Both the position numbers and the translations under genes were made by a program. The notes under the pieces were generated by a model. The model saw only the letters and a list, made by a program, of their open reading frames with translations. It did not search any database and was not told the DNA's origin. Below, piece by piece: positions 1 to 64,000 of a DNA stretch of 64,000 bases. The DNA is taken from contig CAVTPA010000001.1 in assembly GCA_963736545.1 (NCBI GenBank), forward strand, positions 1,665,660-1,729,659, given 5' to 3'. This stretch comes from an uncultured Chloroflexia bacterium (GTDB taxonomy: Bacteria > Chloroflexota > Limnocylindria > Limnocylindrales > CSP1-4). Numbering within the stretch: position 1 is the stretch's first letter; each line of letters starts with the position of its first letter.

Positions 1-141
1 CTCGGGACGCCGTGGGAGCTCGCCCGAGCCTGGCCGGACAGCGAGCTCATCATGGTCGACGATGCCGGCCACGGCTCCGGGGCCACCCTCGCCCGCGCCA
101 TCGTGGATGCGACAGACCGCTTCGCGTCCCGGCGCGCCTGA
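1..141 (+). CDS. proline iminopeptidase-like alpha/beta hydrolase, C-terminal fragment (gene starts upstream of the window)
   Basis: Frame 1 is open from nt 1 to TGA at 139-141 and reads LGTPWELARAWPDSELIMVDDAGHGSGATLARAIVDATDRFASRRA. The AGH catalytic-His segment and ATDRF tail resemble prolyl aminopeptidase C-termini as I recall them. Confidence 0.5.
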   Translation, partial: LGTPWELARAWPDSELIMVDDAGHGSGATLARAIVDATDRFASRRA

Positions 142-229
142 GGTGGCCGCCCGGCCGATGGTCCGCCGTACAATCGCGAGGCTCACCCGCTCGCGCCCCC
201 ACGCTTCGCACGTCGAAGGAGCCCCGCCC

Positions 230-1501
230 GTGCCACCCAGCCAGGACCCCGCCCGTCGCGCAGTCGTCACCGGCCTCGGCGCCGTCATGCCCAACGGCAA
301 TGACTTCGAGACGTACTGGCGGAACATGCAGGCCGGGGTCTCCGGCGTCGCGACGATCACCAGCTTCGACCCGACGGGCTTCGAGGTGCGGATCGCGGCC
401 GAGGTGAAGGGCTTCGACCCGGGCGTCGGCATGGATCCCAAGATGGCCCGCCGGATGAGCCGCTTCATCCACTTCGCGATGGCGGCCGGGAAGGAGGCCG
501 TGGCGCACGCCGGCCTCGACTTCGCGGCCATGACCCAGGAGCAGAAGGACCGTGTCGGCGTCGTCGTCAACACCGGCGGCGGCGGGATCGAGGAGATCAT
601 CGAGGGGACGCACACGGCCGACACCCGCGGGCCGCGCTTCGTCAGCCCGTTCGCGATCCCCGCCCTGTCGGGTTCGATGGCCGCCTGCATGCTGTCGATG
701 GAGTGGGGCCTCACCGGGCCGGTGATGGCCCAGACGGCGGCCTGCGCCACGTCGGTCATCGCCTTCCACGACGCCCTCCGGCTCATCCAGTCCGGCGAGG
801 TCGATGTCGTCCTGGCCGGCGGCAGCGAGGCGCCGGTGCTCCCGGTCGGGATCGCCGCGCTCGGCAACATGGGCGCCCTCAGCAAGCGCAACGACGAGCC
901 CGAGCGGGCGAGCCGGCCGTTCGACCGCGACCGCGACGGCTTCGTCCTCGGCGAGGGCGGGGGCGTCGTCGTCGTCGAGTCGCTGGCCCACGCGCTCGCG
1001 CGCGGCGCCACGCCGATCGCCGAGGTGCTCGGTGGCGCACTCACGGCCGATGCATTCCACATCTCCGCCCCGGAGCCGACGGGCCGCGGCGCGACCCGGG
1101 CGATGTCGCTTGCCCGGGAGCACGCCGGCGTGACCGCCGACGAGGTCGACTGGGTCGTCGCCCACGGCACGTCGACGCCGCTCAACGACGTGACCGAGAC
1201 GCGGGCGATCAAGGCCTCGTTCGGGCCGCACGCCGCGAAGGTCGCGGTGAGCTCGCCGAAGTCGATGGTCGGTCACCTCGTCGGCGCAGCGGGGATCGCC
1301 TCGGCGCTCGTGGCGATCGGCGGCATCCGCGACCAGGTCATCTCGCCGACGGCGAACCACGAGAACCCCGACCTGCCGGAATGCGACCTCGATTACGTGC
1401 CGCTCGTCGCCCGCAAGGCGAAGGTCGACACGGTCATGGTCAACGGCTTCGGCTTCGGCGGCCAGAACGCGGTCGCGATCTTCCGGCGCTACGTCGGATA
1501 G
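230..1501 (+). CDS. fabF: beta-ketoacyl-ACP synthase II
   Basis: RRAVVTGLGAVMPNGN start, active-site ACATS, HGTSTPLND and GFGFGGQN motifs. GTG at 230 lies 8 nt after GAAGGAG. The ORF-track start at 62 is an upstream shadow extension. Confidence 0.9.
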   Translation: MPPSQDPARRAVVTGLGAVMPNGNDFETYWRNMQAGVSGVATITSFDPTGFEVRIAAEVKGFDPGVGMDPKMARRMSRFIHFAMAAGKEAVAHAGLDFAAMTQEQKDRVGVVVNTGGGGIEEIIEGTHTADTRGPRFVSPFAIPALSGSMAACMLSMEWGLTGPVMAQTAACATSVIAFHDALRLIQSGEVDVVLAGGSEAPVLPVGIAALGNMGALSKRNDEPERASRPFDRDRDGFVLGEGGGVVVVESLAHALARGATPIAEVLGGALTADAFHISAPEPTGRGATRAMSLAREHAGVTADEVDWVVAHGTSTPLNDVTETRAIKASFGPHAAKVAVSSPKSMVGHLVGAAGIASALVAIGGIRDQVISPTANHENPDLPECDLDYVPLVARKAKVDTVMVNGFGFGGQNAVAIFRRYVG

Positions 1502-1568
1502 GCAAGGGGGCGCCGGGGCGCGCCACCGGTCGCCCGCTGCCGCGGCGACGCGGCGGTACGCTTCATCC

Positions 1569-2081
1569 GTGAGCGGCCTCCGCCTCCCTCCCTGGCTCCG
1601 GCGCGGCCTCGAGGCCGGAGTCTTCGCCGCCCTGCTGGGCTCGATCACGGTCGTCGTGCTGACCTGGGAGGAGCGCGTGCCCGGGCCGATCATCCTGCCC
1701 GGCGGGCTCGGCGCGGCGGTGACGCTCGCGCTCCCGGTGCTCTCGATCGGCGTCCTCGCGGTCGCCTACCCGGTCGTCTTCGCCGCCACGCGCGGCGACG
1801 CGATCCTCGGCGCCATCACCGGCTGGATCGTCGGCGCCGACCTCCTGGCGATCGTCACGGTCCTGATCGACCAGCGGATCCTCCTCCTGGGGCCGGGCAT
1901 CGCCGTGCCGCTCGGGATCGTGGCCGGGCTGCTGGCGGCGCCGGCTGCTCTCGCCGGGCTGCTCGCAGCCGAGCTCTTCACGCCGCTCGGATTCGGCCGG
2001 CGGGCCGGCCGGCTGGCGGCCGCGGTGGCCGGAATCGTGGGCGCGCTGATCCTCGTCGTGGTCGTGCCGGCGATCGCCTGA
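1569..2081 (+). CDS. hypothetical polytopic membrane protein
   Basis: 170-aa ORF, almost entirely hydrophobic helices (about 5 TM), high third-position G+C. No recognisable motif. Confidence 0.5.
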   Translation: MSGLRLPPWLRRGLEAGVFAALLGSITVVVLTWEERVPGPIILPGGLGAAVTLALPVLSIGVLAVAYPVVFAATRGDAILGAITGWIVGADLLAIVTVLIDQRILLLGPGIAVPLGIVAGLLAAPAALAGLLAAELFTPLGFGRRAGRLAAAVAGIVGALILVVVVPAIA

Positions 2082-2212
2082 GCAACACCCTTCGGGCGAG
2101 GTGGCGGGCGCTGGCCGCCACCAGCCCGCCACGCGTCGGTCACGCTGTCGACCATGCTGGCGGTCGGTGCGATACTCCCCGGGCGATCCGTTCGCGGATC
2201 GCAGGAGGTCCC

Positions 2213-3973
<1,761 letters not shown>

Positions 3974-4022
3974 CCGCAGCCGCGGCGAGCTCGCTGACCG
4001 CCCACGACCCGCGTCGCGATGC

Positions 4023-6854
4023 CTACTCGACCTCGAAGATCGCCGCCTCCAGCGCGCCGCCCATGCCGGGGTCCATGCCGTCCATCGGGTCGGCCGCAAG
4101 CGCCGTCCCCTCCGCGGGGACACACGAGAGCGCGTACGCGCCGGGCGTGTCGAGCGCGAAGCGGGCCGACTGCTCCTGGCCCGGGCGCGGGTTCAGCTCG
4201 ACCTTCGGAGCTCCCGGCAGCAGGCAGACGTACAGCGTGGCGGTGTCGTTCGTGAGGGTGACGAGCACCTGTTCGCCGGCCGCCACCCGGTAGGTGGGGG
4301 CGGGATCGCCCAGCGAGGAGGCGGCCACCGGCACCGGCACGGCGTTCGCGTCGAGCCAGCGGTTCACCCCGATGAAGCCCGCCGCGATCGCGACCGCGAT
4401 CCCCGCGATCACCGCGAGGTACGCCGCGTCCTTCACCCGCGTCCACGTCGCGTGGCGCGAGGCCGCCAGGACGGCTGCCGGCCGCGGGTCGTAGCCGCGA
4501 AGGCGGAGGGAGTTCGAGATGACCGACACCGACGAGAGGGCCATCGCCCCGGCGGCGAGCGCCGGGTTGAGCGTGATCCCGAAGGTCGGGTACAGGATCC
4601 CCATCGCGACCGGGATGAGGAGGACGTTGTAGGCGAAGGCCCAGAACAGGTTCTGGCGGATGACGGCCATCGTCCGCCGCGAGAGGGCGATCGCGGCGAC
4701 GACGCCGCGCGGATCGCCGCCGACGAGCGTGATGTCGGAGGCCTCGATGGCGACATCGGCGCCGGTCCCGATCGCCACGCCGAGATCGGCCGCGGCCAGC
4801 GCCGGTGCGTCGTTGATCCCGTCGCCGACCATGGCGACGACCTTGCCGCGGGCCCGCAGCTCCTCGACGACCGCCGCCTTGTCCCCGGGGAGCACCTGGG
4901 CCCGGACGCGCTCGACGGGGATCCCGACCTGGGCGGCGACGGACTCGGCGGTGGCCCGGTGGTCGCCGGTGACGAGCCAGGCTTCGATGCCGGCAGCTGC
5001 CAGCGCCCGCACGGCCTCGGCCGACTCCGCCTTGACGGGATCGGCGATCGCGAGCAGCCCGGCCGGCGCTCCGTCGACGGCGACGAAGACCGGGGTGTGG
5101 CCCTGCGCCGCATGGCCCTCGCCGGCGGCCCCCAGCTCGCCTAGGTCCACCCCGCGCTCGGCGAGGAAGCGGGCGCTGCCGACCAGGACGACACGGCCGT
5201 CGACGGTGGCCTCGGCGCCGCCGCCGGCCGTCGCCTCGAACGCGTCGCCGCCGGGGAACGCGAGGCCGCGGTCGCGTGCCGCCGCCAGGATCGCGCTCGC
5301 CAACGGGTGCTCCGAGCCGGCTTCGACGGCGGCGGCCAGGCGGAGGAGGTCGTCGGGGGCCAGCTCGCCGACGGGGACCACCTCGGCGACGGCCGGCTTG
5401 CCGCGCGTGAGCGTGCCCGTCTTGTCGAGGATCACCGCGGTCACGCGGTGGGCGTTCTCCAGGGCCTCGCCGCCGCGGACGAGGATCCCGGCCTCGGCGC
5501 CGCGCCCGGTGCCGACCATGATCGCGGTCGGCGTCGCGAGGCCCATCGCGCAGGGGCAGGCGATGATGACGACCGTGATGAAGGATGCGAGGGCGAGCGT
5601 GACCTTCGGCTCGGGCCCGAGGACGAACCAGAGCCCGAAGGTGAGCGCCGCGACGACGAGGACGATCGGCACGAAGATCCCGCTGATCCGGTCGGCCAGC
5701 CGCTGGATCGGGGCCTTGCTCCCCTGCGCGCGGCGGACCATCTCGACGATCTGGGCGAGGGCGGTCTCGCTCCCGACGCGGGTCGCCCGCATGACGAAGC
5801 TGCCGGTCGTGTTCAGGGTCGCCCCGATCACCTCGTCGCCCTTCGACTTCGTGACCGGCATCGCCTCGCCGGTGAGCATCGCCTCGTCGAGCGCGCTCGA
5901 GCCCTCGACGAGGACGCCGTCGACCGGCACCTTCTCGCCCGGGCGGACGCGCAGGAGGTCGCCCGGCTGGACCTGGTCGACCGGGATGTCGACGTCGCCG
6001 TCGGCCCGGACGACCCGGGCGGTCTTCGCCTGGAGCCCGACGAGCCGCCGGATCGCGCCGGTCGTGCGGCCCTTCGCCCGGCTTTCGAGCCACTTCCCGA
6101 GGAGGATGAGGCCGATGATGATCGTGGAGGAGTCGAAGTAGGTTTCGGCCGGGAGGCCGGCCCGCATGATCACCCCCGGGTACATCGTCACGAAGACCGA
6201 GTATCCCCAGGCCGCGCTCGTGCCGACGGCGACGAGCGTGCTCATGTTCGTGCCACCGTGGCGGGCCGTCCGCCAGGCCGCCTCGTAGAAGCGGCGCCCG
6301 GCCCAGAACTGGACGAACGTCGCCGGCCAGAGGGCCAGCCGGTTGACGTCGGCCATCGACAGCGGGAAGGGGCCGAACATCAGGACCATGATCCCGACCG
6401 CGACGCCGATGCTGACGGCCGACTGGATCCCGAGCTCGCGCTGCTCGCGGGCGCGCAGCCGCTCGGTCTCGTCGAGCTCCGAGTCGACGGCGGCGGTCCC
6501 GGTTGCGGCGGCCGCCGCTCGGCTGCCGCCGGCCGCCTGCGCCTCCGCCGCCTCGAGCGCGCCCGGGCGCACCTCGTAGCCCGCCTTCTCGATCGCCCCG
6601 ACGAGCTCGGCCCGCCCGACGGCGTCCGGCAGGAAGCGGATCGTGGCGACCTCGGTGGCGAGATTGACGTTCGCCTCGACGACGCCGTCCGTCTTGCGCA
6701 GGAATCGCTCGATCCGGTTGCTGCACGAGGCACACGTCATCCCGACGACCGGGAACGAGACCTCGGCCGGCTGCGCGGGGGACGCCGTGGCCGGGGCCGG
6801 CTCGACAGGCGGGCCCGGCTGGGCGAGTGGGGTGGTGGGGACGCTCGAGCTCAT
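4023..6854 (-). CDS. copA: copper-translocating P1B-type ATPase with an extra C-terminal TM helix and beta-sandwich (cupredoxin_1-like) domain
   Basis: N-terminal [18 protein letters not shown] motif ([13 protein letters not shown]), [15 protein letters not shown]. The last ~150 aa (nt 4023-4478) extend beyond the normal end of CopA. Confidence 0.9.
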
Positions 6855-6869
6855 ACTCCCCCGGAGTAT
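6853..6869. promoter_or_regulatory. perfect 7-3-7 palindrome ATACTCC-CCC-GGAGTAT overlapping the copA start codon; candidate CsoR-type operator
   Basis: Read directly. The arms are exact reverse complements, and the C/G-rich core flanked by ATAC/GTAT resembles CsoR operators (ATACCC..GGGTAT type) as I recall them. Confidence 0.35.
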
Positions 6870-6942
6870 ATCACCCGGCTGTCAAGAGGCAGTCGGTCGG
6901 ACGGGCCGGATGGACCTTGACGGCGTTCGTCGCCGGCGGACG

Positions 6943-7245
6943 ATGGTCACCATGGCCGAGAAGAAGACGGGCGACCCGAGGGACGGCGAGCAGCACGTCG
7001 GCGGTGCTCAATTCGTGCCGATCGCCGCCCCCATCTCGCACATCGCGATCATCGTTCCGGGACCGCTCACCGCCGGGCGGCCGAAGCCCGAGCCGGAAGA
7101 GCGCTGGACGCTCGCCCCGGGCCATCATCACGGGCCTGCGACCGACGCGAACGGCGAGGCACCCGCGGAGGCGGCGCCGGTCGAGCCGGTCCGGGGGATG
7201 GTGACCCGGCCGGCGGCGGAGGACTCCGAGCCCGAGCCGGCCTGA
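6943..7245 (+). CDS. hypothetical small His-containing protein divergent from copA
   Basis: High third-position G+C in this frame. Reads MVTMAEKKTGDPRDGEQH...APGHHHGP.... Alternative ATG at 6910. No known motif. Confidence 0.3.
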   Translation: MVTMAEKKTGDPRDGEQHVGGAQFVPIAAPISHIAIIVPGPLTAGRPKPEPEERWTLAPGHHHGPATDANGEAPAEAAPVEPVRGMVTRPAAEDSEPEPA

Positions 7246-7272
7246 CGCGCGGCCGAGCCACCGGCCGCAACC

Positions 7273-7965
7273 ATGCCCGCCCGGGCGTCCGCCCGACGAT
7301 ACACTCCGGCGATGCCGAGCCTCGCCGGTCTGCCCGCCGCCGCGCACCGATCCGCCACGCAGCGATCCGCCGCGCCGGAGCCGGCCGCGGTCGCAGTGCT
7401 CGCGACGCCCGTCGGGCCCCTCCACGCCGCCGCGACCGGCGAGGGGATCATCGGGCTCGAGCTCCGGACCACCGACGAGGCCTTCGCCGCCTCGATCCGT
7501 GCACGCACGCGCCGCGCCATCGTGCCGGCGGCCGATCCCGCCGCGTCGCCCGCCGCCCGCGCCCACCTGGCCGAGCTCGAACGCGAGGTCGCCGAGCACC
7601 TGGCCGGGTCGCGCGACGAGTTCGCGGTGCCGGTCGTCCTCGAGGGCTGCTCGGAGTGGGATCGCCGGGTCCTCGAGGGAGTCCGGACGATCCCGCGCGG
7701 TGGGACCGCCTCGTACGGGGAGATCGCGCGGCGGATCGGTCGGCCGGGGGCCGCGCGCGCCGTCGGCGGCGCCGTCGGGCGCAACCCGGTCGGACTCCTC
7801 GTCCCCTGCCACCGGGTGATCGCCGGCGATGGGACACTCGGCGGCTACGGCGGCAGCTGGTTCGGCAGCCGTGAGGAGTTGCTGGGCTTGAAGGAGCGGC
7901 TGCTCGAGCTCGAGGGCGTGGTGCCGCCGCCCCGTTCGGCGCCCCGGTCGGTCGGTCGGCCGTGA
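7273..7965 (+). CDS. ogt: methylated-DNA--protein-cysteine methyltransferase
   Basis: Active-site PCHRVI and GGYGG motifs. The stop overlaps the next start (GTGA at 7962-7965). The exact start is uncertain (ATG 7273 or 7312). Confidence 0.85.
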   Translation: MPARASARRYTPAMPSLAGLPAAAHRSATQRSAAPEPAAVAVLATPVGPLHAAATGEGIIGLELRTTDEAFAASIRARTRRAIVPAADPAASPAARAHLAELEREVAEHLAGSRDEFAVPVVLEGCSEWDRRVLEGVRTIPRGGTASYGEIARRIGRPGAARAVGGAVGRNPVGLLVPCHRVIAGDGTLGGYGGSWFGSREELLGLKERLLELEGVVPPPRSAPRSVGRP

Positions 7966-8558
7966 CGATCCTGCGGGCCTACCGGCAGCTGCTCGGCAAC
8001 GGGCCGCTGACCCGTCTCCTCGTCGGCGAGTTCGTCTCGTCGATCGGCGACTGGCTCTACCTCGTGGCGATCCTCATCCTGGTCTACCAGGTCACCGAGG
8101 ACCCCTTCGTGCTCGGGCTCGTCGGTGCTGCCCGCGTCCTCCCCTACCTCTTCCTGTCGATCCCGGCCGGCATCGTCGCGGACCGGTTCGACCGCCGCCT
8201 CGTCCTCCTCTCGACCGACGTCGCCCGCGGGATCCTCATGCTCGTCATTGCCGCGGTGGTCTTCGTCGACGGGCCGATCTGGATCGTGATCGCGCTGGCG
8301 ATCGGCGGGACCTGCTTCGCCACGTTCTTCGGGCCGGCGATCGGCGCCTATCTGCCGACGCTCGTCGCCGACGAGGAGCAGCTGGGGCCGGCCAACAGCG
8401 CCTGGTCGACGCTCGACAACCTCGCCTTCATGATCGGGCCGGCGGTGGCCGGCATCCTCATCGCCACCGGCGGGCTCGTCATTGCCTTCCTCCTCAACGC
8501 GGCGAGCTTCGCCGTCATCGCGGTCGTCCTCTGGGGGCTTCCTCGCAGCCGGCCGGCC

Positions 8559-8593
8559 GACGCGCGACGGCGGCAGACGCGCCGACGGCGGCC
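8559..8593 (+). repeat. 17 + 18 nt tandem duplication (GACGCG-CGACGGCGGCA / GACGCGCCGACGGCGGCC); the missing C causes the first frame change
   Basis: Read directly. Restoring one C gives an in-frame DAPTAA-DAPTAA-PSDAPTT loop. Confidence 0.8.
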
Positions 8594-9499
8594 CCGAGCG
8601 ACGCGCCGACGACGAACCCGACCCACGAGCCCGCAACGGCGATCGAGCCACCGACGCCGGCGGGGGCGCGGGCAGGTATCCCCACGGCCGTGCTCCTGCC
8701 GGTCGTCGGGCTCGGGATCGTCGACGTCGTGGGGGCGATGGCCGGCGGCGGCCTCTCGGTCCTCACCGTCGTCATCGCGACGACCGAGCTCGGCGGTGGC
8801 GAGGAGGCAACCGGCTTCCTCAACGCCGGGATCGGGCTCGGCGGCTTCATCGGGGCGATCATCGCCGGGGCGCTCGTGCTGCGGCCCAGCCTCGTCCCGG
8901 TGCTCGTCGCCGGGTCGGTGGTCTACGGGGCCGGGCTCGCCGCGCTGGGCTACGCGCCGGCGCTCGGGATCGCGTTCCTGGCGATCGCCGTGGCGGCGGC
9001 GGGGAGCCTGCTCGTCGAGGTGACGAGCACGACGGTCTTCCAACGCGCCGTACCGGACGTGATCCGCGGCCGCGCGATCGGCATCCTCGGGACGATCTCG
9101 ATGGCCGCCTTCGCCGGCGGGTCGTTCCTCCTCCCGGTCGCGAGCGGCTATGTCGGCGTCGGTCCGGTGCTGCTGGCGACCGGGATCGCGATCGCCGCCG
9201 CCGGCGTCGTCGGGGCGATGCTGGCGGCCCCGGCGGCGCGTCGGAGCACGGGCTCGACGGCCGACGTCCGCGTCACGCGCCTCGCAGGCCTGCCGCTCTT
9301 CGCCGGCGTCCCGGCCGCCACGCTGGAGGCGATCGCGGTGAAGCTGGCACCGGTGGCGGTCGCGGCGGGCGCGGTCGTGATCCGCCAGGGCGAACCGGCC
9401 GACCGCTTCTACATCATCGAGGAGGGCCGGTTCGAGGTGACGCAGGTGCCCGAAGCGGGAGCGGAGGCGGCACCCGGCGCCGGCACGGCCGCGGCGGCC

Positions 9500-9555
9500 G
9501 GCCGTCCCGAGGCGGCCAGGCCGTCCCGAGGCGCCAGGCCGTCCCGAGGCGGCCC
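9500..9555 (+). repeat. 19 + 18 + 19 nt tandem repeat (GGCCGTCCCGAGGCG(G)CCA) encoding GRPEA(A/P); an extra G causes the second frame change
   Basis: Read directly. Unit 1 has GGCGGCCA where unit 2 has GGCGCCA. Confidence 0.8.
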
Positions 9556-10111
9556 TGCACCTCCGGACGATGGGCCCGGGCGAGGTCTTCGGCGAGATCG
9601 GCCTCCTCCGCTCGGTCCCCCGGACGGCGACTGTCACGGCCGGCACGGCCGGTCGGCTTCTCGCGCTGAACGGATCGGACTTCCTGGAGCTCGTCAACGC
9701 CGGCCCGCTCGTGCGACCACGCCTCATCGACCTCCACCGCGGCGGGTCCGGCGCCGGGTACTGATGGCCCGGACCGGCGGCTCCGGGGCACCCGCTCCGG
9801 GGCACCCGGCCCGGGGAGCAAGCTCGCCGTTTATCAGTCGCACGACTACGAGGCGCCCTCCAGGGGATAGCGGCGCGGCTCGAACGGCGGCGGACCTCGC
9901 GCTTCGCCATGATCGACCCGGGCGCGGAGCACGGGCGGAGCGAGACGCACCCATCCCGGAGTCGCATCCCGCTCTCCGACGGCGGAGAGAACGGTCGCGA
10001 TGGCCGATCTGTCTGGTCGCTAGTCATGGGGCTGATATCGACGCACGTTTGTCCCGGCCGGCGCCACCCAGCTGGGAGCACAGCCGCTCGGCCGGTGGGA
10101 GGCGCCGGGTA

Positions 10112-10200
10112 CGACCGGCCCGAGCCGCGCGGCGACCGACCGGCCCGAGCCGCGCGGCGACCGAGCGGCCCGAGCCGCGCGGCGACCGAGCGGCCCGCTC
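10112..10200. repeat. 25-bp tandem repeat x3.5 (CGA(C/G)CGGCCCGAGCCGCGCGGCGAC); each unit contains the palindrome GCCGCGCGGC
   Basis: Read directly. It ends 7 nt from the S8 peptidase stop codon, in the convergent intergenic region. Confidence 0.85.
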
Positions 10201-10207
10201 GGCTCCC

Positions 10208-11041
10208 CTACCGCGCCGGCGGCTCCGAGGCCGTCGCCGCGAGGATCGCCTTCACCTCGAACGGCGAGGCGTGCGGGTGAGCGGCCCGGATGAGCGCCGC
10301 GTAGCCGGCGACGTGGGGTGCCGCGAACGAGTTCCCCGTCGCGACGATCCGTCCGCCGTCGCGCCAGGCGACGTTCACGTCGACGCCGTAGGCCCCGAAC
10401 TCCACGGGCGGGTCCGGGTTGTAGAACCAGGCGTCGGGGTCGGCGAGGTCGTGCGCGGCGACCGAGACGACGGAGGCGAACAGCGACGGGTAGCTGTTCC
10501 CGGGGACGTTGTTGGCGGCGCAGACGAGGAGGACGTTGGCGAAGTAGGCCCGGTCGGCGAGATCGTGGAAGAGCCCGAAGAGCGCGTCGCTCTTCGACGA
10601 CAGGCTGAGGTTGACGACGCTCGCCCCCTGCTCGATCGCCCAGTCGAGGCCGGCCGCGAAGACGATCCCTTTGCCGCGGTTGTCGGGGCCGAGCACGCGC
10701 ACCGACACGATGTCGGCCTCCGGAGCGATCGCGTGGATGATGCCCGCGCAGGCCGTGCCATGCCCGACGACGTCGAGGCCGTCCGGGTCGTCGCCGATGA
10801 CGGGGTCGTCGGCCGGGTCGGGGGCCAGCTCCACCCGGACGCTCCGAATGAGCTTGCCGCCCACGGCCGGGTGGTCGCGCTCCACGCCCGAGTCGATGAC
10901 GGCGACCGTGACGCCGCGCCCGGCCGTGGCGCCGAGCGCCCACTCCCGGGTGACGCCGCCGAACGGCGAGCTGCGGCGCAGGTCGGCGAGACGATCCCCG
11001 ACGAACGGCTCGCTCCAGGCCGGAAGCAGGTCCCCGCTCAT
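10208..11041 (-). CDS. S8 (subtilisin-family) serine peptidase with no signal peptide
   Basis: Catalytic triad contexts VAVIDSGV (Asp), GHGTACAG (His) and GNSFAAPHVAG (Ser). ATGA overlap with the upstream GAF gene. Confidence 0.85.
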   Translation of the reverse strand: MSGDLLPAWSEPFVGDRLADLRRSSPFGGVTREWALGATAGRGVTVAVIDSGVERDHPAVGGKLIRSVRVELAPDPADDPVIGDDPDGLDVVGHGTACAGIIHAIAPEADIVSVRVLGPDNRGKGIVFAAGLDWAIEQGASVVNLSLSSKSDALFGLFHDLADRAYFANVLLVCAANNVPGNSYPSLFASVVSVAAHDLADPDAWFYNPDPPVEFGAYGVDVNVAWRDGGRIVATGNSFAAPHVAGYAALIRAAHPHASPFEVKAILAATASEPPAR

Positions 11042-11865
11042 CGCTCCGCTGCGCGGCGCCGGAGACCTCGGGGTCCGCGGGCGCCGGCACCGCTCGCCCG
11101 CGGTCCGCCGTCGCGCTCGGCCTGGCGGACGAGCACCGCGAGAAGCGCGGTCACGAGCTCAACCTGCTCGGGCGCAGCCCGGCGGAGCGCGGCCACCTGC
11201 TCCACGAGCGGCCAGAGCGGGTCGTCCGGACCCCCCACGTCGGCGACGGCTGCCTCGACGAGCGCGTCCACGCCGGCGGCCGGCGCGTCGTCGCCGGCGA
11301 GCGCCCCGAGGACGGCGCCGAGGAGCCCGGCCACGTCGCGCTCGACCCGGCTGGCCCGGATCGCAACCGACGCCTGGCGGGCGAAGACCCCCGCCAGCTC
11401 GACGTCGCGGATCGAGAAGGTCGCCTCGCTGCGCTTGTCGAGCACCTCGAGGACACCGATCGTGCCCCGGTCGTCGACGAGCGGGACCGCGACGATCGAA
11501 CGCGGGACGTACTGCGTCTGCTCGGCGAAGCTCCGCCCGAAGCGCGGGTCGCGGGCGACGTCGGAGATCGCGAGCGCCTGGCCGGTCGAGAACACGTAGC
11601 CGACGAGGCCGCGGTCGGGCGGGATCTCGAGGCCGACGACGCCCTGCCCCTGGGCGCCGGCGGCGACGCGGAAGACGAGGACGTTGCGCGCCGCGTCGAA
11701 GAGGGCGAGCGAGGCTGCCTCGGCCTCGAACAGGCTGACCGCGGCCGCCACGATCGAGCGGAGGACCGCCTCCGTTCCGCCGAGCTCGAGCCGGCGGGCG
11801 ATCTCGGCCCGGCGACCGATCGCGGCGAGCGCTTCGCGGGCCGCCGCGTCCCGCTCGGCCGTCAC
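11038..11865 (-). CDS. GAF domain protein with a helical C-terminal extension
   Basis: GAF-like core LVGYVFSTGQALAISDVARDPRF...VAVPLVDDRGTIGVLEVLDK. GTGA overlap with the upstream crp-family gene. Confidence 0.8.
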   Translation of the reverse strand: MTAERDAAAREALAAIGRRAEIARRLELGGTEAVLRSIVAAAVSLFEAEAASLALFDAARNVLVFRVAAGAQGQGVVGLEIPPDRGLVGYVFSTGQALAISDVARDPRFGRSFAEQTQYVPRSIVAVPLVDDRGTIGVLEVLDKRSEATFSIRDVELAGVFARQASVAIRASRVERDVAGLLGAVLGALAGDDAPAAGVDALVEAAVADVGGPDDPLWPLVEQVAALRRAAPEQVELVTALLAVLVRQAERDGGPRASGAGARGPRGLRRRAAER

Positions 11866-12566
11866 CGCTCGGCCGCGCGCTCGAGGCGCTCGAGGTCGGG
11901 GACGACGAGCGTGTCCTTCTCGATGCGGATGAGCCCCTCGGCAGCGAAGTCGGCGAGGAGGCGGTTCACCGTCTGGCGCGTCCCGCCGATCATCGCCGCC
12001 AGCTCCGACTGCGAGAACGGCCAGGAAAGGCGGACCTCGCCCTGCGCAGCAGGGTCGGCGTCGCGGGCCATCCGGACGATCCGCTGCGCCAGCCGGCCGG
12101 GCAGGTTGAGGAAGTGGAGCTCGCCGACGTGGTGCGTGAGGCGGCGCAGCTCTCCGACGACGCCGGCGAAGAGTGCCCGCCGGAGGTTCGGGTCCTCGTC
12201 GACGAGACGGTCGAAGGCCTCGCGACGGAGAACGAGCGCCTCCGTCGGCTCGAGGGCGACCGCTGTCGCCGAATGCTCCTCGCCGTCGAGGAGGGCGAGC
12301 TCGCCGAAGAAGTCGCCGGGCCCGAGCGTCGCGATGATCGCCCCCTCCTCGCCCTCGGGGTCCGGGAGGACGATCTTGACGGCGCCGCTCTCGATCACGT
12401 AGAGCGAGTCGCCGGGGTCCCCCTGGTGGAAGATCGTCTCGTTCCGACGGTAGCGCCGTCCGCGCAGCGAGCCCAGGCAGCGGGCGAGCGAGTCGTCGTC
12501 GACGCGTGAAAAGAGCATGCAGCGCCTGAGCGCCGCCGCGGCGTCAGCCCGTTGATCGGCCGCCAC
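11862..12566 (-). CDS. Crp/Fnr-family transcriptional regulator
   Basis: cNMP-binding fold (IFHQGDPGDSLYVIESGAVKI, FGELALL) plus a C-terminal HTH (RQTVNRLLADFAAEGLI). AGGAGGG lies 5 nt upstream of GTG 12566. Confidence 0.85.
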   Translation of the reverse strand: MAADQRADAAAALRRCMLFSRVDDDSLARCLGSLRGRRYRRNETIFHQGDPGDSLYVIESGAVKIVLPDPEGEEGAIIATLGPGDFFGELALLDGEEHSATAVALEPTEALVLRREAFDRLVDEDPNLRRALFAGVVGELRRLTHHVGELHFLNLPGRLAQRIVRMARDADPAAQGEVRLSWPFSQSELAAMIGGTRQTVNRLLADFAAEGLIRIEKDTLVVPDLERLERAAER

Positions 12567-12726
12567 TCCAACCCTCCTGGGTCATCCGGGTCGCATCGAT
12601 GCGCCGAATGCTACGGGCGGCAGGTCCACATCGCAATGCGTGAACGGCAACGGACGCACGCGACGAGGGCGGGCCCCCCGACCCGCCCCCGTCCAGGTGC
12701 GTGCTCGATCGGCGAAGGGTCGGGGC

Positions 12727-13428
12727 TCAGCCCTTGCGGGGATCCGACTTCTTCGTGTCGTTGACCAGGTTGCTCCGGGAGGTGGCCCGACGGATGTCGG
12801 CCTCCTTCGCCCTGGCCAGGTCACGGGCCAGCACCGGGTTCATCGTCCCGATCATGTGGCCCTCGACGTCGTCCTCGGTGGCGCGCGAGCTGATGACGCC
12901 CTCGGGCGCCTTCGAGCTGATCACGCCTTCCGGAGCCTTCGAGCTGATGACGCCTTCCGGCGCCCTCGAGCTGATGACGTGGCCCTCGACGTCGTCCTCG
13001 GTGGCGCGCGAGCTGATGACGCCCTCGGGCGCCTTCGAGCTGATCACGCCTTCCGGAGCCTTCGAGCTGATGACGCCTTCCGGCGCCCTCGAGCTGATGA
13101 CGTGGCCCTCGACGTCGTCCTCGGTGGCGCGCGAGCTGATGACGCCCTCGGGCGCCTTCGAGCTGATCACGCCTTCCGGAGCCTTCGAGCTGATGACGCC
13201 TTCCGGCGCCCTCGAGCTGATGACGTGGCCCTCGACGTCGTCCTCGGTGGCGCGCGAGCTGATGACGCCCTCGGGCGCCTTCGAGCTGATCACGCCGTCG
13301 GGACCCTTCGAGCTGATGACGCCTTCCGGCGCCTTCGCCAGCCGATGGCCCTCGACGTCGTCCTCGATCGCCTTCGGGTCATACCGCTGGAACACCCCTT
13401 CGGTGTCCATCTTCTTGTTCGTCGCCAT
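12727..13428 (-). CDS. hypothetical tandem-repeat protein (41-aa units built from 9-aa APEGVISS[KR] sub-repeats and EDDVEGH motifs)
   Basis: AGGAGG lies 8 nt upstream of ATG 13428. Third-position G+C is near 100 % on this strand. No signal peptide or TM helix. Confidence 0.6.
   Translation of the reverse strand: MATNKKMDTEGVFQRYDPKAIEDDVEGHRLAKAPEGVISSKGPDGVISSKAPEGVISSRATEDDVEGHVISSRAPEGVISSKAPEGVISSKAPEGVISSRATEDDVEGHVISSRAPEGVISSKAPEGVISSKAPEGVISSRATEDDVEGHVISSRAPEGVISSKAPEGVISSKAPEGVISSRATEDDVEGHMIGTMNPVLARDLARAKEADIRRATSRSNLVNDTKKSDPRKG
12856..13347. repeat. 123-bp tandem repeat: three identical copies (12856, 12979, 13102) plus one 120-bp diverged copy (13225)
   Basis: Read directly. 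Each unit contains three 27-nt sub-repeats (GAGCTGAT[GC]ACGCC...). Confidence 0.95.
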
Positions 13429-13531
13429 GGGGACCGTCCTCCTGCAGATCGAGCCAACCGGTGCACGACCGGTCAAGGGATGATGAGCGCGCGGCGACGG
13501 AAGGTAAAGGGGACGGTGCGACCGGTGAGGT

Positions 13532-13548
13532 GTCGCCTGGGCGACAGC
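13532..13548. promoter_or_regulatory. 17-nt element GTCGCCTGGGCGACAGC (palindromic core) about 100 nt upstream of the repeat-protein gene; identical copy at 14713-14729
   Basis: Exact 17/17 match between the two sites, both upstream of minus-strand genes. Confidence 0.3.
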
Positions 13549-13626
13549 TTCCGCACGGCGGGCGGCACGGCGTCTCGGACCTGAGGTGCCGGGACGAGGG
13601 GCGGGCCCCACGGTCGGGGCCGGCGG

Positions 13627-14034
13627 TCAGGGTCGCTGAACGGGCCGGATCGGGAAGACCCCGATGATCGTGGGGCTCACCGGGTCGAGCAGCAGCTCGT
13701 AGCCGACGTCGCCCTGGCGAATGAGCTCGCCGAGAAGCCCGCCCTCGCGAGTCGGCAGCCCGACGAACAGGCGCTTGCCGTGCACGTCGACGGGCGAGAC
13801 GTCGTCATCGGCGCCATTCAGGCCGAACCGACGCCGCAGCTCGTGGAGCGGCACGTAGGGGCGGCTCTTGATGAACCGTCGCAGCTGCGCCTGCGTACAG
13901 ACCGGTTGGGCATCGCTCCCGTCGGCGCCGCCGGCTCGCGCCGGGTCGGTCGCCGGGGCGGTCGGCGGCAGTGGGCGGGCGCCTTCATCCCCCCCGATCG
14001 GGCGGGACTCTGGCTGCAGGGCGGGCTCGGTCAT
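13627..14034 (-). CDS. hypothetical protein (disordered N-terminus and a compact C-terminal domain, possibly winged-helix-like)
   Basis: ATG 14034. The C-terminal 90 aa (QLRRFIKSRPYVPLHELRRRFGL...) have clean codon bias. The fold assignment is a guess. Confidence 0.4.
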   Translation of the reverse strand: MTEPALQPESRPIGGDEGARPLPPTAPATDPARAGGADGSDAQPVCTQAQLRRFIKSRPYVPLHELRRRFGLNGADDDVSPVDVHGKRLFVGLPTREGGLLGELIRQGDVGYELLLDPVSPTIIGVFPIRPVQRP

Positions 14035-14251
14035 GGATGGCAGCTCCGCGGCCCATGGCCGCGCACGTTCGAGGTCGGATGGCGGGCCGGGGACCCGCCG
14101 GTTGCGATCGATCATACCCCCGGCCCAGCGACGGTGCCGCCCGGGCGTTCGACTGCCGGGAGGCCGGCTTCCGGGTGCCCACGCACGACGCCGCCGCCCC
14201 GGAGGGCGGCGGCGCTGGAGCGCGTCGGGAGGGGCGGCGACGAGCCGGATG

Positions 14252-14557
14252 TCAGGCCCGGTGATGGCCGATGGCCGCCCGGTGGAAGTGCGCGTGCCGG
14301 AGCTGAACCGCCGCCCCGGCAACCCGGTGACCGGCGGCGCGGACGCGGTTCGCGGCGGCATGGCCGGCGGCGGAGGCCGACCGGCGCACGGCGGCGACAC
14401 GCAGCGCTGCGGCCGCGCGCACCCGCCCGGCCAGGACCGCGGGCCAAGATGCGCGGGCACCGCGGGCGTCGGCCTCGAGCGCGTTGGCGCGAGCTTCGGC
14501 AAGGTGATCGTCGATTCGGCCGGTGTTCTGCATCTCGACCGTGTAGTTGTTCCACAT
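14252..14557 (-). CDS. small ORF A (101 aa), member of a 3-copy paralogous sORF family in this window
   Basis: AAGGGAGAG Shine-Dalgarno 6 nt upstream of ATG 14557. The N-terminus MWNNYTVEMQNTGRIDDHLAEARANALEADA aligns with sORF C. Confidence 0.35.
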   Translation of the reverse strand: MWNNYTVEMQNTGRIDDHLAEARANALEADARGARASWPAVLAGRVRAAAALRVAAVRRSASAAGHAAANRVRAAGHRVAGAAVQLRHAHFHRAAIGHHRA

Positions 14558-14712
14558 CGGAGTCTCTCCCTTCGCGCTCCGGGCCCCAGTGCGTCCCCAC
14601 CCGGAGGCGCGGCCATCGTGCGCCCGACGGACGATGGAGCGGTAGCAGGAACGAGACCCCCGCGATGCCGCTCTCACGCCCTCCGGTGGGTCGCCGGGTC
14701 GCCGCGCGGAGC

Positions 14713-14729
14713 GTCGCCTGGGCGACAGC
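14713..14729. promoter_or_regulatory. second copy of GTCGCCTGGGCGACAGC, about 155 nt upstream of sORF A
   Basis: Exact match to 13532-13548. Confidence 0.3.
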
Positions 14730-14808
14730 CCGAGGGTCGGGCGTGCGACGTCGGCAGCGGCGGTCCGCGGGGGCGCCGTGACAGGCAGCCCCGGTGCGCG
14801 GGCGATCG

Positions 14809-15297
14809 CTAGCCCCGGCGATCGGGCGGCCAGGTCCCCATCACCTGGCGGAGAATCGCGAACTCGCCGACGTGGTACGCGGTGTGGTCGGCGACGAGGC
14901 GGATCTCGCGGAGGAGGGTGTGCCCCGGCGTGCCGGGGATCGGAGCGAGGAGGTCCGTTGCCGGGTCGGCCACGATGGCGCGGAGTGCCTCCTGGTCTGC
15001 CCGGATCCCCTCCAGCGTGGCGGAGAGGTCGGCCGCCGTCGCCGTCGCGTCGGGCGCGGGCCAGTACTCCTCGGGCCAGCTCGGCTCCAGGTACGCTCGG
15101 TTCGTGACGTACTCGAGGATGTCGTGCTGGGCGATCCGGATGTGCTCGAGCAGGTGCCACGGGGTGTACGAGACGTTCGGCGGGCGCATGTTGATGGCGT
15201 TCTCCGGGAAGGCGGCGACTGCCTCCTCGAGCGGCATGTGGGCGCCGTTGCCTGCCAGCAGCTCGAGGACCTGTTCGCGAAGGTGATCGACGGTCAT
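14809..15297 (-). CDS. DinB-family (DinB_2-like) four-helix-bundle protein
   Basis: 162 aa with His-containing helices (WHLLEHIRIAQHD, ADHTAYHVGE). ATGA overlap with the upstream cyclase gene. Confidence 0.75.
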   Translation of the reverse strand: MTVDHLREQVLELLAGNGAHMPLEEAVAAFPENAINMRPPNVSYTPWHLLEHIRIAQHDILEYVTNRAYLEPSWPEEYWPAPDATATAADLSATLEGIRADQEALRAIVADPATDLLAPIPGTPGHTLLREIRLVADHTAYHVGEFAILRQVMGTWPPDRRG

Positions 15298-18200
15298 CGC
15301 GGGTGTACCTCCAGGAAGAGCGTCGCGCCGCACGATCGAAGGATCTCCGACCCGCGCGCGGCGAGCGTATCCCCGTCGTCGCCCAGGCGCCGTTCGACGG
15401 CCGCGAGGTCGAGCAGGCACCGGCCGAGATCCAGCCGCCGGCCGAGCGTCTCGAGCCGCACGGCGGCGTCCGCGAGGAGGGGCCGCGCCCGCGCGGGGTC
15501 GGGCTCGAGCAGGCCGTCGGCCCAGGCGAGGAACGCGCGCGGCGGGACGTTCGACGAGGCGAGCAGGGCGAGACGATCGCGCGCGAGATGAGCCTCTGCC
15601 GGCCGACCGGCCCGGACCGAGGCGGCCACGCACTCGAAGAGCAGGACCTGGCCGAACCAGACCGAGAGCCGCTCGTCGCGCACGCCGCGGTGCGCCGCCG
15701 CAAGGATCGCCGCAGCCTCGTCGTCGCGGCCCTCGCCCATCGCGACGTAGCCGTCGACGATCCCCGTCACCTCCTCCACGTACGGGACGGACGTGATGTC
15801 GACGTGCTCGAGGAGAGCCCGGTACTCGCCGATCTGCTTGCGTGCAGGTTGCACGTGGCCGCGCACGCAGGCTGCGATCGCCGCAACGGCCCAGGTCCAG
15901 GCCGCGTCGCGGGAGTCGCCGGAGGTGTCGGCGGCCTCGCGGGCCGCGAGCAGCGGGGCGTCGACCTCGTCGAGCCGGCCGATCTCCCGCAGCAGGTACC
16001 CCAGGTTGAGCTGCGCGCGCGCCAGCTTGACGAGATTCCCTGCCCGCCCGGCGACGTCGATCGCCTCGCGGTTCAGGGCCTCGGCGCGCGTGTAGTCGCC
16101 GCTCACCTCGACGGCGGCCGAGAGCACCGCCTCGAGAGCGTCGAGCAGCAACGCCAGATCGCCGGCCGCCCGCGCGATCGCGAGCGCCTCGTCGAAGAGG
16201 CGGATGGTCTCGTCGCCGCGCCGCCTGGCGTGGAGCGTCCAGCCCAGCGAGATCGCCGCCCGCGCCTCGGCGGGCCGGTCGCCGACGCGGCCCGCGATCG
16301 CCGTCGCGCGCCGCAGGAGCGGCTCGGCCCGGTCGAGGTCGCCGCGTTCGAGGTAATGGCGGCCGAGCACGTAGAGGGCGAACCCGAGGTCGGCGCCATC
16401 GCCGAGCGGCTCGAGCCGGGCGATCGCCCGCTTCGCCAGGCGCCGCGTCTCCGGGGCGCCCTCCTCCCAGGTGAGCGCGCTCGCGATCGAGGCCTCGACC
16501 CGCCCGACGTCCGCCTCCTGACCTGTCCGCTCGTACCGCAGGAGCGCCTCGTTCCAGGCACCGACGACGTCGGGGACCGTGGCGATCCCGTCGGACGCCA
16601 TCGCGTAGGACTCCCAGAGCGGCGCGAGCTCGGCGTCGTCCCGCCCGATCCGCGCACCGAGGTCGAGGGCCGATCGCAGCCAGCCGACTGCCTCGCGCTG
16701 CTGCCAGAGGCGTCGCGCCCGCTCCCCGGCCGTCCGCGTCCAGCGGAAGGCCTCTTGCTCGATCGCCGGCCGCTGACCGTTCGCTTCGCCGAGGTCGTCG
16801 AGCCATCGGAGTGCCTGGAGGTGGTGCGTCGCGAGCAGCTCGGCGATCTCGTCGCGGCGCTCCCCTACCTGGACCTCGGCCCAATGCGCGGTGACCACGT
16901 GCTTCGACGCCCGGAGCGCCTTCGGGAGCGAATCGTAGGCGACGTCCCGGACGAGGATGTGGTGGAACGCGAACTCGGCCTCGCCCGACAGGCGGGACTC
17001 GGCGTGGCGGGTGACGAGCCCCATCGTTTCGAGGACCCCGAGCACCGCCGGGATGCGGTCTCGGCCGTCCGCGCGAAGCTCCTCGAGCGCCCCGAGCCAG
17101 AACGTCCGGCCGACGACCGAGGCGTCCTGGAGGAGCGCCTTCTCCTCGGCCGTCAGCGCGTCGAGGCGGGCCGCAAGGAGACCCTGGATCGTGCGCGGCA
17201 CCTCGAGCGTCTCGATCGGCGCGTCGAGCTCGAGGCGCCCTTCCTCCCCATGCCGGACGACACCGCGGTCGACGAGCATCCGCACGATCTCCTCGCAATA
17301 GAGCGGGTTGCCGGCGCCGGCATCGAGGACGAGCCGGGACAGCGCGGAGGGCAGGTGAGCGGCCATGAGGTCGCGCACCAGCTCGTCCGCGTCCGCCTCG
17401 CTGAGTGGATCGAGACGTACGACCGTCGCCGGCCGACGTCGCCGGCCCCCGCCGGCGCCCCACGTCGCCCGTCGCTCGAGAAGGTCCGGCCGCGCGAGCG
17501 CGAGCAGGAGGATCGGTGCCGTCGCCCATGCCGCGACGTGCTCCAGGAAGTCGAGGAGGCCGTCGTCTCCCCAGTGAGCGTCCTCGACGACGAGCACCAG
17601 GGGCGCGGCCGTCGCCATCCGTTCCAGGATCCGGCGCCAGGCGTCGAAGAGATCCTCCCGGCCGAAGCGCTGCTCGCCGCCGGCCCCGACGAGCGCGAGG
17701 AGGTGCGGCAGGAGGTGCGAGCCGCCGAAGAGCCGGTGGAGGGCGTCGCGCGCGCGCAGCTCGACGATCGCCGGTGCGTCGTCGTCCCGCACCCCGCACT
17801 CCGCCTTCATCACCTCCGCGAGGGCCGAGTACGGGACGTTCCCGTACGCGACGCAGCGGCCCCGGCGGATGCTCACCCGACCGTCGCCGCGCAAGAGGCC
17901 TCCCAGGAACTCGTGGGCGAGGCGCGACTTGCCGATCCCCGCCGGACCGACGACCGTCACGAGCTGCGGCCGTCCGCTCGTCCGGGCGTCGGCGAGCGCC
18001 CCCGCCAGGATTGACAGCTCCGCGTCGCGGCCGACGAGGTGCGCCTGCAACCGCAGCGGAGTGCGCACTCCCCGGACCGTGGGGCGAGCCCGGACGGCGC
18101 GCCACGCCGGAACCGGAGCAGCCTTGCCCCGGAGGTCCAGCGGCGGCAGCGCGTCGTACTCGAACAGCTCCGCGGTCGCCGCGTGTGCCGAGGGGCCGAC

Positions 18201-18779
18201 GACGACCTGCCCCGGCCCGGCCGCCTGCTCCAGGCGGGCGGCCGTGTTGACCGCGTCCCCGGTCAGCATCCGGTGCCGCGCCCCTCCGACGCGGTCGACG
18301 TCCACGAGGATGGCGCCGGTCTCGATCCCGATCCGGAGTGCGAGCGGCGGCCGGCCCTCGCCCTCGAGCTCGCGGGCGAGGGCGCCGATCTCGGCCTGGA
18401 CGGCGAGCGCCGAGCGGATCGCCCGCTCGGGGTCGTCCTCGTGGGCGACGGGCACCCCGAAGACGGCGAGGATCGCGTCGCCGATGAACTTCTCCAGGAG
18501 CCCGCCGTGGCGCTCGATCTCGCGCTCCGCGCGCTCGAAGGCCCGCTCGAAGAGAGCCTGGACGACCTCCGGGTCCTCCCGCTCGGCGAGCGCCGTCGAG
18601 CCCGCGACGTCGGCAAACAGGGCGGTGGCGAGCTTGCGCTCCTTGCGGCTCGGGAGCCCGGGGCCGGTCGGCGCAACCGGGGCCGACCCCGACACCGCAC
18701 CGAGCGCGGCCCCGCAGGAGGCGCAGAAGCGTGCCGACTCCGGCGCCTCGATACCGCACGATCCGCAGGGGCGCGTCAC
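15294..18779 (-). CDS. zinc-ribbon + class III adenylate/guanylate cyclase + AAA/STAND ATPase + TPR multidomain protein
   Basis: N-terminal CGSCG..CASCG. Cyclase motifs ATALFADVAGST, FIGDAILAVFG, GDAVNTAARLE. Walker A GPAGIGKS. Long TPR-like C-terminus with no LuxR HTH. Confidence 0.9.
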   Translation of the reverse strand: MTRPCGSCGIEAPESARFCASCGAALGAVSGSAPVAPTGPGLPSRKERKLATALFADVAGSTALAEREDPEVVQALFERAFERAEREIERHGGLLEKFIGDAILAVFGVPVAHEDDPERAIRSALAVQAEIGALARELEGEGRPPLALRIGIETGAILVDVDRVGGARHRMLTGDAVNTAARLEQAAGPGQVVVGPSAHAATAELFEYDALPPLDLRGKAAPVPAWRAVRARPTVRGVRTPLRLQAHLVGRDAELSILAGALADARTSGRPQLVTVVGPAGIGKSRLAHEFLGGLLRGDGRVSIRRGRCVAYGNVPYSALAEVMKAECGVRDDDAPAIVELRARDALHRLFGGSHLLPHLLALVGAGGEQRFGREDLFDAWRRILERMATAAPLVLVVEDAHWGDDGLLDFLEHVAAWATAPILLLALARPDLLERRATWGAGGGRRRRPATVVRLDPLSEADADELVRDLMAAHLPSALSRLVLDAGAGNPLYCEEIVRMLVDRGVVRHGEEGRLELDAPIETLEVPRTIQGLLAARLDALTAEEKALLQDASVVGRTFWLGALEELRADGRDRIPAVLGVLETMGLVTRHAESRLSGEAEFAFHHILVRDVAYDSLPKALRASKHVVTAHWAEVQVGERRDEIAELLATHHLQALRWLDDLGEANGQRPAIEQEAFRWTRTAGERARRLWQQREAVGWLRSALDLGARIGRDDAELAPLWESYAMASDGIATVPDVVGAWNEALLRYERTGQEADVGRVEASIASALTWEEGAPETRRLAKRAIARLEPLGDGADLGFALYVLGRHYLERGDLDRAEPLLRRATAIAGRVGDRPAEARAAISLGWTLHARRRGDETIRLFDEALAIARAAGDLALLLDALEAVLSAAVEVSGDYTRAEALNREAIDVAGRAGNLVKLARAQLNLGYLLREIGRLDEVDAPLLAAREAADTSGDSRDAAWTWAVAAIAACVRGHVQPARKQIGEYRALLEHVDITSVPYVEEVTGIVDGYVAMGEGRDDEAAAILAAAHRGVRDERLSVWFGQVLLFECVAASVRAGRPAEAHLARDRLALLASSNVPPRAFLAWADGLLEPDPARARPLLADAAVRLETLGRRLDLGRCLLDLAAVERRLGDDGDTLAARGSEILRSCGATLFLEVHPR

Positions 18780-18804
18780 GCGGGTGGCCCCGGCGACCAG
18801 CGGG

Positions 18805-19263
18805 TCACCCCGCCGGGGCGGGTGCCATGGCTGGCGTCAGCACGCCCAAGGGCAGGAGCAGCTCGAGCTGGTCGAAGTACTCATGCACCTCCGTGGCGAG
18901 ATCATCGTCGCCGTATCTGTACGTGATGACGTACGGGAACGCGACCCGGGCGTTCGTCGGCGGGACGACGCCGCCGTCGGCGGTCGCCAGCGGCCCGGTG
19001 TGCGTGCCCGCGAACGTGAACTCGACACAGCCCCGGTCGCCGGCATGGAAGCTCCCGACGATCGTGACTCCGGCGTCGGGGAACGCGGCCAGGAGGCCGG
19101 CGACCCAGGCAACGCGAGCCGCGCGGCCGATGGCCGGGTCCGTCGAACCCGGCGAGTAGACGACGACGTCCGGGCTGAACATCCGGCCGTACGCCTCGAG
19201 GTCGCGGGCGTTCATCCCGTCGATCGCCTCGACGAGGAGCCGCTGCCGCCGCTCGATGCTCAT
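18805..19263 (-). CDS. SnoaL-like / NTF2-fold protein (ester-cyclase-like)
   Basis: 152 aa: MSIERRQRLLVEAIDGMNARDLEAYGRMFSPDVVVY.... Typical size and pattern. The rest of the track ORF (to 19845) is shadow. Confidence 0.65.
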   Translation of the reverse strand: MSIERRQRLLVEAIDGMNARDLEAYGRMFSPDVVVYSPGSTDPAIGRAARVAWVAGLLAAFPDAGVTIVGSFHAGDRGCVEFTFAGTHTGPLATADGGVVPPTNARVAFPYVITYRYGDDDLATEVHEYFDQLELLLPLGVLTPAMAPAPAG

Positions 19264-19292
19264 CTCCGGCCTCCCTTCGCGTGGGACAACGC

Positions 19293-19811
19293 CTACGGCC
19301 AGGGGTCGCCGCCGGCCTTGGCCATGAAGAGCTCCGTCCCGTAGGCCGTGCAGCCGACGTCGTCGCAGATCGTGACGCCCCGCTCGTAGTACCTGTGGCC
19401 GATCAGAGCCGCCCACTCGGGGGACGCCATCGTCACGAGGCCGCTGGCGCGGAACCCGCTGAACCTCGCCCAGTGGCCGACGTTGTAGCCGGCGAACCAG
19501 CCTCCCGTGTCCGGAAGGAACGTGAACTTCTCGAAGAAGTGCCAGGCCGCCGCCTTCGGGTTCCCGTAGCCGGGCGGATCCTCCCAGAAGGCGATCCGGC
19601 CGGGAACGTCGCCGGCAACGTGGCCGAACCAGCATCCGCTCGGGTCGACGACGGGCTGGGCTGAGTCGATCGGACATGGTCCGTACGTGGCCATGTCGAC
19701 GACGACGCCGCGGATCGGGGCAGCGGGGCTCGGGCTCGCGGCCACGACCGCTGGCGCGAGCGCCGTCAGCAGGAGCGCCGTGGAACACATGACGGCGATG
19801 GCTCGACGCAT
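19293..19811 (-). CDS. secreted hypothetical protein (signal peptide, 6 Cys, Trp/Gly-rich)
   Basis: GGAGGAGG Shine-Dalgarno upstream of ATG 19811. Signal peptide MRRAIAVMCSTALLLTALAPAVVAA. Confidence 0.6.
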   Translation of the reverse strand: MRRAIAVMCSTALLLTALAPAVVAASPSPAAPIRGVVVDMATYGPCPIDSAQPVVDPSGCWFGHVAGDVPGRIAFWEDPPGYGNPKAAAWHFFEKFTFLPDTGGWFAGYNVGHWARFSGFRASGLVTMASPEWAALIGHRYYERGVTICDDVGCTAYGTELFMAKAGGDPWP

Positions 19812-20021
19812 CTCGACCTCCTCCGGCGCAACGGCGCCGGTGCAACAGGTCGCGGGTCGGTCTCGCCAGTGGCTCGACGCGGTCCCGGCGGCCGGGTTCG
19901 GGCCGCGCATCATCGCCTCCCGTATGGCGCGAACCCTAGGCGCGCCCGAGCCGTGTGGCGAGAGTCGAACGGCCCCCAGCGCCGCCACCGGGGCCGAGGC
20001 CCATGGACGAGTCGTCCCGCC

Positions 20022-20252
20022 TCACGACCGGTGGCCCAGCCATGCGGGGCGGTGCGCGAGGCCGTGGCCGAGGGCGCGCAGCGCCAGGATCCCGGCATGC
20101 CCGATCGCCCCGGCCCGTGACGGACGCACCTCGGAGCGGCGCGGCTCGGCTTCGACGGACGGGCGCTCGGAGGTGCTGTCGCGGACGGCACGAGCGGCCT
20201 CGTGGCGATCCGCGATCAGGGAGTGAGCAAGCCTGGTCGTTCGGTCGTACAT
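20022..20252 (-). CDS. small ORF B (76 aa), paralogous sORF family
   Basis: GGAGA Shine-Dalgarno upstream of ATG 20252. N-terminus MYDRTTRLAHSLIADRHEAARA. Conserved CTGCTACCGC element upstream. Confidence 0.3.
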   Translation of the reverse strand: MYDRTTRLAHSLIADRHEAARAVRDSTSERPSVEAEPRRSEVRPSRAGAIGHAGILALRALGHGLAHRPAWLGHRS

Positions 20253-20826
20253 CGGACCATCTCCGCCCGGCTCGCGGCGCGGTGCCGGGCCTGAACGCCC
20301 CCGGTCGGAGGGCCTTCGGGCGTCCCAGCCGGGAACGCCATGACGATGCACCCTGCGACGCCTCATGCGGTAGCAGCCCGGCGACCTCCCGGGCAGCGAT
20401 TGCGCGCCCGGTCGGACGTCGCATCGCGGGCCATCGCGGTGTACGCGACCCGACAGGGGGCGGACCGCGTGAAGGTTGTCGGCCGCCACCCGGGTGGACG
20501 GCGGCATGACGCCAGCCTACGGGTCATGAACCGAGCGCACGTCCCGAAGAAGCCGTGCAGCGCCGCCGAGTCGCCACGCGCGCTGCGGGCATGGACGAGG
20601 ATCCCGTCCGCGTCGTGGCTCCGGTCGAGGAGCGCATCGCCGGTCGCCTGGTCGACGCGACAGCGCACGGGGTCGACGTTGCCGGCGATGACCGCCGGAT
20701 GCGTTCGTCACGATCCTGCGCTGCGGCGGGTCGCGCCCGGGTGGCACGTTGACGGCCGCCGCCCCGGTGGGGGCGGCGGCCGGAGGAGCGAGGAGTCGAG
20801 TGGAGGGCCGACGGGCGGCCGGCGGC

Positions 20827-21060
20827 TCAAGCTCGGTCGGCGGCCGCGTCAAGGCCGGTGCGCGGGCGAACGCTGAACCCATGGATGCGGGCGAGAACGG
20901 TGCCGCCCGACGCACGGACGGTCCGCAGGCGGTCGGTCAGCCAGAAGGTCCGCTCGACGTCGCTGGCGGCGGCCTCCGCGGCGAGGCGCCGGGCGCGGGC
21001 GTCGGCCTGGCGGTCGGCGATCCGGCCGGGAGCCTGGAGATGCGTCGTGTGGTCGATCAT
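20827..21060 (-). CDS. small ORF C (77 aa), paralogous sORF family
   Basis: AGGAGAGACTCTG-ATG, nearly identical to the sORF A ribosome-binding region. N-terminus MIDHTTHLQAPGRIADRQADARARRLAAEA. Confidence 0.35.
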   Translation of the reverse strand: MIDHTTHLQAPGRIADRQADARARRLAAEAAASDVERTFWLTDRLRTVRASGGTVLARIHGFSVRPRTGLDAAADRA

Positions 21061-21269
21061 CAGAGTCTCTCCTGTCGTCCCGGGCCCTCCATCGATCCCT
21101 TCCCGGAGACAGGCAGATCTTCGCCGCGCCCCAGCGACCGGCGGTAGCGGCGGCGCGACCCGCGGCGTGCCGTGCTCGCGTCGCCGGCCGCGTCGCGGCC
21201 CGGTCCGCCGGGACGTCGGCGACACGACAGGTCACCTCGGCGGGCGGCGCGGACGTTCGCGCAAGACGG

Positions 21270-21360
21270 GCTGTCGTTACGTGCACGTCCACGCACGACG
21301 TGCGGGCGAACCCCGCGGTTCGGCCGGGAAGTCGTGCGGCGACCGCCGTGTAACGACAGC
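21270..21360 (-). terminator. 91-nt nested hairpin (three coaxial stems) 49 nt downstream of the M24 peptidase stop
   Basis: GCTGTCGTTAC (21270-80) pairs with GTAACGACAGC (21350-60). GCACGAC (21293-99) pairs with GTCGTGC (21331-37). CGAACC (21307-12) pairs with GGTTCG (21317-22). No U-tract. Confidence 0.4.
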
Positions 21361-21408
21361 GGGGCTTGCGGCGCCCTCGGCGCCTGCGGAGCCGCCGAAG
21401 GCGGCCGT

Positions 21409-22578
21409 CTACCCGGTGACGACGTACAGGTCGCGGGGCGCCTCGTTGAGCACGATCGGGCCGTCCTCGCCGCAGACCACGATGTCCTCGATGCGCGCGC
21501 CGTAGCGGCCCTCGAGGTAGATGCCCGGCTCCACGCTGAAGGCCATCCCCGGCCGCAGCTCCTCGGCGTTGCCCGCGACCAGGTACGGATCCTCGTGGCC
21601 TTCGAGGCCGATGCCGTGCCCGGTCCGGTGGATGAAGTGGGGTCCGTGGCCGGCGGCCGAGATCAGCTCCCGCGCCACGAGGTCGATCCGCTCGGCCGCC
21701 ACCCCCGGGTGGACGGCGTGCGTCGCCTCGGCCTGGGCGGCGCGGAGGACGGCATAGAGGCGCAGGAACTCGTCGTCCGGGCCGCACGCCGGGTCGCCGC
21801 CGGTCACCCACAACGTGCGGGTGATGTCGCTGCCGTAGCCGCCGAGCGGCCCGCCGATGTCGAGCACGATCGGCTCGCCGGCCCGGATGACCCGCTCCGA
21901 GGCCTCGTGATGGGGCGAGGCGGAGTTCGGGCCCGAGCCGACGATCGCGAACTCGGCGCTGTCGTGGCCCTCGGCGAGGAGGCGGTCGCGGACCTCGCGA
22001 GCGACGTCCGTCTCGGTCCGCCCGACGAGCCGGCCGTAGGCGATCTCATGGACGACGCGGTCGGCGGCCTGGGCGGCGAGCCGGAGGAGCGCGATCTCGT
22101 CCGCGTCCTTCACGATCCGGAGCTCCCCCAGCGTGAGCGAGGCGGGCTCGAACGCCGCGCCGGGGAGCGCGGCCTGGAGCCGCAGGAGGTGCAGCGCCCA
22201 GAGCCGATCGGAGACGCCGAGGCGAGCCGGCGTCGCGGGGAGGAGGCCGCGGACGCAGGCCACCGCATCCTCCGTCTCCTCCCACGTCGCGACCGTCGCG
22301 GCGCCCGCGACGACGGCCGGGCAGCCGCGGGCCGGAGCCGCTTCGAGCCGCGGAACGAGGAGCGTCGCCGGACCGTCCGCCGGCACGACGAGCATCGTCA
22401 GGCGCTCGAGGGGCAGCGCCGCGTACCCGGCAAGGTAGACGAGGTCCGCACCGACACCGACGAGCAGCGCATCGAGGCCCCGACCGCGGGCGGCGGCCCG
22501 GGCGCGGGCGATCCGCTCGGCGAAGCGGGCGGCGGGGATGGTCGGCCGGCTCGATCCGGCCGAGGCGACGGCGTTCAT
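21409..22578 (-). CDS. M24-family Xaa-Pro aminopeptidase/dipeptidase
   Basis: Pita-bread metal ligand contexts (DIGG..GYGSDITRT, HRTGHGIGLEGHE, VEPGIY, IED). Confidence 0.85.
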   Translation of the reverse strand: MNAVASAGSSRPTIPAARFAERIARARAAARGRGLDALLVGVGADLVYLAGYAALPLERLTMLVVPADGPATLLVPRLEAAPARGCPAVVAGAATVATWEETEDAVACVRGLLPATPARLGVSDRLWALHLLRLQAALPGAAFEPASLTLGELRIVKDADEIALLRLAAQAADRVVHEIAYGRLVGRTETDVAREVRDRLLAEGHDSAEFAIVGSGPNSASPHHEASERVIRAGEPIVLDIGGPLGGYGSDITRTLWVTGGDPACGPDDEFLRLYAVLRAAQAEATHAVHPGVAAERIDLVARELISAAGHGPHFIHRTGHGIGLEGHEDPYLVAGNAEELRPGMAFSVEPGIYLEGRYGARIEDIVVCGEDGPIVLNEAPRDLYVVTG

Positions 22579-23021
22579 GCGGGCGGAGCCTCTCCTGGGC
22601 CGGCCGGGGCGGGAACGGCCCGGGAGCCCGGCGCCGGCACCGGGACCCCCAGCCAGGCCGCCAGCGCGGCGTGGCCGTCCTCGAAGAGCTTGCGGTAGGC
22701 GAAGACGCGCTCGGCGCCGGCGGCGCGGGCCGCGGAGCGAAGGGCCTGGTCGTCGTGCTGGCCGACGCAGAGGACGCGGAGCCCGGCGGCGGAGGCGCGC
22801 GCCGTCGCCTCGATCCCGTCGTAGGCGCGGGCGGTCAGGTCGACCACGGCCCGCGTCGCCTCTCCGGCCGCGAGGGCGTCCTCGAGGGCCGCCGCGGTTC
22901 CGGCCCGGCGCGGCGTCGCGCCGAGGGTTCGCAGCTGCCCGACGAGGCGGGTCGCCCAGATGAGGTCGTCGGCGAGGACGATCACGACCTCGCCGGTGGC
23001 GGGCTTCCCCGCCTCGCTCAC
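22575..23021 (-). CDS. hypothetical receiver (CheY)-like single-domain protein
   Basis: VVIVLADD..., ...AVVDLT..., ...VLCVG..., ...AYRKL pattern fits a REC fold. 4-nt overlaps on both sides. Confidence 0.45.
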   Translation of the reverse strand: MSEAGKPATGEVVIVLADDLIWATRLVGQLRTLGATPRRAGTAAALEDALAAGEATRAVVDLTARAYDGIEATARASAAGLRVLCVGQHDDQALRSAARAAGAERVFAYRKLFEDGHAALAAWLGVPVPAPGSRAVPAPAGPGEAPPA

Positions 23022-24052
23022 CCGACGGTCCAGGTGTCGCTACCGCCGAGGAGATCGGCCAGCTCGCCGGCGCCCTCCCTGGCGATCGCCTCGCTGATCT
23101 GGGCCTCGACGAGCTCGCCGTGGGTGGGTCGCGGGACGTTGCGGATGACGCCGATCGGGACCGGGAACTCCGGCCAGTAGATGCGGGCCAGCATGTTGTG
23201 GATCGTGGGGTCGTCGCTCGTCTCGTCGTGGACGAGGATGTCTGCCTCGCCGATCCCGTTCTCGCCGATCGTCACGATCTCCGGCCGGACGCCGTTGAGC
23301 CGGAGCCCCATGTTCCGGTCCTTGCCGAAGATCATCGGCTTGCCGTGCTCGAGGACGAGCATCCGGTCGTCCCGGACCTCGCGGTCGGTGAACTCGCGGT
23401 GGGCCCCGTCGTTGAAGATGTTGCAGTTCTGGAGGACCTCGACGAACGTCGAGCCCCGGTGCCGGCCCGCCTGCTCGACGACCTTCTGGATGTGGTCGAC
23501 CTGCGTGTCGACCGTCCGGGCCACGAAGCTCGCCTCCGCGGCGAGGGCGATCATGAGGGGATGGATCGGGTAGTCGATCGACCCGATCGGCGTCGACTTC
23601 GTCCGCTGCCCGAGCCCCGACGTCGGCGAGGCCTGGCCCTTCGTCAGCCCGTAGATCCGGTTGTTGAACATGACGACCTTGATGTCGACGTTCTTCCGCA
23701 TCGCGTGCAGGATGTGGTTGCCGCCGATGGAGAGAGCGTCGCCGTCGCCGGTGATGACCCAGACCATGAGGGCCGGGTTGGCGAGCTTGAGGCCGGTGGC
23801 AACGGTGGGCGCCCGCCCGTGGATCGAGTGGAACCCGTACGTGTTCATGTAGTACGGGAAGCGGCCGGAGCAGCCGATCCCGCTGATGAAGACGATGTTC
23901 TCCCTGGGGACCCCGAAGTCGGGCATCACCTTCTGGGTCTGGGCCAGGATCGAGTAGTCGCCGCAGCCGGGGCACCACTTGGGGTCGGCGGCGACGAAGT
24001 CCTTGCGGGTCAGCGCGGCGGGCGCGATGGCGGTCGTCGTCGGTTCGGTCAT
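23018..24052 (-). CDS. korB: 2-oxoacid:ferredoxin oxidoreductase beta subunit
   Basis: WCPGCGDY, GIGCSGR and GDGD TPP-binding motifs. The start at ATG 24052 fits the length. Confidence 0.9.
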   Translation of the reverse strand: MTEPTTTAIAPAALTRKDFVAADPKWCPGCGDYSILAQTQKVMPDFGVPRENIVFISGIGCSGRFPYYMNTYGFHSIHGRAPTVATGLKLANPALMVWVITGDGDALSIGGNHILHAMRKNVDIKVVMFNNRIYGLTKGQASPTSGLGQRTKSTPIGSIDYPIHPLMIALAAEASFVARTVDTQVDHIQKVVEQAGRHRGSTFVEVLQNCNIFNDGAHREFTDREVRDDRMLVLEHGKPMIFGKDRNMGLRLNGVRPEIVTIGENGIGEADILVHDETSDDPTIHNMLARIYWPEFPVPIGVIRNVPRPTHGELVEAQISEAIAREGAGELADLLGGSDTWTVG

Positions 24053-24062
24053 CGGGCCGGCC

Positions 24063-25916
<1,854 letters not shown>

Positions 25917-26146
25917 GGAACCTCGTGGCTCCTCCTGGGTCTCGAGGCCGGCGCACCGGCGGGAACGGTGCAGGCGCTGGCCGGTGCGAACAGCGTACCC
26001 CAGCGGGGGGAGGCCGTCAGGGTCGGGTACGGACGGGTCGACCGCGCGTGGGCCGTGCGGCGGCGTGCACCGAGGGCGTGGCGGCTCGGTGGGCCTCGGC
26101 TCGGCGAGCCGCAGCGGGCCCTCCCGCTCTGCTAGCCTCGCTCTCG

Positions 26147-27109
26147 ATGGACCGACGCCGGCTGCTGGGGTTCGCCCTGGCCGCCGCCTCCGCCTGCGGA
26201 TACGGGTCCGGCCCCCTCTTCGCCAAGAGCGTCTACGGGTCCGGGCTCGACTGGCTCGCCCTGCTCTACTGGCGGTTCCTCATCGGCGGGCTGCTCGTCT
26301 GGGCGTGGGCGCTCCTCTTTCGGGAGAACCGCGAGGCGTTCGCGACCCTGTCCCGGCGGCGCGTCGTCGCGCTGCTCGGCCTCGGGGCCTTCTTCGTGGG
26401 GAACGCGAGCACGTACTACGCCGCCCTCGAGTATGTGTCCGCCTCGCTCGCCGCGCTCATCGTCTACATGTACCCGGCGCTCGTCGCCGTCCTCTCGATC
26501 CGCTGGGGCCACGGGCTCCACGGGCGCAGGCCGTGGCTGGCCCTCGCGATCGTCACGACGGGCGTCGTCCTCACGATCGGGGGCATCGAGACCGCGGCCG
26601 AGCCGATCGGCATCGCCCTCATCGTCGTGTCGCCGATCATCTACTCCTTCTACATCATCCTCGCGGCTCGCCTCGCCGGGGAGCGGCGCGGCGAGACGGC
26701 GGCGTCGCGGACGGGCGGCGCCGGGGCGGAGACGCGGCCGGCCGTGGCCGCCTCGCTCATGCTCACGGGGACGTTCGCCATCGTCGGGACGCTCGCGGTC
26801 GCGGGCGGACGACCGGTCCTCCCGGGCGACGTCCCGCCCGACGCGTGGTTCGGCCTCACCGGGATCGCCGTCTTCTCGACCGCCCTCGCGATCTCCGCGT
26901 TCTACGCCGCGACCGCCCGGATCGGCGCCGCCCAGACGGCGCTCGTCTCCACGGTCGAGCCCGTCTGGACGATCACCCTCGCCGTCCTCCTGTTCGGCGA
27001 GACGCTCTCCCCGGTGCAGCTCGTCGGCGGTGCGCTCGTGCTCGGCGGCGTGATCCTGGCCCAGACGACGCCGGGCGCGACCCTGGACGTCGTCGTCGAA
27101 GAGGCGTGA
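26147..27109 (+). CDS. EamA/DMT-superfamily transporter
   Basis: 10-TM pattern with two EamA halves. ATG 26147; the track ORF start at 25925 is upstream shadow. Confidence 0.8.
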   Translation: MDRRRLLGFALAAASACGYGSGPLFAKSVYGSGLDWLALLYWRFLIGGLLVWAWALLFRENREAFATLSRRRVVALLGLGAFFVGNASTYYAALEYVSASLAALIVYMYPALVAVLSIRWGHGLHGRRPWLALAIVTTGVVLTIGGIETAAEPIGIALIVVSPIIYSFYIILAARLAGERRGETAASRTGGAGAETRPAVAASLMLTGTFAIVGTLAVAGGRPVLPGDVPPDAWFGLTGIAVFSTALAISAFYAATARIGAAQTALVSTVEPVWTITLAVLLFGETLSPVQLVGGALVLGGVILAQTTPGATLDVVVEEA

Positions 27110-27233
27110 GGTTGGGCGGCGCAGGCGGTGGCACCGGAACCGGTGGCGCGGCGGCAGGTGGCACCGGGACCACGATCGGGCGCGGGCGCTCGCGATCGGT
27201 GGCACCGAGGCCGCCCGGCGGTACGATCCGACC

Positions 27234-28070
27234 GTGACGTCGACCGTCGAGACCGTTGCGGCGCGCGACGGCACTCCCCTCCTGACCCGCACCTGGCCCA
27301 CCCACGGGGAGCCGTGGGGCAGCGTCCTCGTCGTCCACGGCCTGGGCGAGCACTCCGGGCGCCACGACGCCACGGGCGGGCGGTTCGCGGCGGCGGGACT
27401 GGTCGCGACCTCGTTCGACCACCGCGGGTTCGGCGCCTCGGGCGGGCGCCGGGCCTACGTCGACGCGTGGGACGAGTACCTCGACGACGTCGAGGACCGG
27501 TTCGCCGCGGGCCGGATCGACGGCCTCCCGACGGCGATCTACGCGCACTCGCTCGGCGGCCTCGTCGCCGCCGACTACCTCCTCTCCGACCGACCGCAGC
27601 CGGGCGTCGTCGTGCTGTCGGCGCCGGCGCTCGGCGGGGGCAGCGCGTTGCTGCGCGCGCTGGCGCGCGTGCTCGACCGCGCCTGGCCGACGTTCGAGTA
27701 CTCCAACCCGTGGGACGCGTCGAAGATCGCCCGCGAGCCCCGGCCGCCGGTCGTGGCCGACCCCGACCCGCTCGCCGTGTCCCGGACGACCGGGCGCCTC
27801 GGTCACCTCCTCTTCCGGGCCATGGACCGCGTGAACGAGCGGCTGGCGGCACGCGGCGGCTTCGGGCCGCCTGCGCTCGTGGTCCACGGCGGCGACGACA
27901 CGCTCGTGCCGACGGCCTCGACGGCCTCCCTCGGGCGGTTCCCCTCGATCGAGCGGCGGGTCTACCCGGGCGTCCGCCACGAGCCGCACCACGACCCGCT
28001 CGACGGGGCACGGGTCGTCGACGACATGACCGCGTGGCTGCGGGGGCGGATGGGCGGGCCGCTCACGTAG
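27234..28070 (+). CDS. alpha/beta hydrolase (lysophospholipase / monoacylglycerol-lipase-like)
   Basis: VVHGLGEHSGRH, nucleophile elbow AHSLGG, and C-terminal VHGGDD / HEP. Confidence 0.8.
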   Translation: MTSTVETVAARDGTPLLTRTWPTHGEPWGSVLVVHGLGEHSGRHDATGGRFAAAGLVATSFDHRGFGASGGRRAYVDAWDEYLDDVEDRFAAGRIDGLPTAIYAHSLGGLVAADYLLSDRPQPGVVVLSAPALGGGSALLRALARVLDRAWPTFEYSNPWDASKIAREPRPPVVADPDPLAVSRTTGRLGHLLFRAMDRVNERLAARGGFGPPALVVHGGDDTLVPTASTASLGRFPSIERRVYPGVRHEPHHDPLDGARVVDDMTAWLRGRMGGPLT

Positions 28071-28133
28071 GTAGTTGCGCGTGCAACTACAACGGTGCTA
28101 CGGTTGCGGAACGCACCGCTCGAAGGACACCCG

Positions 28134-28973
28134 ATGACCGACTCCATCTCGCCGCCACCCGCCCCCGACGCCGCCACGACGGCGCCGACGCCCGCCCCGG
28201 CCCGCCTCCCCGCCCTCTACATCGGCCACGGCGCTCCCACGCTCGTCGACGACCCGGTCTGGCCGGTCGAGCTCGCAGCCTGGGCTCGAGAGCTTCCGCG
28301 CCCGCGCGCGATCCTGATGGTGAGCGCCCACTGGGAGTCGCAGCCGCTGACGGTCGGCGCCACGACCGCCGTCCCGCTCGTCTACGACTTCTACGGCTTC
28401 CCGGAGCGCTACTACCGGACCCGCTACGAGGCGCCCGGCGCGCCAGAGCTGGCCGCGTCGGTGGCGAAGCTCGTCGGCGACCTCGAGCCGGTCGCCCAGG
28501 CCCCGACCCGCGGCCTCGACCACGGCGCCTACGTCCCGCTGACGGTGATGTACCCCGAGGCGGACGTCCCGGTCCTCCAGATGTCGATGCCCGATCTCGA
28601 CCCCGAGCACCTGTTCCAGATCGGGCAGCGCCTGGCGCCGCTCCGCGACGAGGGCGTGCTCGTCGTCGGCAGCGGCTTCCTCACGCACGGGCTCCCGTAC
28701 GTCCGCGAGTACATGGGCGGGCGGCCCGGCGCGCCCGCGTGGTCGATGGACTTCGACGCGTGGGCCACCGAGGCGCTGGGCCGCGGCGACCTCGACGCGC
28801 TGTTCGGCTTCCGCGACGGGGCGCCGGGGATGCCCTACGCCCACCCGACCGTGGAGCACTTCGCCCCGCTCTTCGTCACGCTCGGCGCGGCGACCGTCGC
28901 CGACGAGTCGCCCGACTTCCGCATCGACGGCTACTGGATGGGCCTCGCGAAGCGTTCGTTCGCGGTGCGCTGA
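28134..28973 (+). CDS. class III extradiol dioxygenase (YgiD / 4,5-DOPA-dioxygenase-like)
   Basis: YIGHGAP, VSAHWES, YDFYGFP, LDHGAYVPL, GSGFLTHGL. GAAGGA Shine-Dalgarno upstream of ATG 28134. Confidence 0.8.
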   Translation: MTDSISPPPAPDAATTAPTPAPARLPALYIGHGAPTLVDDPVWPVELAAWARELPRPRAILMVSAHWESQPLTVGATTAVPLVYDFYGFPERYYRTRYEAPGAPELAASVAKLVGDLEPVAQAPTRGLDHGAYVPLTVMYPEADVPVLQMSMPDLDPEHLFQIGQRLAPLRDEGVLVVGSGFLTHGLPYVREYMGGRPGAPAWSMDFDAWATEALGRGDLDALFGFRDGAPGMPYAHPTVEHFAPLFVTLGAATVADESPDFRIDGYWMGLAKRSFAVR

Positions 28974-29314
28974 TCGAGGCACCGCGCAAGCCACCCCCGG
29001 GCTCGCCTTCTCCGTCTCCAGCGACCCGATCCTCGCAGATGCTCGCGGAGCGGTCCTTACGGCACCTGGCCCCGGCCGGATGGCGCTCGGAGCGCGTGAC
29101 ACAGGCCGGCGATCCTGTCACCGATGCTGTTCGACGAGCATCTGATCGAGTCCGCCGTGGTCGCGGGCGCCATCGGCGGTGACGCGGGCGGGAAGACCAC
29201 GCTTACGGTTCGTCTGGAGCGCATCTGCGAGGATCGCCCGTCGGAACGGTGCGCGTGGCCGCGGGGCGCCAGGGTAGGCGCGGAACGCCGGGGTCGCCAG
29301 GCCCGTACGCGCCC

Positions 29315-30286
29315 TCAGCCCTTCGGGCCGCCCGTTCCCTCCTTCACGAGCGAGCGGAGCATGAATGTCACGTTGGCCGGCTTCTCGGCGAGGCGGCGCA
29401 TGAAGTACGGGTACCACTGCGTGCCGTACGGGACGTAGACGCGGACGCGGAACCCCTTCTCGAGGAGCTGCGCCTGGAGATCGCGGCGGATCCCGTGGAG
29501 CATCTGGAACTCATAGCGGTCGCGGGCGATCCCCTCCGCCTCCGCCCAGCGGATGAGCCGGCCGATGAGCCGGCCGTCGTGGGTCGCGAGCGCCGGATAG
29601 TTCCCGTCGGCCATGAGCCGCCGCGCCTGCAGCTCGTAGGCGGCGTCGATCTCCTCGCGGTCGCGCAGCGCCACCGACGCCGGCTCGTTGTAGGCCCCCT
29701 TGCAGAGGCGGACGCGGGCCTTCTCGACGATGAGCGTCTCGACATCGCCCGACGAACGTCGCAGGGCCGACTGGATGACGACCCCGCTGTTCGGGTTGAT
29801 CGGCCGCAGCTCGCGCCAGAGGTCGAGCGTGGCGTCCGTCTTCGTGTGGTCCTCCATGTCGATCCGGACGAAGGCGCCGTGCTCGGCCGCCTTGCGGAAG
29901 ACGGTGGCGACCGTGTCCCGGCAGAGGTCGCGATCGATGTCGAGGCCCATCTGGGTCAGCTTCAGGCTGACGTTCCGCTCCAGGCCGTGCGCGGCCAGCG
30001 CGTCGAGCGTCTCTTCGTAGCGGCCGGCCGCGGTTCCGCAGGCATCGGCGGAATCGACCGACTCGCCGAGGACGTCGACGGTCGTCAGGTAGCCGGCATC
30101 GCGGAGCCCCTCGAGCGCGGGCAGGACCTCCTCGAGCGACTCGCCGGCGATGAACCGGCGGACCATCGGCCGGGTGATCGGCACGCGGGTGGAGAGCCGG
30201 CCGAGCGCCTTGCGGTGCGAGAGCCAGATGAAGGTGGTCCGCAGGCTTCGCTCGGGGATCGAGCCGTTGGCGGCGTGGGTGGTCAT
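29315..30286 (-). CDS. proline dehydrogenase
   Basis: TIM-barrel PRODH motifs (VDVLGESV, VSLKLTQMG, VRIDMED, VRLCKGAY, QMLHG). GGAGGA Shine-Dalgarno upstream of ATG 30286. Confidence 0.85.
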   Translation of the reverse strand: MTTHAANGSIPERSLRTTFIWLSHRKALGRLSTRVPITRPMVRRFIAGESLEEVLPALEGLRDAGYLTTVDVLGESVDSADACGTAAGRYEETLDALAAHGLERNVSLKLTQMGLDIDRDLCRDTVATVFRKAAEHGAFVRIDMEDHTKTDATLDLWRELRPINPNSGVVIQSALRRSSGDVETLIVEKARVRLCKGAYNEPASVALRDREEIDAAYELQARRLMADGNYPALATHDGRLIGRLIRWAEAEGIARDRYEFQMLHGIRRDLQAQLLEKGFRVRVYVPYGTQWYPYFMRRLAEKPANVTFMLRSLVKEGTGGPKG

Positions 30287-31119
30287 CGATCCTCCGGTGA
30301 AGGAAGCGGTTCGGCCGAGGGGGCGTCGACCGGCTGGGTCGCGGACGCGGGAACGGGGGCGGGACCGGCGCTGCCGGGCTCGGGAGCAGCCGAGCGCTCG
30401 GGCAGGCGATACGACTCGCGCAGCACCGCGAGGAAGCGCTCCTCGTCGGGCCGGCGCAGGAAGGACCAGACGAGGTACGCGGCGATGACGGCAGTCCAGG
30501 CGATCGCGGCCGGGACGACGAGACCGACGAGGCCGCCGGCGAAGAGGCCGCCGCCCACGCTCTCGAGGTACGCGCTCGTGGAGACGAGGCCGGCCAGCCA
30601 CAGCAGCGCGGCGCCCACCGAGTAGCCGATCGTCATCGCGCCCATGAAGCCCAGCGGGTTGCCGAACGAGAGGGCGGCGATCTTCGGCGCGTCGGGCGGA
30701 TAGAAGTAGGCCGCCTCGAGGCGGTGGGCGACGAGGACGTCGCGGCCCAGGCGCTCGTTGATCGCCTGTTCGAGGCGCTCGGCGTGGCGCCGGGCGAAGA
30801 CCGTGTACCAGAAGAGGTAGCCGGTCTCGAGGAAGGCGAAGGGGACGATGAAGGGCACCGGGACGACGGCGGCCGGGAGCGCGCCGCTCCAGCCGAGGAC
30901 GAGGAGGCCGATCGACAGGAACGTCCAGTTGCGGATCGTGGAGAAGAAGAGGCTCGAGTACCCGAAGAGCATCCCCCGCATCCGCTCCAGCTGGGCCTCG
31001 AGGAGGCGCAGCTCGGCGGCGGCCGCCGCCTCGCGGGTGAGGCCGACGGGGGCGACGTCGCGCGGGGTGGCCGGCGGCTGCCCGGCCTCGCCGGGCCCGA
31101 TCGACATCGAGAAGCGCAT
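30283..31119 (-). CDS. hypothetical membrane protein translationally coupled to proline dehydrogenase
   Basis: About 6 TM helices. ATGA overlap at 30283-30286. Confidence 0.55.
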   Translation of the reverse strand: MRFSMSIGPGEAGQPPATPRDVAPVGLTREAAAAAELRLLEAQLERMRGMLFGYSSLFFSTIRNWTFLSIGLLVLGWSGALPAAVVPVPFIVPFAFLETGYLFWYTVFARRHAERLEQAINERLGRDVLVAHRLEAAYFYPPDAPKIAALSFGNPLGFMGAMTIGYSVGAALLWLAGLVSTSAYLESVGGGLFAGGLVGLVVPAAIAWTAVIAAYLVWSFLRRPDEERFLAVLRESYRLPERSAAPEPGSAGPAPVPASATQPVDAPSAEPLPSPEDR

Positions 31120-31280
31120 GCGAACCTCCGCGACCTCCTGGGGTCCCGTGCCGATGGTAGCGAAGCGCGCTCCCGGCGGGAGGCCGGTTGGGCCTGCCGC
31201 GGCGGCCCGGTGGTCACCCGAACGGCCCGGGGATCCGTGCGGTGGCCGGGCGCCGGGGCCTCCGGCGCGGAGGCGGTCCT

Positions 31281-31733
31281 TCAGGTCGCGGGCCGGTCCG
31301 TCACGCGCATGGCGAGCACCACGATCACGAGCGCCGCGACGAGGAGGACGAGCGGCGCCGCCAGCGCGAGCCCGGCGCCGAGCCAGGCGAGCCCGACGAG
31401 GGCCGGCGCGCCGAGCCTCCCACGGCCGGGCAGCGGGACGAGCGTCAGCAGTCCCGCGAGCGCGAGCAGGCCGATCCCGGCGAGCCGAAGCATCGCCGGG
31501 GCCACCTCCGCCCCGGTCCCGAACCCGATCCCCGCGGTCGCCGCGCCGCCCGCGACGACGATGAACGCCCCCAGCGCGACCTCGACGGCGCCGGTGACGG
31601 GGCGCGGTGACGGCGCCGACGTGGCCTCGGGGACCGGCACCGCCCGCGGCCGCGCGAGACGGACGTAGAGCGCCCCTGCGGCGACGGCGCAGGCGAGCAG
31701 GACCGCGAGACGCGCGGCGAGCTCCAGGGTCAT
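31281..31733 (-). CDS. hypothetical membrane protein (about 4 TM)
   Basis: 150-aa hydrophobic ORF with good codon bias. Confidence 0.45.
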   Translation of the reverse strand: MTLELAARLAVLLACAVAAGALYVRLARPRAVPVPEATSAPSPRPVTGAVEVALGAFIVVAGGAATAGIGFGTGAEVAPAMLRLAGIGLLALAGLLTLVPLPGRGRLGAPALVGLAWLGAGLALAAPLVLLVAALVIVVLAMRVTDRPAT

Positions 31734-31754
31734 GGGCGTGCCGGACCCGCGCGA

Positions 31755-34049
31755 TCAGCCGTCAGCCGGGGACGACTCCTCGAGCACGTACCGCCGCAGC
31801 CACTCGACGATCCGCCTGAACCCGTCGCGGCGGTTCTCGCGGCGCTCCCAGCCGTGGCCCTCGTCGTCATACCAGTGGAGCTCGTGGTGCTTGCCCTCGA
31901 TCTCGAGCGCCTCGACCATCTTCTCGGTCATGAGCGGCACGACCCGCCGGTCCTTGCGTCCGTGGAGGATGAGCAGCGGGGCTTCGATCCGCTCGGCGCG
32001 GTAGAGCGGCGACCCGCGGCGGAAGAGCTCCGCCTTCGCCGGGTCGTCCGGGGAGCCCATCATCCGCTCGAGGTCGATCCTGCCCGGGCGGTCGCCGTGG
32101 CGGTAGCTCTCGGCGATCTCGCTGTCGCCGTAGAGGTCGATCCCGGCCGCCCACAGGCCCGGCTCCTCGACGAGCGCGCAGAGCGTCAGGTAGCCGCCGT
32201 ACGAGCCGCCGTACATCGCGAGCTTCCCGTTCGACCACGGCTGGTCGGCCGCCCAATGCGCGGCGTCGATCACGTCGTGGACGTCGGCGTGGCCCCACTC
32301 GTCGCGGTTCGCCCAGCGGAACTCGCGCCCGTACCCGGTCGAGCCGCGGAAGTCGACCGAGACGAAGGCGAAGCCCTCCTGGGCGAGCAGCTGGCGAAAC
32401 GGCTGGAAGTCGCGATAGCTCTGCCACGTCGGGCCGCCGTGGGCGTGCACGACGGTCGGGACCGTGCGCCCGCCGCGCTTGCCGGTCGCGGCCTGCGGCC
32501 GCCACACCGTGATCGGGATCGGCAGGCCGTCGCGGGCGCGGATCGTGACCCGCTCCGGCTCCACGAACCCGCGCACCGGCACGACCGCCGGGAGGGAGCG
32601 GGTGAGGCGGCGGGGCCGACCGGCGGGCTCGCCGGGGGCGGCGTCCGGCGCAGGAACCGGCAGGACCCAGAGGTCCTCGGGCTCGCGCTCCGACTCGCCC
32701 ACGGCCACGATCCCGCTTCCGTCCGGCAGCCAGCCGACGGCCAGCCAGACCCCGTCGGCAGGGTTGACGCGGACCCCTGACCCGACTGGAGGCGTGGCCG
32801 CCGGGTGCTTCGGCGGGCGCCCGGGTCGGCGCTTCACCGGTCCGGCGGCCGCAAGGGGGGCCACGACGAGGTCGACGAGCCCGTCGCGGACGACCGGGTG
32901 GACGAAACGGGTCCCGTCCGGCGAGGGCAGGGGCGCGAGGCCGAAGCCCCCGTTGTAGTCGCCGTGCTCGACCGGGCCCGCGGTGAGGATCGTCCGGCCG
33001 CCGCCATCGAGCGGCACGCGCACGACCTGGAACCAGCCGTCCCGGTCGGACGCCACGAGGAGGCCGCTGCCGTCCGGCAGCCAGCGCGGGCTCGTCTCCC
33101 AGGCGCCGGCCCCGGCGACGAGGCGCTCCTCGCCCGACGCGACGTCGAGGACGGCGACCTGGATCGACAGGAGGTCGGGGTCGCGCTGGGCGAGATAGGC
33201 GATGCGGGTCCCGTCGGGCGACCAGGCGAGGTCCTCCACGTCGATCCCGACGGGGGTGAGCGCGCGCGGCACGGGCGGCTTCGCGCTGGCCGGCGGTCGG
33301 CCGCGCCGCGGCAGCGGCGCGTCGACGAGCCAGGCCTGGGTCCAGCCGCGGCGGCGCGAGAGGAAGGCGATGCGTCGCCCGTCGGGCGCCCAGCGCGGGG
33401 TGCGGCTGCCCGCCGGGTGGTCGGTGACGACGGTCGGCCGGCTCCCGTCGGCCCCGACGATCCAGACGGTCTTCTCGCGGACGAAGGCGACCCACGCGCC
33501 GTCCGGCGACCACTGCGGATCGGAGACCGCGTGCTCGGATGCGGTGAGCTGGCGGGCCAGGCCCGAGCGGATGTCGAGGATCGCGATCTGCCTAACCCCG
33601 CCGGCCTCGGTCGTGTACGCGATGCGGCGCCCGTCGGGCGAGAGGCGCGGTTCGCGAGGAGAGTCAACCGCGACGATCTGCTCGATCGTCAGCCGGTCGC
33701 GGCGCGCGAGGGCGGGCGGGACGGGGCGTGCGCCGCGGCCGGGCGGGCGGCCGCGGCGGCGCGCGGGCGGGTTCGGCACGGGCTCCGCGCCGGAGGCAGC
33801 ACCCGCGTCGGCGGTGGGCGGGGCCGCGTCGGGCGGCGGCGCCTTGGGCCGGTTCTTCGAACCCGGAGGCCGGCCGCGCCGGCGCGGTGCCGGTGGCGGA
33901 GGCGAGGCGTCAGACACGGAGTCCTCGTCCGGCGCCGAAGGGCCGGGGTCGGGTGCCGCGGCCTCGAGCGCGCTGGCTGCGTTGGGGAGGAGCGCCTCCT
34001 CGGCGCTGTCGACGCCGCTGGCGTCGTCGGAGCGGGCGGAGCGTGACAT
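31755..34049 (-). CDS. S9-family serine peptidase (beta-propeller plus prolyl-oligopeptidase/acylaminoacyl-peptidase catalytic domain) with a disordered basic N-terminus
   Basis: TolB-like propeller repeats (SPDG..IAY/F), nucleophile GGSYGGYL, C-terminal D...H. ATG 34049. Confidence 0.85.
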   Translation of the reverse strand: MSRSARSDDASGVDSAEEALLPNAASALEAAAPDPGPSAPDEDSVSDASPPPPAPRRRGRPPGSKNRPKAPPPDAAPPTADAGAASGAEPVPNPPARRRGRPPGRGARPVPPALARRDRLTIEQIVAVDSPREPRLSPDGRRIAYTTEAGGVRQIAILDIRSGLARQLTASEHAVSDPQWSPDGAWVAFVREKTVWIVGADGSRPTVVTDHPAGSRTPRWAPDGRRIAFLSRRRGWTQAWLVDAPLPRRGRPPASAKPPVPRALTPVGIDVEDLAWSPDGTRIAYLAQRDPDLLSIQVAVLDVASGEERLVAGAGAWETSPRWLPDGSGLLVASDRDGWFQVVRVPLDGGGRTILTAGPVEHGDYNGGFGLAPLPSPDGTRFVHPVVRDGLVDLVVAPLAAAGPVKRRPGRPPKHPAATPPVGSGVRVNPADGVWLAVGWLPDGSGIVAVGESEREPEDLWVLPVPAPDAAPGEPAGRPRRLTRSLPAVVPVRGFVEPERVTIRARDGLPIPITVWRPQAATGKRGGRTVPTVVHAHGGPTWQSYRDFQPFRQLLAQEGFAFVSVDFRGSTGYGREFRWANRDEWGHADVHDVIDAAHWAADQPWSNGKLAMYGGSYGGYLTLCALVEEPGLWAAGIDLYGDSEIAESYRHGDRPGRIDLERMMGSPDDPAKAELFRRGSPLYRAERIEAPLLILHGRKDRRVVPLMTEKMVEALEIEGKHHELHWYDDEGHGWERRENRRDGFRRIVEWLRRYVLEESSPADG

Positions 34050-34057
34050 CGCCGGCG

Positions 34058-34942
34058 TTATACCACGCCGCGGAGAGCCGTCTCCCGCTCTCCCGGCAGC
34101 GGCGGCGGCTCGACGCGGATGAACGTTTCGCGCCCCATCCACGCCTCGAGCATCTCCCGCGGCGCCGCGGACCAGTCCTGGCGTATCTGGCTGGCGTGAC
34201 AGGCAAAGGCCGCCAGCTTGCGGTCGAGCACCGGTCTGACGTCGATCTCGGTCGTGAAGTCGTCGTCCGGGCGGGCGAGCTCGACGAACCGCTGCTGCTG
34301 GAGGAGGTCGTCCGCCGTCGGCTCCTTCGGCTCGGTCGCCTCGTCGCCGGCCAACGCGGCCCACTGGGCCTGCATCTCGCCCCACTGCGCGAGATCGCCG
34401 CGGGCAAGCGCCTGGTGGTAGAGCGTCGTCGGACCGCCGGGCTCCGCGGTCGCGCGTCGAAAGGCGGCCGTCGCGTGCGCCGAGATCGCGACGTGGTCGG
34501 GATGCCCGTAGATCCCGCCTGGGTCGAACGTCACGATCGTCGCCGGTCGGAGGTCGCGAACGATCGCGACGAGCCGGCCGACGACCTCCTCGGGGTCGGC
34601 GAGGGCGAGGCATCCCTCGGGCTTGGCCCAGCCCTCCATGCCCGAGTCCCCGTAGCCGAGGAAGATCGGTTCCGCAACGCCGAGCGCGGCCATCGCACAG
34701 CGGAGCTCGCCGCGGCGGAGGTCGGGGTCGAGCTCGCGGGCGCCGTCTTCCCCGCCGAGGTCGCCGTCGGTGGCGCAGACGATCCAGGTCGGCACTCCGG
34801 CGGTCGCGACGAGGGCCATCGTGCCACCGGCCCCGAACGTCTCGTCGTCGGGATGAGCGAAGATCGCCAGCAGGCCGCGGGGCTCGTTGGGAGTGGGGCC
34901 GTCCGCGGCGGTCGCCGGCACGGCGCGATCGACGCCGCTCAC
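34058..34942 (-). CDS. PIG-L (LmbE-like) family deacetylase
   Basis: AHPDDE motif (LLAIFAHPDDETFGAGG) and HPDH motif. Confidence 0.8.
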   Translation of the reverse strand: MSGVDRAVPATAADGPTPNEPRGLLAIFAHPDDETFGAGGTMALVATAGVPTWIVCATDGDLGGEDGARELDPDLRRGELRCAMAALGVAEPIFLGYGDSGMEGWAKPEGCLALADPEEVVGRLVAIVRDLRPATIVTFDPGGIYGHPDHVAISAHATAAFRRATAEPGGPTTLYHQALARGDLAQWGEMQAQWAALAGDEATEPKEPTADDLLQQQRFVELARPDDDFTTEIDVRPVLDRKLAAFACHASQIRQDWSAAPREMLEAWMGRETFIRVEPPPLPGERETALRGVV

Positions 34943-35802
34943 CGCTTCCGTGTGGGAGGCGGCGCCGACGCGGCCGCCTCGAGCTGGTCACCGAGCTCGA
35001 CCGTGCGGCGGTAGGCGGCCCAGACGGCCTCCGAGAGGACCGTCCGAAGGCGGCCCGATTCCAGCTCGTGGAGTGCGGCCGCGCTCGTCCCGCCGGGCGA
35101 CGTGACCATGTTGCGGAGCACCGCGGGATGGGCCCCCGACTGCTTGGCGAAGAGCGCGCTCCCCTCGAGCGTCTCGACGACGAGGTCGTGGGCGACGTGG
35201 CGCGGGAAGCCGAGGTGGACGGCCGCGTCGACGAGCGCCTCCATGACGAGGAAGACGTAGGTCGGCCCCGTGCCGGAGACCGCCGTCGCCATCGCCACGA
35301 ACTTCTCGTCGTCGACCTCGATCTCGGCGCCGAGCGAGGAGAGCAGCGCCTTCGCCTGGGCCCGATGCTCCGCGGTCGTCTCCGGCGTGGCGTACCAGAC
35401 GGTCATTCCGCGGCCCAGCTGGGCCGGCGTGTTCGGCATGCTGCGGACGAGCTCGCGGTGGCCGAGGAGCCCCTCGAGCGCGGTCGTCGTCGCGCCGGCG
35501 ATGACGCTCAGGACGAGCTGGCCGGGAACCAGGTGCGGGCCGATCTCGCGGCCCACGCGGGCGACCATCTGCGGCTTGACGGCCAGGATGATGACGTCGG
35601 CTCCCGTGGCCGCCTCGACGTTGCTGGCCGTGACCCGAATGCCGTGCTCCCGGGCCAGTTCGTCGCGGCGCTCCGGGCGCGGGTGGCTGGCGACGACCTG
35701 GTCGGGGGTGACGAGGTTGCCGCGGATCAGGCCGGCGATGATCGACTCGGCCATGACCCCGGTGCCGACGGTGGCGAGCGAGCGTCCGGCGAGGGGAGAC
35801 AT
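34939..35802 (-). CDS. proC: pyrroline-5-carboxylate reductase
   Basis: Rossmann N-terminus and P5CR dimerisation-domain motifs (SPGGTSAAALHELE). 4-nt overlap with the downstream gene. Confidence 0.9.
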   Translation of the reverse strand: MSPLAGRSLATVGTGVMAESIIAGLIRGNLVTPDQVVASHPRPERRDELAREHGIRVTASNVEAATGADVIILAVKPQMVARVGREIGPHLVPGQLVLSVIAGATTTALEGLLGHRELVRSMPNTPAQLGRGMTVWYATPETTAEHRAQAKALLSSLGAEIEVDDEKFVAMATAVSGTGPTYVFLVMEALVDAAVHLGFPRHVAHDLVVETLEGSALFAKQSGAHPAVLRNMVTSPGGTSAAALHELESGRLRTVLSEAVWAAYRRTVELGDQLEAAASAPPPTRKR

Positions 35803-35865
35803 GGCCGGGAGTGTATCCCACCAGTGCGTCGCGCCCGGTCGTGCGTCGCGCCCGGTCGGGCGCGT

Positions 35866-36825
35866 TCAGCCGGCCGTCGCCGTCACCAGGACGAAGAAGC
35901 GGCCGCTCGTCCTCACGTCGACCCCCGCGAAGCCGGCCTCGACCAGCGCCGCCGCCAGCTCGTCGGGCGCGTGGTGGACCTTCGGGATCGTGAACTCGCG
36001 GCCGTCGGCGAGCCGGCACCGCGAGAGGTCCGGTCCCGGCGGAGGCAACCGGTCGACCGGCTCCGACGCCGGATCCCCCAGTGCGTCGATCGCGGCGAAC
36101 CTCCCCCCGGGCCGCAGCCAGCCGCGGGCGATGACGAGAAACGCGCCGAGGCGCGACCGGGGGACGTGGCTCAGCCAGAAGCCCATGAAGAGGGCGTCCA
36201 CGGCGCGGTCGGGCGCGGTCCAGGCATCGCGCACGTGGAGGTGCGCGCGCAGGCGGTGCGCGAGCAGGCGGTCGCGCGCGCGGTCGAGCGGCGCGCCGGC
36301 CGCGTCGTACGCGTGCAGCTCGCCCTTTGTCGCCAGCAGCGCCGACCACCAGCCGGTGCCCGCCGCCAGCTCGACGATCTCGCCGCCCAGCGGCAGCCGG
36401 TCGAGCCACGTCGTCGTGGCGTCGAGCTCCATCTGCCAGGCGAGGTCGTGGACGGGGCCGTGGTCGTAGCGGCCCCGGCGGAGATACCAGTCGTCGTACT
36501 CCGCGGCGCGGGCCTCGTAGTACGGCACGAGCTCGTCCTCGTGGGTCGCGGACGCGGCGGGCACGCTCGCGATCGGCTCGAGCGCCGCCGCGCCGGCCCG
36601 GGCCTCCACGCCCGCCCCGGCCCGCGCCTCCAGGCCCGCCCGCAGGCGGAACCGCAGGAACGGGTTGTCGCCGGCCCGAGCGAGGCAGTCCGGGCAAAGG
36701 CGGGCCGCGGCCTCGAGGTCGTCGACGGCGCGCGGCTGCCACGATCGTCCGCACCACAGGCAGTCGAACGGTCGCGGCGCGCCTCGCTCCCCGCCATCCC
36801 CCGGCCCGGCGTCGGAGCGCGTCAC
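35866..36825 (-). CDS. zinc-ribbon + class I SAM-dependent methyltransferase
   Basis: CLWCG...CPDC followed by the motif I-like IVELAAGTGWWS. GTGA overlap with the upstream binding-protein gene. Confidence 0.7.
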   Translation of the reverse strand: MTRSDAGPGDGGERGAPRPFDCLWCGRSWQPRAVDDLEAAARLCPDCLARAGDNPFLRFRLRAGLEARAGAGVEARAGAAALEPIASVPAASATHEDELVPYYEARAAEYDDWYLRRGRYDHGPVHDLAWQMELDATTTWLDRLPLGGEIVELAAGTGWWSALLATKGELHAYDAAGAPLDRARDRLLAHRLRAHLHVRDAWTAPDRAVDALFMGFWLSHVPRSRLGAFLVIARGWLRPGGRFAAIDALGDPASEPVDRLPPPGPDLSRCRLADGREFTIPKVHHAPDELAAALVEAGFAGVDVRTSGRFFVLVTATAG

Positions 36826-37703
36826 TGGACCGGCACCCAGCTTCCCGGCGGCGCGAGGTCGACGAACGCCGCGGGGTCGAAGAGCTCCGCGAGGAGCTCG
36901 ATGCCCTCGACGACCCGGGGTCCCGGCCGATCGAAGTACGCCGACGCGTCGAGGGCGACGACCTGCCCGCGCCGAACCGCCTGGAGGTTCTCCCAGCCGG
37001 CCGGACGCGGGAAGGCCCGCCAGGCTGCGACGGCCTCCGCGAGGTGCATCCCGCGCGGCACGAGCAGGAGCATCTCGGGATCGAGGTCCTCGACCGCGTC
37101 CCACGTCGTCGGAGCGGGCGGGCGCCCATCGGCGCCGAGGACATCCCAGCCGCCGGCTCGGCGGACCTGCTCGGGAACCCAGAGCCCGGGGGCGACGAGC
37201 GGCTCGAGCCACTCGAGGGCGACGACGCGGGGCGAGTGGTGGCCCTGCTCGCGGCGCTCCTCCACCACCTCCTCGACGTCGGCCAGCCGCTCCCGCAGGA
37301 TCTCGACGAGGCCGACCGCCTCATCCTCGGCGTCCGTCATCGCCCCGACGGTGGCGATCGCGTGGAAGATCCCTTCGATGCTGGCCGGCTCGAGCACGAC
37401 GACCGTCGCGTCCGGGTCGATGGCGGTCCGCAGCGCCCGGTCGCGGGCGCCCGCGGCGCCCCGAGCCTCGGGCGGGGCCGAACCGGCGAGGACGAGGTCG
37501 GGCCGCAGCGTCGCCAGCTCGTCGAGGATGATCTCGACCGGCTCCGGCGCCCCGGTACCGCCGGCCGGCGGCCGCGTGACGATCGGGCGACCGACGACGC
37601 CGGCGGGGTGGTCGCAGGCGTGCGACACGCCGACGAGGTCGTCGGCGAGCCCGAGGGCCCAGACGATCTCGGTGGCGGCCGGGAGGAGCGAGACGATGCG
37701 CAC
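36822..37703 (-). CDS. periplasmic-binding-protein fold (BtuF/FecB-type ABC substrate-binding-like) with no signal peptide
   Basis: MRIVSLLPAATEIVWALGLADDLVGVSH.. is typical of PF01497-type proteins. No adjacent permease or ATPase. Confidence 0.7.
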   Translation of the reverse strand: MRIVSLLPAATEIVWALGLADDLVGVSHACDHPAGVVGRPIVTRPPAGGTGAPEPVEIILDELATLRPDLVLAGSAPPEARGAAGARDRALRTAIDPDATVVVLEPASIEGIFHAIATVGAMTDAEDEAVGLVEILRERLADVEEVVEERREQGHHSPRVVALEWLEPLVAPGLWVPEQVRRAGGWDVLGADGRPPAPTTWDAVEDLDPEMLLLVPRGMHLAEAVAAWRAFPRPAGWENLQAVRRGQVVALDASAYFDRPGPRVVEGIELLAELFDPAAFVDLAPPGSWVPVQ

Positions 37704-37803
37704 GGGGACCTCGCCGCCGAAGAGCCGAACGACCGGCCACCCGGTGCGGGGGCCGGTCGTCAGAAGGTGCGCGCCGCGCGCCCAGGGGAGGCGCCGGCGG
37801 GGT

Positions 37804-38091
<288 letters not shown>

Positions 38092-38269
38092 CTCTGGAGG
38101 TCCTCCGTACCAGCTCCTCGCGGCCCCGGGGCCGCCCCGTTCCCGGGCGGCAGGCGGCGCTGCCCGCCTCGGCGAGGGTACCACCTTCGATCGGGCGCGG
38201 CGGGCCGTCCGGGCAGCCACCGTGAGGCCGGCCCGGGGCGCGATCTCGGAGTATCCGATCTCGCGCCCC

Positions 38270-38815
38270 CTACGGCGCGACGGACGGCGCGCCCTCGAGC
38301 GGCACGCCGCCCGGCCCGACGAAACGGACGGCGCCGGCCATGCCTCGCTCCCAGTGGTCGGAGATGTGGCAGCCGAGCAACAGCTGCTCGCCCACGTCGT
38401 CGGGCACCTCGTACGTCACGGTCTCCGTCCCGCCCGAGCCGACGACCACCCGCAGCCCCGCGAGGGCCGGCGGTACCGCGACGACCGGCGTGGGCCCCGG
38501 CGGCGGGTTCGCGGCCTGCTCCTCGGCCGCCTCCCAGGCGTCCTGCACGGCCTGCGGCCCCAGGATGAGCTCGTGGATGTCGAGGCCGCCGTTAACCACG
38601 TTCAGCGTGACCGTCTCGCCGGGGACGAGGTCGACGATCCCCGGCACGAAGAGGTAGTCCTTCAGGATGACGTTGACCTGGCGCGGCGTCGCCTTCGTCC
38701 CGGGCGTGATTGCCGGGGTCGCCGGGACCGATGCGTCGCCGCAGGCCGCCGCGATGGCGGCGAGCGAGAGGGCGACGGCGGCGGGGAGCGCGCGGCGGAC
38801 GATCGAGCGGAGCAC
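38270..38815 (-). CDS. cupredoxin-fold lipoprotein (type-1 copper-site-like)
   Basis: Lipobox LAAIAAAC-G. Candidate ligands H (GLDIHEL) and C-x4-H-x4-M ([12 protein letters not shown]). GTG start without a clear Shine-Dalgarno. Confidence 0.6.
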
Positions 38816-39180
38816 GCCCGGGAGTCTAGACGCGGGCGCCGTCGGGCGCCGTCGCGGGCGCCGCAGCTGATCCGCGTCCCTCGTCGCCGGCCGTGCCTCC
38901 TCCCCGGGTGAAGGCGCGGGCTGGGTGCCGCCGGTCGGCCGAGTTGCGTGCCACGCCATCCTTCCTGCGTGGCGAGCCCTCGATGACCGTGAGCGCTCCG
39001 CCACCGCGATAAACCGTGCGTGGCACGCGACGGAAGGCCGGGAGCGGGCTCGGGTTGCACCGCGGAACAGGAAGGATGGCGCCGCGCGCACTTCGGGCCC
39101 CGGGGCGAGCGTCGCGCGCACTTCGGGCCCCGCCCCGGGCGCCGAGATGCTGCCCCGGCGCTCGCCGGGATCGCTAGGAT

Positions 39181-39522
39181 GTGACGATGGACCCGAGCAT
39201 CGACCTCGACTCGGCCCGGACGCGCCTCCTCGACGAGCGTGCCCGCCTGCGCACGGAGCTCGGCGAGGAGATCGAGCCGCCGGGCCAGATGACGTACGGG
39301 TCGCAGGCTGCCGCCGCGGCGCAGGTCTTCGCCCAGCAGCGCGATCTCGCCTTCCGCGAGCAGGCCGAACGACGACTCCACGCGGTCGATCACGCGCTGG
39401 CCCGCCTCGACGCCGGGACGTACACGACCTGCGAGGCCTGCGGGGCCGCGATCTCGGCCGAGCGCCACGAGGTCGTCCCGTGGTCGGCCACGTGCGTCGA
39501 CTGCGGCCGGGCGCATCGCTGA
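39181..39522 (+). CDS. DksA/TraR-family C4 zinc-finger protein
   Basis: C-terminal CEACG...CVDCG. The start is either GTG 39181 or ATG 39187. Confidence 0.8.
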   Translation: MTMDPSIDLDSARTRLLDERARLRTELGEEIEPPGQMTYGSQAAAAAQVFAQQRDLAFREQAERRLHAVDHALARLDAGTYTTCEACGAAISAERHEVVPWSATCVDCGRAHR

Positions 39523-39529
39523 CGCTCGC

Positions 39530-40534
39530 GTGACCCGTCCCGACGCCGGGGAGCCGCTCGTCGGCCTCGACGCGATCCTCGCCGCGGCGGCGCGCCTTCG
39601 GGGCGTGGCCGCCCGGACGCCGCTCGTCGCGCTCGGCGACCCCGCGCGCGGCCACCTCCTCAAGGCCGAGTCGCTCCAGCCGATCGGCGCCTTCAAGATC
39701 CGGGGCGCGTACAACGCCGCGGCCCAGCTCGCGCCGGCAGAGCGGGCCCGCGGACTCATCACGTACTCCTCGGGGAACCACGCCCAGGGTGTCGCCCGCG
39801 CGGCTCGCCTCCTCGGCGTGCCCGCGGTCATCGTCATGCCGGAGAACGCCCCAGCGATCAAGCGCGCCCGCGTCCTCGCCGACGGCGCCGAGGTCGTCAC
39901 CGTCGGCAACGCCAGCGCCGAGCGCCAGGCGGTCGCGGAGCGGCTCGCCGCCGAGCGCGGCCTCGCGATGATCCCGCCGTACGACGACGACCGGATCATC
40001 GCCGGCCAGGGAACGTGCGGCCTCGAGATCGCCGAGGACCTGCCCGACCTCGCGGCGGTCCTGGTCCCGATCGGCGGCGGCGGGCTTGCCTCGGGCGTGG
40101 GCGCGGCCGTGAAGGCGCTCCGCCCGGCGGCGCGGGTCGTCGGCGTGGAACCGGAGCTGGCGGCCGACGCGCGGGAGTCGCTGGCCAGGGGCGAGATCGT
40201 CGAATGGTCCGCGGCCGACGTCTCGCGGACGATCGCCGACGGCACGCGGACGCAGGCCCTCGGGGTCCGGACGTTCGCCCACCTGCGGGCGCTCCTCGAC
40301 GACATCGTCACCGTGTCGGAAGAGGAGATCGCGGCGGCCGTCCGGATCGCGGCCGAGGAGGCGCGCCTCGTCGTCGAGCCGTCCGGCGCCCTGTCGATCG
40401 CCGCCCTCCGCTTCCGGGCGGCGGCAGCGGGCGTGGAGAGCGTGGACGGCCCGGTCGTCTGCGTCGTCTCCGGCGGCAACGTCGACCCGGTGCGCTACCT
40501 CGCCTACCTCGAGGCGCCCATCCCCTCGGCCTGA
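39530..40534 (+). CDS. PLP-dependent threonine/serine dehydratase
   Basis: PLP-lysine motif SLQPIGAFKIRGA and the GGGGL glycine loop. No regulatory ACT-like C-terminus. Confidence 0.85.
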   Translation: MTRPDAGEPLVGLDAILAAAARLRGVAARTPLVALGDPARGHLLKAESLQPIGAFKIRGAYNAAAQLAPAERARGLITYSSGNHAQGVARAARLLGVPAVIVMPENAPAIKRARVLADGAEVVTVGNASAERQAVAERLAAERGLAMIPPYDDDRIIAGQGTCGLEIAEDLPDLAAVLVPIGGGGLASGVGAAVKALRPAARVVGVEPELAADARESLARGEIVEWSAADVSRTIADGTRTQALGVRTFAHLRALLDDIVTVSEEEIAAAVRIAAEEARLVVEPSGALSIAALRFRAAAAGVESVDGPVVCVVSGGNVDPVRYLAYLEAPIPSA

Positions 40535-41616
40535 CCGTCGGCCGTCGACAGGGCCGGAGCAGGCGGGTCGTCGGCGTGCGCCTGGCGGGCCGCGCGCGCA
40601 TCCTCGGCTGCCTCGCGCCGTCGCGTTGACGCCTCCTCGGCCCGCATCCAGGCGGCGATCACGATGAAGATGGCCACGATGAACACCAGGTCGCCGATGC
40701 CCCACATGAGGGCGCCCGCGAGCTGCTGGTCCTCGAGCGGCGTCGGCGGCCAGGCGCGTCCGGTGGTCACGTAGTGCGGGTAGAGCACCGTGCCGGAGAA
40801 GAGGATGAGGACGCCGAGCAGCGACATGAGCGGCATCTGGAGGAACAGGTAGCCGATCCGCGCCGGATACGGCAGCCGCCAGGGGCTCGGGTCGCGCCCG
40901 ACGACCGGCCACCAGAAGAGCATCGAGGACGCGAGGTACAGCCCGTGCTCGAGATCGTGGACGAGGGCGTCCTCGAGCGCGGCGTCGAAGAGCGACGACA
41001 GGTGGCTGCCCCAGGTCACCGCCGTGAACAGGAGCCAGGCCACCAGCGGGTGGGCGACGACCTTCACGACCCGCGAGCGCAGCACCGGGAGGATCCAGCG
41101 GTTGCGGACGTCGGGCGTCGCGACACGCAGGAGCAGGGTGATCGGGGCGGCGAGGACGAGCGCCGGACCCGCCCCGAACACGATGAGGGTGTGCTGGACC
41201 ATGTGGACCGAGAACAGCTCCGTATCGTAGCGCTCGATCCCGGAGAGCAGGGCGACCGCGAGGCAGGCGAGACCGATGAGCCAGAAGACCGGGCGGTCGC
41301 GTGGCACGGGATTGGCGGGGTGGGCGGCGTCGACCCGGTGGACGGCCCACAGGTACGCCACCGCGGCGACGACGAGCCCGAGGACGACCTGGGGGTGGAA
41401 CGACCAGCCCAGGACGAAGATCGCGAGGTCGGGCGGTGGCGGCACCTCGCCGCCGTGGGCGAGGGCCGGGCCGGCCGCGGCGAGGGCGACGACCCCGAGC
41501 GCGGGCACCAGCGCGAGGACGCGGGTCGCGCGCGCGAAGCCGCTCGCCGCGGAGCGGCGCGGGGCGCGGCCGGGGGCCTGGCGCGGGGCGCGGCCGGGGG
41601 CTCGCAGGCGGATCAC
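40504..41616 (-). CDS. ctaG: cytochrome c oxidase assembly factor CtaG (caa3-type membrane family)
   Basis: Polytopic membrane protein with SVHMVQH and WWP motifs. Start is GTG 41616 or ATG 41700. Its 3' end overlaps the convergent dehydratase gene by 31 nt. Confidence 0.75.
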   Translation of the reverse strand: MIRLRAPGRAPRQAPGRAPRRSAASGFARATRVLALVPALGVVALAAAGPALAHGGEVPPPPDLAIFVLGWSFHPQVVLGLVVAAVAYLWAVHRVDAAHPANPVPRDRPVFWLIGLACLAVALLSGIERYDTELFSVHMVQHTLIVFGAGPALVLAAPITLLLRVATPDVRNRWILPVLRSRVVKVVAHPLVAWLLFTAVTWGSHLSSLFDAALEDALVHDLEHGLYLASSMLFWWPVVGRDPSPWRLPYPARIGYLFLQMPLMSLLGVLILFSGTVLYPHYVTTGRAWPPTPLEDQQLAGALMWGIGDLVFIVAIFIVIAAWMRAEEASTRRREAAEDARAARQAHADDPPAPALSTADGQAEGMGASR

Positions 41617-41829
41617 GGCGCCATTCTCGCGCGTCCGCCCCGAAGCGGCGCGCGTGCTCGGGCGCGCCTGCTGTTGCGCTCCCAGCAACGCCTGCGACAT
41701 ATGCGCACTCTTGCACGAGGTTCGGGTATCATGCGCGGGCTCTCGTCCGCAGCGTCCCGGCGGAGAGCGGCCAGGAGACGGCCGCCCGCGCGGGCGGAGC
41801 ACGGCAGCATGCACTGTCGAGGGAGGCAG

Positions 41830-43017
41830 ATGACGTTCACCCCGAAGGGTCCCCGCCGCCGCACGGCGATCGTGCTGCTGCTGGCGGCCGTGGCACTCGT
41901 CGTGTCCGCGTGCTCGGACTTCGACATCCGCACGGGGCTCCCGCCGGACGCCGCGACGACGCAGGGCCAGGCGGTCCGCGACCTGTACGACATCGTCTTC
42001 CTCATCGGGGCCGCGGTCTTCATCTTCGTCGAGGGCCTGATCCTCTTCGCCGTCATCCGCTACCGCCGGCGCAAGGGCGACGACGAGCTGCCGCCGCAGA
42101 TCCACGGCAACAACAAGCTCGAGATCATCTGGACGGCGATCCCGATCGCGATCGTCCTCGCCCTCTTCGTCATCTCCTGGAACACTCTCAACGTCATCGA
42201 CGCGGTGAAGCCGAACCCGCCGGTCCGCATCGGGGTCGTCGCCTACCAGTGGCAGTGGCAGTTCGTGTACGCACCCGAGGGGATCGCGTGGGAGGACTGC
42301 GGCGCCCCCGAGAACGCCGGCACGTGCGTCACCGTCATCGGCGTCGGCCCGCCGAACGGCGACCGGACGAACTGGACGCCGCCGCAGATGCACGTGCCCG
42401 TCAACGAGACCGTCGAGCTCCAGATGCACGCGGTGGACGTGATCCACTCGTTCTACGTCCCGGCGTTCCTGTACCAGCGCGACATCACCCCGCGGAAGGA
42501 CCAGGTGATCCAGTTCTTCGCCGACCGCGAGGGGACGTACCGCGGCCAGTGCACCCAGTTCTGCGGCCTCAAGCACCACGAGATGGAGTTCGAGGTCGTC
42601 GTCGAGAGCCGCGAGGACTTCAACGCCTGGCTCGCCGAGGAGCTCACGCCGCCGGCCACGCCGTCGCCCGCGCCGACCACGAGCGCGGCGCCCGGGGGAG
42701 CGCGGCGCCGGGAGAGCGCGGCGCCCGGGGAGGCGGTGACGCTCGAGATCAGCGCCCAGGGCATCGCCTTCGACACCGACACGCTCGAGGTGCCGGCGAA
42801 CACGCCGTTCACGATCGTCTTCGCCAACAACGACGCGGGGATCCCCCACAACGTCGCCATCCACGAGGGGGGCCCGACCGGGCCCGAGGTCTGGGCCGGC
42901 GAGATCTTCAACGGCGTGGAGACCCGGACGTACGAGGTCCCGGCCCTGCCCGCCGGCACGTACGGCTTCATCTGCACGGTCCACCCGAACATGACCGGCA
43001 CGCTCACGGCCCGGTAG
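41830..43017 (+). CDS. ctaC: cytochrome c oxidase subunit II fused to a C-terminal amicyanin/plastocyanin-like cupredoxin domain
   Basis: Lipobox VVSAC, two TM helices, CuA site H...CTQFCGLKHHEM. A linker leads to a 95-aa domain with PHNVAIH and CTVHPNM (C-x2-H-x2-M). GGGAGG Shine-Dalgarno. Confidence 0.9.
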   Translation: MTFTPKGPRRRTAIVLLLAAVALVVSACSDFDIRTGLPPDAATTQGQAVRDLYDIVFLIGAAVFIFVEGLILFAVIRYRRRKGDDELPPQIHGNNKLEIIWTAIPIAIVLALFVISWNTLNVIDAVKPNPPVRIGVVAYQWQWQFVYAPEGIAWEDCGAPENAGTCVTVIGVGPPNGDRTNWTPPQMHVPVNETVELQMHAVDVIHSFYVPAFLYQRDITPRKDQVIQFFADREGTYRGQCTQFCGLKHHEMEFEVVVESREDFNAWLAEELTPPATPSPAPTTSAAPGGARRRESAAPGEAVTLEISAQGIAFDTDTLEVPANTPFTIVFANNDAGIPHNVAIHEGGPTGPEVWAGEIFNGVETRTYEVPALPAGTYGFICTVHPNMTGTLTAR

Positions 43018-43020
43018 GAG
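42714..43020 (+). repeat. copy 1 of a 307-bp segment 100 % identical to 46411-46717 (cupredoxin module plus stop plus 3 nt)
   Basis: Compared base by base by eye; no mismatch seen. Confidence 0.9.
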
Positions 43021-43026
43021 AGGACG

Positions 43027-44664
43027 ATGGCTACCACCGCGCTCCGGCCCACCGCGACGTACCGCTCGGGCATCTACGACTGGCTGACGACCACCGATCA
43101 CAAGAAGATCGGGATCCTCTACACGTTCAACTCGCTGCTGCTCTTCCTCGTCGGCGGCACGCTCGCCCTCGCCGTCCGCACCGAGCTGGCCATGCCGGGC
43201 CTCCAGGTGATGGACGAGACGACGTACAACCAGATGTTCACGATGCACGCCTCGGTGATGATCTTCTGGGTCGTCATCCCGTTCCTGGCGGGCTTCGGCA
43301 ACTACCTGGTCCCGCTCATGATCGGGGCGCCGGACATGGCGTTCCCCCGGATCAACGCCCTCTCGTTCTGGCTCCTGCCGCTCTCCGCGATGATCGCGAT
43401 GCTGGGCTTCCCGCTCGGCGGCGCGGCGCAGGAGGGCTGGACCTCCTACAGCCCGCTCGCGCAGGACCAGTACGCCGCGGGCGTGGGCACCGACCTCTGG
43501 ATCATCGCCCTGCTCCTCGTGGGAACGAGCTCGATCCTCGGGGCGGTCAACTTCCTCGTCACGATCTTCAAGATGCGGGCGCCCGGGATGACCCTCTTCC
43601 GGATGCCGATCTTCGTCTGGACGATCCTCGTGACGAGCGTCCTCGTCCTCATGGGAACGCCGGTCCTGACCTCCGCCCTCGTGATGCTGTACATCGACCG
43701 CAACTTCGGCGGCGCCTTCTTCAACACGGCGCTCGAGGGCGGCAACGCGATCCTGTGGCAGAACGTGTTCTGGTTCTACAGCCACCCGGCCGTCTACATC
43801 ATGATCCTGCCGGCGATGGGGATCATCTCGGAGGTCCTCCCGACCTTCAGCCGGAAGCCGCTCTTCGGCTACAAGGCGTTCGTCTTCGCCACGGCCGCGA
43901 TCGGGGCCCTCGGCTTCTCGGTGTGGGCCCACCACATGTTCACGACCGGCGCCGTGTACCTCCCGTTCTTCAGCTTCATGACGTTCCTCATCGCCGTCCC
44001 GACCGGCGTGAAGATGTTCAACTGGATCGCCACGATGTTCCGGGGGAAGCTGTCGTTCACGACCTCGATGCTGTTCGCGGTCGGGTTCCTGGCGATGTTC
44101 CTCATCGGCGGCATCAACGGTGCCTTCCTGGCGTCCGTCCCGGTGGACTACCACGTTCACGCGACGTACTGGATCGTGGCCCACATCCACTACGTCCTCT
44201 TCGGCGGCTCGATCATCGGCATCTTCGCCGGGCTCTACTACTGGTGGCCGAAGATGTTCGGGCGCCGGCTCAACGAGAGCCTCGGCAAGATCCACTTCGT
44301 CCTCATCTTCATCGGCATGAACCTGACGTTCTTCCCGATGCACCTCCTGGGGACGTCAGGGATGACCCGCCGGATCGCCGACTACAGCGCGACCGCCGGC
44401 TGGAACGACCTGAACCTGTGGGCGACGATCGGCGGCTTCACGATCGCGGTGGGGATGCTGCCGTTCCTGTGGAACATCTTCATCACCCTCCGCCACGGCG
44501 AGCCGGCCGGCGACGACCCGTGGGAGGGCAGCACGCTGGAGTGGGCGACCTCCTCGCCGCCGCCCGCCTGGAACTTCGACCACCTGCCGCCGATCCGCTC
44601 CGAGCGGCCGGTCTTCGACCGCCGCCGGGCGTCCGAGGCAGCCCAGCTTCCCGCGGGGCACTGA
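43027..44664 (+). CDS. ctaD: cytochrome c oxidase subunit I
   Basis: Canonical heme-copper oxidase subunit I sequence (WFYSHPAVYIMILP, HHMF, etc.). Confidence 0.95.
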   Translation: MATTALRPTATYRSGIYDWLTTTDHKKIGILYTFNSLLLFLVGGTLALAVRTELAMPGLQVMDETTYNQMFTMHASVMIFWVVIPFLAGFGNYLVPLMIGAPDMAFPRINALSFWLLPLSAMIAMLGFPLGGAAQEGWTSYSPLAQDQYAAGVGTDLWIIALLLVGTSSILGAVNFLVTIFKMRAPGMTLFRMPIFVWTILVTSVLVLMGTPVLTSALVMLYIDRNFGGAFFNTALEGGNAILWQNVFWFYSHPAVYIMILPAMGIISEVLPTFSRKPLFGYKAFVFATAAIGALGFSVWAHHMFTTGAVYLPFFSFMTFLIAVPTGVKMFNWIATMFRGKLSFTTSMLFAVGFLAMFLIGGINGAFLASVPVDYHVHATYWIVAHIHYVLFGGSIIGIFAGLYYWWPKMFGRRLNESLGKIHFVLIFIGMNLTFFPMHLLGTSGMTRRIADYSATAGWNDLNLWATIGGFTIAVGMLPFLWNIFITLRHGEPAGDDPWEGSTLEWATSSPPPAWNFDHLPPIRSERPVFDRRRASEAAQLPAGH

Positions 44665-44667
44665 CCG

Positions 44668-45300
44668 ATGACCGCCAGCCCGTCCACCGTCACGCCGCAC
44701 GCCGGGGCTCCCGGGGCGCACGTCCAGCACCGGAGCGGGATCAGCAACCCGATCCTGGGGATGATCCTCTTCATCGCCTCGGAGGTGATGTTCTTCGCCG
44801 GCCTCTTCGCGGCCTACTACAACGTCCGGCTGACCGCGCCGCACTGGCCGCCCCTCGTCAACGAGGCCGAGTACGAACCCTTCCTCATCGGCAACGAGAT
44901 CCTCCTGCCGGGGATCCTCACGTTCATTCTCGTCATGAGCTCGGTGACGATGCAGCTGGCCGTGTGGGCGATCCGCCGCGGCGATCGGACGGCGTTCCTG
45001 CGGAACACGGCCGTCACCCTCGTCCTGGGGGTGATCTTCCTCGCCGGGCAGCTCTACGACTACCTGCACCTCGGCTTCGGGATCACCGACACCGCGTTCG
45101 GCAGCACGTTCTACACGCTGACCGGCTTCCACGGCGCCCACGTCCTCGGCGGCGCGGTCATGCTGGGGGTGATCCTCTACCGGGGGCTGGCCGGCCAGTT
45201 CTCGGCCCGTCACCACGACGCGGTGGAGGCGACGTCGCTCTACTGGCACTTCGTCGACGTCGTCTGGATCGTCCTCTTCTCCACGCTCTATCTGCTGTAG
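44668..45300 (+). CDS. ctaE: cytochrome c oxidase subunit III
   Basis: 210 aa, 5 TM, with FHGAHV and YWHFVD motifs. Confidence 0.9.
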   Translation: MTASPSTVTPHAGAPGAHVQHRSGISNPILGMILFIASEVMFFAGLFAAYYNVRLTAPHWPPLVNEAEYEPFLIGNEILLPGILTFILVMSSVTMQLAVWAIRRGDRTAFLRNTAVTLVLGVIFLAGQLYDYLHLGFGITDTAFGSTFYTLTGFHGAHVLGGAVMLGVILYRGLAGQFSARHHDAVEATSLYWHFVDVVWIVLFSTLYLL

Positions 45301-45315
45301 CGTTCGGAGGGACCG

Positions 45316-45495
45316 ATGATCATCAAGCCGCGCTACACGCTCCTGGCGGCCGTCCTGTTCATCACCGTCGCCATCGTCTACGGCGTCCTCAGCCGCGACT
45401 GGGCGGGGGTGACGATGCTGTTCGCGCTCGGGATCGCGACGTCCCTCATGGCCTACGTCCTCGTCGTGGGATCGCCCCGCGGCGACGAGCAGTAG
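45316..45495 (+). CDS. 59-aa two-TM protein resembling the N-terminal half of actinobacterial oxidase subunit IV (CtaF-like); absent from the ORF track
   Basis: GGAGGG Shine-Dalgarno 4 nt upstream of ATG 45316. Reads MIIKPRYTLLAAVLFITVAIVYGVLSRDWAGVTMLFALGIATSLMAYVLVVGSPRGDEQ*. Similarity to CtaF is from memory. Confidence 0.55.
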   Translation: MIIKPRYTLLAAVLFITVAIVYGVLSRDWAGVTMLFALGIATSLMAYVLVVGSPRGDEQ

Positions 45496-45517
45496 CCCCG
45501 GCGGCGACGGGCCACCG

Positions 45518-46714
45518 ATGACGCCCTGGGAGACGTTCCTCGAGGCCGTCGGCTCCCTCGTTGCCCCCGACTGGGGCGCACTCATCCTGCTCATCCCGCT
45601 CGGCGTCCTGCTCGCGGTCGCGGCCTATCTCGTCTGGGTCGTGCGGCGATTTGCGACGGCCGGGCCCCAGGTCACCCGCCCGCTCCCGGTCGCCCCGCCG
45701 CCCGCGGGCGTCCACCTGCCGGGACCGAGCCTGGCCCCGTTCCTCGTCGCCGGCGGCGCCCTCGCCCTCTTCGCCTCGCTCCTCTTCGTCCGGATCGGGC
45801 CGGCGGCGGACCCGACCACGGGTGAGCCGATCCCCGGCAGCACGACGATCGCGATCGAGGCGCTCGGGATCGTCGCCATCGTCCTGGGGGTCGGGGCACT
45901 CGTGGGGGCGCTCCTCTACTGGGGCCGCGAGGCGATGCGCGACTACGACGCGCTCGAGGCGCCCACCGCGCTCGTGGCGGCGGGGCACGCCGGGCCGCCG
46001 GCCGGCGTCCACGTCCCCGGGCCGTCGTTCCGCCCGCTGCTCGCCGCGATCGCGTCCGGGGCCATGCTCCTCGGCCTCGTCATCGACCCGATCGTCTTCC
46101 TTGCCGGCCTGCTCATGACCGTGATCGGGCTCCTCGGCTGGCTCAACGACGCCCGCAAGGAGTACCGCGAGGTCGTCAAGGCGGACGCCACGGGACACCT
46201 TGAGAACATCCCGGCGCCGCGCTTCCCGACCGGGACGCTCGTGGCGTTCGCCGTCATCTTCGTGGGCTCACTGCTCATCGCCGGCGGCATCTTCCCGCCC
46301 CGCGAGGGCACGACCGGCGGGGGCGGCGGCGCACCTCCGCCCGCCACCCAGGCCCCCGGCGGCGGAGGCGGCGCCACCGCGGCACCGGCGCCGAGCGACG
46401 CGCCGACCACGAGCGCGGCGCCCGGGGAGGCGGTGACGCTCGAGATCAGCGCCCAGGGCATCGCCTTCGACACCGACACGCTCGAGGTGCCGGCGAACAC
46501 GCCGTTCACGATCGTCTTCGCCAACAACGACGCGGGGATCCCCCACAACGTCGCCATCCACGAGGGGGGCCCGACCGGGCCCGAGGTCTGGGCCGGCGAG
46601 ATCTTCAACGGCGTGGAGACCCGGACGTACGAGGTCCCGGCCCTGCCCGCCGGCACGTACGGCTTCATCTGCACGGTCCACCCGAACATGACCGGCACGC
46701 TCACGGCCCGGTAG
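45518..46714 (+). CDS. membrane protein with two CtaF-C-like [GVH(L/V)PGPS..P + TM] repeats and the same C-terminal cupredoxin module as CoxII
   Basis: PPAGVHLPGPSLAPF... and PPAGVHVPGPSFRPL... each precede a TM helix. A Gly/Pro linker leads to a 95-aa domain identical to the CoxII C-terminus. Confidence 0.7.
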   Translation: MTPWETFLEAVGSLVAPDWGALILLIPLGVLLAVAAYLVWVVRRFATAGPQVTRPLPVAPPPAGVHLPGPSLAPFLVAGGALALFASLLFVRIGPAADPTTGEPIPGSTTIAIEALGIVAIVLGVGALVGALLYWGREAMRDYDALEAPTALVAAGHAGPPAGVHVPGPSFRPLLAAIASGAMLLGLVIDPIVFLAGLLMTVIGLLGWLNDARKEYREVVKADATGHLENIPAPRFPTGTLVAFAVIFVGSLLIAGGIFPPREGTTGGGGGAPPPATQAPGGGGGATAAPAPSDAPTTSAAPGEAVTLEISAQGIAFDTDTLEVPANTPFTIVFANNDAGIPHNVAIHEGGPTGPEVWAGEIFNGVETRTYEVPALPAGTYGFICTVHPNMTGTLTAR

Positions 46715-46717
46715 GAG
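46411..46717 (+). repeat. copy 2 of the 307-bp identical segment
   Basis: See 42714-43020. Confidence 0.9.
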
Positions 46718-46768
46718 CGCCGCTACGGCCCCGGGCGCGCTGTCCGTCGCGCGCCTAGAATCGGTCCC

Positions 46769-47326
46769 ATGAGTCGCCCGGCCCGCCGCCGCCCATCCGA
46801 CCTGCTCGTCGCCGCCATCGTCCTCGCGCTTGCCGCCGCCGTGGCCGCGTGCAGCGGCGGTTCGGCGGGGACCCCTGCCGGCAGCGTCGTCACGATCGGC
46901 TCGCCGCTCATCGGCCAGCCCGCACCGCAGCTCGTCGGCGAGACGCTCGACGGTTCGACGTTCGACCTCGCCGCCGAGCGCGGGAAGCCGGTCCTCGTCA
47001 ACTTCTGGGCGAGCTGGTGCGGGCCCTGCCGCGAGGAGTTCCCGCTGCTCGAGGATGCCGCCGCCCGCCACGCCGACGAGGGCCTCGTCGTCGTCGGCGC
47101 CCTCTTCAAGGACGACGCCGACCCGGCCCGGACGTTCGTGGAAGAGCAGGGAGCGACGTGGCCGACCGTCGCCGACCCCGACCGCGTCGTCGGCCCGGCG
47201 TGGAAGGTCCTCGCCCCGCCCCAGTCGTTCTTCGTCGATCGCGAGGGGATCATCCGCGAGGTGCAGGTCGGCCAGGTCCGCGACGCCGCGGAGCTCGACC
47301 GGCTGCTCGCGTCCATCCTCGAGTGA
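46769..47326 (+). CDS. TlpA/ResA-type thiol:disulfide oxidoreductase lipoprotein
   Basis: Lipobox AAVAAC-S and thioredoxin motif WASWCGPC. Confidence 0.85.
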   Translation: MSRPARRRPSDLLVAAIVLALAAAVAACSGGSAGTPAGSVVTIGSPLIGQPAPQLVGETLDGSTFDLAAERGKPVLVNFWASWCGPCREEFPLLEDAAARHADEGLVVVGALFKDDADPARTFVEEQGATWPTVADPDRVVGPAWKVLAPPQSFFVDREGIIREVQVGQVRDAAELDRLLASILE

Positions 47327-48312
47327 CCCTGCCGGCCGACCCGACGCTCTCTCCGGCGCAGGCGCCCGCCACGGGATCCGGCGCCAGCGCGGCCGTCGTC
47401 CTTCGCGGCCTCCGCAAGCGCTACGGCGGCCTCGTGGTTCTCGACGGGCTCGACCTCGAGGTCCAGCAGGGCGAGCTGTTCGCCCTGCTCGGGCCGAACG
47501 GAGCCGGAAAGACGACGACGGTCGAGATCCTCGAGGGGTACCGCCGGGCGGACGCCGGCGAGGTGAGCGTCCTCGGCCTCGACCCGCGCCGCGACGCCGC
47601 GGCCCTGCGGCCGCGACTGGGGCTCATGCTCCAGGGCGGCGGGATCGCGCCCCAGGTGCGGCCGCGCGAGCTCCTCCGCCTCCACGCCGCCTTCTTCGCC
47701 GACCCGGCCGACCCGGACGCGCTCCTCGACCTGGTCGGGCTCACGACCGCCGCCGACCGGCGCTACCGACTTCTCTCCGGCGGCGAGCGCCAGCGTCTCT
47801 CGCTCGCGCTCGCCCTCGTCGGCCGCCCGGAGCTCCTCGTGCTCGACGAGCCGACGGCGGGCATGGACCCGGCGGCCAAGGTCCTGGTGCGCGAGCTCAT
47901 CGGGGAGCTCCGGAGCGGCGGACGCACGATCATCCTCACGACCCACGAGCTCGTCGACGCCGAGCGACTCGCCGACCGCGTCGGCGTCCTCGACCGCGGC
48001 CGACTCGTCGCCCTCGGCACGCCGGCCGAGGTGATCGCCGGCGGCCCGCCGGTCCTGCGCTTCCGGTCGCGCGGCGCGCTCGGTCCGGACGACGCGGCCG
48101 AGCTGGCCGGTGTCCTGGGCGCAACGCTCGTCGACGACGGGGCGCCCGGCGCGTATCGCGTGGCGGGCCGCGCCCCCGACCCGGACCTCGTCGCCGCCCT
48201 CGCGGCGTGGGCCGCGGGGCGCGGCCTCCTCCTCGACGAGGTGCGGACGGCGAGCGGCACGCTCGAGGAGCGGTTCCTGGAGCTCGTGCGTGCCCAGGAG
48301 GACGAGCCGTGA
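47323..48312 (+). CDS. ABC transporter ATP-binding protein (ABC-2 / DrrA-type)
   Basis: Walker A GPNGAGKTT, signature LSGGERQR, Walker B LLVLDEP. GTGA overlaps on both sides. Confidence 0.85.
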   Translation: MTLPADPTLSPAQAPATGSGASAAVVLRGLRKRYGGLVVLDGLDLEVQQGELFALLGPNGAGKTTTVEILEGYRRADAGEVSVLGLDPRRDAAALRPRLGLMLQGGGIAPQVRPRELLRLHAAFFADPADPDALLDLVGLTTAADRRYRLLSGGERQRLSLALALVGRPELLVLDEPTAGMDPAAKVLVRELIGELRSGGRTIILTTHELVDAERLADRVGVLDRGRLVALGTPAEVIAGGPPVLRFRSRGALGPDDAAELAGVLGATLVDDGAPGAYRVAGRAPDPDLVAALAAWAAGRGLLLDEVRTASGTLEERFLELVRAQEDEP

Positions 48313-49146
48313 GCGCGGGCGACGGAGCGAGCCGCCCGGCTGCGGGACGCGACGCGCTGCTGCGGCCCGGCGGGTCCGGGGGCGGCACCGCCGCGCCCAT
48401 CGGGCGGATGGTGGCCGCCCAGCTGGGGATGGAGCTGCGCCTGACCGCGCGGCGCGGAGAGAACCTGCTTGCGACCCTGGTCCTGCCCGTCGTGCTGCTC
48501 GTGTTCTTCGCAACGGTTCCCGTCCTGGCTCCGGCGCGGGGCCTCGGAGGGCGCGTCGGCCGTCACGTCGCTCCTGCCGGGCGTCCTCGCGATCGCCATC
48601 GTCGCGGCCGGCCTCGTGAACCTCGGCATCGCGACCGCCTTCGAGCGCGGCTACGGCGTGCTCAAGCGCCTCGGCGGCTCGCCGCTGCCGCGCGGCGGAC
48701 TGCTGGCCGCGAAGGTCGGGGCCGTGCTCGTCGTCGAAGCGCTCCAGGTCGCGCTCCTCGTCGGGATCGCCACCGCAGGGCTCGGTTGGAGCCCGGGCGC
48801 CGGGTGGAGCCCGGCGATCGTGGTCGCGGCGGTGGCCCTCGGCACCCTGGCGTTCGCGGCGCTCGGGCTCCTTCTCGCGGGGACGCTCCGTCCCGAGGCG
48901 ACACTCGCCGTCGCGAACGGGCTGTTCGTCGTCGGCATGCTCCTCGGCGGGATGCTCGTCCCAGCCGCCGACCTTCCCGGGGTCCTCGGCGACCTTGCGG
49001 CCCTCACGCCGACGGCGGCCCTGGCCGACGCCCTCCGGATCGGGCTCGGGGCGACGACGGGCGACGCGACGGGCCCGCTCGCGCTCCTCGCGGCGTGGGG
49101 GCTCGGCGCCGCCGTCGCCGCCGCGCGCTGGTTCCGCTGGGAGTAG
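48309..49146 (+). pseudogene. ABC-2-type permease with one apparent frameshift near 48530-48545
   Basis: Frame of 48309 encodes the N-terminus and TM1 (..LLATLVLPVVLLVFFATVPVLAPA). The frame of the 48469 ORF then encodes ..SAVTSLLPGVLAIAIVAAGLVNLGIATAFERGYGVLKRLGGSPL... to the stop. The change falls at a GGGG run (48538-48541). Confidence 0.7.
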
Positions 49147-49194
49147 GCCGGCGGCCGGGGGCGGCGGGCACGCGGGCGCCGCCCCCGATCGAGA

Positions 49195-51436
49195 TCAGGC
49201 CGCTCCGCCCTCGGTGCCGGCCGACGGCTCGGGGGCCGACGGCTCGGGGGCCGACGGCTCGGGGGCCGTTCCGCCGCTCGGGCCGGCCGACGGCTCGGGG
49301 GCCAGCGGCTGCTCGCTCGCGGCCGCAGGCTCGGTGACGACGTCGGGCTCCGGCAGGGTCCCGGGCGCAGGGGCGGGCACTGCCTCCGGACCTGCGGCGG
49401 CGCCGTCATCGGGCGCGACCGCATCAACACCGGCAATCGCCGCGGCGGCGCCCGATGTGTCGTCGCCCGGCTCGACAGTCGCGACGTCGGGCTCGACGGC
49501 GCCGGCCGCCGCGCCCGGGGCAGCGCCGCCCGTGGCGTCCCCGCCCGGGGCGTCCCCGCCCGGTTCGTCCCCGCCCGGGGCCGTCGGCGGCGGCTGGGCG
49601 CCCCGCCGGGCCATGACGACGGCGCCGACGATCCCCACGACCATGACGAGCACGAGGAGCAGGAGCCAGGGGATCCCGCCCTCGTCCTCGGCCGGCTCGG
49701 GCGTCGGCGTCGGGGTCGGCTCCGGGGTCGCCGTCGGCTCCGGCGTCGGCGCCACGACGGCAACCAGCGGAACGACGACGTCGGCGAAGGGGTTGCCGTC
49801 GGTGACGACCGGCGGCGGATTCTGTGTCTCCCACGAGCGGTCGCCGTCCGTCACGTCGGACACGACGACATAGGTCGCCTCCGGGTCGACGTCGGCGACG
49901 TTGAACGGCACCGAGAACGGGATCGGCGCACTCGCGCCGCCCTGCGGCCGGGCGTCGAAGCCGAGCACGCTCCCGGTCTCCGGCTGGACGACCATCGTCA
50001 CCGACGAGGCGTCGGCGCCGAGGGCGCCGTCGATCCCGGCGAGCGTGCCGGTGACCTCGCCCAGCAACAGGTCCGGACGGTACGTGAGGCGGACCACGAC
50101 GCCCGATGCCGGGGCACCGCCGGTGAGCACGGCGACGCCGTCCTCGGAGACCCAGGCGTTGTCGCCGTCGACGATCGCGCCGCGGACCGTGTAGGCCCGG
50201 TCGGGATCCACGTCGGCCGTGGCGTACGTGATCGAGAAGCTGATGGGCTGCTGGCCGGGCGTCGGGATCACCTGCGTCGCGACCACCCCGACGGACGACG
50301 CGTTGCCCTCGTCGAGGAGGGCGACGACCGCCCTGGCGGCGCCGGAGAGCTTGGCGCCCTCCGAGTAGACGAGCGTGCCCGTCACCGTGCCCTCCGTCGG
50401 CCCGGGCGTCGGCGTTGGCGTCGCGGTGGGGCCGGCCGTCGGGCTGGCCGTCGGCGTGGCGGTTGGGCTAGCCGTCGGGCTGGCCGTCGCCGTCGGTGCC
50501 GGCGTGGCGGTCGGGGCCGCGGTCGGCTTCGGAGTCGGGGTCGGCGCCGCGGTCGGCTTCGCGGTCGGGGCCTCCGTCGGCTCGGCAGTCGGCACCTCGG
50601 TGGGGGCCGCGGTCGGCTTCGGTGTCGGCGCCTCGGTGGGGGCCGCAGTCGGCGGAACCGGGGTCGGCGCCGGGGTCGGCTCGACGACCGGGAGCCTGGT
50701 CGAGAGGAGCGTGACGTCGAGCGTCAGGCCGGCGGTTCCCGAACCGGGCGGGAGGTCGACCGCCGTCGGGCTCTCCCACACGGCCGCACCATCCACGATC
50801 GCGGCCCTCGCCACGTAGCGGGCAGCGGGGTCGATGAGCGCCGGGTCGTAGGGCACCGCCACGGTGATCGGCACCTGCCCGGGCGTCACGGTGATCCCGC
50901 TGCCGGCCAGGCGGCCGCCGGTGGCGTTGACGATGGCAACCTGGGCGACGGCCGACGCGCTGAGCGCGGTCCGGTCCTTCTTCGTGATGGTGACGGTGAG
51001 GGTCGCGGGCGCGGGCGGGCGCACGGCGAGCGGCACCTTGACACCCGTCTCGGGACCGCCGGTGATCACCGGCACCGGCGCGGTGCTCCGGAGGACCGCG
51101 CTGCCGTCGACGACCGACGCGTACACGGCGTACGACCGGCTCGTGTCGATGCGGGCCGGGTCGTAGCGCACGGCGAACGCCAACGCTCCGCTGCCCTGGG
51201 CGGGGAGACGCTGCTGGCCGACGATCAGCGGATCGCTGGCGGTCGCCGACTGGTCGACGATCGTGACGACGGCCACGGCGGCCGCGGATCGCGCCCACGT
51301 CCATCGTGAGCTGTCCGCTGACCTGGCCCGACGGCGCGGCCGTCCCGGCCGGCACGAGCGGGAGCAGCAGGGCGATGGTCGCGATGAGAGCCGGGACGAC
51401 CCGGCGGGCCAGGCGTCCGCGCCGACGAACCTGCAC
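49195..51436 (-). pseudogene. type-I membrane protein with four YbaY-like lipoprotein-fold repeats, PT linkers, a TM helix and an acidic Ala/Pro tail; apparent frameshift after the signal peptide
   Basis: GAGGAG Shine-Dalgarno, then GTG 51436 encoding VQVRRRGRLARRVVPALIATIALLLPLVPAGTAAPSGQVSGQLTMDVGAI. The rest (..AVVTIVDQSATASDP...) is in the +1 frame from about 51290 downward. Confidence 0.65.
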
Positions 51437-51639
51437 GATCAATCTCCTCTGCCGCCGCGGCGCCGCCGTTCTGCGGGCCGCGGCTCGGCCCCCAACGTGC
51501 GGCATCCTACCGGCCACCCGGGTCGCCCGAGTCCTCCCGTTGGGGTGACCGGCCGTCTCGGCCGATGGCCCCATCGTCCCGCGGGGCCTCCCCGATCGGC
51601 CGGTTGCGCCCGGGGGCCCGTTCGGCCACCCTTCCCGCC

Positions 51640-53259
51640 ATGCCGTCCTTCCCCCGCCGACCCACCTTCGTCTCGGCCGCCCTCGCGGTCGCCCTGCTCG
51701 CCGGGCTCGTCCCCGGCGCCGCGGCGGCGGAGCCCGACTATCCCGCCTACGACAGCGGCTACCACTCCAACGCCGAGATGGTCGCGGAGATCCACGCCGC
51801 CCAGGCGGCCTACCCGGAGCTCGTCCAGGTCAGCTCGATCGGCACGAGCTACCGCGGCCGCGACATCTGGGTCGCCAAGATCTCCGACAACGTCGCCGAG
51901 GACGAGAACGAGCCCGAGATCCTCGTCGACGCCCTTCATCACGCCCGCGAGCGGCTGACCGTCGAGCAGGCGCTGTACCTGCTGCGGGTCCTGACCGAGG
52001 ACTACGCGACCGACGAGACGGTCCGCGCGCTCGTCGACGAGCGCGAGACCTGGATCATCTTCTCGGTGAACCCGGACGGCCACGTGTACGACGTCCGCAA
52101 CTTCCCGAACGGGCTCTGGCGGAAGAACCGCCAGCCGACGTCCGGCTCCACGTACACCGGCACCGACCTCAACCGCAACTACGACTACCGGTGGGGTTGC
52201 TGCGGCGGCTCGTCGAAGAACCCGGCGGCCTGGAACTACCGCGGGCCGCGCGCGTTCTCCGCGCCGGAGACCCGCGTCGTGCGCGACTTCGTTCAGGGCC
52301 GGGTCGTCGGCGGGATCCAGCAGCTGCGGGTCCACGTCACGCTCCACACGAACGGCGAGCAGGTCCTCTGGCCCTACGGCTACACGAAGACGAACCTGCC
52401 GCCCGACATGACCCGCGACGACCACCGCACCTTCGTCGCCCTGGGCCGGGCGATGGCCGCCCGCAACGGCTACACGCCGATGCAGTCGAGCGACCTCTAC
52501 GTCACCGACGGCGACCAGATCGACTGGATGTACGGGCGCCACCGGATCTTCTCGTTCACGTGGGAGCTCTACCCGACGGAGCAGTCGAGCGCCGACAAGG
52601 ACCACTACAACCCCGACGAGATCATCGGGCGCGAGACGACCCGCAACCGCTCCGCGCTGCTATACACGCTGCGCATGGCCGAGTGCCCGTACGCGGCGAT
52701 CGACAAGTCGGCCGCGAACTGCGGGCCGTTCTACGACGACCTCGAGGGCTCGAAGGGCTGGCGGGTGAACCCCGACGGCACCGACACGTCGAGGGGCGGG
52801 CGCTGGCAGCGGGCCAACCCGCAGCCCACGGCGGCGAAGGGGCCGAAGCAGCTCGACGTGACGGTCTCCGGGTCGCGCGCGCTCGTCACGGGCGCACTCG
52901 CCGGTGCGAAGCCCGGGTCGAACGATCTCGACGGTGGGGTCACGACCGTCCGTTCAACCCGGATCGCGCTCCCGGACGCGGTCGGGCGCCTCACCTTCCG
53001 CTACTACCTGGCCCACGGCGCCGCGAGCTCGGCGGACGACTGGCTGCGCGTGTGGGTGGAAGCCGAGGACGGGACGCGAACGCTCGTCCTCGAGGAGCTC
53101 GGCGCGTCGAACGACGACGACGCGGCCTGGGCATCGGCGAGCGTCGCGTTGGACGCGTGGGCCGGGCAGTCGATCCGGCTCGTCGTCGGCGCCGCCGACG
53201 GCGGCCGGGGCAACCTCGTCGAGGCCGCGATCGACGACGTGAGGATCCGCCGCCCGTAG
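51640..53259 (+). CDS. secreted M14-family zinc carboxypeptidase with a C-terminal beta-rich domain
   Basis: Signal peptide, then YHSNAEM..., zinc-ligand context ALHHARE, FSVNPDG, NRNY. Confidence 0.85.
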   Translation: MPSFPRRPTFVSAALAVALLAGLVPGAAAAEPDYPAYDSGYHSNAEMVAEIHAAQAAYPELVQVSSIGTSYRGRDIWVAKISDNVAEDENEPEILVDALHHARERLTVEQALYLLRVLTEDYATDETVRALVDERETWIIFSVNPDGHVYDVRNFPNGLWRKNRQPTSGSTYTGTDLNRNYDYRWGCCGGSSKNPAAWNYRGPRAFSAPETRVVRDFVQGRVVGGIQQLRVHVTLHTNGEQVLWPYGYTKTNLPPDMTRDDHRTFVALGRAMAARNGYTPMQSSDLYVTDGDQIDWMYGRHRIFSFTWELYPTEQSSADKDHYNPDEIIGRETTRNRSALLYTLRMAECPYAAIDKSAANCGPFYDDLEGSKGWRVNPDGTDTSRGGRWQRANPQPTAAKGPKQLDVTVSGSRALVTGALAGAKPGSNDLDGGVTTVRSTRIALPDAVGRLTFRYYLAHGAASSADDWLRVWVEAEDGTRTLVLEELGASNDDDAAWASASVALDAWAGQSIRLVVGAADGGRGNLVEAAIDDVRIRRP

Positions 53260-53330
53260 GTCGCAGCGCGCCCACTCGACCGCCGGCGGCGGCGTCGCGG
53301 ACCCGCGCCTGGCGGCGTCAGCCGCATCCG

Positions 53331-53365
53331 GAAAAGCAAGAACCCCGGCGGGCGGACCGGGGTTC
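53331..53365 (-). terminator. intrinsic terminator downstream of tRNA-fMet
   Basis: 9-bp stem GAACCCCGG/CCGGGGTTC (53340-53365) followed on the minus strand by CTTGCTTTTCC. Confidence 0.55.
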
Positions 53366-53384
53366 TCGACGTCGATATGCGGCT

Positions 53385-53459
53385 TGGTTGCGGGGAAGGG
53401 ATTCGAACCCTTGACCTTTGGGTTATGAGCCCAACGAGCTGCCGCTGCTCCACCCCGCA
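53385..53459 (-). tRNA. initiator tRNA-Met (CAT anticodon, encoded CCA)
   Basis: Cloverleaf folded by hand: acceptor TGCGGGG/CCCCGCA, D stem GAGC/GCTC (A11:U24), anticodon stem TTGGG/CCCAA with three G:C pairs next to the loop CTCATAA, T arm AAGGG-TTCGAAT-CCCTT, ACCA end. Confidence 0.9.
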
Positions 53460-53743
53460 GGCGAAGTATGAGCCGGATAGGCCAATTCCGTCAAACGCCC
53501 GTCCACCCATCCGGGCGTACGCCGTCCCAGCGCCACCCGCGAGCCGACGAGGCGTGCGGGCGCGTCGTGGCGTGCGGTCCGGCCGAGGCCGGGGCGCGAA
53601 TTCGGATACTCCGATCTCGCGCCCCGCGGCGAACGCCTCCTGCGCCCCGCGGCGAACGCCTCCTGTCCGCCGGCGTCCTGCCGCGCTACAGTGAGGGCCC
53701 TCTTCGGGCCGAAGCGCCGCGAGCGAACCGGGAGCGCCTGCCG

Positions 53744-54157
53744 ATGTCCGCCGACGACCTCTACCCCGCCGCCCTGGCCGTCCGGGAGCGCGCCTACGCC
53801 CCCTACTCCGGGTACCTCGTGGGGGCGGCGCTGCGGGACGAGCGCGGAGCCGTCCACGTCGCCGCGAACGTCGAGAACGCCGCCTACCCGCAGAGCCAGT
53901 GCGCCGAGGCCTCGGCGATCGGGGTCCTGGTGGCGGCTGGCGGCCGCAAGATCGTCGAGGTCTGCGTGGTCGCCGACGAGCGGAACGGGCTCCCCACGCC
54001 CTGCGGCGCCTGCCGCCAGCGCCTGCGGGAGTTCGCCGCGCTCGACGTCCCCGTTCACCTCGCCGGCCTCGGCGGGGTGATTCGCAGCGTGACGCTTTCC
54101 GACCTGCTCCCCTACAGCTTCGGGCCCGAGTTCCTCGGCAAGGAGGCCGTCCGATGA
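53744..54157 (+). CDS. cdd: cytidine deaminase
   Basis: Zinc motifs CAEASAI and PCGACRQ. GGGAG Shine-Dalgarno. ATGA overlap with the next gene. Confidence 0.85.
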   Translation: MSADDLYPAALAVRERAYAPYSGYLVGAALRDERGAVHVAANVENAAYPQSQCAEASAIGVLVAAGGRKIVEVCVVADERNGLPTPCGACRQRLREFAALDVPVHLAGLGGVIRSVTLSDLLPYSFGPEFLGKEAVR

Positions 54158-55045
54158 CGCACCCCGGGATCGACCCTGCCCGTCTCGCCGCCGACGTGCT
54201 CCGCGAGCACGCTCCCGGCTTCGCGCCGCGGCTCGGGATCGTGCTGGGCTCCGGCCTCGGCGGCCTCGCCGACACCCTCGACGACGCCGTCCGCCGTCCC
54301 CTACGCCGAGATCCCCGGCTTCCCGCCGTCCACGGTCCCCGGTCACGCCGGCCGGTTCGTCCTCGGCACGCTCGAGGGGGTGCCGGTCGCGTGCATGCAG
54401 GGCCGCTTCCACCTCTACGAGGGCCATCCACCGGCCGTCATCAAGCTGCCGATCCGGACGTTCGCCGCCCTTGGTGTCGAGGCGCTGCTGCTGACGAACG
54501 CGGCCGGCTCGCTCCGCGCCGAAGCGAAGCCGGGCAGCCTCATGCTCATCACCGACCACATCAACGCCATGTGGACGAACCCGCTGCTCGGGGCCAACGA
54601 CGACGAGTGGGGCGAGCGCTTCGTCGGCCTCGAGGACGCCTACGACCCGGCGCTGCGGGCACGGCTCGCGCGGATTGCCGGCGACCTGGGGATCCGGCTC
54701 CACGAGGGCGTCTACTGCGCACTCCTGGGACCGCTTTTCGAGACCCCGGCCGAGATCCGCGCGTACCGGGTGCTCGGCGCCGATGCCGTCGGGATGTCGA
54801 CCGTGCCCGAGGTCATCGTCGCCCGCCACGCCGGGATCCCGGTCGCCGCGATCAGCGCGATCACGAACCTCGCCGTCGGGATGAGCGACGAGCCGATCGA
54901 CCACGAGCAGACGCTCCGCGGCGCGGCGATGGCGGCGGCCGACCTCACTCGCCTCGTGCGGGCGTTCGTCGCCTCGTTCGCGGCGGAGGGCGAGCCCGCC
55001 GGCGCGCGAGACGCCGGCGCCGCGGGCGCCGCCGGGGAGGCCTGA
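54154..55045 (+). pseudogene. purine nucleoside phosphorylase (PNP/MTAP family) with one apparent +1 frameshift near 54291-54297
   Basis: N-terminus ..RLGIVLGSGLGGLADTLDDAV is in one frame. ..VPYAEIPGFPPSTVPGHAGRFVLGTLEGVPVACMQGRFHLYEGH... to the stop is in the next frame. Removing one C from GTCCGCCGTCCCC restores DDAVRVPYAEIPGF. Confidence 0.8.
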
Positions 55046-55048
55046 CCG

Positions 55049-56380
<1,332 letters not shown>

Positions 56381-56808
56381 CCGCCGGGCGTCCCGGCCGA
56401 GCTGCCGCCCCTGCGCACTCGGGGCGCAGCCGCGGCGCACTCGGCGCGCAGCCGCGGCGCACTCGGCGCGATCCTGTCAGAAGCGTGCCAGGCGAACCGT
56501 ACGGACGATCGCTGCGCGGCGATCCGGTACGGGTTCGATCGGATGCTCCGCCGGCGAAGCCGGTGAGAGGATGCGTGGCCCCGTGGAGCCCGGCATGGGG
56601 GTTCGGCGGCGCCTGGAGCGGCGTTCGCGTGCGGCCACCCGCCGTACGGCTCGCTGGGCAAGCTTCTGAGATGGTCGGGGCGCCACCCGAGACTCGGGAT
56701 CGCCGCTGCCACGAGCAGGTGCTCAGGACGCGTCGCACGCGTTCCGGAGCGGTTCAGGATCGGCAAGGACGATCCGTCGCCCGAAACCGAACGACATGCA
56801 GCCAACGA

Positions 56809-57585
56809 ATGGGGGGCATGAACAACCGACGCCTCGCCGCAATCGTCGTCGCCGTCGTCGCCGTCCTGGCGATCGGCGGCCTCGTCCTCGCCCAGGGGTT
56901 CCTGCGCGGGGACGACGTCCCCGAGCTCGGGCTCGACACGCCCGGGCCGACCGCGGTCGCGACGCCGACCCCGTCCGAGGTCCCGGCCGCGACGCCCGCG
57001 CCGACGGACGGCGGCGTCGCGACGCCGGAGACGCCGGTCGCCGGCGGCCTCGTCGGCACCTGGGCGGTCACCGAGGGCGAGGCGGGCTATCGGGTCCGCG
57101 AGACGTTCCTCCAGCAGCAGGCCGACACGGACGCCGTGGGTCGAACGGGCGACGTCACCGGCGGCCTCGTTGTCGAGGGCACGGACGGCGCGCTGACGCT
57201 CACCGAGGGCTCGATCGAGGTCGACATGACGACCCTGCAGAGCAACGAGGGTCGCCGCGACAACCAGCTTCGCGGCCGCGGCATCCAGACCGACACGTTC
57301 CCGACCTCGACGTTCGTCCTCGCCGGCCCGGTGGCACTCGCGCCGGAGTTCGGCAGCGCCGATGTCGACGTGACGCTGCCGGGCCAGCTCACGCTCCACG
57401 GCGTGACCCGGGACGTCGAGATCGCGGCCCAGGCCCGTGTCCAGGACGACGGCAGCGTCGTCGTCGCCGGCTCGCTCCCGATCCTGTTCGCCGACTACGA
57501 CATCGAGGCGCCGAACGTCGCCGGCCTCATCGCCGTCCAGGACAACGGCACGATGGAGTTCCGGGTCGTCCTCGCGAAGGGGTAG
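56809..57585 (+). CDS. YceI-like domain protein with an N-terminal membrane anchor
   Basis: TM helix LAAIVVAVVAVLAIGGLVL, PT-rich linker, and a YceI-like beta-barrel (..SIEVDMTTLQSNEGRRDNQLRG..LTLHGVTRDV..). Confidence 0.8.
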   Translation: MGGMNNRRLAAIVVAVVAVLAIGGLVLAQGFLRGDDVPELGLDTPGPTAVATPTPSEVPAATPAPTDGGVATPETPVAGGLVGTWAVTEGEAGYRVRETFLQQQADTDAVGRTGDVTGGLVVEGTDGALTLTEGSIEVDMTTLQSNEGRRDNQLRGRGIQTDTFPTSTFVLAGPVALAPEFGSADVDVTLPGQLTLHGVTRDVEIAAQARVQDDGSVVVAGSLPILFADYDIEAPNVAGLIAVQDNGTMEFRVVLAKG

Positions 57586-57785
57586 TCGATCGGCGGCCGA
57601 CCCTCGCACGCCGCTCCGGCGGCCGACCCTCGCACACCGCTCCGGCGGCCGACTGCCGGCGCGAGCACCCACCACGGCCCCATCCTCGTCCCGGCTGAAA
57701 CGACGCGAGCCTCTCGTGCGTCTCACCGGCGGTTGAACGAGATGCGCGCACGCCGCCGTCCCCGTGCTCGCGCAGGGAGGCCCCC

Positions 57786-60422
57786 ATGCAACGCCTCGAC
57801 CCGCCGCGAACGCTCGCCGCCCTCGCCCTCTCGATGACGCTGGCGGCATGCGGCACGGCCGCGACGCCCGCCGTGCCGACGACGCCCCCACCCCCGGCGT
57901 CACCGCCTGCGACGCCGGCCGCGCCGGAGACGCCGGCGGCCGACGGCGCGACCTGGGCTCCGGCCGGCGCCCTGGCGCTCGGCCGGGCAAGCACACACGT
58001 CGCGCTCCTCGGGGACGGCCGCGTTCTCGTCGTCGGCAATGACAACCTGTGCGAGCCGGGCGGCGCGTGGGAGAGCAGCGTCCTCGCCGAGCTCTACGAT
58101 CCGGCGACCGGGACGTGGGCCCCGGCCGGCAGCCTCAATGCGCCGCGCACCGACTTCGCCGCCGTGGCCCTGCCCGACGGCCGGGTGCTCGTGGCCGGGG
58201 GGATGACGTCGGCGGACCCGGTGGAGGGCGCGTTCGGCTCGTACTCGAGCGCGAAGCTCTACGACCCGGCGACGGGCACCTGGTCGGCGACGGGCCTGAT
58301 GGGCACGGCCCGCACCGAGCCCGTCGCGGCGCTCCTCCCCGACGGCACCGTCCTCGTCGCGGGCGGGGCGTACGTCGACGCGGCCGGAAACCGCGACCTG
58401 GCGAGCGCGGAGATCTACGACCCCGAGAGCGGCACGTGGTCGCCGACGGGCGACATGAGCACGGCGCGCCGGGGAGCCGAGTCGGTCACCCTCGCCGACG
58501 GGCGCGTCCTGGTCGTCGGGGCCGCCCACGGCAGCATCGCGTCGGCCGAGATCTACGACCCGGCGGCGGGCGCCTGGTCGCCGGCCGGCTCGCTCGCGCA
58601 GGCTCGGGATGACTTCGCCCTGACCGCGCTTCCCGACGGTGGCGCGCTCGTCGCGGGTGGCGCGGTCGAGGGCAGCGACATCCCGCAGGCGACGGCCACC
58701 GCCGAGCGCCTCGATCCGGTGACGCTGCGCTGGTCGCCCACCGCCGACATGAGCACGGCGGCCGCGAACCGGTCGGCGGTCCTCCTCGGCGATGGCCGCG
58801 TCCTCGTTGCCGGCGGCGTCACGATCACCGACGCCCGGGCGACGGGAGGCAGCACCGAGCGCCCGCCGCTTGCCGACGCGGAGCTGTACGACCCGGCGAC
58901 GGGCAGGTGGACCCCGGCGCCGTCGCTGCCGACGGCCCGCGAGGGCGGCACCTTCGTGACGCTGGCGGACCGGACGGTGCTCCTCGTCGGCGGCGACGGG
59001 GGCTACGTCGGGGAACCGATGATGCCCTGGTGCCCCGAGCCGGTCGCCGCGGCGGTCCGGTACGTGCCGGGCAACCTCGCCGACTTCCCGGAGGTGGCCC
59101 CGCCGGCCACGGTCGCGGTCGCCCGGTCGGACGTCCCCCGGGCCGAGGCGAAGCCGGCCCAGGCGAAGCGCGTCGCCGCGTCGATCACCGCGTTCGGCGT
59201 CGACCTCTACAAGCGCATGCTCGAGGACGGCACGATCGACGCGAAGGCGAATGCCGTCTTCTCGCCGACGAGCATCGCCCTCGCCCTCGGGATGGCGCGA
59301 GCCGGCGCGAACGGCGAGACCGCCGCCCAGATGGACGCCGTCCTGCACGTGGCCGGCTGGGAGGCCCTCGGCGTCGGGCTCAACGCCCTGGACCAGGCGC
59401 TGGCGTCGCGCGACGCGACGTGGAAGGACGGCGAGGGAACCACTCACGAGCTCGCCCTTCGGATCGCGAACGCCGCGTTCGCCCAGGAGGGCTGGCCGAT
59501 CCTGCAGCCCTACCTCGACCGGATCGCCGCGACATTCGGCTCGGGCCTGCGCCTCGTCGACTACGTCGGCGACACGGACGGTGCCCGAAGGACGATCAAC
59601 GCCTGGGTCAGCCGGAAGACCGAGAAGCGCATCCCCGAGCTCCTGACACCCCCCGATGTCACCGTCTACAGTCGCCTCTTCCTCGTCAACGCGATCTACC
59701 TCAAGGCGGGCTGGGCGAACCCGTTCCCGGCGGCGGCGACCCGGGCTCGGGCGTTCACCCGGCTGAACGGGTCGACCGTGAAGGTGCCGACGATGGTCCA
59801 GCAGGACACGATCCCGCTGGCGAGCGGCGCCGGCTGGACGGCGACCGAGCTCCGCTACGAGGCCGGCGACGCGAACTGGCGCACGCCCCTCGCGATGACC
59901 CTCATCCTCCCCGACGACCTCCGCTCGTTCGAGAGGGAGCTCGCCGCGGGTCGCCTGGCGACCGTCGTGCGAAAGCTCGACACCGCCCGCGATCACCTGG
60001 ACGACGAGGTCGCCTGCGTTCAGTACCCCGAGATGGCGTGCTGCGATCACCCGTACGACGTCCGCCTCTTCCTCCCCCGCTTCGCGGCGGAGACGAAGGC
60101 GGACCTGCTCCCGGAGCTGGCGTCCCTCGGCATGACGCTCGCCACCGACCCGCTCCAAGCGGACTTCTCCGGCATCACCTCGCCGAGCGAGCTCTACATC
60201 GCGAAGGTCATTCACCAGGCCAACATCGACGTCGACGAGAAGGGGACGGAGGCGGCCGCGGCGACCGCCGTCGGCATGTCCACGACCGGGGGCTGCGGGC
60301 CGAGCAACCCGCACCGGGTGATCACGGTCCGCTTCGACCGGCCGTTCTTCTTCGTCCTCCGCGACGTCCAGACGGGCGCGATCCTGTTCATGGGTCGCGT
60401 CGTCGATCCGTCGGCGACGTAG
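57786..60422 (+). CDS. lipoprotein fusing a 7-bladed Kelch-type beta-propeller to a full serpin domain
   Basis: Lipobox LTLAAC-G. Seven D/G-R-V-L-V-x-G-G blades with YDPxxGxW. Serpin motifs FSPTSIALALGMARAGANGETAAQM, hinge EKGTEAAAATAV, and C-terminal FDRPFFFVLRD..TGAILFMGRVVDP. Confidence 0.8.
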   Translation: MQRLDPPRTLAALALSMTLAACGTAATPAVPTTPPPPASPPATPAAPETPAADGATWAPAGALALGRASTHVALLGDGRVLVVGNDNLCEPGGAWESSVLAELYDPATGTWAPAGSLNAPRTDFAAVALPDGRVLVAGGMTSADPVEGAFGSYSSAKLYDPATGTWSATGLMGTARTEPVAALLPDGTVLVAGGAYVDAAGNRDLASAEIYDPESGTWSPTGDMSTARRGAESVTLADGRVLVVGAAHGSIASAEIYDPAAGAWSPAGSLAQARDDFALTALPDGGALVAGGAVEGSDIPQATATAERLDPVTLRWSPTADMSTAAANRSAVLLGDGRVLVAGGVTITDARATGGSTERPPLADAELYDPATGRWTPAPSLPTAREGGTFVTLADRTVLLVGGDGGYVGEPMMPWCPEPVAAAVRYVPGNLADFPEVAPPATVAVARSDVPRAEAKPAQAKRVAASITAFGVDLYKRMLEDGTIDAKANAVFSPTSIALALGMARAGANGETAAQMDAVLHVAGWEALGVGLNALDQALASRDATWKDGEGTTHELALRIANAAFAQEGWPILQPYLDRIAATFGSGLRLVDYVGDTDGARRTINAWVSRKTEKRIPELLTPPDVTVYSRLFLVNAIYLKAGWANPFPAAATRARAFTRLNGSTVKVPTMVQQDTIPLASGAGWTATELRYEAGDANWRTPLAMTLILPDDLRSFERELAAGRLATVVRKLDTARDHLDDEVACVQYPEMACCDHPYDVRLFLPRFAAETKADLLPELASLGMTLATDPLQADFSGITSPSELYIAKVIHQANIDVDEKGTEAAAATAVGMSTTGGCGPSNPHRVITVRFDRPFFFVLRDVQTGAILFMGRVVDPSAT

Positions 60423-60505
60423 CAGCGCACGCCACCGGGCGCCACGCCCACCGGGCCCGCCGGCGTCAGGGGCCCGCCGGCGCCCCGCCCACATGGCCGC
60501 CGGCG

Positions 60506-62008
60506 TCAGGCCCCCGGCCGGCGGGCCACCACCGAGAAGAGCCGCTCCCCGTCCCGGAGCGGCTCTCGCGTGAACTCGCGGTAGAAGGCGAGGTCGACGA
60601 AGCCGGCCGTCTCGAGGGCCGCGCGGGCGTCGTCGGGCGCGTACCCGCGGACCGCCGGCGAGCGGACCTGGTGCTGCGTCGCGACGACGGTACCGTCGCG
60701 CCGGAGCTCGTACGTCTCCTCGGTGTGCTCGAGGCGCGTCCCGGCCTCGACCCACGACCGGCTGATCCGGCGGATCCGCGACCCGTCGGGCAGGTCGGCC
60801 TCCTCGGTCCACGACTCGTCGGCAGCCTCGGCGAGCGAGTAGAACGGCAGGGCGAGCGTGCCGCCGGGGACGAGGTGGTCGTGGAAGCGGCGAAGGGCCT
60901 CGGCGGCCGCCTCCGGCTCGATCACGAGCTGGAACGAGGACGAGGGCACGATGATCGTCCGGTAGCGGCGCGGCAGGTCCATCGCCTCCATCGCCTGCTC
61001 GAAGAGGCGGCCCTCGACGTCGAGGCCGGCCGCCGCCGCCTTCGAGCGGCAGATCGCGAGCATCTCCCCGGAGATCTCCACGCCGTCGACGTCGATGCCG
61101 AGCCCGCGGTAGTCGAGGAGGAGCCGGCCGGTCCCGCAGCCGACGTCGAGGACGGGCTCGCCGCGCTCGCGGACGAGGTCGAAGTAGAAGGAGCGGTCCT
61201 CCCAGCCCGACGTGTCGCCGCGCAGCGGGTCCCAGGCGAGGGCCATGAGGCCGACGTACTCGAGGCCGGCGGCGTCGCCGGTCATGCGCTCGTGCCCCCC
61301 AGGTGCCCGGGCGCTGCCCGAGCCCCTCGCGGGCCGCGGCCGGAGCGCCGTCGCGGCGCCCCACGCGGCGAGAGCCATGCCGGCGGCGAAGATCGGCCAC
61401 GGGAAGTCGGTCGGGACGCCTCCCTCCGTCAGCAGGGGCGCGTTCCAGCAGAAGGCGGCGACGACGATCACGCCGCCGCCGATCCCAGCCGCCAGCTGGG
61501 CGGGCCCCGCCCGCACCGGCCGCCCCGCCCGCAGGCGCGCCGCAGCCGCGAGGCCGAACCCGATGAGCGCCACGCTCACCGCGACGGGCGACCAGACCGG
61601 CCCCGCCCACGGCACCGGGATGAGGAAGAGGAGGTCCCACGTCGCGAGCGAGGGCGGCCAGCCGACGAACACCCACAGCCAGGCGTAGTAGAGGATGTCC
61701 CAGGTCCCGAAGGCGACCGCCGTCCAGGCCAGCCGCTCGAGCGGGCTCCGCCCGGCGAGCCACCCGACGGCCGCCAGCATCGCGAGCGTCGCCGCCTCGC
61801 GACCGACCTCGATCGCGGCGAGGTCCCCCACGCCGGCCGGGTCCCGGAGGGGGAAGAGCACGCCGGTCTCCATCCCGAGGGCGCGCTGCAGGTAGACGAC
61901 GACGGCCGACTCGAGGTACGCCATCGCCACGGCGAACGCGATGACGACGACGGCCGTCGCGACGAGCCCGGCGCCGCGCCGGGGCATCTCAGGTGCCGGG
62001 GACCTCAC
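60506..62008 (-). CDS. polytopic membrane domain (Trp-rich, about 6 TM) in frame with a class I SAM-dependent methyltransferase
   Basis: One uninterrupted 500-aa ORF. Methyltransferase motif I VLDVGCGTGRL. An internal ATG at 61285 could give a separate 259-aa methyltransferase. Confidence 0.6.
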   Translation of the reverse strand: MRSPAPEMPRRGAGLVATAVVVIAFAVAMAYLESAVVVYLQRALGMETGVLFPLRDPAGVGDLAAIEVGREAATLAMLAAVGWLAGRSPLERLAWTAVAFGTWDILYYAWLWVFVGWPPSLATWDLLFLIPVPWAGPVWSPVAVSVALIGFGLAAAARLRAGRPVRAGPAQLAAGIGGGVIVVAAFCWNAPLLTEGGVPTDFPWPIFAAGMALAAWGAATALRPRPARGSGSARAPGGHERMTGDAAGLEYVGLMALAWDPLRGDTSGWEDRSFYFDLVRERGEPVLDVGCGTGRLLLDYRGLGIDVDGVEISGEMLAICRSKAAAAGLDVEGRLFEQAMEAMDLPRRYRTIIVPSSSFQLVIEPEAAAEALRRFHDHLVPGGTLALPFYSLAEAADESWTEEADLPDGSRIRRISRSWVEAGTRLEHTEETYELRRDGTVVATQHQVRSPAVRGYAPDDARAALETAGFVDLAFYREFTREPLRDGERLFSVVARRPGA

Positions 62009-62070
62009 TCCGTCAGTATGCCGCCGGCGGTCGACGAGAAGCGTCGGCGTCCGGGCCGCGAGGATGCGTC

Positions 62071-62541
62071 CTAGCCGGTCGGGGCGACCTCGCTCGGGGC
62101 TGGGCCGATCTCCTGCTCGACCTCCCGGTCGAGGCGGCGGAAGGTGAGGGGGGTCGTGCTGCCGCCCGCGGCGAGGAGCGCCTTCGCCAGGTCCTCGGTC
62201 GTCGACTCCAGGAGCTGCATGAACTGCGTCTCCGCGAACTCCCGCTTCGGATCCGTGGCGTCCGTCCCGAACACCGCGTCGAGCAGCTGGACGAGCATCT
62301 GGTCCATCGCGTAGAGGCGGAGGTGGACGAGCTCGTGGACGACGACCTCCTCGAGATGAGCCGGCTCCTGGCTCGCCCGGAGGAGGAGCACCGCCTTGCG
62401 GTCGTCGAGGTCGACCTTGACGTCTCCTGTCTTCCGCCAGGGCGTGTCGACGAGCCGGAGCTCGATGTCCCAGTCGGCGAGGCGGAGGGTCGGCTGCCAG
62501 CGCGCGAGGACCGCGCGCGCCTCGTCAGCGGTGATCGCCAT
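62071..62541 (-). CDS. hypothetical 156-aa protein with an HExxH motif
   Basis: VVVHELVHL. The start overlaps the end of the upstream BMC-P gene by 17 nt. Confidence 0.5.
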   Translation of the reverse strand: MAITADEARAVLARWQPTLRLADWDIELRLVDTPWRKTGDVKVDLDDRKAVLLLRASQEPAHLEEVVVHELVHLRLYAMDQMLVQLLDAVFGTDATDPKREFAETQFMQLLESTTEDLAKALLAAGGSTTPLTFRRLDREVEQEIGPAPSEVAPTG

Positions 62542-62806
62542 CGTCAGTCACCTCGTCGACGATGCCGACGACGACCGTGCGGATCGGGGCGCCGGGGGCC
62601 GCGAGGACCTGCCGCGCCCCGTTTCCCTCGTCGAGGAGGAGGACCATCTCCCCCGCCCCGGCGCCGACCGAGTCCACGGCGATCATGTAGCCGCCGGCGG
62701 GGTTGCCGCTCGCGTCGAGCAAGTCGCACAGGAGGAGCGTCCGCTCGTCGAAGGCGGGGTGGTCGATCGTCGAGACGACGGTCCCGACGACCCGGGCGAG
62801 CTTCAC
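62525..62806 (-). CDS. bacterial microcompartment vertex protein (BMC-P, EutN/CcmL family)
   Basis: MKLARVVGTVVSTIDHP...AVDSVGAGAGEMVLL..G.GAR...VVGIVD pattern. ATGA overlap with the upstream gene. Confidence 0.85.
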   Translation of the reverse strand: MKLARVVGTVVSTIDHPAFDERTLLLCDLLDASGNPAGGYMIAVDSVGAGAGEMVLLLDEGNGARQVLAAPGAPIRTVVVGIVDEVTDDGDHR

Positions 62807-63162
62807 GGCTTCGCCCTACGGCTGCGACGCCTGGGTGCCGGCGGCGCGGACGAGGCGGTCGCGGCCGGCGGTGCCACCACGGGATCGTCACCCGCCAGTG
62901 ACCGAACGGCGTCCACGATTCCGACGATCGCATGGTCGACCGGGACGAACGGATCGGGCATCGCCTGGGCGGCCTCGCGCGCGGCGACGAAGTAGACGAG
63001 CTCCCCGGGCCCGGCCATGTGGACGGCGTCGGCGGCGACGACCTGGCTGCCGATCGGGCGCAGCCGGCGGTCCAGCGGCTGGACGATGAGCAGCTTGATC
63101 CCGGTCAGGCCGGGCACCTTGACCGTGGCGACGACCGTGCCGGTGACGCGTCCGAGCTGCAT
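62803..63162 (-). CDS. bacterial microcompartment vertex protein (BMC-P) with a basic Pro/Ala-rich C-terminal tail
   Basis: MQLGRVTGTVVATVKVPGLTGIKLLIVQPLD...AADAVHMAGPGELV...AIVGIVD, followed by a 30-aa tail ..APPAPRRRSRRAKP. Confidence 0.85.
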   Translation of the reverse strand: MQLGRVTGTVVATVKVPGLTGIKLLIVQPLDRRLRPIGSQVVAADAVHMAGPGELVYFVAAREAAQAMPDPFVPVDHAIVGIVDAVRSLAGDDPVVAPPAATASSAPPAPRRRSRRAKP

Positions 63163-63164
63163 CG

Positions 63165-63863
63165 CTACCTCGTCGGCTTCACTGGGCGCGGCCGCGGGAC
63201 GATCGCGGCCGGCCCGCCGGGCTCGCGAACACGCACCGAGAACCGGGCGTCGGCGGCCAGGTTCTCCGCCATCTCGCCGTGGAGCTGGGGGATGACCCGC
63301 GAGACGAGGCCGGGCGTGCCGGCGATCCGCCCGGTCCCGGCCTCGACGGCCGCCTGCACCTCGGCGACGGGGCCGTCGAACAGGAGGTAGCCCTTGCCGC
63401 CGAGGTCGTCGGCGAGGCGCAGCTCGAGGAGCCGGACCCGGGCGCCCTTCACGCCTGCGTCGGCGGCCTCGATCGTCGCCGCGACCGTCGCGGTCTCGAT
63501 GATCCCGAGCGCCTCGCCGGCCGGCTCCGCCCGGGCGCCCCGCAGGGCCGCCACGACGTCGGTGTGGACGTTCGGCAGGAAGACGACCCCACGGACGGCC
63601 GCCGCTCCCACGTCTCGCCCCGCGTTGAGCGCCTCTTCGACGTCGGCGACGGCACCGCCGACGAGGACGAGGTACTTGCCGGGGTGGACCGTCCCGGCGC
63701 GGATGACGTCGATCGGGGCCTTCTTTGCCATCGCGTCGCCGGCCTCGATGCCCGCCGCGATCGAGTCGAGCTCCAGCAGCCCGAGGGCCGGCTCCAGCCC
63801 ACCGGCACCCGCCCGCGCCGCGGCGGGGATGGAGCGGTGGGCGGGAGGCCGGCCGGTCGGCAT
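63165..63863 (-). CDS. tandem-BMC-domain shell protein (BMC-T, PduT-like architecture)
   Basis: Two BMC-domain signatures (ALGLLELDSIAAGIEAGDAMAKKA.. and ALGIIETATVAATIEAADAGVKGA..). ATGA overlap with the upstream aldehyde dehydrogenase. Confidence 0.8.
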   Translation of the reverse strand: MPTGRPPAHRSIPAAARAGAGGLEPALGLLELDSIAAGIEAGDAMAKKAPIDVIRAGTVHPGKYLVLVGGAVADVEEALNAGRDVGAAAVRGVVFLPNVHTDVVAALRGARAEPAGEALGIIETATVAATIEAADAGVKGARVRLLELRLADDLGGKGYLLFDGPVAEVQAAVEAGTGRIAGTPGLVSRVIPQLHGEMAENLAADARFSVRVREPGGPAAIVPRPRPVKPTR

Positions 63864-64000
63864 CAGACGATCCGGAGGGCGCCGACGACCGTCACGCGCC
63901 GCTCGCGCGAGAACGTGCGCGGGCGGGTGAGGCCGTCGCCGGTCGGGCTGGCGATCGAGAACGAGGTGAAGCCCTCGCCGCCCTCGCCGAGCCCGGCGAC
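63863..64000 (-). CDS. acylating aldehyde dehydrogenase (EutE/PduP-like), C-terminal 45 aa only (gene continues beyond the window)
   Basis: Reads ..[43 protein letters not shown], matching my recollection of the GGEG.T.F.IA.PTGEG.T..R.F.R.RR..L...FRI tail of BMC aldehyde dehydrogenases. Confidence 0.6.

What the first reader, a model, noticed from the sequence alone, without database searches (positions are those of the whole stretch)
57786..60422. Kelch beta-propeller::serpin fusion lipoprotein
One 878-aa ORF carries a lipobox and seven Kelch-like blades (DGRVLVAGG / YDPATGTW repeated seven times). It then carries a complete serpin with hinge EKGTEAAAATAV and the C-terminal FDRPFFFVLRD..LFMGRVVDP. 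The prokaryotic serpins I know are stand-alone proteins of about 400 aa, so a propeller fused N-terminally would be a new architecture, perhaps a targeting or exosite module. The reactive-centre loop is long and contains Cys (GMSTTGGCGPSNPH). A nearby insertion adds three more Cys (ACVQYPEMACCDH), which hints at redox control of the loop.
Basis: partly seen in the sequence, partly recalled or inferred. Interest (0 to 1): 0.68.

Follow-up and report, generated by a model that had tools for sequence, protein, structure and literature searches.

The report
Kelch propeller fused to membrane-anchored serpin
A soil-type Chloroflexota bacterium encodes a lipid-anchored, exported protease inhibitor (serpin) carrying a seven-bladed Kelch propeller in front; the fusion is real and conserved, and the propeller is one of several interchangeable front modules, so it is unlikely to be part of the inhibitory machinery.

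Summary
ORF 57786-60422 (+) encodes 878 aa: signal peptide with lipobox (Cys22), a Pro/Thr/Ala linker, a seven-bladed Kelch propeller and a full-length serpin with an intact inhibitory hinge.

It is not a frameshift artefact. The two homologue listings contain 33 complete relatives (50-79% identical per domain) with the same architecture. All come from metagenomes or MAGs and are labelled only "serpin B" or "serpin family protein".

- **Not the only front module.** The same serpin clade (56-71% identical) also occurs with an SH3-like domain (72 complete proteins) or only a linker (9). The propeller and serpin halves have different nearest relatives, so front modules are shuffled.
- **Bacterial serpins are not always stand-alone.** Miropin is a surface lipoprotein, and cellulosomal serpins are modular.
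- **The cysteines look structural.** The loop Cys837 (P3') is present exactly when the hH-s2C insertion has an odd number of Cys (153 of 156 sequences). This points to a disulfide stapling the loop's prime side. A redox switch remains untested.

The predicted P1 is Thr834 (Gly in most relatives), so the target probably prefers small residues.

Verdict: a new variant of a known kind, of moderate interest.

The parts
57775..57780 (+). Shine-Dalgarno-like GGGAGG, five bases before the ATG at 57786
   Evidence: Read directly from the sequence.
57786..57851 (+). Signal peptide with lipobox (MQRLDPPRTLAALALSMTLAAC). Cys22 is the predicted lipidated first residue of the mature protein.
   Evidence: Cys22 and Gly23 are invariant in 29 of 29 family members. 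An M...lipobox pattern is found in 114 complete clade members.
57852..57944 (+). Pro/Thr/Ala-rich flexible linker (aa 23-53)
   Evidence: Composition is 11 Pro, 10 Ala and 6 Thr in aa 23-55. pLDDT is below 50. Length varies across the family.
57945..59069 (+). Seven-bladed Kelch beta-propeller (aa 54-428), with conserved Cys89 (58050-58052) and Cys416 (59031-59033)
   Evidence: Pfam Kelch_6 E=9.5e-34 and Kelch_1 E=1.1e-26. Seven DG..L..G motifs and six (Y/L)DP....W motifs. Four-strand repeats in the AlphaFold2 model. C89 is invariant and C416 at least 90% conserved.
59070..59150 (+). Inter-domain linker (aa 429-455). Its conserved end, A.SDVPRA, is also the start of the serpin cassette in the SH3-like and linker-only relatives.
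   Evidence: Alignment; sequences; pLDDT below 50 at aa 437-442.
59151..60419 (+). Serpin domain (aa 456-878); stop codon TAG at 60420-60422
   Evidence: PF00079 E=2.2e-85, full length. Closest solved structure by sequence is chloropin 8GXV, E=6e-47. Foldseek top hits are all serpins, target-normalised TM 0.73-0.87.
59994..60059 (+). Cys-bearing insertion between helix H and strand s2C (aa 737-758, HLDDEVACVQYPEMACCDHPYD; Cys744, Cys752, Cys753)
   Evidence: It is an insertion relative to MENT in the PDB alignment. pLDDT is below 50 at 740-758. The number of Cys changes 10 times on the family tree but its parity only twice.
60237..60323 (+). Hinge and reactive-centre loop (aa 818-846, P17 Glu818 onward). 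Predicted scissile bond is Thr834-Gly835 (60285-60290). Cys837 (P3', 60294-60296) is predicted to be disulfide-bonded to the insertion.
   Evidence: The hinge is invariant. Thr834 aligns with the experimentally mapped P1 Arg of chloropin (PMC10090351). Cys co-occurrence holds in 153 of 156 sequences.

Best explanation
**What it is.** The gene encodes an exported serpin-type protease inhibitor that is lipid-anchored through Cys22 to the outer face of the membrane. The host is an uncultured Chloroflexota bacterium related to Limnocylindria.

**The inhibitor.** The C-terminal 420 residues are a canonical inhibitory serpin. A protease cleaves the exposed loop near Thr834-Gly835. The loop then inserts into beta-sheet A and the protease is trapped covalently.

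**The clade-specific elaboration.** The prime side of the loop is extended and carries Cys837. An insertion before strand s2C carries an odd number of cysteines. Together these most likely form a disulfide that staples the loop's C-terminal end to the serpin body. I infer this could stabilise the metastable native state or shape access for the protease.

**The propeller.** The Kelch propeller sits between the lipid anchor and the serpin. It is one of at least three interchangeable front modules (Kelch, SH3-like, bare linker). It is therefore most likely an envelope-positioning, retention or spacer module and is unlikely to be part of the inhibitory mechanism.

**Likely role.** I infer that the protein protects the cell surface from secreted proteases that prefer small P1 residues.

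**Shown:** the architecture, its conservation, the inhibitory sequence signature, the cysteine pairing pattern and the module interchange.

**Inferred:** lipidation, the disulfide itself, the scissile bond, the role of the propeller and the target.
For: **Architecture and conservation**
- 33 complete Kelch-serpin homologues of 855-951 aa exist, and 29 of them align collinearly.
- Three loci share the synteny cdd-PNP-thymidine phosphorylase-[gene]-convergent microcompartment locus.

**Inhibitory signature**
- P17 Glu, P15 Gly, P12-P9 Ala and P8 Thr are invariant in 155 sequences; P14 is Thr in 141.
- S493, S496, N635, W643 and H810 are invariant.
- AlphaFold2 models residues 820-831 as a strand, and the best structural matches are cleaved or latent serpins.

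**Predicted P1**
- Thr834 aligns with the P1 Arg of chloropin, which was mapped by mass spectrometry (PMC10090351).

**Disulfide**
- Counts of (insertion Cys, loop Cys) are (0,0) 24, (1,1) 84, (2,0) 19 and (3,1) 26, with only 3 exceptions in 156.
- The insertion Cys number changes 10 times on the tree but its parity only twice.
- The loop is 3-4 residues longer where it carries the Cys.

**Interchangeable modules**
- Complete proteins: SH3-like 72, Kelch 33, linker-only 9.
- The SH3-like module has weak Pfam SH3_3 hits in 3 of 3 sequences. Its model has pLDDT 90, and all 50 top Foldseek hits are SH3 domains.
- Module types interleave on the serpin tree, with 13 parsimony changes.
- The window's propeller is closest to P0005 (73% propeller, 61% serpin). 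Its serpin is closest to P0002 (79% serpin, 66% propeller). SH3-type serpins at 70-71% are closer than most Kelch-type ones at 54-64%.

**Precedent and host**
- Miropin is a surface lipoprotein serpin that inhibits a neighbouring species' proteases.
- The window's cytochrome oxidase subunit I is 77% identical to proteins named Candidatus Limnocylindrales and Chloroflexota.
Against: - There is no biochemical evidence of inhibition, lipidation or disulfides.
- The tool returns no coordinates, so Cys-Cys distances could not be measured. The insertion (740-758) and loop (833-847) have pLDDT below 50.
- On the tree, parity changes only 2-3 times independently, so part of the 153/156 agreement is shared ancestry.
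- The tree is a simple neighbour-joining tree without support values. The count of module swaps may be inflated.
- No protease gene is conserved next to the gene, so the target is unknown.
- A specific ligand for the propeller, including a protease exosite, is not excluded.
Confidence: 0.6

Rival explanations
1. The propeller is a dedicated exosite. It binds the target protease, or a protease-bearing partner, and delivers it to the reactive-centre loop, so the fusion sets specificity.
For: - Kelch propellers are typical protein-binding platforms (general knowledge).
- The propeller is well conserved within the family, with many invariant positions.
- Among related serpins there is another lipoprotein with a large unrelated N-terminal region, P0421.
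Against: - The same loop bait (P4 Met, P2 Thr, P1 Gly/Thr, P1' Gly) is kept in SH3-like and linker-only relatives.
- The propeller and serpin halves have different nearest relatives.
- The linker between the domains is long and of low confidence, and pTM is 0.51.
Confidence: 0.2
2. The loop and insertion cysteines form a redox switch. Reducing or oxidising the disulfide turns inhibition on or off.
For: The loop Cys and the odd insertion Cys co-occur, so a disulfide involving the loop is likely. In one SH3-type relative the gene lies next to a DsbD/thioredoxin-like cluster (L064).
Against: - After the lipobox Cys, cysteines come in even numbers in nearly all members, as expected for structural disulfides of exported proteins.
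- 24 sequences in the clade alignment have no Cys in either the loop or the insertion, and 19 more have none in the loop, yet they keep the same bait.
- The Cys sits at P3', outside the segment that inserts into sheet A.
Confidence: 0.12
3. The serpin domain is non-inhibitory (a binding or chaperone-like serpin), and the protein's main activity lies in the propeller.
For: - The predicted P1 (Thr/Gly) is unusual for well-studied serpins.
- The loop is 4 residues longer than in chloropin.
- By my hand count it is about 8 residues longer than in alpha-1-antitrypsin.
Against: - The hinge matches the inhibitory consensus perfectly, and the shutter and breach residues are invariant.
- Small P1 residues are the rule among the closest prokaryotic serpin representatives: T 53, G 18, S 18, V 11 and A 8 of 131.
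- No catalytic Kelch family is matched above its cut-off. GlxA scores 58 bits against a cut-off of 800.
Confidence: 0.06
4. The fusion is an assembly or frameshift artefact joining two neighbouring genes.
For: Other long-read assemblies of the same gene do contain frameshifts: P0033, P0121 and P0124.
Against: 33 complete homologues from independent samples share the architecture, and the junction is conserved. Third-position GC of the stop-to-stop frame that contains the gene is 0.94.
Confidence: 0.01

Closest known systems
Miropin (Tannerella forsythia surface lipoprotein serpin)
   Same: It is a bacterial serpin made as a lipoprotein and displayed outside the cytoplasm. It traps secreted proteases covalently, including those of a competing species (bioRxiv 10.1101/2025.09.05.674453).
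   Different: As far as I know, miropin has no added domain. It comes from a diderm Bacteroidota and uses several reactive sites around Lys368. No loop disulfide is mentioned in the passages I read. The present protein has a seven-bladed propeller, a small P1 and a Cys at P3'.
Chloropin (Chlorobium limicola serpin, PDB 8GXV)
   Same: It is the closest solved structure by sequence, E=6e-47. It is a secreted bacterial inhibitory serpin with the identical hinge EKGTEAAAATAV. Its P1 falls at the canonical distance from P17 (PMC10090351).
   Different: It is a stand-alone protein of about 375 residues with P1 Arg. It lacks the hH-s2C insertion and has a loop 4 residues shorter.
Modular cellulosomal serpins of Clostridium thermocellum (PinA and relatives)
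   Same: They are a precedent for bacterial serpins fused to a targeting module that places the inhibitor in an extracellular structure, proposed to protect it from proteases (PMC6718151). A related LRR+serpin+dockerin protein, P0425, appeared in this search.
   Different: Their targeting is by a dockerin to a scaffoldin. No dockerin is detected here. Here the anchor is a lipid and the added module is a Kelch propeller.
SH3-like-serpin and linker-only lipoproteins of the same clade (e.g. P0130, P0219, P0135)
   Same: Their serpin domains are 56-71% identical, with the same hinge, bait, insertion and cysteine pattern, and the same lipobox.
   Different: Their front module is an SH3-like barrel of about 85 residues, or nothing. 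The SH3-type genes examined lie at other genomic loci.

Membership tests
Serpin superfamily (Pfam PF00079) | Full-length match to the serpin profile, and the serpin fold | tested here: met
   PF00079 E=2.2e-85, 287.6 bits against a cut-off of 27, model positions 2-370 of 370. All top 50 Foldseek PDB hits are serpins, target-normalised TM 0.73-0.87.
Inhibitory serpins | Hinge consensus: P17 Glu, P15 Gly, P14 Thr/Ser, and small residues at P12-P9 | tested here: met
   E818-K-G-T-E-A-A-A-A-T827. P17, P15 and P12-P8 are invariant or nearly so in 155 clade members.
Inhibitory serpins | Conserved shutter and breach residues (alpha-1-antitrypsin Ser53, Ser56, Asn186, Trp194, His334) | tested here: met
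   S493 and S496 (FSPTSIALAL), N635 (LVNAIYLK), W643 (KAGW) and H810 (VIHQANIDVDEKG) are invariant in 29 of 29. Equivalence to alpha-1-antitrypsin numbering rests on my recall of its motifs, not on a computed alignment.
Inhibitory serpins | Formation of an SDS-stable covalent complex with a target protease after cleavage at P1-P1' | not testable with these tools
   Only a prediction is possible. Thr834 is 16 residues after P17 and aligns with the mapped P1 Arg of chloropin.
Bacterial lipoproteins (signal peptidase II substrates) | N-terminal signal peptide with a basic n-region, a hydrophobic h-region and a lipobox [LVI][ASTVI][GAS]C | tested here: met
   MQRLDPPRTLAALALSMTLAAC|G. Cys22 is invariant in 29 of 29. 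A lipobox pattern is found in 114 complete clade proteins. This was pattern matching only; no dedicated predictor was available.
Bacterial lipoproteins (signal peptidase II substrates) | Lgt and LspA present in the genome, and actual acylation | not tested
   Only a 64-kb window was available, and it was not searched for lgt or lspA.
Kelch-repeat beta-propellers | Repeated Kelch motifs above the Pfam cut-offs, forming a closed propeller | tested here: met
   Kelch_6 114.7 bits (cut-off 25.3), Kelch_1 92.5 (20.1), Kelch_4 85.1 (21.6). Seven four-strand blades in the model. Ring closure and the Cys89-Cys416 bond could not be checked without coordinates.
Kelch-domain enzymes (galactose oxidase/GlxA, NanM mutarotase) | Match to the family-specific model above its curated cut-off | tested here: not met
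   GlxA NF052501 scores 58 bits against a cut-off of 800. The NanM models score 19-22 bits against 256-416.
Cellulosomal (dockerin-bearing) serpins | Type I dockerin domain | tested here: not met
   No dockerin hit in the Pfam scan at E up to 0.1.

The most novel reading that the evidence does not exclude
Limnocylindria-like Chloroflexota may carry a diversified, mix-and-match set of surface-anchored antiproteases. In this reading, serpin cassettes recombine with different envelope-binding front modules: Kelch propeller, SH3-like barrel, bare linker, and possibly others such as the 440-residue region of P0421. The cassettes are distinguished by a disulfide that staples the prime side of the reactive-centre loop to a dedicated insertion. 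To my knowledge, such a staple is not described for natural serpins. It would block the latency transition or act as a built-in exosite. The propeller would recognise a specific envelope polymer or protease partner.
Probability: 0.3. Interest if true: 0.62.

Novelty: new variant of a known kind. Interest (0 to 1): 0.48.

Why it matters
Bacterial serpins are little studied, and most characterised ones are single-domain proteins. This finding has three consequences.
- It shows that a whole clade in an uncultured soil and freshwater lineage is built as lipoproteins with exchangeable front modules.
- It gives a clear, testable case of a loop-stapling disulfide. That bears on how a metastable inhibitor is kept active outside the cell, and it could inform the engineering of stabilised serpins.
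- It corrects annotation. These proteins are labelled only "serpin B" or "serpin family protein", which hides the propeller and the lipid anchor.

The protein still works like a known kind of inhibitor, so it does not change the general picture of serpin mechanism.

Tried and rejected
- **Genome scan for relatives.** The scan of species-representative genomes was driven by the generic Kelch pattern YDPESGTW. It returned Kelch-only proteins from Verrucomicrobiota, Myxococcota and Chloroflexota. Two loci with matches of fusion-like length (L030, L047) proved to be tandem Kelch genes, not fusions. The window's own genome was not found there.
- **Cluster names.** The cluster look-up gave no organism names. 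Taxonomy had to be inferred from cytochrome oxidase subunit I.
- **Literature.** Searches for Kelch plus serpin, and for bacterial serpin domain architectures, found nothing relevant. The PinA paper itself is not held.
- **Cognate protease.** None was found in the neighbourhood. The only peptidase nearby is an M14 carboxypeptidase, which is not a serpin target class, and the neighbourhood differs in P0045.
- **Propeller-loop contact.** This could not be judged. The model has pTM 0.51 and a low-confidence linker, and the tool returns no coordinates or error map.
- **SH3-like module by sequence.** A profile search against solved structures found nothing. Only fold comparison and weak Pfam hits support the SH3 assignment.
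- **P0421.** Its N-terminal 440 residues have no Pfam match even at E=5. My impression of PD40-like motifs there is unconfirmed.
- **Regex parsing.** My first regex-based parse of the cysteine regions missed 67 sequences. I replaced it with an alignment-based count.
Full report
**1. The observation**

The ORF at 57786-60422 (+) exists as described. It is 878 codons long with one terminal stop. A GGGAGG motif lies five bases upstream of the ATG.

Pfam finds a full-length serpin domain over aa 466-875 (model 2-370 of 370, E=2e-85). It also finds five Kelch families above their curated cut-offs in aa ~100-410.

The propeller has seven blades. This follows from seven DG(R/T)VLV..G motifs and seven four-strand repeats in the AlphaFold2 model. 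The YDPxxGxW motif occurs six times, not seven.

**2. The fusion is real**

A search of 5.8 billion proteins returned about 40 clusters with the same Kelch + serpin architecture. These are 49-70% identical over the whole length. I aligned 29 full-length members. They are collinear through the domain junction, and the junction itself is conserved.

In all, the two listings (the best 120 hits of each search) contain 33 complete proteins of 855-951 aa with this architecture.

Shorter or longer copies of the window's own protein in other assemblies are frameshifted versions (P0033, P0121, P0124). This shows indel errors occur in such assemblies. The window copy agrees with the family over its whole length.

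Three loci share the same gene order:
- cytidine deaminase, purine nucleoside phosphorylase and thymidine phosphorylase upstream;
- then the Kelch-serpin gene;
- then a convergent sugar-phosphate-type microcompartment locus.

A more distant member, P0045, sits elsewhere. No protease gene is conserved nearby.

**3. The host**

The window has about 74% G+C. Its cytochrome oxidase subunit I is 77% identical to proteins named Candidatus Limnocylindrales bacterium and Chloroflexota bacterium; closer hits are unnamed metagenome proteins. Named relatives of the serpin come from Chloroflexota, Coriobacteriia and Nanopelagicales MAGs.

I take the host to be an uncultured Limnocylindria-like Chloroflexota. 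This rests on one marker protein.

**4. The serpin half**

The hinge is E818-K-G-T-E-A-A-A-A-T. P17, P15 and P12-P8 are invariant or nearly so in 155 clade members. Residues that I equate, from memory of alpha-1-antitrypsin motifs, with the shutter and breach are invariant (S493, S496, N635, W643, H810).

AlphaFold2 models residues 820-831 as a strand. The best structural matches are cleaved or latent serpins. This is at least compatible with a loop that can insert into sheet A.

The closest solved structure by sequence is chloropin, 8GXV. Its P1 Arg383 was mapped experimentally and lies 16 residues after P17 (PMC10090351). Thr834 aligns with it.

The loop positions in the clade are as follows:

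| Position | Residue in the clade |
|---|---|
| P4 | Met (102 of 155) |
| P2 | Thr (129 of 155) |
| P1 | Gly 96 or Thr 58 |
| P1' | Gly (153 of 155) |

Small P1 residues also dominate among the nearest prokaryotic serpin representatives. I infer a target that accepts small P1 residues, but the target is unknown. The conserved bait argues for a conserved class of target, not rapid diversification at P1.

**5. The cysteines**

The window protein has seven Cys: 22, 89, 416, 744, 752, 753 and 837. Cys22 is the lipobox residue. Cys89 is invariant and Cys416 is at least 90% conserved. They lie in the first and last blades, so a ring-closing disulfide is likely but untested.

I aligned 156 serpin domains of the clade and counted Cys in the hH-s2C insertion and in the loop:

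| Cys in insertion | Cys in loop | Sequences |
|---|---|---|
| 0 | 0 | 24 |
| 1 | 1 | 84 |
| 2 | 0 | 19 |
| 3 | 1 | 26 |
| other (exceptions) | | 3 |

On a neighbour-joining tree, the insertion Cys number changes 10 times but its parity only twice. So cysteines are gained and lost in pairs, and the loop Cys appears only with an unpaired insertion Cys. The loop is also 3-4 residues longer where it carries the Cys.

The simplest reading is a disulfide between P3' and the insertion. Because parity changes only 2-3 times independently, part of the agreement is inherited. The bond itself remains an inference.

The pattern fits structural disulfides of an exported protein better than a redox switch. 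24 sequences in the clade alignment have no Cys in either region, and 19 more have none in the loop, yet they keep the same bait.

**6. The propeller is one of several front modules**

Searching with the serpin half alone found many proteins whose serpin domains are 56-71% identical but whose N-termini differ. All of them have a lipobox. Among complete proteins the counts are:

| Front module | Complete proteins | Length (aa) |
|---|---|---|
| SH3-like domain of ~85 residues | 72 | 577-629 |
| Kelch propeller | 33 | 855-951 |
| Pro/Thr-rich linker only | 9 | 498-571 |

The 85-residue domain gives weak Pfam SH3_3 hits in 3 of 3 sequences. It folds with pLDDT 90 into a barrel whose 50 best PDB matches are all SH3 domains, although with weak E-values of 0.3-0.8.

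On the serpin tree the module types interleave, with 13 parsimony changes. The two halves of the window protein also have different nearest relatives:
- its propeller is closest to P0005 (73% propeller, 61% serpin);
- its serpin is closest to P0002 (79% serpin, 66% propeller);
- its serpin is closer to SH3-type proteins (70-71%) than to most Kelch-type ones (54-64%).

The SH3-type genes I examined lie at other loci. I conclude that front modules and serpin cassettes have been recombined repeatedly. The tree is simple and unsupported, so the exact number of events is uncertain.

This makes a role of the propeller in the inhibitory step itself unlikely. It favours positioning, retention or spacing in the cell envelope. 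A specific ligand is not excluded.

**7. Comparison with what is known**

- Lipoprotein serpins are known. Miropin is displayed on the cell surface and inhibits a neighbour's proteases.
- Modular bacterial serpins are known from cellulosomes (PMC6718151).
- Membrane-anchored prokaryotic serpins are noted in a superfamily survey (PMC8233489).
- A scan of 1.84 billion cluster representatives (clusters at 50% identity) shows that most close serpin relatives are 400-470 aa. It also shows tandem serpins, LRR+serpin+dockerin, DUF6174+serpin, and a lipoprotein with an unassigned 440-residue N-terminus.

So an N-terminal addition is not new in kind. The Kelch-serpin combination, however, was not found in any paper I could search. 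No Kelch-serpin cluster carries a UniRef tag. Existing labels mention only the serpin.

**8. Verdict**

The protein is a genuine, conserved, previously undescribed architectural variant of a bacterial lipoprotein serpin. The most interesting points are two. The cysteine pattern points to a disulfide-stapled reactive-centre loop. The evidence also shows that front modules are shuffled among serpin cassettes. Both are testable. Interest is moderate.

Noticed in passing
P0127-P0241 (e.g. P0219, P0147, P0130); loci L063 10001-11818 and L064 10001-11833: Most members of the same serpin clade are lipoproteins of about 600 aa with an SH3-like barrel of about 85 residues in place of the Kelch propeller. 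A few have only a Pro/Thr-rich linker. The SH3-type genes lie at unrelated loci.
   Followed up: yes
L064 13360-15229: Next to one SH3-type serpin gene lies a cluster of Glrx-like, DsbD/CcdA-type membrane protein and thioredoxin/redoxin genes. This could relate to disulfide handling of exported proteins. It is a single case.
   Followed up: no
P0421 (815 aa, from the representative library): This is a lipobox protein with an N-terminal region of about 440 residues that has no Pfam match, followed by a serpin with a similar ATGGG loop. It may be a further front-module type. Motifs such as FSPDGRRLAL and WTPNGEQIVY reminded me of PD40 repeats, but this was not confirmed.
   Followed up: partly
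window 57591-57653 and 60438-60523: A 26-bp unit is repeated 2.4 times (97% matches) between the YceI-like gene and the serpin gene. A 41-bp unit is repeated 2.1 times from just after the serpin stop codon into the 3' end of the convergent downstream ORF (60506-62008, minus strand).
   Followed up: no
window 19846-19929 (-): Match to the c-di-GMP-II-GAG riboswitch aptamer family, 70.7 bits against a gathering score of 40.
   Followed up: no
window 60506-64000 (-); L059, L060 and L062 downstream of the serpin gene: A convergent bacterial microcompartment locus lies downstream of the serpin gene (EutN/CcmL, BMC shell proteins, aldehyde dehydrogenase, DeoC, RpiB, SorC-type regulator). It is syntenic in three related genomes.
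   Followed up: partly
window 56485-57585 (+): A YceI-like gene sits between thymidine phosphorylase and the serpin gene in this genome, but it is absent from the syntenic loci L060 and L062.
   Followed up: partly
window 40630-46714 (+): A cytochrome oxidase cluster in which the subunit II-like protein (795 aa) and a following 433-aa protein both carry C-terminal cupredoxin domains.
   Followed up: no
window 15294-18836 (-): A large signalling protein of 1180 aa with adenylate/guanylate cyclase, AAA ATPase and TPR domains.
   Followed up: no
P0033, P0121, P0124 (other assemblies of the same gene): Near-identical copies of the gene in other long-read assemblies carry frameshifts that truncate it or extend it into a spurious 1300-aa product. 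This is a caution for gene calls from such assemblies.
   Followed up: yes

Follow-up and report, generated by a model that had tools for sequence, protein, structure and literature searches.

Bacterial microcompartments (BMCs) of the sugar-phosphate-utilising (SPU) kind are reportedly treated in Axen 2014 alongside the two papers on which we draw. The SPU3 subtype was described in Sutter 2021 (PMC8217296), and SPU compartments were characterised in Dwyer 2024 (PMC11585597); what follows is taken from the sections of these papers that deal with SPU loci. Every SPU locus holds at least three BMC-P (pentamer) genes, and the members of the grey and orange BMC-P clades are invariably adjacent (Sutter 2021, PMC8217296). 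PTAC is present in nearly all loci of the SPU1, SPU4 and SPU7 subtypes, whereas the enzymes listed for SPU3 in those sections do not include it (PMC8217296, PMC11585597). A change of Cys66 to Asp is reported for all SPU RPIs, and the experimental tests of SPU function described there concern SPU6 enzymes only (PMC11585597). The SPU3 subtype has already been recorded in Chloroflexi (PMC8217296).

The window analysed here, that is, the whole stretch of 64,000 nucleotides, ends inside a BMC operon (Table 1). We conclude that positions 62071-64000 very probably form the 3' end of an SPU3-type metabolosome operon of an uncultured Chloroflexota bacterium, and that the HExxH gene that closes it is an addition of one sub-lineage, probably co-expressed with the BMC and not a required part of it. 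The assignment to SPU3 is based on gene content and on the nearest solved structures. On this basis the locus is a further example of a catalogued subtype with two small local extras, the HExxH gene and a basic tail on one pentamer.

Table 1. Features at the 3' end of the operon, in positions of the whole window.
Feature	Position	Strand	Remarks
Acylating aldehyde dehydrogenase (AldDh), C-terminal 45 codons and stop	63863..64000	(-)	gene cut by window end; NCBIfam PRK15398
BMC-Ts, tandem-BMC-domain PduT-like trimer shell protein, 232 aa	63165..63863	(-)	PF00936 x2, E 1.6e-34
BMC-P paralogue 'b', 119 aa	62803..63162	(-)	PF03319 over residues 1-84, E 2.4e-25
BMC-P 'b' C-terminal tail, residues 85-119	62806..62910	(-)	Pro/Ala-rich linker, predicted disordered, and basic motif APRRRSRRAKP (62806-62838)
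BMC-P paralogue 'c', 93 aa, GTG start	62525..62806	(-)	PF03319, E 4.5e-24
HExxH zincin-like protein, 156 aa, last operon gene in the clade	62071..62541	(-)	HELVH residues 69-73 (62323-62337); distal Glu112 62206-62208

The five minus-strand open reading frames are present at the coordinates of Table 1, with domain E-values far outside chance. The gene identities of the original prediction (an AldDh tail, a tandem-BMC protein, two BMC-P and an HExxH protein) were upheld by the PF00936, PF03319 and PRK15398 matches, the last with an E-value of 2.4e-14 at model positions 421-465 of 465, and by the HELVH motif; all three shell genes between 62525 and 63863 gave strong PF00936 or PF03319 matches. 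The reading of these genes as a single operon also held, the genes being tightly coupled by overlaps and a short gap. The predicted 2-nt gap, between the BMC-T and BMC-P 'b' genes, and the predicted 17-nt overlap, between BMC-P 'c' and the HExxH gene, are there, whereas the supposed ATGA overlaps are not: AldDh and BMC-T overlap by 1 nt (TGATG) and the two BMC-P genes by 4 nt (GTGA). Residues 25-199 of the BMC-Ts protein resemble PduT structures (E 2.5e-33), and the protein contains no Cys. Its extensions, 24 residues at the N-terminus and about 33 basic and Pro-rich residues at the C-terminus, are variable, and the C-terminal tail has a charge of +3.8.

The region past nucleotide 64000 was read from near-identical assemblies, and not from the window's own contig; over 10.8-11.9 kb their DNA identity to the window is 99.5% (L001), 99.1% (L002) and 99.0% (L123). 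The gene order in these contigs is SorC-family regulator, RpiB-like, DERA, CcmP-like BMC-Tdp, BMC-H, canonical vertex BMC-P, AldDh, BMC-Ts, BMC-P, BMC-P and HExxH, and the domains 5' of the part seen in the window are PF04198, PF02502, PF01791, CsoS1D_N/BMC-Tdp, PF00936, PF03319 and PF00171. It had been predicted that a signature enzyme, BMC-H genes and PTAC would lie beyond the window end. BMC-H, DERA and RpiB are indeed found there in the near-identical contigs, and the window genes are not an isolated shell-gene fragment, as BMC-H and core enzymes lie upstream. The predicted PTAC, on the other hand, did not materialise: no gene called in L001, L002, L120 or L123 carries PF06130.

Among the enzymes, DERA matches PF01791 with an E-value of 9.5e-19 (L001:5531-6421), a domain also found in L002, L120 and L123, and the RpiB-type protein matches PF02502 with an E-value of 9.5e-51; its Asp118 aligns with Cys66 of E. 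coli RpiB. The Pfam domains begin at residue 56 in RpiB and at residue 79 in DERA, so both proteins have N-terminal extensions. In this strain DERA is duplicated, with copies 68% identical to each other, one carrying the extension and one lacking it. Related metagenome-assembled genomes (MAGs) have a single DERA gene. The full AldDh gene of L001 encodes 484 residues with a PF00171 domain; the protein starts with MDEREIAEIIERVRRRV, followed by a Gly/Pro linker, and with a hydrophobic moment of 0.85 this N-terminus looks, by pattern alone, like an encapsulation peptide. A scan of hydrophobic moments picked out the AldDh helix alone, so that the attribution of encapsulation peptides rests on domain offsets and the literature.

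The shell comprises a single BMC-H gene (102 aa, PF00936, E 1e-29), a BMC-Tdp and three PF03319 genes, two of them being the overlapping pair of the window. The nearest solved structure to BMC-Tdp is CcmP (E 4.3e-87), ahead of the Haliangium ochraceum (HO) trimers (E 1e-67 to 1e-72) and CsoS1D (E 8.6e-51), an order given by structure matches. The third, upstream BMC-P resembles the canonical vertex pentamer in the H. ochraceum shell structure 5V74 (E 4e-32), and the paired BMC-P are divergent. Within 10 kb on either side, no PduS-type gene was found.

The locus has in common with SPU3 the AldDh, a pfam01791 DERA, a pfam02502 RpiB-type protein and N-terminal extensions on the enzymes; a single BMC-H, a triplet of BMC-P of which two are adjacent, and a CcmP-like BMC-Tdp; BMC-Ts lacking both a PduS partner and a pore Cys; the absence of PTAC; the Cys66-to-Asp change in RPI; and its occurrence in Chloroflexi. 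It differs in having two DERA genes, an appended SprT-like HExxH gene, and a linker with a basic motif on one of the paired pentamers. The regulator is of the SorC type, whereas that of the characterised SPU6 locus is of the GntR type. The HO shell shares the single BMC-H, the BMC-P triplet, BMC-Ts and a CcmP/CsoS1D-like BMC-Tdp with our locus. Unlike it, HO loci, in the sections of Sutter 2021 (PMC8217296) that describe them, usually carry neither DERA nor RpiB in the main locus and possess two BMC-Tdp proteins.

If the published SPU model, from which we take the steps, applies to this compartment, deoxyribose 5-phosphate derived from nucleoside breakdown would enter the shell, where DERA, which has an N-terminal extension, would cleave it into glyceraldehyde 3-phosphate and acetaldehyde. 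The AldDh, with its encapsulation-peptide-like N-terminal helix, would then convert the confined acetaldehyde to acetyl-CoA; the locus encodes no PTAC, which is usual for SPU3. At a distance of about 6 kb, inside the window, there is a cdd-PNP-PYNP gene cluster. These nearby genes fit the proposed nucleoside/deoxyribose role of SPU compartments.

We then turn to the paired pentamers. Two consecutive BMC-P genes had been regarded as unusual; in SPU loci such adjacency is the rule, for the grey and orange clades, according to the SPU sections of Sutter 2021 (PMC8217296), and the two adjacent BMC-P of the window make up the 'special' pair within the SPU triplet. BMC-P 'b' has only distant matches among solved BMC-P structures (best E 5.6e-13), and BMC-P 'c' is acidic (pI 4.3). 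The basic tail that had been noticed on one pentamer is present at residues 85-119 of 'b'. It has a net charge of +4.8, and residues 85-107 are modelled with a pLDDT below 50, which suggests that the tail is disordered. Among orthologues the tail ranges from 0 to about 65 residues; the Pro/Ala linker varies and the terminal AP[KR]RRxRRx[KR]P motif is conserved. In four loci (L004, L030, L121 and L122) the basic tail is on the 'c' orthologue instead. Which pentamer of the pair carries the motif differs by genome, but one or the other always does. As judged from these alignments, the linker and its basic end represent a conserved short linear motif of the shell of this lineage. C-terminally extended shell proteins are known, such as the BUF2 BMC-H with its 80-residue Pro- and charge-rich tail, PduK and EutK, and they likewise place a flexible extension on a conserved shell domain. 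Those extensions sit on hexamers, whereas the bearer here is a pentamer, with a short conserved basic motif that changes place between the paired BMC-P paralogues; our literature search returned no description of such an arrangement. The tail is the most interesting leftover of the locus, and a basic motif that moves between the extra pentamers is a testable handle on why three BMC-P genes are retained in loci of the SPU, HO and ACI types.

The second local extra is the HExxH protein, which is acidic (pI 4.66, net charge -11) and has no Pfam family match. Over 28 diverse homologues (23-82% identity), H69 and E70 never vary, and conservation is at least 90% for both H73 and E112. The AlphaFold2 model (pLDDT 94.8) predicts a helix, three strands, the HExxH helix and then helices bearing the conserved Glu. 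Foldseek matched this model to small phage proteins of the SprT-like kind (E 2e-6, TM reaching 0.68) and, among solved structures, to PprI/IrrE, to jannalysin/selecase and to 6mdx ('protease dependent DPC repair'), which we take to be SPRTN, with E-values of 2e-3 to 7e-3 and TM-scores of 0.3-0.45. In profile searches no match reached the curated threshold of any Pfam or NCBIfam family. For PF10263 (SprT-like) the window protein scored 12.2 bits (E 0.17) against a gathering threshold of 25.6 bits, and 17 of the 28 family members gave weak SprT-like matches in Pfam (best E 9.5e-4); TIGR04267, the aKG-HExxH peptide beta-hydroxylase, scored 24.2 bits against a cut-off of 40, over the N-terminal half of the model only. 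We take the HExxH protein to be a real, acidic zincin of a small unnamed family, whose predicted structure is SprT-like or minigluzincin-like. Its HExxH and distal Glu suggest a gluzincin-type set of ligands, with putative metal binding and peptidase activity. It shares a likeness of fold with the SprT-like, minigluzincin and M78 (IrrE) zincins but is acidic and lacks a zinc ribbon or DNA-binding module. A phage or defence origin of the family was rejected on comparison with PHROGs, in which no family matched consistently and the best one hit 3 of the 28 members (E 0.003).

The distribution of the gene bears directly on its relation to the compartment. It follows a BMC-P gene in 8 genome or assembly loci and in about 20 of 80 metagenome loci recovered with a 7-sequence alignment of the family; a further 4 are deletion derivatives of the locus. 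All BMC-linked copies belong to one narrow Chloroflexota clade, at about 70% identity or more. No BMC genes are close by in L005 or in about 20 Bacillota MAG loci, and the same holds for about 55 metagenome loci and 5 distant members. Conversely, the SPU3 sister loci L121 and L122, whose AldDh is 85% identical, have no HExxH gene. The idea of a conserved BMC component did not survive these comparisons. Because the gene is BMC-linked in one clade, has about 75 distant relatives in loci without a BMC, and is missing from two SPU3 sisters, we regard it as a lineage-specific addition to the 3' end. It is translationally coupled to the last pentamer gene and most likely expressed together with the BMC. 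In every clade member examined, its start lies inside the last BMC-P gene, with an overlap of 17 nt or 4 nt, and since this stop/start overlap was kept while the downstream genes were rearranged among relatives, a real BMC-related role is possible.

One such role would be that of a dedicated accessory protease, trimming the tails of the pentamer or BMC-Ts or the linkers of encapsulation peptides, or clearing proteins damaged or cross-linked by acetaldehyde, which would make the locus a functionally new SPU variant. The junction with the last pentamer gene, maintained in spite of different downstream genes, argues for it, as do the likeness of fold to SprT/SPRTN-type and IrrE-type proteases and the strongly acidic charge of the protein as against the strongly basic shell tails. 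Moreover, proteases of the SPRTN/Wss1 type act on aldehyde-induced cross-links. We nevertheless consider this role unlikely. The sister SPU3 loci have the basic-tail motif without the gene; roughly 75 other members of the family have no BMC genes around them; and the synteny spans a shallow divergence, about 80% DNA identity. Compared with non-BMC homologues, the BMC-linked copies are extended at neither terminus and therefore have no encapsulation peptide, and an acidic protein without a DNA-binding module would be a poor protease for DNA-protein cross-links.

A scenario that joins the two extras is that the SPU3 shell of this lineage has gained an accessory module, in which the tail motif would signal docking on, or anchoring to, an acidic partner, nucleic acid, polyphosphate or a membrane, and in which, in the sub-clade of the window, the tail would be bound or processed by the co-translated zincin, which is acidic and SprT-like. 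BMC-P C-termini face the cytosol, so the tail peptide would be exposed. We hold this to be quite improbable. If true, the additional BMC-P paralogues, long without explanation, would have a role, and a protease would for the first time be assigned to a metabolosome. A co-occurrence of the motif and the gene was ruled out, as L121 has the motif without the HExxH gene.

Alternatively, the HExxH protein could be a regulatory protease in the manner of IrrE/ImmA, cleaving a transcription factor such as the SorC regulator of the operon and so controlling BMC expression. HExxH with a distal Glu is the ligand pattern of the M78 (IrrE-family) peptidases, and both elements are present; PprI/IrrE was the top solved-structure match, and CapP and M. 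tuberculosis 'transcriptional regulator' entries were also matched. However, these matches are weak (E 2e-3, TM 0.41), no Xre-type HTH partner is adjacent here or in the other family contexts, and sister loci that bear SorC lack the HExxH gene. The deletion variants do retain SorC, DERA and the HExxH gene, but they say nothing specific about the latter, because everything downstream was retained too. Such a regulatory function is very unlikely. That the locus is an undescribed BMC type partly captured by the window, as originally supposed, is more remote still and hardly credible: although the SPU3 passages of Sutter 2021 (PMC8217296) mention neither the HExxH gene nor tailed pentamers, so that the match to a named type covers SPU3 and not this gene, the full content of core enzymes and shell parts fits SPU3 (adjacent BMC-P pair in a triplet, CcmP-like Tdp, Cys-free Ts, no PTAC), and since that subtype is already catalogued in this phylum the locus should not be carried as a candidate new system.

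With the locus read as SPU3 and the HExxH gene as a sub-lineage addition, some observations on the surroundings of this gene can be added. SAM methyltransferases flank it in the window and in Halobacteroidaceae loci; they show no detectable homology by tblastn at E 1e-3, and a functional link was rejected. A scan of the gap between the HExxH and methyltransferase genes for promoters and terminators found nothing, and is uninformative at this GC content. No common theme emerged among the neighbours of distant family members (RecX, TGT, Q_salvage, GGT, 2-hydroxyacyl-CoA dehydratase, HDAC, AraC, CutA1), and the two queuosine-related neighbours of distant members look like coincidence. In the gene downstream of HExxH, the N-terminal membrane domain alone is conserved in relatives. 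Finally, the 3' end of the operon is variable among relatives, being occupied by the mini-zincin, by an unrelated 236-aa ORF, or by nothing.

The operon end at 62071-64000 on the minus strand comprises the five genes that had been proposed for it, all recovered by ORF calls and, except for the HExxH protein, by Pfam/NCBIfam profile searches, and the PF00936 and PF03319 matches expected of the tandem-BMC protein and of the two pentamers (BMC-P) were obtained. The tight coupling of these genes also held, with overlap details other than those described in the original prediction: in gene order, AldDh and BMC-T share 1 nt (TGATG), 2 nt separate BMC-T from the first pentamer gene, the two pentamer genes share 4 nt (GTGA), and the HExxH gene overlaps the second pentamer gene by 17 nt.

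Features of the operon end, its upstream continuation, related loci and neighbouring genes
Feature	Location	Strand	Match or remark
SorC-type regulator	upstream 1		PF04198
RpiB-type protein	upstream 2		PF02502, E 9.5e-51
DERA, two copies	upstream 3; L001:5531-7112		PF01791, E 9.5e-19
BMC-Tdp, 209 aa	upstream 4		
Single BMC-H, 102 aa	upstream 5		PF00936, E 1e-29
BMC-P, 95 aa	upstream 6		
Complete AldDh, 484 aa	upstream 7		
AldDh C-terminus, last 45 codons, acylating	window	-	NCBIfam PRK15398, model positions 421-465 of 465, E 2.4e-14
Tandem-BMC protein, 232 aa	window	-	PF00936 twice, E 1.6e-34
EutN/CcmL pentamer, 119 aa	window	-	PF03319 over residues 1-84, E 2.4e-25
Basic motif AP[KR]RRxRRx[KR]P	window 62806-62838	-	orthologue comparison
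Second pentamer, 93 aa, GTG start	window	-	PF03319, E 4.5e-24
HExxH protein, 156 aa	window	-	HELVH at residues 69-73; no Pfam family
Tailed BMC-P examples	L121:8282-8734; L122:8282-8626; L004:9637-10017; L030:9600-10004		
236-aa ORF in HExxH position	L122:8623-9333		
cdd-PNP-PYNP cluster	window 53468-56380	+	~6 kb from operon
Kelch-serpin protein, 878 aa	window 57786-60422	+	C-terminal serpin domain PF00079, E 2e-85
Membrane-methyltransferase protein, 500 aa	window 60506-62008	-	class I SAM methyltransferase PF13649, C-terminal half

Identical copies of the BMC-T, pentamer and HExxH proteins are present on ENA assemblies of three samples and on a 3.55-Mb NCBI/ENA contig. Three contigs, L001, L002 and L123, match the window over 10.8-11.9 kb (99.5%, 99.1% and 99.0% identity, respectively), and the upstream order is identical in all three; the content past nt 64000 is thus deduced from near-identical strains, since it was read on these contigs and not on the window's own. 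No PTAC or PduS gene was found within 10 kb on either side of the operon. The tandem DERA genes, just past the window end, are 68% identical to each other; only the first is extended at its N-terminus, by 78 aa that may represent an encapsulation peptide, and related MAGs (L003, L004, L006, L026 and L030) carry a single DERA. In some assemblies we observed frameshifts in the HExxH gene (L026:10001-10413), the tailed pentamer (L006:9356-9631) or several operon genes (L123), which probably stem from errors in the long-read consensus and not from pseudogene formation.

We then compared this content with the SPU3 subtype of sugar-phosphate-utilisation compartments. In the catalogue sections on SPU3 (Sutter 2021, PMC8217296), which name Chloroflexi among several phyla, the enzymes are AldDh, DERA and RpiB, each with an N-terminal encapsulation peptide, and the shell contains one BMC-H, a BMC-P triplet, a CcmP-like BMC-Tdp and a BMC-Ts without PduS partner or pore cysteine. 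In the corresponding parts of both SPU papers, PTAC occurs in nearly every SPU1, SPU4 and SPU7 locus and does not figure in the SPU3 enzyme list (PMC8217296; Dwyer 2024, PMC11585597). Each testable feature (enzymes, shell set, cysteine-free Ts, no PTAC) is found in our locus. The nearest solved relative of the BMC-Tdp is CcmP (E 4.3e-87), the BMC-Ts is PduT-like with zero cysteines, and the upstream BMC-P resembles the vertex pentamer of H. ochraceum (E 4e-32); both pentamers inside the window diverge from every solved BMC-P (best E between 1e-12 and 1e-17). RpiB has an Asp aligned with E. coli Cys66, a replacement that the experimental SPU paper (PMC11585597) describes for every SPU RPI. In RpiB the Pfam domain starts at residue 56 and in DERA at residue 79, leaving an N-terminal extension on each protein; the AldDh opens with an amphipathic helix, after which comes a Gly/Pro linker. 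According to its gene content and nearest relatives, on which the assignment rests, the locus is of SPU3 type. The proposal of an undescribed system is therefore not supported: this is a further SPU3 case with two minor lineage extras, an appended mini-zincin gene and a basic tail motif. The cdd-PNP-PYNP cluster on the opposite strand encodes a cytidine deaminase (PF00383/PF08211), a purine/uridine phosphorylase (PF01048) and a pyrimidine-nucleoside phosphorylase (PF00591/PF02885/PF07831); it is syntenic in the related loci L029 and L030 and directly adjoins the operon in the sister SPU3 locus L122. It fits the deoxyribose source proposed for SPU compartments and their proposed role in deoxyribose and nucleic-acid use.

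The first extra, the HExxH ORF, is a real gene. A search recovered 233 homologues of its product, the closest 120 of which (71-99% identity) are from Chloroflexota wherever the source names an organism; when all 1.84 billion cluster representatives were scanned, only 166 clusters reached E <= 1e-3, so the family is small. Among 28 members of 23-82% identity, H69 and E70 are invariant, and at least 90% of the sequences retain H73 and E112. The protein is acidic (pI 4.66, net charge -11), and its AlphaFold2 model, of high confidence (pLDDT 94.8), shows a helix, three strands, the HExxH helix and three helices. The best structure matches (E 2e-6, TM up to 0.68) are small phage proteins that are SprT-like or unnamed; weaker ones (E 2e-3 to 7e-3, TM 0.3-0.45) are PprI/IrrE, jannalysin/selecase and 6mdx ('protease dependent DPC repair'), which we interpret as SPRTN. 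Profile matches are sub-threshold, to SprT-like (17 of the 28 members, best E 9.5e-4) and to minigluzincin MJ1213. Together, the conserved motif, the modelled fold and these matches point to a putative minimal metallopeptidase of zincin-like type, from a family that has no name.

How is this gene linked to the compartment? It lies directly 3' of the pentamer pair in eight genome loci (L001-L004, L006, L026, L029 and L030; proteins 67-99% identical), and its overlap of 17 or 4 nt with the pentamer gene persists also where the genes downstream are different. It stands alone in the Chloroflexi MAG L005 (70% identity), and about 20 Bacillota MAG loci (40-55% identity) show variable neighbourhoods with no BMC genes near. 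Among 80 metagenome loci, about 20 have BMC genes before the HExxH gene and four more are deletion derivatives, all of them close relatives (~70% identity or more); BMC genes are missing from four loci at 67-71% identity and some 50 at 60% or less. Five more distant members either neighbour RecX, GGT, Q_salvage or dehydratase genes or come from short contigs that show no neighbour. The gene is absent from the sister SPU3 loci L121 and L122 (AldDh 85% identical): the L121 operon ends after the last pentamer, and in L122 an unrelated ORF, which shares 4 nt with the last BMC-P gene, has no Pfam match and no homologue in the window, its C-terminus looking GNAT-like by eye. The operon 3' end seems to accept variable genes. 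BMC-linked HExxH proteins are not extended at either terminus relative to unlinked copies, and therefore show nothing resembling an encapsulation peptide. In our reading, the gene was appended to the operon 3' end in one sub-lineage and is not a core BMC part; it is probably co-expressed with the compartment, and a genuine BMC-related protease role is unlikely.

The four deletion derivatives (L048, L049, L050 and L079) resemble natural deletions of an SPU3 locus. One form lost ~3.9 kb (from Tdp to the last BMC-P inclusive, plus most of RpiB), leaving SorC-DERA-HExxH; the other lost ~3.5 kb (mid-Tdp through the last BMC-P), leaving DERA-Tdp'-HExxH. Each was seen on two separate contigs; either genuine shell-less variants or artefacts of assembly could account for them.

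The second extra is the tail of the 119-aa pentamer, whose residues 85-119 are predicted to be disordered (pLDDT < 50 for 85-107) and which is basic (net charge +4.8). In orthologues, a Pro/Ala linker varies from 0 to ~65 residues while the last residues keep the motif, a conservation that argues against GC-driven junk, which would not be expected to behave in this way. In L121 and L122 this pentamer is untailed and its neighbour carries the tail instead (e.g. APRRRSRRRST), both pentamers are tailed in L004 and L030, and the BMC-Ts of some strains has a similar basic Pro-rich end. The motif and the HExxH gene are not coupled, because L121 has the former without the latter. Neither the portions of the catalogue supplement covered (PMC8217296) nor a literature search yielded a description of such a motif on BMC-P, which is not proof of novelty.

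Next to the operon, the 500-aa protein has a polytopic membrane N-terminal half and a weak match to a daptide-type methyltransferase. Relatives keep only the membrane half beside the operon, as a separate 258-aa gene beyond an inserted heparinase gene in L030, and the gene is probably outside the BMC operon. The 878-aa protein, an unusual Kelch-serpin fusion, begins with a lipoprotein-like signal (LAAC) followed by Kelch beta-propeller repeats; the serpin is called as a separate 434-485 aa gene in L002, L029 and L030. Two long ORFs (57900-61763, minus strand, 1287 aa; 58907-62074, plus strand, 1055 aa) lie antisense or out of frame relative to real genes and are Arg/Pro/Gly-rich artefacts of high GC; the L001 assembly calls a 1300-aa fusion of that kind.
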